DNA from: Dehalococcoidia bacterium
GTDB taxonomy: Bacteria; Chloroflexota; Dehalococcoidia; UBA2979
Direction: 5' to 3'
Length of the DNA stretch: 36,323 bases
Assembly (NCBI GenBank): GCA_030745285.1
Contig: JASLOV010000121.1
Location: 1-36,323 of the forward strand
Shown here piece by piece: positions 1 through 36,323 of this stretch. A program made the position numbers and the translations under genes. Within the stretch, counting starts at the first letter, position 1. Each line of letters begins with the position of its first letter. The notes under the pieces are model-generated. The model saw nothing but the letters and a program-made list of their open reading frames with translations, made no database searches and was not told the origin of the DNA.

Positions 1-897
1 GCTGCCATCGAAGCCATCAAGGAGCTCGTGGACGGAGTCGGGGGGGGCGGCGAAGAGATGGAGCAGGCCCTGGAGGCCTTCGACCAGATCGACGAGCTCT
101 TCAACGAGAAGAAGATCGGCGAGAAACTCAAGGAAGCCGGCCTGGACGTGACGAGCGCCAAGGCGGGCTCGCGGGACGGCTGGAAGACGATGGAGGTCAA
201 GGCGGCCGTCAAGGACCTGAACGCCTTCCTGAAGAAGGCGGAGAAGGACCAGAAGGAGGAGGTGGAGGATCTCCCCATCGACCTGCCGTTCGGCGACATC
301 GGCTCGATGGTCCCCGCGTTCTACAAGACCTCGACGCAGGGCGTCGGCAAGGTCGTGCTCATCCCCGCGATCGGCGATCTGCTCAACGACGCGTCCTTCG
401 ACCTCGAGCAGCTCGAAGACCTGGCTGACGATGAGCTCGAGCAGATCGAAGCTCAGATCGACGCCGCCCTGGCGAAGAACCCGGAGGAGAAGGTGCTCAC
501 CTTCGCCTGCAACTGGTGCTCCTACGCGGGCGCCGACCAGGCCGGGGTCGAGAAGGTCCAGTACCCGCCCTCCGCCCGCATCATCCGCACGATGTGCTCG
601 GCCCGGGTGAGCGAGCGCTTCGTGGCGCGGGCGATCGATGATGGCGCGGGCGCCGTCCTGATCACGGGCTGTCGCCTCACCGAGAAGGGTTCCGATTGCC
701 ACTACATCGATGCCAACGCGCAGACGGAGAAGCGCTTCAACTTCCTGCAGCGCAAGTACGGGCGGCGGGGCCTTGAGCCGGACCGGTTCCAGCTCCAGTG
801 GATCTCCGCCTCCGAGGGGAAGGAACTCGCCTCGAAGCTCCGCGAGATGGACGAGATCGTGCAGAAGCACGCGGCCAGCCTGACGGTGCAGGTGTGA
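1..897 (+). CDS. MvhD/FlpD-domain iron-sulfur protein (hydrogenase/heterodisulfide-reductase-associated delta-like subunit); the 5' end may lie outside the window
   Basis: The frame is open from nt 1 (track ORF 28..897; GTG 28 or ATG 58 are possible internal starts). The C-terminal ~140 aa show an MvhD-type cysteine pattern (FACNWCSYAGAD, RTMCSARV, ITGCRLTEKGSDCHY). The N-terminal half is Lys/Glu-rich with no motif I recognise. Stop TGA 895-897 lies 1 nt before the next start. Confidence 0.6.
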   Translation, partial: AAIEAIKELVDGVGGGGEEMEQALEAFDQIDELFNEKKIGEKLKEAGLDVTSAKAGSRDGWKTMEVKAAVKDLNAFLKKAEKDQKEEVEDLPIDLPFGDIGSMVPAFYKTSTQGVGKVVLIPAIGDLLNDASFDLEQLEDLADDELEQIEAQIDAALAKNPEEKVLTFACNWCSYAGADQAGVEKVQYPPSARIIRTMCSARVSERFVARAIDDGAGAVLITGCRLTEKGSDCHYIDANAQTEKRFNFLQRKYGRRGLEPDRFQLQWISASEGKELASKLREMDEIVQKHAASLTVQV

Positions 898-898
898 G

Positions 899-2116
899 AT
901 GACAACGGATACGCATCCGATCGTGCTCGATGACGATCTGTGGGAGCGGGTCGTCGAGATCTCGGGCGGCATCGCCAGCGCCTGTTACCAGTGTGGCGCA
1001 TGCACAGCCGCGTGCCCGTGGGGGCAGGTGCTCGGCGAGCCCCTGAGCGTTCGCAAGATGGTGCGGCGGGCCCAGCTTGGTCTGGAGGATGGTGCGACCG
1101 ACATCTGGCTCTGCACGTCCTGCAACCAGTGCCTCTCGCTCTGCCCGCGCGGCGTGGACATCCCCGCGCTCTTCCGCTCGCTCCGCAACGAAGCGTGGCG
1201 CAAGAACCTTGTGCCGGTCGGCCTCTCTTCGGTGCTCTGGGACCTGGAATGGGGCGGCAACCCGTGGGGGCAGCCGCCTTCCGAGCGTGCCGCGTGGGCT
1301 CGCGATCTCGACCTGCCCGACTACACGCCGGAGCACGAGTTGCTGCTCTACATCGGCTGCTCGTCGGCGCACGACCCGCGGCTTCAGCGTGTCGCGCGCG
1401 CCGTCGTCGCCGTCCTGAGGGCGGCGGACGTCTCGTTCGGCGTGATCGAGGACGAACCCTGCTGCGGCGAGGCCGCGCTCGGCCTCGGCAACGAGCAGTA
1501 CCTGGCCGAGATCGTGGAGCGAAACGAACGACAGCTCGCAGAGGCCGGCGTCACCGATCTGGTCGCGATCTCACCGCATTGTTTCGACATGTTCGCCTCC
1601 CATCACTCCGCCGAGGCCGTGGGCACGGGCTTCCGCGTTCGCCACTACACCCAGTTGCTTGCCGAGCTGATCGAGAATGGGCGGCTTGCGCTCGGTCAAT
1701 CGCCCGCGGCCGTCACCTACCAGGACCCGTGCTTCCTGGGCCGCGGGCACGGCGTCTACGCCGCGCCGCGGCAGGTGCTGACCGCAATCGGCGGCCTGGA
1801 GCTGCGCGAGATGGCGGAGAACCGCGAGCAGGGGCTGTGCTGCGGCGGCGGTGGCGGTCGCATGTGGATGGAGACGCCCGTGGAGCAGCGCTTCGCCGTC
1901 ACCCGCGCAGCGGACGCCCAGGCCACGGGCGCCGGGGTGCTTGCGACCGCCTGTCCCGCCTGCCTTTCGTGCCTGGAGGACGGGTTGAAGGTGGTGGGCG
2001 CGACAGACATCCGCGTGATGGACATCGCCGAGATCGTGGAGGCGGCGCTCGCACCCGCGGCGCAGTCCGACCACGAGCACGCGCAGATGCTCGCGGCGGA
2101 AGCGGCGTCCGCATGA
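899..2116 (+). CDS. HdrD/GlpC-like (Fe-S)-binding oxidoreductase with two 4Fe-4S ferredoxin motifs and two cysteine-rich CCG domains
   Basis: Ferredoxin-type motifs CYQCGACTAACP and CTSCNQCLSLCP are followed by CCG-domain motifs PCCGEA and LCCGGGGG. Start is ATG 899. The stop overlaps the etfA start (ATGA at 2113-2116). Confidence 0.8.
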   Translation: MTTDTHPIVLDDDLWERVVEISGGIASACYQCGACTAACPWGQVLGEPLSVRKMVRRAQLGLEDGATDIWLCTSCNQCLSLCPRGVDIPALFRSLRNEAWRKNLVPVGLSSVLWDLEWGGNPWGQPPSERAAWARDLDLPDYTPEHELLLYIGCSSAHDPRLQRVARAVVAVLRAADVSFGVIEDEPCCGEAALGLGNEQYLAEIVERNERQLAEAGVTDLVAISPHCFDMFASHHSAEAVGTGFRVRHYTQLLAELIENGRLALGQSPAAVTYQDPCFLGRGHGVYAAPRQVLTAIGGLELREMAENREQGLCCGGGGGRMWMETPVEQRFAVTRAADAQATGAGVLATACPACLSCLEDGLKVVGATDIRVMDIAEIVEAALAPAAQSDHEHAQMLAAEAASA

Positions 2117-3147
2117 CCGAGTCCCGGTACGGACCGACAGAGGCGAGCGGTGTCTGGCTCCATCTCGAGTACGACGGAGAGAAGCTTGAAGGCGTCTCGC
2201 GAGAGCTTCTCGGCAAGGGACGCGAACTGGCGGATGGTCTCAGGGTGCCGGTCACCGGCATGCTGCTCGGCACCGCGCTCGTGAGTGTGGCGCGCGAGGC
2301 GATTGCGTATGGCGCCGACCGCGTGCTGATGGCGCAACACCCGCTGCTGGACCCGTACACCACGGACGCCCACGCGCGCGTCGCGTCGCAGCTCATAGGC
2401 GACGGCAAGCCCGACATCCTGCTGCTCGGCGCGACGCCCAACGGTCGCGACCTCGCCGGGCGGCTTGCGGTGCGCCTGCGGACCGGCCTGACGGCCGACT
2501 GCACTGACCTCGGGCTTGAGCAGGAGAGTGGCCTGCTGCTCGGAGAGGTCGTCGGCTTCGGCGGCGGCATCGTCGCCAGCATCAAGTGTGAGCAGCACCG
2601 CCCGCAGATGGCGACGGTGCGTCCTGGCGTCTTCGCGGAACCTGCTCCCGACGAGGCGCGGCAGGGCGCGGTCGAGGACGTGGCCGTCGATCTCAGCGAC
2701 CGTGATCTGCGCGTGCGGGTCGTGGAGCGCAGCGTGCAGCGCAGCGCCGGCATCACCGATGCGGAGTTGCTGGTGGTTGGCGGCGCGGGCACCGGCGGAG
2801 ACTTCGCCCTGCTGGAAGAGCTTGCCTCCCTGATCGGGGCGGAACTCGGCGTCACTCGCGTCGCCGTCGACGCCGGGTGGGCATCTCACGAGCGCCAGGT
2901 CGGCCAGACCGGCTACGTCACGCGTCCCCGGCTGACCCTCGTCTGCGGCGTGAGCGGCGCGCAGCAGTTCACCGTCGGGATCGACCAGGCCGAAGTCGTG
3001 CTCGCCGTCAACGCGGACGGCGAGGCCCCGATCTTCGATCGCGCGGACTACTCCGTCGTTGGCGACCTCTTCGAGGTGCTCCCGGCGATGATCGAGGAGG
3101 CGCGGGCGGCCCTTCAGGAGAAGGAGACGGCGGGAGCGCTGGCATGA
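2113..3147 (+). CDS. etfA: Electron transfer flavoprotein alpha subunit
   Basis: This is an internal ATG of track ORF 940..3147; the upstream part of that ORF is an out-of-frame shadow of the previous gene. N-terminal domain motifs are ADRVL and DILLLGATPNGRDLAGRLA. The C-terminal FAD-domain motif is VGQTGYVTRPRLTLVCGVSGAQQFTVGI. ATGA start/stop overlaps occur at both ends. Confidence 0.9.
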   Translation: MTESRYGPTEASGVWLHLEYDGEKLEGVSRELLGKGRELADGLRVPVTGMLLGTALVSVAREAIAYGADRVLMAQHPLLDPYTTDAHARVASQLIGDGKPDILLLGATPNGRDLAGRLAVRLRTGLTADCTDLGLEQESGLLLGEVVGFGGGIVASIKCEQHRPQMATVRPGVFAEPAPDEARQGAVEDVAVDLSDRDLRVRVVERSVQRSAGITDAELLVVGGAGTGGDFALLEELASLIGAELGVTRVAVDAGWASHERQVGQTGYVTRPRLTLVCGVSGAQQFTVGIDQAEVVLAVNADGEAPIFDRADYSVVGDLFEVLPAMIEEARAALQEKETAGALA

Positions 3148-4397
3148 CCGCCCCCCAGACCATCGTCTGCCTCAAGGTCGTGCCCCGGCCGGAGGAGGTG
3201 CGCGTCGATATGGAGACGCTCACGCTCGATCGCTCCGGCCGCTCCTTCATCAACCCAGCGGACATGCACGCGCTGGAGATGGCGCTGGCCCTGAAGGACC
3301 GCTACGGCGGCAGCGTGCGGCTGCTGGCGATGGGACCGCCCCCGTTCGAGGACTATCTACGGATCGCGCTGACGATGGGCGCCGATGAGGCGGTGCTTCT
3401 GAGCGACCGCGCCTTCGGTGGCGCGGACACGCTGGCCACCTCGTACACGCTCGCTGCCGGCATCCGCAAGATGGGCGATTTCGACCTCGTGCTCTGCGGC
3501 GAGGAGTCGTCCGACGGAGCGACCGCGCAGGTCCCAGCCGGCATCGCAGAGTGGCGGGATCTCCCGCAGATCACCTACGCCACTGACCTGGCTCTGATCG
3601 ACAGTCGTTGGCGGGTGCGAGCGACCCGCGAGGTGAGTGGCGGCCATGAGGTGCTCGTCTCGAGCCTACCCGTCGTGGTCTCGGTCAGGATGCGGTGCAA
3701 CGAACCGCGCTTTATGGACATGAGCCGCCGGCAGTGGGCCGCCGAGGCTCCCGTCACTATCTGGGGTGCTGAGGAGATCGATGCCGACCCGGCGATGATT
3801 GGGCTCAGCGGTTCTGCCACGACCGTCTCCGGGACGCACGAAGCGGCTGGCCGGGAGCGTCGCCGCGAGATGATCGGCGGCGCCCCCACGGAGCAGGCAC
3901 GCGCCCTGATGGCGCACATTCGCCCCTTCCTGGTAGGGTCGCCGGAGCAGAAGCGTGTGGCGATCGAGGTCGGCCGTGCACCCGGCGTTTCGCACAACGG
4001 ACAGGGAGGGTCGGAACCCGCACTCCCGCCGGTGGCGCCGGATCCCGTTCGCAGCCCGCGCCTCCAGCGGCGTCCGGGCGAGGCGGAGGACGGCGGGCCG
4101 AGCGGCGACGGGGTCGATGCATCCTGGAACGGACGCGCGGAGCTGCTCGATGCCGACGGTAGCGTGATCGCAGAGGTGCTCGCGGACCTCTGGAGACGCC
4201 CCGGCGAACAGTGGGGCGGCGATGTGCGGACCGAACTCGGTGGTGGCCACCTGCCGCTCGCCGGGGACTACGTCCTGCGCCTCGAGTCCGACGCCGAGTG
4301 CGTGGTCGCCAAGGGCGGCGCGGTCCGCGCATACGCTCGTGGCGGCCTCAGCGGCGAAGAGGTGTCGGTGCGCGGCAAGGGCGAAGCGCCCTTCTAG
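3144..4397 (+). CDS. etfB: Electron transfer flavoprotein beta subunit with an atypical ~150-aa C-terminal extension
   Basis: This is an internal ATG of track ORF 2877..4397. The EtfB core is recognisable (IVCLKVVP, INPADMHALEMALALKD, GADEAVLLSD, DLVLCGEESSDGATAQVP) and ends near aa 263 (nt ~3933). The same frame then stays open for 154 more codons to TAG 4395-4397. Confidence 0.85.
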   Translation: MTAPQTIVCLKVVPRPEEVRVDMETLTLDRSGRSFINPADMHALEMALALKDRYGGSVRLLAMGPPPFEDYLRIALTMGADEAVLLSDRAFGGADTLATSYTLAAGIRKMGDFDLVLCGEESSDGATAQVPAGIAEWRDLPQITYATDLALIDSRWRVRATREVSGGHEVLVSSLPVVVSVRMRCNEPRFMDMSRRQWAAEAPVTIWGAEEIDADPAMIGLSGSATTVSGTHEAAGRERRREMIGGAPTEQARALMAHIRPFLVGSPEQKRVAIEVGRAPGVSHNGQGGSEPALPPVAPDPVRSPRLQRRPGEAEDGGPSGDGVDASWNGRAELLDADGSVIAEVLADLWRRPGEQWGGDVRTELGGGHLPLAGDYVLRLESDAECVVAKGGAVRAYARGGLSGEEVSVRGKGEAPF

Positions 4398-4401
4398 AGT
4401 G

Positions 4402-4435
4402 CGACCGATCTGAGCAAGTCACGCCTGATCGGTTG
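4402..4435 (+). terminator. Hairpin downstream of etfB between convergent genes (possible terminator, no U-tract)
   Basis: CGACCGATC (4402-4410) pairs with GATCGGTTG (4427-4435), giving a 9-bp stem with one G-U pair and a 16-nt loop. No T-run follows. Confidence 0.3.
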
Positions 4436-4463
4436 CCGCGGCTATATGCTCACGCTCTTCCGG

Positions 4464-4489
4464 TTCGACAGCGGCATTCGACAGCGGCA
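4464..4489. repeat. Perfect tandem duplication, 13 bp x2 (TTCGACAGCGGCA)
   Basis: Read directly: ttcgacagcggca ttcgacagcggca. It is intergenic, just 3' of the kinase remnant. Confidence 0.95.
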
Positions 4490-4502
4490 TGAGAGCCATG
4501 CC

Positions 4503-5400
4503 CTAGCGATTCGCTGCGAGGTTGCCGCCGTTCGGACCGACGACCAGCACGGGCACGCCAGCGTGGCGCATGAGGTGCTCGGCCTGCTCCGGCGGCATGT
4601 ACGTCGCCGTGCCGACCATCATCCTCTGCTGCGTCAGCCGCGTGCGGTCGAGTGAGACCGCGAGCCCGAAGTCGCCGATCTTCGCCGTGCCATCCTCGGC
4701 CAGCCAGACGTTGCCGAGCGAGAGGTCGCGGTGCACGACGTTGTCGCCGTGTGCGGCCTCCAGCCCGCGGCAGATGTCCATCGCGATGCCGAGGGTGCGT
4801 GCCAGGGGGAGGTCCGCGTCAGCCTCGGCCAGCACGTCTTTCGCGGAGCCCCCCGCCATGTACTGGCTGACGATGTGGGGCTGGCTGACGCCCAAGACCT
4901 CCTCCTGCCCGAGGTCGAGCACAGGGACGATGTGCGGATGGTCGCCAAGGCGGCCCATCGCCTGCGCCTCGCGCGTGATGCGTTCGCGACCGGCGTCGTC
5001 GAGGCCCTCGGTGCGGATCAGCGCGAACGCCACCTCACGGTCGAGCAGGCTGTCATGCGCGAGGAAGACGCTTCTTGCCGCCTTCGCCGAGGAACTCCCG
5101 CACCTCGTAGCGGCCGCCGGCGAAGGCGGAGGGCATGGCGGGCTGAGGCATGGCGGGCTGAGCGGTTGCGCGGTCGGATGGTGATGGCTCGGACCGTGTG
5201 GCCGCTGGCGGGGTGGAGCCGGACGCCTGGTCCATCGCCTGCGCGGAGGCCAGCAGCATCTGCGCGTTGGCATTGTCGGCGTCGAGTGTGAGCGCCTCGC
5301 GGGCGCGACGGGCGGCGAGCGCCCAGTCCTCGGCGTCGGCGGCCGCCTCGGCCTGGTCGAGCAGGCCGTCGATGCGTCGCTGGATACGTTCGCCCGGCAT
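4503..5400 (-). pseudogene. Ser/Thr protein kinase remnant, frameshifted and C-terminally truncated
   Basis: ORF 5053..5400 (-) ends in the G-loop ...RYEVREFLGEGGKK. The kinase then continues in the frame of ORF 4503..6278 (-): VFLAHD..VAFALIR, HRDLSLGN, DFG, GTATYMPPEQA. The frame switch is near nt 5070. The domain stops right after the APE-type motif, so subdomains IX-XI are absent. Total length is 898 nt, not a multiple of 3. Confidence 0.7.
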
Positions 5401-5436
5401 GACGGCGGAATGATACCGTGTCGCGCCCGCTCCGCC

Positions 5437-5475
5437 CCGAACCGATGGCCCGAACCGATGGCTCGAACCGTAAGG
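5437..5475. repeat. Tandem repeat, 13 bp x2 perfect (CCGAACCGATGGC) plus a degenerate third copy
   Basis: ccgaaccgatggc ccgaaccgatggc tcgaaccgtaagg. It lies in the divergent kinase/imuB intergenic region, ~20 nt upstream of the SOS box. Confidence 0.9.
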
Positions 5476-5496
5476 AGCCTGGTGCAGGCCTTGATA

Positions 5497-5512
5497 TAGA
5501 ACGTGCGTTCTA
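5497..5512. promoter_or_regulatory. LexA operator (SOS box) of the GAAC-N4-GTTC class
   Basis: TAGAACGTGCGTTCTA is a perfect 16-bp palindrome located 35 nt upstream of the imuB ATG. It is embedded in the only AT-rich patch of the intergenic region (ttgatataga...taatacc). imuB/dnaE2 cassettes are classic LexA targets. Confidence 0.8.
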
Positions 5513-5546
5513 ATACCATGCCCCGTACCTCTCGGCGGGGGTATGT

Positions 5547-6857
5547 ATGCCGATAGCCTGTCTCCTGGTCCCTTCGTTCGCGCTTGCCTGTGAACTGGCG
5601 GAGCGGCCCTCGCTCGCCAGCCGCCCGGTCGCGCTCGCCGATATCGCCGGCCTGCGCGTGGAGGACTCGACGGCGGAGGCGGCGAGGCGCGGGGCGCGGC
5701 CGGGGATGACGCTGCGGGAGGCGGTGGCGTTCTGCCCCTCGCTGGCAGTGGTGACGCCGCACCCTGCCCGTGCCGCTCGCGCGGCCGAGGCGCTGGTGGA
5801 CGCGATGGCGATGGTCAGTCCGCTGGTGGAAGAAGCTGCGCCGGGCACCGTCTTCGCCGACCTGGTGGGGCTCGTCGGGGCGAGTGGCCTCTACCCCGAA
5901 CGGGGGATGGTGGAGCATGCGGTGCTGGAGGCCGCCCCCCGGGCGCTCACGCCCCGTCTCGGGGTCGCCGAACGTCGATTCACTGCATACGCCGCTGCCC
6001 GCAGCGTCACCGCGGGCGGGGCCGCTGCGGGTGAAGTCGCAGTGGGTGAGGCTCCCGCACGCTACTTCCCGGCTGGTGCGGGTCCGGCCAGCGGGTTGGA
6101 GGTCGGCGAGGTTGGCGAAGCCTCGGTCCCGGCAGCGCTGCGCATCGAGCCGGACGAGGCGGTGACGTTCCTCGCCGGCAAGCCGGTCGAATGGCTGCCG
6201 CTGGACGGCGAGCGGCGCGAGCGGCTGCGGCTGCTGGGGATCGAGACGATGGGTGCGTTTGCCCTGCTGCCTCGTCACACCGTCGAGGCGCAGTTCGGCG
6301 TCGCGGGCGGCCGCGCCTGGCTGGCGGCGCGGGGCGAGGACCCGACCGCGTTGAGGCCCCGGCCGTTCGCCCGGGAGCGGGTGATCGAGCAGGCCGAGGC
6401 GCAGCCGCCGCTGGTGAGCCGCGAGGCGGTGCAGCTCACCACGCAGCAGCTGCTGGGCCGGGCGCTGCGGCAGCCGCGGGCGCAGCGGCGCTTTGTGCGC
6501 GTGGTGCGGCTGCGGGCCGTGACGGAGGACGGCCGGCTCTGGGAGCGCACACAGACGATGAAGGAGCCGACCGGCGACCGCGAACGGCTGTGGACGGCGG
6601 TCCGTCCGCTACTGGAGTACGCCGACTACCCCGGCCCGATCGCGGAGCTGGAGCTGGAGCTGGGCGGGCTGACGGCGGAGAGCGGCCGCCAGGGCGGGCT
6701 CTTCGTCGATCGCACGCGCGTCCGCGAGCAGCTGGACGAGATGGTGCGGCACATGAAGGTGCGCTACGGGCAGTCGCCGGTGGCGCGGGTGGTGGATGTG
6801 GAGCCATGGAGCCGCATCCCGGAGCGCCGTCACGCGCTGCTGGAGTACGACCCGTGA
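5547..6857 (+). CDS. imuB: ImuB-like Y-family DNA polymerase homologue (catalytically inactive type)
   Basis: The N-terminus MPIACLLVPSFALACE has the Y-family fold signature but lacks the catalytic Asp pair (DxD/FYA motif replaced), as in ImuB. It sits immediately upstream of dnaE2 and downstream of a LexA box. Confidence 0.8.
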   Translation: MPIACLLVPSFALACELAERPSLASRPVALADIAGLRVEDSTAEAARRGARPGMTLREAVAFCPSLAVVTPHPARAARAAEALVDAMAMVSPLVEEAAPGTVFADLVGLVGASGLYPERGMVEHAVLEAAPRALTPRLGVAERRFTAYAAARSVTAGGAAAGEVAVGEAPARYFPAGAGPASGLEVGEVGEASVPAALRIEPDEAVTFLAGKPVEWLPLDGERRERLRLLGIETMGAFALLPRHTVEAQFGVAGGRAWLAARGEDPTALRPRPFARERVIEQAEAQPPLVSREAVQLTTQQLLGRALRQPRAQRRFVRVVRLRAVTEDGRLWERTQTMKEPTGDRERLWTAVRPLLEYADYPGPIAELELELGGLTAESGRQGGLFVDRTRVREQLDEMVRHMKVRYGQSPVARVVDVEPWSRIPERRHALLEYDP

Positions 6858-6935
6858 ACGGTGAGGGCTTGTGGCGGCCCGGAGGGGAGGCGCGCCTCGT
6901 GCCGAAACGCTCGCTCGTCCTGAGCCCATCGAAGG

Positions 6936-7283
6936 ATGAAGGGTCCGATGACTGACAAGCGCCGTCGCGCCGACGGTCTGCTCCCGCTGGGGCTGCCCGT
7001 GCCGGTGCGCGTGCAGGTCGATGCCGCCGGTCTGCCGTCCACGGTGACGCTGGGCGGGCAGCAGGGCGGGGCGCCGCTGGCGGTTGAGCAGGTGGACGAG
7101 GCCTGGCGCATCGCCGAGGAGTGGTGGCGAGAGACGCCGCTCGGGCGCACCTATTACCGCGTGATCGTGGACGGCGGCCGTCCGCTCATGCTCTTCCACG
7201 ACGACCTCGCCGCCAGCAGCCCCGCTGGCACCGGCACGGCCGGCGCCAACCTCGAAGGGGACTGGTATGAGCAGCGGTACTAA
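6936..7283 (+). CDS. Small protein resembling the ImuB C-terminal module (WRIxEEWW ... R-Y-RV ... WY-QRY)
   Basis: 115-aa ORF; ATG 6948 has the better GAAGGG Shine-Dalgarno spacing. The motif string EAWRIAEEWWRETPLGRTYYRVIVDGGRPLMLFHD...GDWYEQRY matches my recollection of the conserved C-terminal region of long ImuB proteins. It is in the same frame as imuB, separated from it by two stops. Confidence 0.6.
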   Translation: MKGPMTDKRRRADGLLPLGLPVPVRVQVDAAGLPSTVTLGGQQGGAPLAVEQVDEAWRIAEEWWRETPLGRTYYRVIVDGGRPLMLFHDDLAASSPAGTGTAGANLEGDWYEQRY

Positions 7284-7331
7284 CGCTGTGATCCTCTGCC
7301 CGAAACCTGGCAGACGGCCCGTTCGGACGAC

Positions 7332-10300
7332 GTGCTGCCCTCGCTCCTTCCGTCGGACCGCCCGATGACGCGGGGGCGCGAGCAGTACGAAGGGCAGGAC
7401 CGTCCCGGCTTCATGGAGCGCTGGGATGAGTTCGAGGCTCGCCGCCGCGAGGTTGAGCAGGCGGTGGAGCGGGACACGCCGCGCTCCTTCGCGCCGCGCG
7501 ACCCCGCCGAGCCCGTCCCGCTCGAAGTGCTCGATGCGACGCCCTACGTAGAGCTGCAATTGCACTCCAACTACTCGCTGCTGGAGGGGGCTTCGAGCAT
7601 CGACGAGCTGGTCACGGCCGCCCGCGAGCAGGGGCACCGCGCGCTCGCGCTCACCGACCACAACGGGCTCTACGGGGCGATGGAGTTTGCGCGGGCGGCG
7701 AAGGAATCCGGCCTGCGCCCGATCATCGGGCTCGAACTGACGATCACCGAGAGCACTGCTGGGTGGGACGGTGGGGAGGACGTCGAAGGGGACGGCAAGG
7801 AGGGGAGGGCGAACGGCGCCGAGGGTGACTCCGAGGGTGATGGAAGCGGCATCCGTTCGCACATCACCCTGCTGGCGGAGACGAAGCAGGGCTACTCCAA
7901 CCTCTGCCGCCTCTCCAGCATCGCTTTTGGCCTGTTCGAGCAGAGCGATGAGGCGAAGGAGGAGCGGCGGCTGGACCCCTGTGTCGCCATCGAGGAGCTG
8001 GAGCGCCACGCCGCCGGGGTGATTGCGCTCACCGGCTGTCGCGATGGCCGCATCGCCCGTCTGGTGCAGGCGGGGCGCCACACCGAGGCCGAGCGGGCGC
8101 TGAGCCGCCTCGTCGACTGGTTCGGGCCGGAGAACGTCTTCGTCGAATTGCAGGACAACCTCGTCTTCGGCGACCGCTCGCGCAATCACGCGCTCGTCGC
8201 GCTGGCGGAACGGGTCGGGACCGGCGTCGTCGGCACCGGCAACGTGCACTACCACGAATCAGAGCGGCACCGGCTGCAGGACGTGATGGTCGCGATCCGC
8301 CATCGCAAGACCCTGGACGAGTGCCACCGCGAGCGACGCCCGAACGCGGAGTTCTACCTGCGCTCGCCGCAGGAACAGGCGCGGCGCTTCGCCGGCTACC
8401 ACCCGCAGGCGGCGGCGAACTCCGTCCGCATCGCGCGTCGTTGCCGCTTCGATCTCACCGCCGACCTCGGCTACCGGCTGCCTTCGCCCCGGCTCGAAGG
8501 CAGCGAGGAGACGCCGCAGCAGCAGCTAGAGCGCATCTGCCGCGAACGGCTGGCAGAGCGCTATGCCTCGTCCCCACCGCAAGAGCGAGAGGAGGGAGAA
8601 GAACGGCTGACGAAGGAGCTGGGGCTGGTCGAGCGCCACGGCCTGGCGGGCTTCTTCATGATCTATCACCAGATTTTTCAGCTTGCGAAAGAGGTGGCGG
8701 CGGAGATCCGCGGCCCCAGCGTGGGACGCAACCAGGCGAACCTACCCCCGGGCCGCGGGCGCGGCTCCTCGGTCTCCTCGATCATCTGCTACCTGATCGG
8801 GCTCTCACACATCGACCCGGTCAAGAACAAGCTCTTCATCGGTCGTTTCCTGAACGAAGAGATGCACAGCTTCCCGGATATCGACCTTGACTTCGCGCGC
8901 GATATCCGCGCGGAGCTGATCGAGCGCGTCTACGACGTTTGGGGGAAAGACCATGCGGCGCTGGTGGCGATCTTCCCCAGCTACCGCATGCGCAGCGCCG
9001 TCCGTGACATCGGCAAAGCGCTCGGCTTGCCGGCATCGGAGCTCGACCGCGTCGCCCGGCTCGCCGGCCCGTACAGTCACGCGGGCGACACCGGCGATGA
9101 GCTGCGTCGCACCCCCGTGTCGGCGGAGCGTGCCGACGAGCGCGGCTGGCGCGAGCTGGCGGAGCTGTCGGCGCAGCTGGCCGGCTTCCCGCGCCACATG
9201 TCGCAGCATGTCGGCGGGATGGTGATCTCCTCCGAGCCGCTGATCGACTACGTGCCCTGCCAGCCGGCGGCATGGAAGAATCGCTACCTCTGCCACTGGG
9301 ACAAGGACTCGATCGACGACGCGCGCATGGTGAAGATCGACTTCCTGGCGCTGGGCATGCTCTCGGTCGTCGAGGAGACGGTGGACCTCGTCGAATGCCA
9401 CGACGGCGTCAGCCTGGACCTCACCCGCATCGACTTCGAGGACACAGATGTCTACGACGGCATCTGCGCGGGCGACACCGTCGGTGTCTTCCAGATCGAG
9501 TCGCGGGCGCAGATCGCGATGTTGCCGCGCACGCAGCCGCGCAACCTCCAGGACCTGGCGGTGCAGGTCTCGATCGTGCGGCCGGGGCCGATCGTGGGCG
9601 GGGCGGTGAACCCGTACGTCCGGCGTCGCGAGCGCCAGCGCCGCGACCCGCGCTACGTGCCGGAGGTGCCGCACCCGCTGGTGCGCAGCGTGCTGGAGGA
9701 GACGCTGGGCGTGGTGATCTACCAGGAGCAGGTGCTGCTGGTTGCGGAGAAGCTCGCTGGCTTCACCCCCGGTGAGGCCGACCAGTTCCGGCGCGCGATG
9801 AGCCGCAAACGCTCGCTGGAGGCGATGGAGGGCTACCGCGAGCGCTTCATGGAGGGCGCCCGCGAGCGGAACGTGCCGGCCGGCGTCGCGGCGAAGGTGT
9901 TCGAGAACCTGCTCGGCTTCGCCGAGTTCGGGTTCCCGAAGAGCCACGGTTCGGCCTTCGCGCTGCTCGCCTATCAGACGACGTGGCTGAAGCGGTACCA
10001 TCCCGCGCCGTTCTTCTGCGGGCTCTTCAACAACCAGCCGATGGGGTTCTACCCGCCGCACGTGCTCACGAACGACGCCCTGCGCCACGAGATCGAGGTG
10101 CGCCGTCCCGACATCAACATCAGCGACGCGGCGTGTTCAGTGGAGGACCCGGAGACGGGCCGGGGCGCGGTCCGCGTCGGCCTGGGCTACGTGCGCGGCG
10201 TCGGCGAGGCGGGCGGGCGGAGGATCGACGAGGAGCGTGCGCGCACCGGCCCGTTCCGCTCGCTCTTCGACTTCATGCAGCGCACGGGTCTGAGCCGTGA

Positions 10301-10904
10301 GGCGACGACGAACCTGATCCGCATCGGCGCGTTCGACGACTTCGGGCTCAACCGCCGGGAGCTGATCTGGCAGCTCGGCCTCTTCGCCGACGGGTTGCAG
10401 CGAGCGGTGCTCGACCGGCCGCAGGAGCGGCAGTTGCGGCTGGAGCTGTCGACGAAGCAGGACGAGGTGGCGCTGGCCGACTTCAACGACTACCAGAGCA
10501 TGGCCGCCGACTACGATCTGCTTTCGCTCTCGCCGGACAGCCACCCGATGCAATTCCTGCGCCCGGCGCTCGGCGAGGGGGTCGCCTCCAGCCTGCACCT
10601 GCGCGCGATGGGGGGCGGCCAGGTGGTGGAAGTCTCCGGCCTCGTGGTCTGCCGCCAGCGGCCGCTCACGGCCAAGGGGATCATCTTCCTGCTGCTGGAG
10701 GACGAATTCGGGCTCGTCAACGTGCTCGTGAGCAAGGAACTCTCCGAGCGCTACAACGAGGTGGTCCGCACTGCGGCCTTCGTGCGCGTGCGGGGCGTGC
10801 TCGAGCGCCGCGCCGGCGAGCAGCGCACGCTCGTCGCTTCCGCGATGCGGGAGGTCCTGCCGGAACAGGCGATGCGCATGCCGAGCGGCAAGTCGTGGGG
10901 CTAA
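7332..10904 (+). CDS. dnaE2: Error-prone DNA polymerase III alpha-type subunit DnaE2
   Basis: PHP domain motifs (YVELQLHSNYSLLEGAS, LALTDHNGLYG), a Pol III alpha core and a C-terminal OB region. It is ~1190 aa and follows imuB. The start is uncertain: GTG 7332, ATG 7365 or ATG 7413. Confidence 0.9.
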   Translation: MLPSLLPSDRPMTRGREQYEGQDRPGFMERWDEFEARRREVEQAVERDTPRSFAPRDPAEPVPLEVLDATPYVELQLHSNYSLLEGASSIDELVTAAREQGHRALALTDHNGLYGAMEFARAAKESGLRPIIGLELTITESTAGWDGGEDVEGDGKEGRANGAEGDSEGDGSGIRSHITLLAETKQGYSNLCRLSSIAFGLFEQSDEAKEERRLDPCVAIEELERHAAGVIALTGCRDGRIARLVQAGRHTEAERALSRLVDWFGPENVFVELQDNLVFGDRSRNHALVALAERVGTGVVGTGNVHYHESERHRLQDVMVAIRHRKTLDECHRERRPNAEFYLRSPQEQARRFAGYHPQAAANSVRIARRCRFDLTADLGYRLPSPRLEGSEETPQQQLERICRERLAERYASSPPQEREEGEERLTKELGLVERHGLAGFFMIYHQIFQLAKEVAAEIRGPSVGRNQANLPPGRGRGSSVSSIICYLIGLSHIDPVKNKLFIGRFLNEEMHSFPDIDLDFARDIRAELIERVYDVWGKDHAALVAIFPSYRMRSAVRDIGKALGLPASELDRVARLAGPYSHAGDTGDELRRTPVSAERADERGWRELAELSAQLAGFPRHMSQHVGGMVISSEPLIDYVPCQPAAWKNRYLCHWDKDSIDDARMVKIDFLALGMLSVVEETVDLVECHDGVSLDLTRIDFEDTDVYDGICAGDTVGVFQIESRAQIAMLPRTQPRNLQDLAVQVSIVRPGPIVGGAVNPYVRRRERQRRDPRYVPEVPHPLVRSVLEETLGVVIYQEQVLLVAEKLAGFTPGEADQFRRAMSRKRSLEAMEGYRERFMEGARERNVPAGVAAKVFENLLGFAEFGFPKSHGSAFALLAYQTTWLKRYHPAPFFCGLFNNQPMGFYPPHVLTNDALRHEIEVRRPDINISDAACSVEDPETGRGAVRVGLGYVRGVGEAGGRRIDEERARTGPFRSLFDFMQRTGLSREATTNLIRIGAFDDFGLNRRELIWQLGLFADGLQRAVLDRPQERQLRLELSTKQDEVALADFNDYQSMAADYDLLSLSPDSHPMQFLRPALGEGVASSLHLRAMGGGQVVEVSGLVVCRQRPLTAKGIIFLLLEDEFGLVNVLVSKELSERYNEVVRTAAFVRVRGVLERRAGEQRTLVASAMREVLPEQAMRMPSGKSWG

Positions 10905-10969
10905 CGCCGGGCTGTCGAGCTACGCAGCGCTGAACCCGTCGACTAGGATGGCGGCCGAGGGGATGAGCC

Positions 10970-11401
10970 ATGGCCGAAACCGATGTCGAACGCAACGCCG
11001 CCTCCGCGAGCGCGCTGGCTGAACTGACGGCACGTCTCGGCGAGGATGAGCTGGGCCGTTCGCTCGGCGGGGGATGGACGGTCGCGTCCGCGCTCGTGCA
11101 CCTCGCGTTCTGGGACGGACGGCAGGCGGCTGCGCTGCGACACTACGCCGCCACCGGCGCACGCCTGGAGGACGACAGCGACGATGCGGTGAACGAAGGG
11201 CTCGCACCGCTGCTCGCGCACATCGACCCGGCCGCCGCGGTCATGCTGGCGACCGACGCGGCCGAAGCCGTCGATACGGCGGTGGCGGAGCTGACCTCGG
11301 ACGTGCGGGACGCGTTGCGCGCGACGGGTGACGCCTACGAGGTTCAGCGCTGGTGGCACCGCGAGGAACACATCGCGCAGATCGAGGCCGCACTCGACTA
11401 G
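10970..11401 (+). CDS. DinB/MDMPI-N-like four-helix-bundle family protein
   Basis: 143 aa. The signatures WTVASALVHLAFWD and a C-terminal H-containing helix (WWHREEHIAQIE) are typical of the DinB superfamily. Confidence 0.6.
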   Translation: MAETDVERNAASASALAELTARLGEDELGRSLGGGWTVASALVHLAFWDGRQAAALRHYAATGARLEDDSDDAVNEGLAPLLAHIDPAAAVMLATDAAEAVDTAVAELTSDVRDALRATGDAYEVQRWWHREEHIAQIEAALD

Positions 11402-11446
11402 GCTCGCCGCACGTCGAGCCGCACCGGGAAGCAGGAGGGACGCACC

Positions 11447-12217
11447 ATGAAAGAGCTGATCGACGACCTCGTCGCCGAGCAGGACTACCTCGATGCGGCG
11501 CTCGCCGGCGTGCCGCACGAGCGCTGGGACGTCGCATCGCCCGCCGAGGGCTGGCTGCTGCGCGACTGCATCGCCCACCTGGCCGATTCCGACGACCTTG
11601 CGGCGGAGATCGCGGCGACGGGTGAGTTTCCGCAACGGGAAGAGCCGCCCGGCGAGGGCGTGCGCCGCGGCCGTCAGGTTGAGGCACTCGCAATGAGCGT
11701 GGACGAGCTGACGGAGTGGTGGCGGCAGGCTCGTGCCCGGCTCGAGACCGCGCTGCGTCCGCTCGATTCGAAGACCCGTCTGCCCTGGGCGGGGCGGTCG
11801 CTGGGGGTGCGCTCCTTCACGACCGCGCGGCTGATGGAGTGCTGGTCGCACGGCCTGGACGCGTTGGAAGCAGGCGGGGTCGAAGCCGTCGATAGCGATC
11901 GCCTGCGCCACGTCGCCCACCTCGGGTACGCGACGCGCGATTTCGCGTATCTCAATCGGAAGATGGAGCCCAGCGCCGCGCCGCTGCGCGTGGAGCTGGA
12001 AGCGCCGTCCGGCGCCCGCTGGACGTGGGGGCCGGAGGATGCGGCGGACCGCATCGTGGGGACGGCCGGCGACTTCTGCCGCGTCGTCACCCAGCGCATC
12101 CACTACCTGGACACGGAGCTGGCGGCCGAGGGCGATGCCGCCCGCGAATTCCTGAGGGTGGCGCAGGCATTCGCCGGGCCGCCCGGCGCCGGCCGCCAGC
12201 CCAGCGGCGAACACTGA
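11447..12217 (+). CDS. TIGR03084-type maleylpyruvate-isomerase-family (mycothiol-dependent-like) protein
   Basis: N-terminal DinB-like domain (LIDDLVAEQDYLD..W..PAEGWLLRDCIAHL) and a C-terminal region ending AQAFAGPPG. GGAGGG lies 7 nt upstream of the ATG. Confidence 0.7.
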   Translation: MKELIDDLVAEQDYLDAALAGVPHERWDVASPAEGWLLRDCIAHLADSDDLAAEIAATGEFPQREEPPGEGVRRGRQVEALAMSVDELTEWWRQARARLETALRPLDSKTRLPWAGRSLGVRSFTTARLMECWSHGLDALEAGGVEAVDSDRLRHVAHLGYATRDFAYLNRKMEPSAAPLRVELEAPSGARWTWGPEDAADRIVGTAGDFCRVVTQRIHYLDTELAAEGDAAREFLRVAQAFAGPPGAGRQPSGEH

Positions 12218-13106
12218 TCGGAGGCCGCCGTCCCCGAGCACTCCGTCGATCATCTTGCCGGCCAGCCGATCTGGTCCGAGTCGGTCGAGATCGACTGTGC
12301 GACGCCGGGGAGTGAAGTCGCGTTCGGCGCCCGGCTGTGCCGCTACCCGACCGCGGGGACGTCGTAGCTCTGGGTGCGTGCCATCGTTCACGGCAGGCTG
12401 TACTGCTACAACGACAACTACCTGCCCTGCAGCGAAGGCGTCACCGCGGTCGACTCGGCGGCAGCTGCGTACACCCTCGACGGCGACCCGGCTGCTGCCT
12501 TCAGCCGCGACGGTTCGCGCGATGCGGTGCGTGAGGCGCGTCTGACGCTCGCCGTTCGAGCGCACGAGGAGCCCCACCCGGGCCACGGTCCGGGAGATGT
12601 CCCGGTTTCGATCGAAGCGGTCATGACCGCTCCGCATGCCGCCCAGGCGACCCGGCCGGGCCGCATCGAGGTCATTGGCGAGATCGCGGCGACGCTGCGC
12701 GTCGGCGACCGCGCCGTGGAGCTACGTGAAGCAGGCAAGTGGCACGAACAGCACCAGGAGCCGCCGCGCTGGGGCAATGGGGTTCACCTACATCAGCCTT
12801 CGGAACGAGCAGACGTCGCTGCTCGCCACGGGCACGACCCGCGGTGCCGGCGGCTTCCTCCGTCGCGGCTCAGAGTTCCGCCGTGTCGTTGCGCTCGAAG
12901 CCGGCGAGCCGGGCCCCCGCCGCTCGCTGCGCGTCACGCTCGATGGCGGCGAAGTGCTCGAGGGCGTGGCAGAGACGGTGCATGCCTACTCGGTGCCGAT
13001 CTACAACGGGCGCAGGCCGGGGACGAACGTCGTCGCGAGGCTGGGCAGTGAGAAGCAGGGCGACGAGCGGCTGGGCGGCATCATCAATCACTGGATCCCG
13101 CGGTAG
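12218..13106 (+). pseudogene. Decayed hypothetical gene with a lost start, an in-frame TAG and a frameshift
   Basis: High-GC3 coding signal starts right after the TIGR03084 stop. GGAGG (12220-12224) is followed at ideal spacing by GTC (12230) instead of GTG. An in-frame TAG lies at 12365-12367 (...PTAGTS*LWVRAIVHG...). The frame switches between 12765 and 12785 (G-runs), from ...HEQHQEPPRW to GFTYISLRNEQTSLL...GGIINHWIPR, with the stop at 13106. Confidence 0.6.
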
Positions 13107-13215
13107 CGTGCTTCACGGGCTGTGCTAGCCTCCGGTTCCGGAGCCACTCGTCGCAGCAGCCGGGGAGATCGATGGCGAACAACGCACGCATACACGCTCC
13201 GATGGCCGGCTAGGC

Positions 13216-13989
13216 ATGGACCTGGGACTGGCGGGCCGTTCGGCGATCGTCACGGGCGGCAGTCGTGGCATTGGCCTCGCGATCGCGCAGGCCCTCGCCG
13301 CGGAGGGGGCGCAGCTGACGATCTGCGCGCGCAACGAGGACGGGCTGGTCGAGGCGGCGCGACTGATCGGTGCGAGCAGCCCTGACGCGGGCGACGTGCT
13401 GACGGTCGCCTGCGACGTCACCGTGGCCGAGGACTGTCAGCGCCTGGTCGCCGCCGCGGCCGAACGCCACGGCGGCATCGACATCCTCGTCAACAACGCC
13501 GGCGCATCGTTGCGCGGCGACGATCTCGACGAGGTCTGGCGCGGCTCGTTCGAACTGAACACGCTCGCCTCCGTCCGCCTGATGGAGCTGGCACGACCCT
13601 TGCTGGCACGAGCCGAGGGCGGCGGCGCGGTCGTCAACATCGCCTCGATCTTCGGCCGCGAGTCAGGCGGCTCGGCCCAGTACAACGCGACGAAGTCCGC
13701 CCAGATCGCGATGGCGAAGTCGTACGCGCTGGAGTGGGGGGCGGACGGCATTCGCGTCAACAGCGTCGCCCCCGGCTCGATCGCCTTTCCGGGCGGCTCG
13801 TGGGGGCGTCGCCTGGAGGAGAATCCCGAGGAGATGGCCGCCTTCATCGATGCCAACATCGCCTCCGGCCGTTTTGGCAGGCCGGAGGAGGTGGCCGCGG
13901 TCGTCGCTTTCCTCGCCTCGCCACGCGCCTCGTGGGTGGTGGGCGCGACCGTCAATGTCGATGGCGGGCAGTCACGTTCGAACATCTAG
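13216..13989 (+). CDS. Short-chain dehydrogenase/reductase (FabG-like)
   Basis: TGGSRGIG cofactor motif, NNAG, and the catalytic YNATKSA (YxxxK). Confidence 0.9.
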   Translation: MDLGLAGRSAIVTGGSRGIGLAIAQALAAEGAQLTICARNEDGLVEAARLIGASSPDAGDVLTVACDVTVAEDCQRLVAAAAERHGGIDILVNNAGASLRGDDLDEVWRGSFELNTLASVRLMELARPLLARAEGGGAVVNIASIFGRESGGSAQYNATKSAQIAMAKSYALEWGADGIRVNSVAPGSIAFPGGSWGRRLEENPEEMAAFIDANIASGRFGRPEEVAAVVAFLASPRASWVVGATVNVDGGQSRSNI

Positions 13990-14085
13990 CGCCCCCGACC
14001 GTATCGGCCGACACATTGACGGCCGCGCATGTGGCCCTGATTCTCGAATGAGGCTCTTTCACCACGAGAGCGAAAGGGGCAAGAC

Positions 14086-15156
14086 ATGATCTGGATCATC
14101 GGAGAAGCGGTGCTGCTCGGCGTCGCCGTACTCGTAGCGCTGGCCGCGCTGGCCGGCGCGTTCCGGCTGCCGGCGCGGACGAACTTCGGCGAAGTGATTC
14201 GGCCAGCGCAGGACCTGACGCGCACCGCGATTCTTGGCGTAGGCATCGTCTTTGTCATCGCGACGATCGGGCTGACCGTCTGGCGTTCGTACTACCCGAT
14301 CCCGGCGGGGGAGGTCGGCGTCGTCTCGGAGTTCGGCAAGATCGTCAGCCAGGTCGACGAGGGACCGCAGTTCATCGCACCGTGGCAAGACCTGCGCAAG
14401 GTCGACATCAAGGTGCAGCGGGCGGAGTTCCGAGACGGAGTACTCGGCCGCATCTCGGCGGCGTCGGCAGAGACGCAGAACGTCTTCTTCAATGTCACGC
14501 TCAACTGGCAGGTCAGCCCGAGTGCGGTTCAGGGCCTGATGCGTAACGTCGGGCCGGACTTCTTCAACACGCTCGTCCCGACGCGTGTCCGCCAGTTCTT
14601 CAAAGCGGAGGTCGTGAAGTTCACCGCCGTGGAAGCGACGCAGAAGCGCGAGGAGATCCGCGTTGCCGTCGAGGGGGCGCTGAGAGCCGACCTCAACGAG
14701 CGCTCGCTGATCGTGGTCGCGCTGCTGATCGACGACATCTCGTACGAGTCCGCGTTCGAGCAGTCGATCGAGTCCAAGCAGGTGGCGAGCCAGGATGCGC
14801 TGCGCGCGCAGGAGGTGGTCGCGCAACGTACCGCCGAGGCGCTGCAGGCCGAGGCCCAGGCGAAGGGCGAGGCCGCCGCGCAGGTCGCCCGCGCGGAGGG
14901 TGACAAGCTCGCTCGCATCCTCACGGCGGAAGCGGAGAACCAGGCCCGCATCCTCGCCGCCGAGGCGGAGGCGGCGGCGCTCGTGCTGGAGGGCGACGCG
15001 AAGGCGGAGGCGAACAGGGCGATCGCCGCGTCGCTGACGACCGACCTGATCCAGTTTGAGGCATTGAAGCAGCTCGCCGGCGTCGAGATTGCCCTGCTGC
15101 CGGCGGGGTCGAACTTCCTGCTCGACCCGACGAACATCCTGCGGAGGTCTCCGTAG
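14086..15156 (+). CDS. SPFH/Band-7 (prohibitin/stomatin-like) membrane protein
   Basis: N-terminal TM helices are followed by [17 protein letters not shown]...[16 protein letters not shown] and an Ala/Glu-rich coiled-coil tail. AGGGG Shine-Dalgarno site. Confidence 0.8.
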
Positions 15157-15189
15157 CGAATTCGGCGGGGAAGCTGTAGAGACTCGGAC

Positions 15190-15222
15190 GGGGTGGGTGG
15201 CGCGGGCCGTGCCTCCCACCCC
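15190..15222 (+). terminator. GC-rich hairpin after the SPFH gene (possible terminator, no U-tract)
   Basis: GGGGTGGGTGG (15190-15200) pairs with CCTCCCACCCC (15212-15222): an 11-bp stem with one mismatch and an 11-nt loop. Confidence 0.35.
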
Positions 15223-15225
15223 ACT

Positions 15226-15251
15226 TCCCCGGCGAGCGTCCCCGGCGAGCG
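15226..15251. repeat. Perfect tandem duplication, 13 bp x2 (TCCCCGGCGAGCG)
   Basis: tccccggcgagcg tccccggcgagcg, in the typA leader. Confidence 0.95.
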
Positions 15252-15337
15252 CCCCCGCGGAAGCCCTCTCTGCCCCTGGAGCGGCGGGTGCTACGGTGGA
15301 AGCCCACGATTTTCGTCTGACTTCTGCCGGAGACCGC

Positions 15338-17227
<1,890 letters not shown>

Positions 17228-17312
17228 GCCGGCTCCGTCAGCGCCCGAGTCTCTTTAACGCCCGGGACTCCGCTGCCCAAGACTCTGTTGGCCAAGGAAG
17301 GCCTCGATACGC

Positions 17313-18770
17313 TCAACGTCGAGGTGCGCGCGCGTGTTGGGCCAGTCGGTCGAACTCGCGTTCGCGGTCGAACGCCCGCAGCGTGGTCTCACCCCGGCCG
17401 AGGCCGCTGAGCAGCGCATGGCGCAACGCGTCGTTATGGAAGAGGCCGTGCAGGTAGGTCCCGGCGACCCGCCCATCCCCCGAGATCGCTCCGTCGGCGT
17501 GCCCGTTGAGTGTCAGCAGCGGGCGCGCGGCGCCTTCCGTCGTCCCCATGTGGATCTCGTAGCCTTCGACCGCTGCGCCGGCGGCGGCCTGCCACGCGCC
17601 GCCTGACCCCTCGACGTGGCCGCTGCTGCGCACGGTCGTCTTCTCAGCCGCGAAGGTCGTGGTGAGCGGCAGCAGGGCCAGCCCCTCGACCACGTTGCCG
17701 GGCGCGGTCTCGACGCCGCCCGGGTCGTGGATGCGCTCGCCGAGCATCTGGAAGCCGCCGCAGATGCCGAGCACCGACGCGCCGTCCGCGTGCGCCCGTC
17801 TCACCGCCTCGTCCAGCCCCGCACCGCGCAGTGCCTCCAGGTCGGCGACCGTCGCCTTCGTGCCCGGCAGGATCACGAGCTGCGGCCGGCCGAGGTCCTG
17901 CGGGCGCGAGACGTAGCGCAGCCGCACGCTCGGCTCGTCGACGAACGGGTCGAAGTCGTCGAAGTTGGCGATCCTCGGCAGGCGGACCACCGCGATGTCG
18001 ACGTCGGTCTCGGTCCCGCCCGTTTCGCCCGCCGCCGGAGACGCGCGTTCGAGCACCACGGCATCCTCGTCGGCGATGCGCAGGTCATCGAGCCACGGGA
18101 TCACTCCTAGCACAGGGATGCCGGTGCGGCGCTCGAGATCGTCGATCGCGGGTGTGAGCAGCGACGGGTCGCCGCGGAAGCGGTTGATCACGAACCCGCG
18201 CACCAGCGCCCGTTCCTCCGGCGCCAGCAACTCCATCGTGCCGACGAGGTGCGCGAAGACGCCGCCGCGGTCGATGTCGCCGACGAGCAGCACCGTCGCG
18301 TCCGTGTGCAGCGCCACGCTCATGTTCACGATGTCGCCCTCGCGCAGGTTTGTCTCGGCCGGGCTGCCGGCCCCCTCTGCCACCACCAGATCGTAGTCGT
18401 TGCGCAGGGACGCGAGGGCTCGCTCGACGGCGGGCCAGAGTTCGCGCCGGGCCGCGAAACTGCCCGCGTGGAGCGTGCCGGCGGGGCGACCGTCCAGCAC
18501 GATCTGCGAGGTGCGGTCGCCCTGCGGCTTCAGCAATACCGGGTTCATCTGCACGGTGGGCGCCAGGCCGGCCGCCGCGGCCTGCTCCGACTGGGCGCGC
18601 CCGATCTCCAGCCCGTCGGCGGTGACGTCCGCCTTGTTCGACATGTTCTGAGCCTTGAACGGCGCGACGCGCACGCCGTCCTGCCGGAAGATGCGGCACA
18701 GCGCCGTCGTCAGCACCGACTTGCCGACGGACGAGGCCGTGCCCAGCACCATCAGCACCGGTGCGGTCAT
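17313..18770 (-). CDS. cobQ: Cobyric acid synthase
   Basis: MTAPVLMVLGTASSVGKSVLTTALCR (P-loop-like) and the GATase motif GICGGFQMLG. ATG 18770 is the 67th codon of track ORF 17313..18968; the upstream part of that ORF is Arg/Gly junk. Confidence 0.9.
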   Translation of the reverse strand: MTAPVLMVLGTASSVGKSVLTTALCRIFRQDGVRVAPFKAQNMSNKADVTADGLEIGRAQSEQAAAAGLAPTVQMNPVLLKPQGDRTSQIVLDGRPAGTLHAGSFAARRELWPAVERALASLRNDYDLVVAEGAGSPAETNLREGDIVNMSVALHTDATVLLVGDIDRGGVFAHLVGTMELLAPEERALVRGFVINRFRGDPSLLTPAIDDLERRTGIPVLGVIPWLDDLRIADEDAVVLERASPAAGETGGTETDVDIAVVRLPRIANFDDFDPFVDEPSVRLRYVSRPQDLGRPQLVILPGTKATVADLEALRGAGLDEAVRRAHADGASVLGICGGFQMLGERIHDPGGVETAPGNVVEGLALLPLTTTFAAEKTTVRSSGHVEGSGGAWQAAAGAAVEGYEIHMGTTEGAARPLLTLNGHADGAISGDGRVAGTYLHGLFHNDALRHALLSGLGRGETTLRAFDREREFDRLAQHARAPRR

Positions 18771-18832
18771 GTCAGGTCGCTCGTCATGGCGCTCCGTCTT
18801 CCTTCGTGTTTCCTTCGCACTCGGACCGCCAA

Positions 18833-19828
18833 CTACTCGAATCGGTCCGGGTAGAGCGCCTGCGCCATCGCCTCCAGCCCTTCCACGATGCGCGGCCCGG
18901 GCCGGCTCGTGAGGTCGGAGTGGATGCCGTGGATGCGGCCGTTGACGACCGCCGAGATGCCGGACCAACCGGGCCGTCCGCCGACGGTCTCAGCACTCTC
19001 GCCGAACTCCGCGTCGGCCAGCAGGATCACCTCCGGGTCGGCGGCGATCACCGCCTCCGCCGAGAGCTGTGGGAAGTCGCTGGCGGCGCCTTCGGCCACG
19101 TTTCGGCCCTTCAGCGCCCCGATCATGCCGCCGATGAAGGTGTTCGGACCGGCGCTGTACAGGTCCGAGGTGAGCTCGAAGAAGACGGTCGGCCCCTGCT
19201 CGATGTCGGCGAGCGCGCCGGTGATGGCATCGATGCGGCCGCGCATGTCGGTGACTACGGACCCCGCCTGATCCGTCTCGCCGGTGATGCGTCCCAGCAG
19301 CAGGATGTAGTCGAGCACCCCTTCGATTGAGGCCGCTTCCTCGATGAAGAGCACCGTGATCCCGAGGTCGCGGAACTGCTTAACGCTGTCGCGCTGCTGC
19401 GTCACCATCAGCACGAGGTCGGGGTCCTGCGCCAGCGCGGCCTCCGGGTCGGGACCGGAGTACTCCAGCTTCGGCAGGTCGAGGACGGCCGTCGGGAAGT
19501 TGGAGAAGCGGTCGGTGGCAACGAGCCGGTCGCCGGCGCCGATGGCAAACAGCACCTCGGTGGCGGCCGGGGAGTACGAGATGATGCGCTGCGGGGCCGA
19601 GTCGAAGACGACCACGGTGTCGGACGAGTCGGTGATCTCCAGCGGGAACGCCTGCGCGGTCGTCGGGGCGGCAGCCGTCGCGGAGGCAGCCGCCGGGGCG
19701 GTGGTTGCTGCGGCCGACGGGCTGGGTCTGGCGTCGTCGTCGCTGCCGCATGCCGCCGCGAAGAGCGCCAGCGCCAGCATCATCACTGGCGTCAGCAACC
19801 ATCGGGCTCTTGCGGTTCGTCGAGTCAC
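18833..19828 (-). CDS. Periplasmic-binding-protein (BtuF/FhuD class) substrate-binding lipoprotein, probably for cobalamin or a corrinoid
   Basis: GTG 19828 is preceded by GGAGGT. Signal peptide with lipobox LFAAACGS. Class III SBP body (RIISYSPAATEVLFAIGAGDRLVATD...PEVILLAD). Located directly downstream of a cobalamin riboswitch. Confidence 0.8.
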   Translation of the reverse strand: MTRRTARARWLLTPVMMLALALFAAACGSDDDARPSPSAAATTAPAAASATAAAPTTAQAFPLEITDSSDTVVVFDSAPQRIISYSPAATEVLFAIGAGDRLVATDRFSNFPTAVLDLPKLEYSGPDPEAALAQDPDLVLMVTQQRDSVKQFRDLGITVLFIEEAASIEGVLDYILLLGRITGETDQAGSVVTDMRGRIDAITGALADIEQGPTVFFELTSDLYSAGPNTFIGGMIGALKGRNVAEGAASDFPQLSAEAVIAADPEVILLADAEFGESAETVGGRPGWSGISAVVNGRIHGIHSDLTSRPGPRIVEGLEAMAQALYPDRFE

Positions 19829-19861
19829 GTGTACCTCCGCACGCTGTGCGAGGACGGCACA

Positions 19862-19894
19862 TACACAAAGACCCCTCGCGCGATGCGAGGGGTC
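19862..19894 (-). terminator. Intrinsic terminator-like hairpin, the putative expression platform of the riboswitch
   Basis: Minus strand: GACCCCTCGC-atcgc-GCGAGGGGTC (10-bp perfect stem, 19870-19894) followed by TTTGTGT. It sits between the aptamer and the SBP start. Confidence 0.6.
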
Positions 19895-19959
19895 CAGCGA
19901 GCAACCTGTGCGGCCTGGTCGGTATCTGCGGCCGGTCAGGTGCAGTCGCCCGTCCTCGC

Positions 19960-20100
19960 GGGTCTCTGACACTGACGCAGGTCGGTACTCTGGCTTGCCG
20001 TCGGCGGCTTCACGCCGCTCACGGCTCACAGTTGCGGGACAGCGCCGGATTCGCACCGGCTTCCCCGAGCACCGCGTCGGATTGCGACGAATCGTAGCAC
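19960..20100 (-). ncRNA. Cobalamin (B12) riboswitch aptamer
   Basis: Minus-strand conserved core GGGGAAGCCGGTGCGAATCCGGCGCTGTCCCGCAACTGTGAG (20066->20025). B12-box-like GCAAGCCAGAGTACCGACCTGCG (19998->19976). P1-like pairing GACGC...GCGTC. The downstream genes are B12-related. Confidence 0.85.
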
Positions 20101-20183
20101 GCTCCTCCCGCCCGGTCTGCGCGACGTGGTATGACTGCCGTCTGAATCGCGAGGGCACACTCGCCCGCCGCTGGAGGCCGACC

Positions 20184-20657
20184 GTGGGATCGAGCATCGA
20201 CCGCTATCTGACCATGCTGGAATTGCTGGCCGGCGACGTGATTCGCGAGCTGGACGGCGTCCCCGAGGACATCCTCAACCGCCCCGTCGACGTACCCGAG
20301 GCCAACTCGCTGTTCGCGATCGCGACCCACCTGCTCGCCTCGGGCCGGAACTGGACGCTGGTCGTGATCGGGGGGCAAGACATCCCCCGCGACCGCGACG
20401 CGGAGTTCGTCGCGACCGGCACGTTCGCCGAGCTGACGTCTGGCTACGACGAGTGGATGCGGGCGACGCACGAGGTGCTGGACGGCGCGTCCGACGACGA
20501 ACGGGGGCGCGTGACCGAGCAGACGCCGTACCGCCCGGACCTCGCCGTCGAGTTCATGACGGTCGAGCACGGTCTGATCCACGTCATCGACCACACCGCC
20601 ATCCACCTCGGGCACATGCAGGTGACGAAGCAGCTGCTGCTGGCCGGAGCGCTCTAG
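20184..20657 (+). CDS. DinB-family (DUF664-like) protein
   Basis: GTG 20184 has GGAGG 6 nt upstream. The C-terminal portion of track ORF 19344..20657 carries ...LFAIATHLLASGRNW... and ...HGLIHVIDHTAIHLGHMQ (His triad pattern). Confidence 0.65.
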   Translation: MGSSIDRYLTMLELLAGDVIRELDGVPEDILNRPVDVPEANSLFAIATHLLASGRNWTLVVIGGQDIPRDRDAEFVATGTFAELTSGYDEWMRATHEVLDGASDDERGRVTEQTPYRPDLAVEFMTVEHGLIHVIDHTAIHLGHMQVTKQLLLAGAL

Positions 20658-20676
20658 ACCGCCGAGGGGACCTACC

Positions 20677-21495
20677 GTGAGCGACGAGCGACCGCCGGAG
20701 ACCTACACGCACGGCCACCACGAGTCGGTCGTCGGGCAGCATCGCCGCCGCACGGCGGAGGAGGCGGCCGCCTTCCTGTTGCCGCGCCTTGATGCCGGCG
20801 CGCGCGTGCTCGACTTCGGCTGCGGCCCCGGGACGATCACGACCGGACTCGCCCGCGCCGTAGGGCGGGGCACGGTGACCGGCATCGACCTCGCAGGGGA
20901 GGTGCTGACGCTGGCGCGCGAGCATGCCGTGGAGCAGGGGACGGCCAACGCCGGCTTCGCCCGGGCCAGTGTCTACGCGCTGCCGTTCGCCGGCGAGACG
21001 TTCGATGTCGCCTACGCGCACCAGGTGCTGCAACACCTCGCCGGCCCGGTGGCCGCGCTGCGCGAGGCGCGCCGGGTACTCCGGCCCGGCGGGCTGGTCG
21101 CGGTGCGCGATGTCGACTACGCGACGATGGTGTGGTGGCCGCCCGAACCGCGCCTCGAGCGCTTCCAGGAGCTGTACCACCAGGTCGCCACGCTCAACGG
21201 CGGCGACGCCGACGCGGGCCGCCGCATCCCCTCCTGGCTGCGCGAGGCCGGCTTCGTCGATATCGAGATCACCAGCAGCACGTGGACGTTCGCGGACCGC
21301 GAGTCGCTGCGGCAGTGGGGTGACTCATGGGCGGAACGCACCGTGAATTCCGCGCTCGGCGAGAAGGCGCTGGAGTACGGCCTCGCCTCGGAGGTTGAAC
21401 TGCGTGAGATCGCCGAGGGTTGGCGTGCGTGGGCGCGTGACGATGACGCCTTCTTCACCTTCCTCCATGTCGAAGGGCTCGCCCACAGGCCCTGA
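20677..21495 (+). CDS. Class I SAM-dependent methyltransferase
   Basis: Motif I VLDFGCGPGT, then LRPGGLVAVRD. Confidence 0.85.
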   Translation: MSDERPPETYTHGHHESVVGQHRRRTAEEAAAFLLPRLDAGARVLDFGCGPGTITTGLARAVGRGTVTGIDLAGEVLTLAREHAVEQGTANAGFARASVYALPFAGETFDVAYAHQVLQHLAGPVAALREARRVLRPGGLVAVRDVDYATMVWWPPEPRLERFQELYHQVATLNGGDADAGRRIPSWLREAGFVDIEITSSTWTFADRESLRQWGDSWAERTVNSALGEKALEYGLASEVELREIAEGWRAWARDDDAFFTFLHVEGLAHRP

Positions 21496-21553
21496 GCGAC
21501 GATCGCGAGGACGGCCGGCTGCACGGGCAGCGCCGGGCTGCTAGCGTGACCGG

Positions 21554-22117
21554 ATGAAGCGGACGCGCCTCGTTCCCGCTCTGGTGGCGACTTCCCTTAC
21601 CTTCTTGCTGGTGGCCGCCGCCTGTTCGGACTCACCGCCGCCCGAAGCTGCGCCGGCCGCATCCGCCGCTCAGCTGGCGGCGAGCACCGCCCCGGTCACA
21701 GCCACCGCCCGGGCGGCGGCGACCACAGCGGTAGCCACGGCAACCGCGATCTCCGCAACGGCGCCGCCCGTTCCGGCGGCGACCGCAACGCCGGCAACCG
21801 CGACACCCGCACCGGTGGCGACCGCCACCCCCGTGCCGGCGGCGACCGCGACCCCGGCAACCGCGACACCCGTACCGGCGGCGACCGCACCGTCCCTCCC
21901 GACTGCCTCGCCCTCGCCTACCGTTGCCCCATCGAGAGTGGCGTCGGGACCGTGCGTCAGCAATCCGAACCCGGTGCTCACACGCCAGTACACTGACCTC
22001 TCGCGCCTCGACTTCATCAACCCGACGATCATGACCAGTGGGAACTGGCTGAAGAACCGCCAGTACCACAAGGTCGTTACGGATGCTGCCAATCACGCGC
22101 CGGAGCTGCCGCTCTAA
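21554..22117 (+). CDS. Lipoprotein, N-terminal segment (signal/lipobox plus Thr/Ala/Pro linker); likely the 5' part of one gene interrupted by an in-frame TAA
   Basis: MKRTRLVPALVATSLTFLLVAAACS lipobox, then a TAP-rich repeat linker. TAA at 22115-22117 is in the same frame as ORF 22166..22930, and the 48 nt between them keep high GC3. Confidence 0.6.
   Translation: MKRTRLVPALVATSLTFLLVAAACSDSPPPEAAPAASAAQLAASTAPVTATARAAATTAVATATAISATAPPVPAATATPATATPAPVATATPVPAATATPATATPVPAATAPSLPTASPSPTVAPSRVASGPCVSNPNPVLTRQYTDLSRLDFINPTIMTSGNWLKNRQYHKVVTDAANHAPELPL
21773..21895 (+). repeat. About 63-bp tandem repeat x2 encoding PAATATPATATP(A/V)P... linker units
   Basis: The string ccggcggcgaccgc..ccggcaaccgcgacacccg recurs at 21773 and 21836. 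Confidence 0.8.
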
Positions 22118-22165
22118 GCGCCGGCGGATGCCGTCGCGACTGGCGTTACGCACTACGTCGCAACG

Positions 22166-22930
22166 ATGCGGCAGTTCGACGGCACCTCGCTCGAACTCTC
22201 CCAGTTCGACCTGCGTTTCGAGCTGTCATGCGAGGTCTCCTATTGGTTCGACCATGTCTCGCGGCTGGCGGAGCCGTTCGCGTCGCTTGCGCCGGCGGAG
22301 GGTGTGCGCGACACGCGCAACGCAATGGCGCCGATACGCGTCGAGGTGAAGGCGGGCGACCTGATCGGCTACTCCAGCGGCACCGTGCCGGCGCACGTCT
22401 GGGACTTCGTGCTCGTCAATACCGCGGTGACGGTCCGCTTCGCGAACCAGCAGCGCTACGAGACCGCCGGCGATCTGCGGAGCCTGCTCCACGCTGTCTG
22501 TCCGGCGGACTACCTGGCGCCGGCCCTGCGCGCCGAGTACGTGGCGCTCTACGGCTCATGGACGCCGGGCGGCCAGGGCACGGGCTGCGACACCGCGGTG
22601 GATCTCGTCGGCACCATCGCCGGGGGCTGGTTCCAGACGCCCTTCGACGCCTCCAACTCGTTCGCCGGCGCGGACTGGGGCGTTGTGGCTTCGATCGCGG
22701 GCGGGGGCGAGGTCGACGTCAACGGACCGGGCCGAAGCGTCCGCACCGCGCCGTCGGACCCGACGTTCGCCGACCCGAAGCTCGTGACCGGCGAGCACTG
22801 CTTTCAGAATTCGAACCAGCCGAGCTGGGCCTACCTCAAGGTGCTCTCCGACTCCGAGCTGGGAGCTGCGTTCGGAGACGGCGCCTGCCCGTTGACGTTT
22901 CCGTCGGACTACCGGACGTTCTACCGCTAG
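22166..22930 (+). CDS. Hypothetical secreted protein, the C-terminal segment of the interrupted lipoprotein
   Basis: 254-aa ORF of normal composition with no motif I can name (VKAGDLIGYSSG is faintly M23-like, but no HxH motif is present). Its stop overlaps the stop of the convergent ABC gene (CTAG 22927-22930). Confidence 0.6.
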   Translation: MRQFDGTSLELSQFDLRFELSCEVSYWFDHVSRLAEPFASLAPAEGVRDTRNAMAPIRVEVKAGDLIGYSSGTVPAHVWDFVLVNTAVTVRFANQQRYETAGDLRSLLHAVCPADYLAPALRAEYVALYGSWTPGGQGTGCDTAVDLVGTIAGGWFQTPFDASNSFAGADWGVVASIAGGGEVDVNGPGRSVRTAPSDPTFADPKLVTGEHCFQNSNQPSWAYLKVLSDSELGAAFGDGACPLTFPSDYRTFYR

Positions 22931-24942
22931 CCGCCGTGGGGACCGGCGCGGTGGTCTCCGCCTCCATGAGCGGGCATGCTACCGCCGTTGCTGCCGGGCA
23001 TTCCGTCGGGGTGCCCGCCGCCCACCATCCCCCCGGGGCCGCCATGGCCCGCCGCGGCCGCATGAGCAGGCGAGGCCACCGGTGTGCGCTTCGCCTCACC
23101 GTCAGACCCGTCCTCGGGCAACTCGTCGGCAAGGGGCGTGTCGCGCTCGACGGCGCCGTCTTTGAACTGCTCGTGGTAGAGCCTCGCGTAGAGGCCGCCC
23201 TCGTTGACCAGTTCGGGGTGTGTGCCGCGCTCGACGATGCGCCCGCCGTCCATCACCAGGATCTGGTCGGCCGCGATGATCGTGGAGAGGCGGTGCGCAA
23301 TCACGATCGAGGTCCGTGACTGCATCACCGGCTCGAGCGCCTCCTTGATCAGCCGTTCGCTCGCGCTGTCGAGCGAGCTGGTGGCCTCATCGAGCAGCAG
23401 GATGCGCGGGTCCTTGAGAATGATGCGCGCGATAGCGATACGCTGCTTTTCGCCGCCTGAGAGCCGGTAGCCGCGCTCGCCGACGAGCGTGTCGTAGCCG
23501 CGCGGCATCTGCGCGACGATCTCGTGCACGTACGCGGCCTTCGCCGCAGCCTCCAGTTCCTCGTCGGTCGCGTCCGGCTTCGCGTAGAGCAGATTGTCCT
23601 TCACGGAGGCGTGGAAGAGGTAGGTCTCCTGCGTGACCATGCCAATGTGGTTGCTGAGGGAGGGGAACGTGAGCTCGCGCACGTCGACGCCGTCGAGCGT
23701 GACGACGCCCGCATCGGGGTCGTACAGCCGCGAGACGAGGTAGGTCGCCGTCGTCTTGCCGGCGCCGGAGGGCCCGACCAGCGCGACCAGTTCGCCCGGC
23801 CTGGCCTCGAAGGTGATGTCCTTCAGCACCGGTGTGGCGGCGTCGTAGCCGAAGTCGACGTGCTGGAAGGCGACGGTGCGGTCCTGCGCCGGCAGCTCCG
23901 TCGGGTTCGGGCGCTCGGCGATCGCGGGCTCCATGTCCAGGTACTCGAAGATGCGCTCGAAGAGCGCGAACGAGCCGGCGATGTCCACGTGCACGCTGAA
24001 CAACTGCGAGACCGGCCCGAACAGCCGGTTGACGAGGAAGACGAAGGCAACGACCTCGCCGACCAGCATGTCTCCGCTGATCACCAGCCAGCCGCCGTAG
24101 CCGTAGACCATCGCCGGGGCGACCGCGCCGTAGAGCGTCACCACCATGAAGAACCAGCGCCCCACCATGCTCTGGGAGACCTGCTCCTTCATCACCTCCG
24201 CGGATGCGACCTCGAAGGTGGCCTCCTCCTGCCGTTCGCGGCCGAAGCTCTTCACCAGCACTGCGCCGGAGATGTTGAGCTTCTCCTGCACGATCATCGT
24301 CATCTCGCCGAGCGCGGCCTGCGCGCGGCGCCCGGCGCGGAAGCGGAGGTTGCCGAACTGCTGCGTCGGGAAGATGAAGGCGGGGAGGGCAATCAGCGCG
24401 ACGATGGTGAGCCGCCAGTCCAGCCACACCATCACGGCGACCGTCGTCGCGACGGTGACCGTGTTCGTCATGACGTTGGTGAAGCTGGTCGTCACCACCG
24501 CCTGCACGCCGTTCATGTCGTTGGTGAGGCGCGTCATGATCTCGCCGCTGCGGGTGGCGGTGAAGAAGCTGAGCGGCATGCGCAGGACATGGTTGTAGAG
24601 CTGGCCACGGACGTCGTGCATCATGCGCTGGCCGATGATGGTGTTGCCCCAGTTCTGGGCGACCTGCACGAGGCCCGTCACGACCGGGATTGCCACCATC
24701 GCGCCGGCCAGCACCACCAGCAGCGTGCGATCCCCGTCGGGGATGGCGACATCGATCAGCTGTTTGATCAGCAGCGGCGGGATCAGGCTGAGGCTGGCCG
24801 AGACCAGCACCAGCACGAACGTCAACGCGATCAGCTTTCGGTAGGGGCGGGCGTAGGCAAGGATGCGGCCCAGCAGCGACCACGAAATCGCGTTGTCCTC
24901 TTTGTCGCCCCAGTCCGCCGCGCCGGCGCCGTGTGCCATCAT
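22927..24942 (-). CDS. MsbA-type ABC exporter (fused permease plus ATPase) with a His/Gly/Met-rich C-terminal tail
   Basis: Six-TM N-terminal half, Walker A GPSGAGKTT, signature LSGGEKQRIAIAR and Walker B ILLLDEATS. The ~75-aa tail reads ...AHAAAAGHGGPGGMVGGGHPDGMPGSNGGSMPAHGGGDHRAGPHGG. Confidence 0.9.
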   Translation of the reverse strand: MMAHGAGAADWGDKEDNAISWSLLGRILAYARPYRKLIALTFVLVLVSASLSLIPPLLIKQLIDVAIPDGDRTLLVVLAGAMVAIPVVTGLVQVAQNWGNTIIGQRMMHDVRGQLYNHVLRMPLSFFTATRSGEIMTRLTNDMNGVQAVVTTSFTNVMTNTVTVATTVAVMVWLDWRLTIVALIALPAFIFPTQQFGNLRFRAGRRAQAALGEMTMIVQEKLNISGAVLVKSFGRERQEEATFEVASAEVMKEQVSQSMVGRWFFMVVTLYGAVAPAMVYGYGGWLVISGDMLVGEVVAFVFLVNRLFGPVSQLFSVHVDIAGSFALFERIFEYLDMEPAIAERPNPTELPAQDRTVAFQHVDFGYDAATPVLKDITFEARPGELVALVGPSGAGKTTATYLVSRLYDPDAGVVTLDGVDVRELTFPSLSNHIGMVTQETYLFHASVKDNLLYAKPDATDEELEAAAKAAYVHEIVAQMPRGYDTLVGERGYRLSGGEKQRIAIARIILKDPRILLLDEATSSLDSASERLIKEALEPVMQSRTSIVIAHRLSTIIAADQILVMDGGRIVERGTHPELVNEGGLYARLYHEQFKDGAVERDTPLADELPEDGSDGEAKRTPVASPAHAAAAGHGGPGGMVGGGHPDGMPGSNGGSMPAHGGGDHRAGPHGG

Positions 24943-25079
24943 CGTCGTGCCCCCTCGCCATCCATCGCAGGTCGCTCCAACTATACTCGAAGTCGACTAT
25001 TCGAACCGGGCTAAGATACGATTCCCCTGTCTATTCAGAAGCCGCCCGGTCGGTTCGTCGAGGCCTGAGAGGAACACCG

Positions 25080-25667
25080 ATGCCCGATGCCACCGATGCG
25101 CCCAACGTCGCCGACGCTGCCGACGAGCTGCTGCTGCTCGGTCTGCTCTCCGGTTCGTCGATGTACGGCTACCAGCTCAACGACGTGATCGAGCACCACC
25201 TGCCGATGTTCTGGCGGCTGAAGCCGTCCACCGCCTACAGCCGCCTTGACCGGCTCTCCGCGCGAGGGCTCGTCGAGACGAAGACGGAGCGCGTGGGGAA
25301 GCGCCCCGAGCGCAAGGTCTACGACCTCACCGAGGCCGGCCGGGCACGCTTCGAGCAGTTGTTGCGTGCGAACCTGCGCTCGGCGGACGTGCCGTCGCCG
25401 GTCGGCGACCTGGGCGTGCTCTTCTACCGAGCGCTGCCGGTGGACGAGGTGCAGGCACTGCTCGCGGAGCGGCGAACAGCGACCGCCAATCAGCGTCCGC
25501 GGCTGAGCGAGCTGGTCGAACGCCACCCGCCGCTCAGCGCGGGCCGCCTGGTCGCAGAACACTCGCTGGCGCACCTTGATGCAGAGCTGGCGTGGCTCGA
25601 CGGGGTGCTGGAGCGCGACCTCACCGCTCCCGCCGAGCCTGCCGCGCCGGCCGAGGGCGCCCGCTGA
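25080..25667 (+). CDS. PadR-family transcriptional regulator
   Basis: ATG 25080 with GAGAGGAA upstream. wHTH motifs LLLLGLLSGSSMYGYQL and RKVYDLTEAGR. Divergent from the ABC exporter. Confidence 0.85.
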   Translation: MPDATDAPNVADAADELLLLGLLSGSSMYGYQLNDVIEHHLPMFWRLKPSTAYSRLDRLSARGLVETKTERVGKRPERKVYDLTEAGRARFEQLLRANLRSADVPSPVGDLGVLFYRALPVDEVQALLAERRTATANQRPRLSELVERHPPLSAGRLVAEHSLAHLDAELAWLDGVLERDLTAPAEPAAPAEGAR

Positions 25668-26446
25668 CGCCCCCCACGCCCTCGCTGCCCCGGGTCGCAC
25701 GCTACTTCGATGCGCTCTACGCCGCGTTGGCGGCCAGCGAGACGCACCGCGCCGTCGGCCGTGAGGTGCTGGGCGATGGTTACGCCGGGCAGCTCGGCTA
25801 CGCCGGTGAGCACGAGCTGTTGCGAATGGCGGAGGTATGCGGGATGGCGCCCGGCCGCACGGTGCTCGACCTTGGCTGCGGCACGGGCGGCGTCGCTTCG
25901 TGGTGGGCACGTCGCACCAGCGCGCGCGTGATCGGGGTCGACTGCTCCGGCACTGCACTGCGCATCGGGGCGGCAGACGAGTCCCGCGACGCCCGGGCGG
26001 CGTTCGTCGCCGCCGACGCGACCGCGTTGCCCCTGGCGGCATCCAGTCTCGACGGCATCGTCTCGCTGGACGGGTTCGGGCTCGACTTCGCCCGGCTCGC
26101 GCGGGAGGCGCGCCGGCTGCTGCGGGGTGGCGGCCGCGTCGCCCTGCTGATCAGCCTGCCTGCCGGCGGCGCGGGCCCGGCGCTCGAAGCCCTCGCCGCC
26201 GCGGGCCTTGCCGAGTGCTTCGTTGAGGACCAGATGGAGCCGGCGGCGGCACTGATGTCGCGCTGGCGCGAGGCTTATCGGCGCGCCGCGTCAGGCCACA
26301 TCGCTGAGGTGGGGGAGCGTGTGCACCGCGGTATCGTCGATGAAATCGACGAACTGCTGGTGGGCTATCGTGAGGGCACGACGGAGCGGGTGCTCATCGG
26401 CGCAACCCGACTTCAGGCAGCCCGGAGTGCGCGGGTCGCGCGCTGA
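25592..26446 (+). CDS. Class I SAM-dependent methyltransferase (start uncertain)
   Basis: Motif I VLDLGCGTGGV, then LLRGGGRVALL. The only ATG (25592) overlaps the padR 3' end by 76 nt, so the true start may be non-canonical near 25664. Confidence 0.75.
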   Translation: MARRGAGARPHRSRRACRAGRGRPLTPPTPSLPRVARYFDALYAALAASETHRAVGREVLGDGYAGQLGYAGEHELLRMAEVCGMAPGRTVLDLGCGTGGVASWWARRTSARVIGVDCSGTALRIGAADESRDARAAFVAADATALPLAASSLDGIVSLDGFGLDFARLAREARRLLRGGGRVALLISLPAGGAGPALEALAAAGLAECFVEDQMEPAAALMSRWREAYRRAASGHIAEVGERVHRGIVDEIDELLVGYREGTTERVLIGATRLQAARSARVAR

Positions 26447-26489
26447 CGGGGTTCGTGCGGGGACCCGTGCGGAAGTGGAGCGGATATAG

Positions 26490-26531
26490 GTACTCCTCGG
26501 GGGCTGGCTCGTCAAAACTCCCGGGGAGTAC
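26490..26531. terminator. Long hairpin between convergent genes (possible bidirectional terminator)
   Basis: GTACTCCTCGGGGG (26490-26503) pairs with CTCCCGGGGAGTAC (26518-26531). On the plus strand this is a 14-bp stem with two G-U pairs; on the minus strand, 12 of 14 positions pair. Loop is 14 nt. No U-tract. Confidence 0.3.
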
Positions 26532-26598
26532 GCCTGAAGGATGTGCGTCAGACGCCGAGCCCTCTGTTCGAAGCATCGGGCTCAAAGCGTCGAAAGTT

Positions 26599-26706
26599 CT
26601 ACGTCCCCCACATCCCGCCGGCGAGGGCGGAAGCCGGGCTCGCCGCAAGGGCGACCGCAGCCAGGAACAGAGATGCTGCCACCGTTGTCACTGAGCGCTT
26701 GGCCAT
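26599..26706 (-). CDS. 35-aa pre-peptide: Sec-type signal peptide plus a 6-8 aa C-terminal tail (MAKRSVTTVAASLFLAAVALAASPASALAGGMWGT)
   Basis: ATG 26706 has GGGAGG 7 nt upstream, and the stop is TAG at 26599-26601. The peptide has a basic n-region, a 17-aa hydrophobic core and AxA cleavage motifs. It is the inner start of track ORF 26599..26793 and is co-oriented with the upstream regulator. Confidence 0.5.
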   Translation of the reverse strand: MAKRSVTTVAASLFLAAVALAASPASALAGGMWGT

Positions 26707-26810
26707 AAGTAAACCTCCCAGGTATTCGGGCAACGGATAGTCCGATGCCACTCCCAAAGCCTGGTCGGAAGATATGGCGCGAGCTATCGCCACAATCTCG
26801 CCACCAACGC

Positions 26811-26828
26811 GTGAGGACCGAGTGAGGA
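26811..26828 (-). promoter_or_regulatory. Two perfect heptamer direct repeats with 11-bp phasing (candidate SARP binding site)
   Basis: Plus strand GTGAGGA-ccga-GTGAGGA (26811-17 and 26822-28), which reads TCCTCAC-N4-TCCTCAC in the direction of the peptide ORF. Located 105-122 nt upstream of its ATG. Confidence 0.45.
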
Positions 26829-26884
26829 TTGACCGAGAGATAGAACGTGCGTGCGAACGTCACGGACAGGGGAGGCGGTGCGTG

Positions 26885-27796
26885 CTACGCGTCGAGCGCC
26901 GCGCCGGACAGCACCTGCCGGTACGCGTGTTGCAGTGAGTCCGAGGGCTCTTCCGCGAGCTCTTCGAGCATCGAATTGTGGAGCCTGCGGTAGGCGCGCA
27001 CCGCCCCATCCAGGCGCCCCGCGCGCGCATGCGCCCTCATCACGCACAGTGCCGCCGTCTCGTTCACCGGGTCGATGTCCCAGATTGACTCGCCGAGGCG
27101 AATCGCCTGCTCCCAGTCCTCGCTGCGCAGTGCGTGCTCGGCGAGCGAGAGCAGACAGGAGAGGTAGCGGTCCTCATAGCGCCGGCGGGCGTCGTCCGCC
27201 CAGTCGGAGTCGAACGTCTCGGCAAAGGGACCGCGATAGAGGCGGACTGCCGCCGTCAGGTCCTGCGCCCAGCCGTCGCTCCCGGCGGAGTCCCGTTCCG
27301 CGTCCTGTGTGTGGTGTTCGAACTCCGCGGCGTCGTAGGAGATCTTGAACGCCGGGTTGACCTGGTAGGCCCCGTCGCTGTGCACGATCACGCCGGGGAT
27401 CGCCTTGCGCAGGCGGTGCAGGTTGGAGTGGAAGTGGCTGTTCAGCCGCTTCGGATCGAGATCGGGCCAGAGGTCGAGCGCGATCTGCTCTTTGCGCAGC
27501 GGCCGCTTCTGGTGAACGAGGTAGAAGAACATCTCCTTGCTGCTGGCGCTGCGCCACTCCAGGTCGGCGATCTGGTGCCTGCGGACGGTCACGCGCGGGC
27601 TGCCGAAGGCCTCGGCGCGAATCGGGGCCTCGTCCTCCGCCAGCGCCGGCTCTTCGTCGTCCGAGATCGGGCGCAGCCCAACCCGCAGCGTCCGGTAGTA
27701 GTCGCCGCCGGCCCGTCGTGCCGCGCCGTATTCGATCAGCTCTGGGACGTGTCGAGCTTCCGCGTGCAAGAACTGATCGTATCCGAGTTCCTCCAC
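26885..27796 (-). CDS. SARP module (OmpR-type winged helix plus BTAD); probably the C-terminal part of the upstream STAND regulator, separated from it by one in-frame TAG
   Basis: wHTH: VTVRRHQIADLEWRSASSKEMFFYLV...LDLWPDLDPKRLNSHFHSNLHRLRKAI. BTAD: YDAAEFE...AVRLYRGPF...WADDARRRYEDRYL...VMRAHARAGRLDGAVRAYRRL. The 30 codons upstream of GTG 27796 are open, coding-like and in frame with the stop of ORF 27887..29827. Confidence 0.8.
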   Translation of the reverse strand: MEELGYDQFLHAEARHVPELIEYGAARRAGGDYYRTLRVGLRPISDDEEPALAEDEAPIRAEAFGSPRVTVRRHQIADLEWRSASSKEMFFYLVHQKRPLRKEQIALDLWPDLDPKRLNSHFHSNLHRLRKAIPGVIVHSDGAYQVNPAFKISYDAAEFEHHTQDAERDSAGSDGWAQDLTAAVRLYRGPFAETFDSDWADDARRRYEDRYLSCLLSLAEHALRSEDWEQAIRLGESIWDIDPVNETAALCVMRAHARAGRLDGAVRAYRRLHNSMLEELAEEPSDSLQHAYRQVLSGAALDA

Positions 27797-27886
27797 GATC
27801 TCGTGTACCCGCCTGAGGTGCTCGATCGACTGCCGGCGCCTGCGGCGATGGAAGCAGGCGGCGGCGAGCAGCAGCGTCGCGACCGC

Positions 27887-29976
27887 CTATTCTCGCAGCG
27901 TCCCGGCCTCCACGGCCTCGGACACGGCCAGCTCCAGTGCTGTGATCGCCTCGTCGTAGCGATGCTCGCTCACGAGCGTCGCGCCCACGCCGATGCGGAA
28001 TCCGAGCTGGAGGAAGAGCGCGCCGCGCTGCTCGGCCTGCCGCAGCCCGTGTTCGAGCGGGGTGTGGGCGCGGGCAAATTCGCCGCGACCGCGGTTCGAC
28101 ATCGCGAGGCCCAGCGTGGCGTAGGCGACCAGCATCGGGTCGTCGATCTCGTACGCCTGGCCGCGGCGGAAGCCGATCTCGCGCGACCGCTCGATCACGT
28201 CGGCGAACGTGTCGTGAGCGGTCTCCAGTTCGCCCAGCATGTGCTGACCATCCCCGAGGTTGTTCATCGTCGCGGTCTGCGCGGCCGGGTCGTCCAGCAT
28301 GCGCCAGCGCCGCAGAGCCGCCGTGTACTCCTCCATCGACCGGGTCAGTGAGCCGCGGTAGAAGAGCGAGAGTCCGAAGCCGTCGTGCGCCTCCGCGGCA
28401 CGATGGTGATCACCATCGCGATCGAAGCCCTCCGCGGCGGATCGGAAGCGCTCGCAGGATGCCTCGAACTGGCCGCTCTGCCCCAGCGCGATCCCCTCTT
28501 CGAGGTCGATCTCGGGGAACAGCGGGTCATCGTCCGGGAGTTCCTCGCCGGCTGTCAGCCGAGCGCGACGGCAGGCCCCGATCGCTTCGCTCAGCTGTCC
28601 CACCTGCCGCAGCGAGACGGCCCGGTACAGCTCGCGGCGGGCGCGCTGGTCGACGGAGAGTCCCTGCTCGTCGATGGAGTCGAGCTGCGCCAGCCCCTGC
28701 TGCTCCTTGAGCATCTTCGTCGCCAGCCGGGCGCGGGTCATGGTGAGGTCGGTGTCCCCGGCGAGGATCTCCGGGGACAGGCGGTCGAGCCAGCCGGAGA
28801 GTGTCGTCCACTCGCCCCGCTGGTAGAGCTCCCGGTGCATGTCGCGTATCTCCTGGACCACCTCCGGCCAGTCCTCCGCCTCGATCGAGAGGTTCACCGC
28901 CTCGCGACGCTGCCCCCGCCGTGCGCACATCGCGGCCGCGGAACGGCGCAGCTGCAGCAACCGCTGCGGGTCGCGGCGTGCGAGCCGCTCCAGCAGATGC
29001 TCGCGGAGCAGCGAGTGCATCCGCAGCCAGCGATCATCGAGGCTCGTGATCAGGTGGTTGGTGCTCTCCAGATCCCGCAGATGCATGCGCGCCTCGGGAT
29101 CGGCCGTCAGCTCCTCGGCCTGCTCGGCGTCGAATGACTCCAGCACTGAGCAGGCGCTGAGCAGCTCGAACTGCGGCGCGGGCAGCTGTCCCAGTACCTC
29201 GTGCTCGACGAAGTCCGAGAGTACGAACTCGGAGCCGGGCGCGGTGCCCCCACGCGGGCGTGAGGGGTCGTAGTGATCCGCCAGGATCGCAAGCGCCGCC
29301 GCCCAGCCGCCGGCTCGCTGCACGACTTCGAGGCCCGGGGCGCCGTCGATGCCGGAGCGGCGCATGAATTCGACGGCTTCGTCGTCGGTGAACTCGAGGT
29401 CGGCTGCGCCGAGCGAGGAGGCGCGGCGTTGGGCGGTCATGCGGGTCAGGGACGGCAGCCGGGGCCAGGTGCGTGAGAGCGCATAGAGCCGCATGTTCAT
29501 GGGCATCCCGCGGACCAGTGCGTCCAGTAACTCCAGCGTCCCCGGTGCCTCGTCGAGTACCTGCAAGTCGTCCACGATCAGGAGGAACATGTCGTCGATC
29601 TCGTGGTGCACGTTCGCGACGAACTGGCCGATGAGCGCCGTGGCCTGGGGCGGTTCTGCGCCGCCGTGCAGCCGTTCGTACAGCTCGTTGAGGGTGCCGG
29701 GGAACGCGACCCTGACGGCGCCCACGAGGTTGGAGAGCAAGGTCAGCGGGTCAAGGTCCAGGCGGTCCACGGAGAGCCATGCCGCCGGCAGCCCGGCGTC
29801 GTCGTACCAGTCGACGGCGAGCGTCAACTTGCCGTACCCAGCGGGGCGCTGACCACGATCACTTCGGACTCAAGCGCGTCGCTCAGCGACTGATGCAGGC
29901 GCTCACGGCGGATGGTGTCATGGCGGCTGCGGGGAGGCGCTAGCTTGGGCGAGAACTGCTGATCGAGCGGTACCAT
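27887..29976 (-). pseudogene. MalT-like STAND ATPase with a TPR-like sensor domain, frameshifted in the Walker A region
   Basis: ATG 29976 gives MVPLDQQFSPKLAPPRSRHDTIRRERLHQSLSDALESEVIVVSAP. A frame change then occurs in the G4/C4 run 29843-29846. The protein continues as AGYGKLTLAVDWYDD... (Walker A), LLIVDDLQ (Walker B), GGWAAALAILA, and multiple TPR-like repeats to TAG 27887-27889. Confidence 0.75.
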
Positions 29977-30108
29977 CGTCTTTGGTCCGTTGGTAATCCC
30001 GGTCGAGAAAGCCTATCGAAACCCGGGCACGCGCTGCCACCAGTTGCCCACGATTCGCGCGCTTCGCCGTGCGCGAACGGCGGGGCCGTCCGCGAGGACT
30101 CTGGGTGT

Positions 30109-30173
30109 GATGGCTATGTGTGCTGGCGATGTGTGCTGGCCATGTGTGATGGCTATGCGTGACGGCTATGTGT
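30109..30173. repeat. Tandem array, 13 bp x5 (consensus GMYGGCNATGYGT)
   Basis: gatggctatgtgt gctggcgatgtgt gctggccatgtgt gatggctatgcgt gacggctatgtgt. It starts at the stop codon of the hotdog gene and lies 130-200 nt upstream of the regulator ATG. Confidence 0.9.
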
Positions 30174-30582
30174 GTGGGGCGCTGGCGGTTCCGCTGAGCA
30201 GCAATTGCCCCGATTCGTCCTCGCAGACGACGTTGTAGGTGGCGATGCCGTCGCGCAGGCTCTTCGGCTCGGCGCGGGCGGTGATGGTCACCGGCGTGAG
30301 CGCGGGCGAGCGCCAGCGTACGCGGAGCTCGCCACCCTCGGCCCAGGCATCGCCGAACGTCGCCGCCATCGCTTCCGAGACGAGCGCGAGCACGAGCATG
30401 CCGTGCGCGATGGGGCGACCGAACTGGCCGGCTCGCGCCTCCGGCGTCTCGCGATGGATCGGGTTGAGGTCGTGGGCGGCCACGGCGTAACGGTCGACGC
30501 GCGTCTGGTCGATCAGCCGGGTCACGGGCTCGACCGCGGGCGGCGTCGGGGTGGCATCGGGGGATGTCTCTGAGGGCGTCAC
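30166..30582 (-). CDS. MaoC-like (R)-specific enoyl-CoA hydratase/dehydratase, the catalytic hotdog subunit
   Basis: GTG 30582 overlaps the upstream stop (GTGA). Hydratase-2 motif YAVAAHDLNPIHRETPEARA...IAHGML. Confidence 0.8.
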   Translation of the reverse strand: MTPSETSPDATPTPPAVEPVTRLIDQTRVDRYAVAAHDLNPIHRETPEARAGQFGRPIAHGMLVLALVSEAMAATFGDAWAEGGELRVRWRSPALTPVTITARAEPKSLRDGIATYNVVCEDESGQLLLSGTASAPHT

Positions 30583-30983
30583 TGGCTCTCTCCGTTCTCG
30601 GCTCCCAGCAGCAGCGTGGTGCGACCGTGTGCTGCCGCCCCGGCCGCGGTCGCCAGCTCGGCATCCACGGCGGTGATGACCACGCCGCGTCGCGTGGAGT
30701 GGGAGGCGACCGTGAAGCGAGCCGAGATCGAATCGTCCACAGAGACCGCCCGCTGGAACGAGAACTGCTGTCCGGTGTGCAGGATGCTGTCCAGCGGGGG
30801 CAGGTGCTCCATCAGCCGGGCGAGCGCGAACGCGCCGAGCGCGAGCGGCGGCACCTGGGAAGGCCACCGTGCGGCGTCCTCGCCGGTGGCGTCGAGGTAG
30901 GCCCGCACCTCGGCGGCGCTCAACGCGAACGTGAAGCTGGCGAGCTCATCGCCTGCGCTGACGTCGGTGAAGTCGATGGCCAT
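30579..30983 (-). CDS. MaoC-N/hotdog-fold partner subunit (HadA-like, lacks the D-x-N-P-x-H motif)
   Basis: ATG 30983 with GAGGA upstream. The 134-aa protein is MAIDFTDVSAGDELASFTFALSAAEVRAYLDATGED... It is translationally coupled to the catalytic subunit. Confidence 0.65.
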   Translation of the reverse strand: MAIDFTDVSAGDELASFTFALSAAEVRAYLDATGEDAARWPSQVPPLALGAFALARLMEHLPPLDSILHTGQQFSFQRAVSVDDSISARFTVASHSTRRGVVITAVDAELATAAGAAAHGRTTLLLGAENGESQ

Positions 30984-31066
30984 GCAGTCCTCGGGCGTCC
31001 TCGCGGTAGCGCAGCGAGCTTTGTGATCGACGCGGGTTCGAAGATACGTAGGCGGTGCTGGAGCGT

Positions 31067-31591
31067 CTATCGAGCGTGCTTGTCGCGCTGTTCGTCCTGG
31101 AGCGCGCCAATCTGCTCCGCGGCGCGGCCAAAGATGTCCGGTACGGGCCAGCCGTTCAGGCCGGCGTAGGTGTCCAGCTGCGAGCGGTGGTGGATGTCGT
31201 GCTCCACCATCATCGCCAGCACCCGCCAGCCGGAGAGCGACCCATCCGTGTCGATCATCTCGATGCGGCGATCCAGCCACTCGTCCGGCGTGCCGTCCAG
31301 CAGCCGGTGCAGCTCCTCCCCGCTGGCCTGCACGGCCGGCAGCCAATGCTCGCGGGAGCTGACATCCGGGGCGGACGGGCTGATCCAGCCCTCATCGCGG
31401 TACGCGCTCGCGAAGTAGAGCCGCGAGCCGGCGATGTGGCCGACGATCTGGTTGATCGACCACGCGTTCTCGCCCTCACCGCCTTCGGGCGTCCAGCCGT
31501 CCGCCTCCGGCGGCAGCGCCGCGACGTCGCGCATCGCCCGGCGGTGGACCGAGTCGAAGTAGCGGAAGAACCCGTCGATCGACCCGTACAT
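31067..31591 (-). CDS. DinB-family (DinB_2-like) protein
   Basis: FFRYFDSVHRRAMRDV..., INQIVGHIAGSRLYF and MMVEHDIHHRSQL form a His triad pattern. The GGAGGAG Shine-Dalgarno site lies inside the end of the cupin gene. Confidence 0.7.
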   Translation of the reverse strand: MYGSIDGFFRYFDSVHRRAMRDVAALPPEADGWTPEGGEGENAWSINQIVGHIAGSRLYFASAYRDEGWISPSAPDVSSREHWLPAVQASGEELHRLLDGTPDEWLDRRIEMIDTDGSLSGWRVLAMMVEHDIHHRSQLDTYAGLNGWPVPDIFGRAAEQIGALQDEQRDKHAR

Positions 31592-31593
31592 CG

Positions 31594-31968
31594 CTACTCC
31601 TCCGGGAAGGGGATGAAGATCGAGAGCCGCTCTTCCGTCCCTCTGCCGCGTGTGATGTGGCCCTGCCCGTCGATGTCCTCGACCAGCACGATCGAGCCCG
31701 GGCCCAGCGGGAGGATCGACCCATCGCCGACCTCGATCTCGCCTTCGCCCGCGAGCGTGATCACGAACTGGCGGCGCGGCGCGGGGTGCCAGTCGATGTC
31801 CAGGTCGGGCGGCGTTCGGCGGAAGATCACGCCGGTGGCGGGGACCAGCTCCGAGTACCCGGAGGTTCCTGCCACCGACAGCTCGATGTCGACCGTCTCG
31901 AGATGTGTCTTGCCGTCGTCGCCCGTGTAGACCCGGGTCATCGTCATCGGTTCAGCCGTCTCTGCCAT
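31594..31968 (-). CDS. Small cupin-domain protein
   Basis: ATG 31968 with GAGGAG 6 nt upstream. The 124-aa beta-rich sequence reads ...IDWHPAPRRQFVITLAGEGEIEVGDGSILPLGPGSIVLVEDIDGQGH. Confidence 0.65.
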   Translation of the reverse strand: MAETAEPMTMTRVYTGDDGKTHLETVDIELSVAGTSGYSELVPATGVIFRRTPPDLDIDWHPAPRRQFVITLAGEGEIEVGDGSILPLGPGSIVLVEDIDGQGHITRGRGTEERLSIFIPFPEE

Positions 31969-32101
31969 TCCGCGCTCCTCACGTGCCCTGCCCGCCCTGC
32001 GTATCGTGCCTGCCCCGCGTGCACGGGCAGAGTACCGAGGTTCGGCGCGCGCTGTCCTGTGCGCGTATTCGGGCAGCCACCAGGCCGGCCTCAGGCAGCG
32101 C

Positions 32102-32980
32102 TCAGGCGACGCGAGCCGCCACTGCCCGCGCCCGCTGCGGCAGCGTCGTCGCGCCCATGCGCTCGCACACGGTGTCGAAGGAGGGCAGGGGGCCCGGCCA
32201 GCGCAGCTCGCCAACGTGATCGAAGAGCGCCGGGTCGGTGCGCAGCGTGGCGAGGTCGAGGAACAGCATCGCCAGCTCACGCTGGTCCGCGAGCGCGGCG
32301 GCGAGGCGGGCGCGGCCGCGGATGGTGACCTCCCACTGCTGCTCGTCGTCCGGGATCGCCTCGACGTGGCCATAGTGTGCGAGCACGGCTGCGGCGGACT
32401 TCGCTCCCCAGCCGCTCACGCCCGGGAACCCGTCCGCGCTGTCGCCGACCAGCGCCAGGTAGTCGGGGATGGACTGCGGCGGCACGCCGAACTTCTCCAC
32501 CACGCCCGCCGCGTCGCGCACGGTGTTGGCGCGGCGATCGAGCTGCACGATGCGGTCGCCGACGACGCACTGGCTCAGGTCCTTGTCCGGCGAGCAGATG
32601 TAGACGCGCTCCACCGCCGGGTCGGCGGCGGCGCTGGCGGCGGCGGACGCAAGCGCGTCGTCGGCCTCAAGCTGCTCCATCGGCCAGATGACGACGCCCA
32701 TCGCGGTCAGCGCCTCCTCCAGCAGGCCGAACTGCGTCCACAGGTCGGGGTCGATGCCCTCGCCGGTCTTGTAGTCGGGCCAGAGTTCGTTTCGGAACGA
32801 CTCGACGATGTGATCGGTGGCGACGCCGAGATGGGTCGTGCCGCCCTCGAACATCCCGAGCACGGACGCGAGCACGCCTCGTACCGCTCCGACCTCGCGG
32901 CCCAGGGTGTCGCGTTGTGAGGGCACGCCGAAGAAGTGACGGAAGAGCTCGTAGGTGCCGTCCAGCAGGTGTACGTCCAC
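32102..32980 (-). CDS. Stand-alone 5'-3' exonuclease / flap endonuclease (Pol I N-terminal-domain type)
   Basis: LLDGTYELFRHFF, EADDALAS acidic cluster, H3TH region IPDYLALVGDSADGFPGVSGWGAKSAA. GTG start. Confidence 0.85.
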   Translation of the reverse strand: MDVHLLDGTYELFRHFFGVPSQRDTLGREVGAVRGVLASVLGMFEGGTTHLGVATDHIVESFRNELWPDYKTGEGIDPDLWTQFGLLEEALTAMGVVIWPMEQLEADDALASAAASAAADPAVERVYICSPDKDLSQCVVGDRIVQLDRRANTVRDAAGVVEKFGVPPQSIPDYLALVGDSADGFPGVSGWGAKSAAAVLAHYGHVEAIPDDEQQWEVTIRGRARLAAALADQRELAMLFLDLATLRTDPALFDHVGELRWPGPLPSFDTVCERMGATTLPQRARAVAARVA

Positions 32981-33065
32981 GTTTCGCTCCGACCCGCTAC
33001 GCTACGCGCGTGCAACGGTAACCCGCGGCCGCACGATGGCCGGAGACTTTGTTGGGGGTGACACG

Positions 33066-34001
33066 ATGGCGAAGGCGCACTTCGGCGTGATGGTGCCGCA
33101 GATCAAGCGCAGCTGGGACGAGGCTCGCGACGCGTCGAGCGCGTACGAGGCGATGGGCTTTGACTCGCTGTGGGTCAACGACCACCTGTACGGGCCGCAG
33201 TCCCCATCGATCCCGATCATGGAAGCGTGGTCGCTGGTCGCCGGCATCGCCGCCATCACCGACCAGGTGGAGCTCGGGACACTCGTCACGCCGGCTGGCA
33301 TGCGTAACCCGGCTCACCTCGGCAAGGTGATCGCCAGCGTCGACAACATCGCCGGCGGCCGCGTGATCCCCGGCTTTGGGGCCGGCTGGATGCCGCGCGA
33401 GTTCACCGACTTCGGCATGCCCTTCGGCGGGACGAAGGAACGCCTGACGCAGATGCGCGAGACCATCGAGCTGCTGAAGCGCATGTGGGGCGACGAGGAA
33501 AGCGTGACGCTGGACGGCGACTTCGTGCGGGCGCAGGACCTGGTGACGGAGCCGAAACCGCCGCGCAGGCCGCCGATCCTGATCGGCGGCAGCGGCGAGC
33601 AGGTCACCCTGCGCCTGGTGGCGCGCGAGGCGGACATCTGGAACAACCCCGCAGGCGGGCACGGCGCGCTGGAGCAGAAGATCGGCGTGCTGCGTCAGCG
33701 CTGCGAGGAGGCAGACCGAGACCCGGCCGAGGTCACGATCTCCCAGCAATGCCTCGTCACGCTCGCTCCGGACGAGGAGTCTCTGGCGCCGGCGGTGGAG
33801 CGCGCACAGCGCATCTTCGGCGGCCACATGGGCGACCCGACCGGCCCGCTGGCGTTGACCGGAACATCGGAGCGCGTCGCGGAGCAGATTCAGAAGCACC
33901 TCGACCTTGGTTGCACGATGTTCATGATGGAGTTCTTCGGGCGCGATCCGAGGGAGCCGGCACAGGCCTTCGCGGAGACCGTCATCCCGCAGTTCCGGTA
34001 G
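33066..34001 (+). CDS. Luciferase-like monooxygenase (LLM) class oxidoreductase, possibly F420-dependent
   Basis: GFDSLWVNDHL, LGTLVTPAGMRNPAHLGK, PILIGGSGE. ATG 33066 (GGGGGTG Shine-Dalgarno) is preferred over ATG 33036. Confidence 0.8.
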   Translation: MAKAHFGVMVPQIKRSWDEARDASSAYEAMGFDSLWVNDHLYGPQSPSIPIMEAWSLVAGIAAITDQVELGTLVTPAGMRNPAHLGKVIASVDNIAGGRVIPGFGAGWMPREFTDFGMPFGGTKERLTQMRETIELLKRMWGDEESVTLDGDFVRAQDLVTEPKPPRRPPILIGGSGEQVTLRLVAREADIWNNPAGGHGALEQKIGVLRQRCEEADRDPAEVTISQQCLVTLAPDEESLAPAVERAQRIFGGHMGDPTGPLALTGTSERVAEQIQKHLDLGCTMFMMEFFGRDPREPAQAFAETVIPQFR

Positions 34002-34014
34002 CCGCCGGCCGAAG

Positions 34015-34065
34015 CGCCTGTCTCCCCGCACCGCCTGTCTCGCCGCACCGCCTGTCTCGCCGCAC
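34015..34065. repeat. Tandem repeat, 17 bp x3 (CGCCTGTCTCSCCGCAC)
   Basis: cgcctgtctccccgcac cgcctgtctcgccgcac cgcctgtctcgccgcac, immediately 3' of the LLM stop. CCCCGCACCGCC (34024-35) can also pair with GGCGGTGCGGGG (34094-34105). Confidence 0.9.
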
Positions 34066-34595
34066 CGGGCCGTGCCTCTCGGCGCCTCGCCACGGCGGTG
34101 CGGGGCGGGCGTGACGCGCTCGGGCAGCCGCGTGCCGCCGTCGCGCGTTTCGAACGGGGGACGAGTCGGTTTCGGAGTGCGATGCAGGGTCCGCTGGGGG
34201 TGTCTGGCCGGCGCAGGGGGCCGCACATAGCAAACGACGCACCCCTGAGTACCCAGGAAGTGCGCCGCTCTGAGTCAAGGTTGGAAACTGCCTGCCACCG
34301 CCGCCCAGCAGTCCGGCTTGTGATGGCACCCCCGCTTGACCTGAGCAGACTGTAGCGAGCGCCGCAGGGCCTGAGTAGCGACTTGCGAACAATGTCACCC
34401 ACGAACAACGAACGTTATGCACACACTCCGTGGATGGTTCCCGGGCGAGGCCTGCTCCGCAGGTTCGGACGGCGCCGCCGGGCACTCACCATCTCTAGGC
34501 GGGCGACGCGCTACCGTCCGAGCGGCTACGCTTCGCCTGACCGCGGTGATCAAAGGCCGCGATGGCGACGGCCGAGCCTGCGGCGGGAGCGCGTC

Positions 34596-35313
34596 ATGGA
34601 TGCGACCGAGGTGACCAAGGTGACCGAACAGCCGGCCGGGGGCGGCGATCATGCGCAAGTCTTCCGCGACGCCCCGCTGCTGGCCAACGTCGACGAACAG
34701 GACGTGCGCGCGCTGGCCGAGATGGGCGAGGCTCGCCAGTTTGTCGCGGGCCAGTCGATCTTCACTCAGGGCGATCCGGGCGATGCCCTCTACACGATCG
34801 TGCAGGGCAGCGTTCGCATCGTCGTCGTCTCGTCCACCGGCCGGGAAGCGACGCTGGCGACGCTGGCCCGGGGCGACTCGCTGGGCGAACTCGCGCTGCT
34901 GGACGGGCAGCCGAGGTCGGCGTCCGCCATCGCCACCGAGCCGACGACGACGCTGCGCGTCGCCCGAGCGGACTTCCGGCGCTGGCTGCTGGAGCGTCCC
35001 CGGGCCGGCGTGGCGATGCTGGAGACGCTGGGGCTGCGGCTGCGTCGCACAAACGACGCGGTGACGGACCTCAGCTTCCTGGAACTGCCGCAGCGCATTG
35101 CCAAGCGGTTGCTGGTGCTGGCCGAGATGGCGGGCGGGGCGGTCGACGGGCGCGAGGTCCGCGTCACGCAGGCGGCGCTCGCCTCCATGGTGGGCTCCAG
35201 CCGCGAGGCGGTGAAACAAGCACCTGAACCACTTCGAAGAGGCCGGCTGGGTCGGTCTCCGTCGCGGCGTCGTCGCCATACTCGACGCTGCGGCCCTGGA
35301 GCAGCAGCTCTAG
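34596..35313 (+). pseudogene. Crp/Fnr-family transcriptional regulator with a +1 frameshift in an A-run
   Basis: cNMP-binding domain (FRDAPLLANVDEQDV...GDSLGELALLDGQPRSASA). The HTH region reads ...VTQAALASMVGSSREAV, after which the extra A at 35215-35217 shifts the frame. The shifted frame restores the canonical end NKHLNHFEEAGWVGLRRGVVAILDAAALEQQL, with TAG at 35311-35313. Length 718 nt = 3n+1. Confidence 0.75.
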
Positions 35314-35404
35314 CGCCGGCATCTACCCGCCTTCGGGCGGACCTCTGGCGCTCCTTCGCGACGCTCTCGCATGCGCGCGCCCGGCCGGGGTTGCGGCCCG
35401 GGCG

Positions 35405-35440
35405 GCGAATTGTGGTAGATTCGCTCCTGCGAATCTTCGC
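35405..35440. promoter_or_regulatory. Nested inverted repeats upstream of the fur-family gene (candidate operator)
   Basis: GCGAAT-tgtggtag-ATTCGC-tcct-GCGAAT-cttcgc. The central ATTCGC-N4-GCGAAT (35419-35434) lies 30 nt upstream of GTG 35464. Confidence 0.35.
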
Positions 35441-35463
35441 AATAACGGACGGAGGCTCCTCCC

Positions 35464-35892
35464 GTGAGCTGCGAATCGGACATCGAGCAGGCGCTGCGCG
35501 AGAGTGGCCGCCGCTTTACGATGCAGCGCTCGAAGATCCTGACCGCGCTCCGCCACGGGGGTGGGCACCGCACGGCCGATGACATCTTCGAGCGGGTGCG
35601 GGCCGAAGACCCGCACGCCGGCATCTCGCGCTCGACGGTCTACCGCACGCTCGAGACGCTGATGCAAATGCAGCTTGTCTCGGAGCTGCCCGGCGCCGGC
35701 ACCTCGACGTACGAGTGGACGGATCGCGACGCGCCCCATCATCACCTTGTCTGCCGTCAGTGCGGTGCGGCCACCGAGATCGAAGTCCCGGCGCTGACCG
35801 AGATCGAATCGGAGATCCGCGCACGCACCGGATTCGAACCGGACATTCACCACTTGGGGATCACCGGCCTCTGCGCCAGTTGCAGGAGTTAG
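35464..35892 (+). CDS. Fur-family metal-responsive repressor (Fur/Zur/Nur type)
   Basis: RFTMQRSKILTAL, STVYRTLETL, HHHLVCRQCG...CASC. GGAGG is 8 nt upstream of the GTG. Confidence 0.85.
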   Translation: MSCESDIEQALRESGRRFTMQRSKILTALRHGGGHRTADDIFERVRAEDPHAGISRSTVYRTLETLMQMQLVSELPGAGTSTYEWTDRDAPHHHLVCRQCGAATEIEVPALTEIESEIRARTGFEPDIHHLGITGLCASCRS

Positions 35893-35924
35893 GCGCGCGC
35901 CGACGAGCCGAGGAAGGGAGGGAC

Positions 35925-36323
35925 GTGAGCATTGAATTCGCACTGATCGGCACCGGCCTCGGGCTCGGGCTGCGCCACGGCGTGGACTGGGACCACATCG
36001 CCGCGATCACGGATGTCACCGGCACTCAGCCCGAGCGCGCCAAGGCGATGCGGCTGGGCGCCCTCTACGCGCTCGGCCACGCCACGGTGGTCGTGCTGCT
36101 CGGTCTCGCCGCGCTCTGGGCCGGCTCGACGCTACCCGACTCGATGGACGCCGCGATGGAGGCGGTCGTCGGCGCGACGCTGCTCTCACTCGGACTGTGG
36201 CTGACCTACTCGCTACTGCGCGACGGGTCGAACTTCCAGCTGCGCAGCCGCTGGATGCTCGTCTTTGCCGCGGTGCGCCGGCTGGGCCGGGTGATCGACA
36301 CGCGCCTGACGGGCCGGGTGCAC
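35925..36323 (+). CDS. NiCoT/NicO-like nickel-cobalt transporter family membrane protein (3' partial at the window edge)
   Basis: GTG 35925 after GGAAGGGAGGG. The frame is open to the window end. The signature LRHGVDWDHIAAI (H-x4-D-H type) and hydrophobic helices are present. This ORF is not in the track because it is open-ended. Confidence 0.6.
   Translation, partial: MSIEFALIGTGLGLGLRHGVDWDHIAAITDVTGTQPERAKAMRLGALYALGHATVVVLLGLAALWAGSTLPDSMDAAMEAVVGATLLSLGLWLTYSLLRDGSNFQLRSRWMLVFAAVRRLGRVIDTRLTGRVH

Follow-up and report, generated by a model that had tools for sequence, protein, structure and literature searches.

A conserved regulator and signal-peptide mini-ORF unit in Chloroflexota, a possible peptide-signalling cassette on a STAND-TPR-SARP scaffold

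Introduction

For RRNPP systems, descriptions are confined to Bacillota and the mobile elements of this phylum (PMC10075063). Regulators of the SARP-LAL (PimR) type join a SARP module to a LAL-type ATPase half and are reported to bind heptameric direct repeats (PMC5930380, PMC3367932). At SARP promoters the direct repeats have an 11-bp (or 22-bp) spacing, and the 3' repeat lies 8 bp from the -10 box (PMC10936776). Here we describe a locus that combines elements of these systems. The window, that is, the whole stretch of DNA analysed, comprises 36,323 nucleotides of a Dehalococcoidia contig (JASLOV010000121.1) and carries a large STAND-TPR-SARP regulator gene followed by a mini-ORF with a predicted signal peptide. 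We found no published description of this cassette.

Results

The regulator combines a MalT-type STAND ATPase, TPRs and a C-terminal SARP module

A preliminary description of this DNA had read the large gene as a MalT-like STAND ATPase with TPR-like repeats and a C-terminal SARP module, and profile, Pfam and Foldseek matches bear out this architecture (table 1). The regulator matched the MalT NOD profile (PDB 8bob) with E = 1.8e-49, and the NCBIfam MalT model over residues 11-430 with E = 1.6e-60, at 205 bits far below the equivalog cutoff of 537. Its SARP domain matched the AfsR/EmbR profile (E = 8e-19, aligned to AfsR residues 24-266) and Pfam BTAD (E = 9.3e-20); Pfam Trans_reg_C had no match in the window protein. 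The Pfam and NCBIfam matches were BTAD, WHD_MalT, TPR_MalT, AAA_16 and MalT/AfsR models. The LuxR/GerE HTH (PF00196) is absent from the regulator, the SARP module standing in its place. No RRNPP family appeared among the Pfam or NCBIfam matches, in agreement with the earlier view that the receptor lies outside this group; the only PDB tie to RRNPP was to NprR, through a general resemblance of the TPRs (E = 2e-4 and 1e-7).

An AlphaFold model of the orthologue P0001 (mean pLDDT 88.2) placed a winged helix at residues 818-914 and BTAD at 915-1057, the succession of OmpR-type winged helix and BTAD that characterizes a SARP module. Foldseek matched this model to MalT (8bob, E = 1e-13) and its SARP domain to AfsR (8hvr, TM-score 0.81, rmsd 3.2 Å). 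In structure comparison, the TPR domain of P0001 resembled the TPRs of LGN/Pins, which bind peptides in their groove. The lengths of intact orthologues range from 1052 to 1128 aa. The family has the N-terminal STAND NOD with an intact Walker A, the winged helix and the superhelical sensor of MalT/LAL regulators; the window copy has lost Walker A to a frameshift and substitutions.

Table 1. Features of the regulator and mini-ORF locus, with positions in the window.
Feature	Position	Strand	Details
Regulator pseudogene	26885..29976	minus	MalT-type NOD, winged helix, helical arm, ~8.5 TPRs, linker, C-terminal SARP
-1 frameshift in Walker A	29831..29833	minus	family invariant APAGYGKSTL; window APLGT/GKLTL
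Junction of 30-aa in-frame deletion	28150..28156	minus	about one TPR helical hairpin lost, P0001 residues 610-639
In-frame TAG (CAG->TAG)	27887..27889	minus	Gln in orthologue P0001 (LREQA)
TCCTCAC-N4-TCCTCAC	26811..26828	minus	copies 26828-26822 and 26817-26811; imperfect 11-bp tandem duplication in window-lineage insertion
Conserved 22-bp operator (predicted)	26783..26804	minus	two 11-bp direct repeats, GTGGCGAGATT GTGGCGATAGC; in all 27 family loci
-10 box TATCTT (TAnnnT)	26769..26774	minus	exactly 8 bp past operator
Shine-Dalgarno GGGAGG	26714..26719	minus	7 nt 5' of mini-ORF ATG
Mini-ORF	26706->26599	minus	ATG at 26706, TAG at 26601-26599; 35 codons; product MAKRSVTTVAASLFLAAVALAASPASALAGGMWGT
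Predicted Sec signal peptide	26620..26706	minus	29 aa, MAKRSVTTVAASLFLAAVALAASPASALA; basic n-region, hydrophobic core, A-L-A cleavage site
Predicted mature hexapeptide GGMWGT + TAG stop	26599..26619	minus	from orthologue tail comparison
Two GC-rich hairpins 3' of mini-ORF	26490..26591	minus	26591-26551 and 26531-26490

The window regulator is a pseudogene

The window regulator is a pseudogene with three lesions. Two of them, the frameshift at ~29832 and the TAG codon at 27889-27887, had been recognized before and are confirmed; the third, the 30-aa deletion within the TPRs, had been missed. Besides the frameshift, invariant positions of Walker A are substituted. The independent TARA scaffold L106 has the same broken reading frames, and the regulator is also broken in L011, L014 and L102/103. 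With these three lesions, the circuit is probably defunct in the window genome: the signalling loop is most likely open and the receptor a recent pseudogene, and the strain would fail to perceive the signal, with its peptide gene and promoter still intact. Since breakage recurs in the window, L011, L014 and L102/103, the cassette is dispensable, and activity should not be assumed in the window genome.

A signal-peptide mini-ORF is conserved downstream of the regulator

The mini-ORF and its GGGAGG motif are present where they had been placed at the outset, co-oriented with the regulator and separated by a 178-nt spacer from its stop codon (26887-26885). A strict signal-peptide heuristic was passed by one of 433 ORF starts in the window (25-50 aa), namely the mini-ORF, and by none of the 58 loci that served as controls, which follow other regulators of MalT-like type. 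The GC3 of the mini-ORF is only 0.78 in a window sequence of 70% GC, and a single-sequence search with it found no homologue past L001.

The preliminary description had proposed to ask whether a short signal-peptide ORF is syntenically conserved beside related regulators. Each of the 27 distinct family loci examined had a mini-ORF of the same design after its regulator, at regulator identities of 36-81%, and the genes flanking the cassette varied by locus (methyltransferase/PadR, FHA, PGA_cap, DUF192, AhpC and others). By this comparison of loci, regulator and downstream mini-ORF form a syntenically conserved two-gene unit. All family loci came from Chloroflexota ('Dehalococcoidia') MAGs or metagenomes, with no viral contigs among them. 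Start codon, Shine-Dalgarno, frame, length and stop position of the mini-ORF were kept in 26/27 loci, and nearly all orthologues had a GGAG-type purine-rich motif 5' of the start. No such mini-ORF was found beside other STAND-SARP proteins (P0057 and P0088 types). In the divergent relative L101 the peptide genes form a tandem pair, with a separate box for each. L112 (26% identical) combines a signal-peptide ORF with a TAAGGT box and three repeats of 11 bp. In public data, the 33-38-aa genes of the cassette are unnamed or 'hypothetical'.

The products, 33-38 aa long across the family, share a basic N-terminus (K or R within the first 3-7 residues, as judged by inspection and heuristic), a hydrophobic core of ~17-20 residues, and A/V at -3 and A/G at -1 of the predicted cleavage site. 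Among 25 orthologues, position -3 was A in 23 and V in 2, and position -1 was A in 24 and G in one; small or helix-breaking residues (P/G/S/T/N) were common just before the site. Beginning with the hydrophobic core and up to the stop codon, the alignment is gap-free, with A27 and A29 (-3 and -1) at least 90% conserved. Of the 25 orthologues tabulated, 24 have a tail of six residues behind the site and L012 has one of five; in the separate L101 pair the tails are also five residues long. The tail follows the pattern E/G-V-I-W-G/P-x, with Trp at position 4 in 16/25 and Glu as first residue in 14/25, and is tighter than the hydrophobic core in both length and sequence. In most mini-ORF pairs compared, pN was lower than pS (0.06 vs 0.35 for the window and L001, 0.04 vs 0.25 for L010-L097, 0.08 vs 0.49 for L014-L094). 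Judged by these substitution patterns, the mini-ORF is under purifying selection.

Two GC-rich hairpins lie 3' of the mini-ORF, the second (26531-26490) with a conserved loop TTTGACGAGCCAG. No U-tract follows them, and the hairpin and mini-ORF region had no Rfam match. For the convergent genes they probably act as a terminator.

A SARP-type operator precedes the mini-ORF

The spacer between regulator and mini-ORF contains two perfect 7-mer/11-bp repeats side by side, only one of which is conserved. The TCCTCAC pair, proposed as the operator in the preliminary description, is present at the positions given there; it falls within an insertion of ~21 nt that is confined to the lineage of the window. 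The idea of 11-bp-phased direct repeats of SARP type before the mini-ORF thus stands, and the choice of the TCCTCAC heptamers as operator does not. Perfect 7-mer/11-bp repeats are not rare in themselves (nine in the window vs 5.2 +/- 2.5 expected). The family operator pattern, by comparison, had a single match in the window vs 0.03 expected. In all 27 loci the mini-ORF is co-oriented with the regulator, with 43-214 nt between the regulator stop codon and the operator box, and a TAnnnT box follows the operator by exactly 8 bp in 23/26 loci. The two 11-bp direct repeats are present in every locus, and this geometry follows the rule for SARP target promoters (PMC10936776). The 22-bp operator is predicted from its sequence to be the binding site for a dimer of SARP domains, with a predicted transcription start near 26762. 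Neither the 3-6 kb around each locus nor the rest of the window yielded a second target promoter.

Tail divergence weakly tracks the TPR sensor

In a partial Mantel test that controlled for NOD and SARP, tail distance was weakly correlated with TPR distance (r = 0.32, p = 0.014, n = 17), a signal to be read as one of three tests at this sample size, with a method prone to phylogenetic artefacts. The corresponding values for NOD (r = -0.17) and SARP (r = 0.08) were not significant.

Discussion

The conserved linkage and the SARP-type promoter make this locus look like a circuit for peptide signalling whose type has no description outside Firmicutes. Our leading reading, which we hold tentatively and just short of calling it probable, is that of a self-contained autoinducing peptide-signalling cassette. 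In its favour are the synteny, the coding constraint, the signal-peptide design with its fixed tail, the promoter (also in L101 and L112), the receptor architecture with TPRs like those of LGN/Pins, and the weak covariation of tail and TPRs. The mini-ORF would be transcribed from its own promoter, with basal expression possible through read-through from the co-oriented regulator gene. A dimer of the C-terminal SARP module would occupy the two 11-bp repeats, which replace a -35 box, 8 bp before the -10 box, and would recruit RNA polymerase as AfsR does; from this analogy we infer that the regulator binds the box and activates the peptide gene. By analogy with Sec substrates, the 33-38-aa pre-peptide would be exported and cut by signal peptidase I after A-x-A, freeing a C-terminal hexapeptide (GGMWGT in the window, the E/G-V-I-W-G/P-x type in the family) that would build up outside the cell. 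Chloroflexota are generally considered single-membraned. A length of 33-38 aa is unusually short for Sec and signal peptidase I processing, which counts against the cassette model. So do the lack of a conserved oligopeptide permease, the failure to find a second target promoter, the broken regulators, and the P0057 and P0088 types, which lack a mini-ORF. The hexapeptide would then return into the cell and bind the TPR sensor of the STAND regulator, relieving autoinhibition by NOD and TPRs much as maltotriose does on MalT, and the outcome would be positive feedback on the peptide gene together with activation of a regulon. We hypothesize that the hexapeptide is the regulator's ligand.

It is this last step that the best-surviving alternative disputes. 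We consider it unlikely, though it deserves serious weight, that the peptide is an output only: the regulator would sense another cue (a metabolite, or nucleotide state alone), have the gene of the secreted hexapeptide as its chief local target and receive no feedback from the hexapeptide, which could be, for example, a signal to a membrane sensor, an interspecies signal or a surface-active or antimicrobial peptide. The SARP box supports the direction from regulator to peptide gene, and the one line of evidence for the opposite direction is the weak covariation. An oligopeptide permease is neither conserved next to the cassette nor present in the 36-kb window, an importer is not linked to the cassette, and AfsR, the best-studied STAND-SARP protein, is without a known inducer (PMC10936776). 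As an exception to this lack of a linked Opp transporter, an SBP_bac_5 gene adjoins L006. Against a pure output role, the two genes stay strictly linked while their neighbourhoods change, as a self-contained module would, tail divergence tracks that of the TPRs and not of NOD or SARP, and no conserved sensor kinase or other receptor was found near the cassette.

If the product were never cleaved, it could be a single-pass membrane mini-protein, N-in with a six-residue external tail, that modulates a membrane complex or, at the membrane, the regulator itself. Its size and hydrophobicity are like those of bacterial small membrane proteins, and so short a product must insert post-translationally. 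However, -3 A/V and -1 A/G occur in 25/25 orthologues, often preceded by P/G/S/T/N, a pattern that only recognition by signal peptidase would explain, and the tail is more constrained than the core; we regard an uncleaved product as improbable. Less credible still is a RiPP precursor, with a C-terminal core that enzymes from other loci would modify. In keeping with it, the precursor is short and its conserved C-terminal core is rich in Trp, Pro or Cys (ECEWTC, TGACGG), the operon downstream in the distant relative L112 includes a gene of the Frankia_peptide family, and NCBIfam gave a weak TPR match to HaaT, far below cutoff. The leader, however, has the canonical form of a Sec signal peptide and not that of a RiPP leader, and neighbours differ by locus, with a modifying enzyme or maturase never conserved among them. 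Finally, spurious Ala-rich ORFs are common at 70% GC, and the low GC3 and the failed single-sequence search would suit a chance ORF in a GC-rich spacer or a conserved non-coding RNA or terminator, but comparative data already contradict this reading, to which we give next to no credence, through the reading frame kept in 26/27 loci with its start, Shine-Dalgarno, length and stop, pN below pS, the specificity of the signal-peptide heuristic and the lack of an Rfam match.

Returning to the autoinducing cassette, there is an appreciable possibility, which we put forward with reserve, that it represents the first gene-encoded peptide pheromone with a cytoplasmic receptor outside Bacillota, a signal-peptidase hexapeptide that would induce a STAND-TPR-SARP regulator. 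A ligand would then be known for a STAND-SARP regulator for the first time, bearing on the question of what the TPR sensors of large SARP/LAL regulators bind, and uncultured marine and terrestrial Chloroflexota would possess a quorum-sensing-like autoinduction loop, in which lineage-specific peptide variants and frequent receptor loss would resemble pherotypes and signal-blind variants. Circuits of peptides and intracellular TPR proteins are regarded as a Bacillota speciality (PMC10075063), and a convergent version in Chloroflexota would widen the view of where, and on which scaffolds, they evolve. Each receptor has a synthesizable candidate ligand encoded beside it and a defined 22-bp operator, so the uncultured state of the organisms does not prevent direct tests of the hypothesis, both in vitro and in a heterologous host.

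Comparison with described systems

Like the RRNPP(A) systems (group III Rgg/SHP, ComR/XIP, AimR/AimP), the cassette sets a small ORF next to a cytoplasmic TPR transcription factor, here downstream of it, and in 27/27 loci this ORF lies within the range of an adjacent propeptide ORF (10-100 aa). In both, the predicted active peptide is the C-terminal 5-9 residues of a ~20-45 aa precursor with basic N-terminus and hydrophobic body, and the regulator apparently acts on the peptide gene directly, so that the circuit would be autoinducing. The cassette peptides diversify between lineages as pherotypes do, and the tails that begin with Glu are a further likeness; the Trp-rich tail recalls XIP. RRNPP receptors, however, are ~280-450 aa proteins with a small N-terminal XRE-type HTH and TPRs, whereas the cassette receptor (~1060 aa) joins a MalT-type STAND ATPase to a SARP module at its C-terminus and does not belong to this fold family. 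Maturation of the cassette peptide would need signal peptidase I alone, the host phylum is Chloroflexota and the Opp transporter is unlinked.

With AfsR and the large SARPs of Streptomyces, the cassette regulator shares the three modules SARP, STAND NOD and TPR and an identical promoter geometry, a pair of direct repeats of 11 bp with 8 bp between the 3' repeat and the -10 box. The best-known target of AfsR, afsS, is also a small ORF. The order of modules differs (SARP-NOD-TPR in AfsR, NOD-TPR-SARP here), as does the NOD, which is of NB-ARC type in AfsR and MalT-type here, and AfsR is controlled by phosphorylation and ATP, with no adjacent secreted-peptide gene. In PimR the SARP module is N-terminal, and the gene lies in polyene biosynthetic clusters without a linked peptide gene. 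With MalT and the LAL regulators the cassette protein has in common the N-terminal NOD, winged helix, arm and superhelical sensor, and the same logic would be expected, in which an inducer on the sensor licenses ATP-dependent activation. Its output, however, is a SARP module rather than a LuxR/GerE helix-turn-helix, and where the inducer of MalT is a sugar, the candidate inducer here is a gene-encoded peptide.

A small predicted signal-peptide gene follows the regulator in every family locus

Re-reading of the sequence placed the mini-ORF, its GGGAGG Shine-Dalgarno sequence and the 178-nt spacer between it and the stop codon (26887-26885) of the co-oriented upstream regulator gene where the preliminary description had put them. 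Two plus-strand genes converge on the mini-ORF, which therefore ends its direction of transcription, within a 438-bp tail-to-tail spacer. We sampled every family locus with remaining downstream DNA, drawing on exact-protein look-ups, a GTDB species scan and a metagenome scan. The regulators of the 27 distinct loci are 36-81% identical to that of the window and their neighbouring genes vary; a co-oriented ORF of 32-38 codons was found just after the regulator in all of them. Synteny of a small signal-peptide ORF with orthologous regulators, which the preliminary description had proposed as a check, was thus seen in 27/27 loci.

Features of the window and domains of the modelled orthologous regulator P0001 (residue numbers)
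Feature	Position	Strand	Remarks
Mini-ORF	ATG 26706, TAG 26601-26599	minus	product MAKRSVTTVAASLFLAAVALAASPASALAGGMWGT
Shine-Dalgarno GGGAGG	26719-26714	minus	seven bases before mini-ORF ATG
-10 hexamer TATCTT	26774-26769	minus	TAnnnT, 8 bp after box
Predicted operator box GTGGCGAGATT GTGGCGATAGC	26804-26783	minus	conserved in every family locus
PadR-type regulator gene	24933-25667	plus	GC3 frame plot; converges on mini-ORF
Methyltransferase gene	25592-26446	plus	GC3 frame plot; converges on mini-ORF
-1 frameshift in Walker A motif	~29832	minus	comparison with P0001
30-aa in-frame deletion, one TPR hairpin	junction ~28150-28156	minus	comparison with P0001
CAG->TAG change	27889-27887	minus	comparison with P0001
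NOD	P0001 25-235		AlphaFold model; followed by winged-helix domain and helical arm
TPRs, about 8.5	P0001 442-783		AlphaFold model
Disordered linker	P0001 799-815		AlphaFold model
Winged helix	P0001 818-914		AlphaFold model
BTAD domain	P0001 915-1057		AlphaFold model

In an alignment of the family peptides, the stretch between hydrophobic core and stop codon is gap-free. Among the 25 tabulated peptides, the predicted cleavage site has A (23) or V (2) at -3 and A (24) or G (1) at -1, and the tail behind it counts six residues in 24, with five in locus L012. This tail opens with E/G and then V, followed by I/V at position 3, W at position 4 (16/25) and G/P at position 5. Examples, with predicted cleavage marked by a slash, are SPVSALA/GGMWGT, NPVTAFA/GVAWGT, SPISALA/SPVWGT, SPVAAFA/EVIWGS, AAPALA/EVIWDL, SASASA/GVIWPW, GTSALA/EVIFPW, GSAFA/EEIGGL and GAALA/ECEWTC. 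In most compared mini-ORF pairs pN was lower than pS (for example 0.06 versus 0.35, 0.04 versus 0.25 and 0.08 versus 0.49). Under a strict heuristic for a signal peptide with a short tail, the 433 ORF starts of the window yielded a single hit and the 27 family loci yielded 18, while 58 control loci lying 3' of other MalT-like regulators yielded none. When a single mini-ORF peptide sequence was searched against 1.84 billion representatives, only the peptide of the related locus L001 was retrieved, and in public records the family mini-ORFs are unnamed or labelled 'hypothetical'. These comparisons show a conserved regulator-peptide gene pair, constraint at the level of translation, and a signal-peptide-like layout ending in a fixed hexapeptide tail. 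The mini-ORF is very probably a real gene for a secreted or membrane-targeted peptide. STAND-BTAD proteins of the P0088 (proteobacterial) and P0057 types come without a mini-ORF, and we therefore did not extend the cassette to all STAND-BTAD proteins.

On the 3' side of the mini-ORF, a minus-strand hairpin at 26490-26531 shows compensatory changes in its stem and conservation of its loop, TTTGACGAGCCAG; its counterparts lie at ~9530-9570 in L001 and ~5130-5170 in L008. It lacks a U-tract, Rfam gave no match to it, and it could serve the convergent genes as a common terminator or be a small 3' element. The window (70% GC) is ordinary chromosome, its features including DnaE2/ImuB-like genes, BipA and a B12 riboswitch. 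At 5547-10904 (plus strand), genes of ImuB-like (IMS family) and DnaE2-like (Pol III alpha) type stand together with a short ORF in a mutasome-cassette arrangement. The cobalamin riboswitch (RF00174; 19940-20107, minus strand; 47.7 bits versus a gathering score of 31.5) precedes a minus-strand Peripla_BP_2/CbiA-type gene pair, judged by synteny with locus L002.

The regulator combines a MalT-type NOD, TPRs and a SARP domain

With its reading frame repaired, the regulator has 1030 aa and matches Pfam BTAD (E 9.3e-20) in addition to TPRs. Its homologues, of 1052-1128 aa, carry the domains AAA_16, WHD_MalT, TPR_MalT and BTAD; about 50 clusters were retrieved at E < 1e-186, and the named members are almost all Chloroflexi or Dehalococcoidia MAG proteins. 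The family profile matched the structure of the MalT nucleotide-binding oligomerisation domain (NOD; 8bob) over positions 12-418 (E 1.8e-49) and the AfsR SARP domain (8hvr/8k60) over positions 820-1063 (E about 1e-18), as well as the EmbR structure. We modelled the intact orthologue P0001, which is 81% identical to the window regulator (AlphaFold mean pLDDT 88.2). Foldseek matched this model to MalT and to 6mfv, a STAND-TPR protein from an archaeon; it also returned the LGN/Pins TPRs, which have a peptide groove, and AfsR, with a TM-score of 0.81 and an rmsd of 3.2 A. Pfam, structure-profile, AlphaFold and Foldseek matches together show that the regulator had been correctly described as a MalT-like STAND protein with TPRs and a C-terminal SARP module. 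An Avs-like anti-phage STAND system was rejected, as PADLOC returned only a generic TPR match, and so was an arbitrium-like phage-borne system, since the cassette was on no viral contig. Elsewhere in the family, L115 carries two tandem paralogous STAND-TPR-SARP regulators on one contig (231-5934), P0050 followed by one of 1071 aa.

A conserved SARP-type box precedes the peptide gene

The preliminary description had taken a pair of TCCTCAC heptamers in the spacer for the operator. Both repeats are present (26828-26822 and 26817-26811); they are missing from L001, L002, L005 and L007, and a multiple alignment placed them inside an insertion of ~21 nt specific to the window lineage, where the pair looks like an imperfect 11-bp tandem duplication. 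This operator was therefore rejected. SARP-type 11-bp repeats before the mini-ORF do exist in all loci, only not as GTGAGGA-type heptamers: immediately downstream of the heptamer position, and 7 nt beyond the heptamers in the window, two 11-bp direct repeats form a 22-bp box in every locus, with the consensus cTGG(T/C)nAGAnn TTGG(T/C)nAGAgg, some loci having a third repeat upstream. TAnnnT follows the box by exactly 8 bp in 23/26 loci, the start codon lies 72-105 nt downstream of the box, and nearly all loci have a GGAG-type ribosome-binding site before the start. The family box pattern matched once in the 36-kb window (0.03 expected). Perfect 7-mer repeats at 11-bp phasing occur nine times there (5.2 +/- 2.5 expected), and two of the nine, the conserved pair and the heptamer pair, are adjacent in the spacer between regulator and mini-ORF. 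An Rfam search of this spacer gave no match. Neither did a scan for consensus promoters and terminators, as expected from an activator-dependent promoter and GC-rich hairpins. A SARP-type activator-dependent promoter stands before the peptide gene, and the regulator probably drives the gene through the box. Covariation between recognition helix and box sequence was examined, and is too phylogeny-confounded to use.

At a score of 12 bits or more, no further operator copy turned up in the window or within the 3-6 kb flanking the family loci, except in L006. There, a weaker second box (ATCGCGAGAAACTGGCGATAAC, 17.9 bits, ~2547-2568, minus strand), with no TAnnnT at +8, lies upstream of a divergent SBP_bac_5 gene of the oligopeptide-binding type; nothing else hints at a peptide importer linked to the cassette. 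In the divergent locus L101 (36% identity), the regulator is followed at 2525-2926 by two tandem paralogous mini-ORFs with the tails QSPFL and QSPFF, each with its own CGGCGAGATTTTGGCGAGA box. In L112 (26% identity; 3300-4418), three 11-bp repeats of the form TTCAGCGAGnA and a TAAGGT box come after a STAND-TPR-SARP regulator, together with a 46-aa signal-peptide ORF that is the first gene of an operon; this operon includes DUF5317, Frankia_peptide and HATPase genes. Both loci reinforce the link of the box to a small secreted ORF, and L112 suggests that small secreted ORFs driven by SARP boxes form a wider class.

The window regulator is disrupted

Both lesions noted in the preliminary description were found again, as the frameshift and the TAG stop, and comparison with P0001 added the loss of a TPR hairpin. 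Invariant Walker A positions are also substituted (APAGYGKSTL to APLGT/GKLTL). The window regulator is a pseudogene, and the receptor of this copy of the cassette is dead. Sequencing error was rejected, since an independent TARA Oceans scaffold, L106, which is 99.89% identical to the window (five mismatches, no gaps), has the same broken regulator ORFs of 50, 646 and 303 aa. With L002 as outgroup, amino-acid changes on the window branch numbered 57 versus 40 and synonymous changes 59 versus 48 (p = 0.67); this lack of a significant amino-acid excess leaves long-standing decay unsupported and marks the inactivation as recent.

The 303-aa ORF (27796-26885, minus strand), whose GTG start lies beyond the TAG stop, would cover the last TPRs and the complete SARP domain. 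In vitro, the SARP domain of AfsR shows constitutive activity when isolated (PMC10936776). No convincing ribosome-binding site precedes the GTG of the window ORF, so that a role of the fragment as a constitutive activator stays speculation and its expression doubtful. In the region upstream of the regulator, L001 (3217-5012), L002 and L007 have an EAL/HDOD gene and a minus-strand gene of 61-68 aa between a DinB gene and a MaoC-like pair. Both genes are absent from the window (~31072-31084), a second gene loss in the regulator's neighbourhood. Other regulators are disrupted as well: that of L011 has an in-frame TGA at residue 528, and no canonical start codon is left in the mini-ORF region of this locus (~6330-6436); the regulator is frameshifted once in L014 (~2368) and twice in L102/L103 (~3311 and ~3900), identically in two samples. 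These cases may indicate frequent loss of the cassette, and reflect either recurrent receptor loss or assembly error.

Possible mechanism and comparison with known systems

From what is known of these families, the regulator's own SARP domain would bind the box and activate the peptide gene, and Sec export followed by signal peptidase I cleavage would release the hexapeptide. By analogy with maltotriose and MalT, the hexapeptide might then return, bind the TPR sensor and switch on the STAND regulator. In a partial Mantel test, tail distance correlated with TPR-domain distance when NOD and SARP distances were controlled for (r = 0.32, p = 0.014, n = 17), while the reciprocal tests gave no correlation of the tail with NOD (r = -0.17) or SARP (r = 0.08). 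This correlation, which is suggestive only, is the one direct hint that the peptide binds the TPR sensor. We give the complete sensing loop a little under an even chance. The main rival, that the peptide is purely an output of the regulator, we regard as less likely. The proposed concept of a peptide-sensing circuit was largely borne out as a conserved regulator-peptide cassette, with its operator wrongly assigned.

The cassette is real and conserved, and apparently undescribed so far: our literature search found no report tying Chloroflexota, STAND or SARP regulators to encoded peptide signals. RRNPP-type signalling, which surveys place in Bacillota only (PMC10075063), is the closest functional match, although the regulator differs from RRNPP receptors in its fold family and size, in its output domain and in the phylum it comes from. 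By domain and promoter geometry it qualifies as a SARP; compared with AfsR, however, its domain order is reversed and its NOD is of the MalT type. It resembles MalT/LAL regulators, but without their LuxR output domain.
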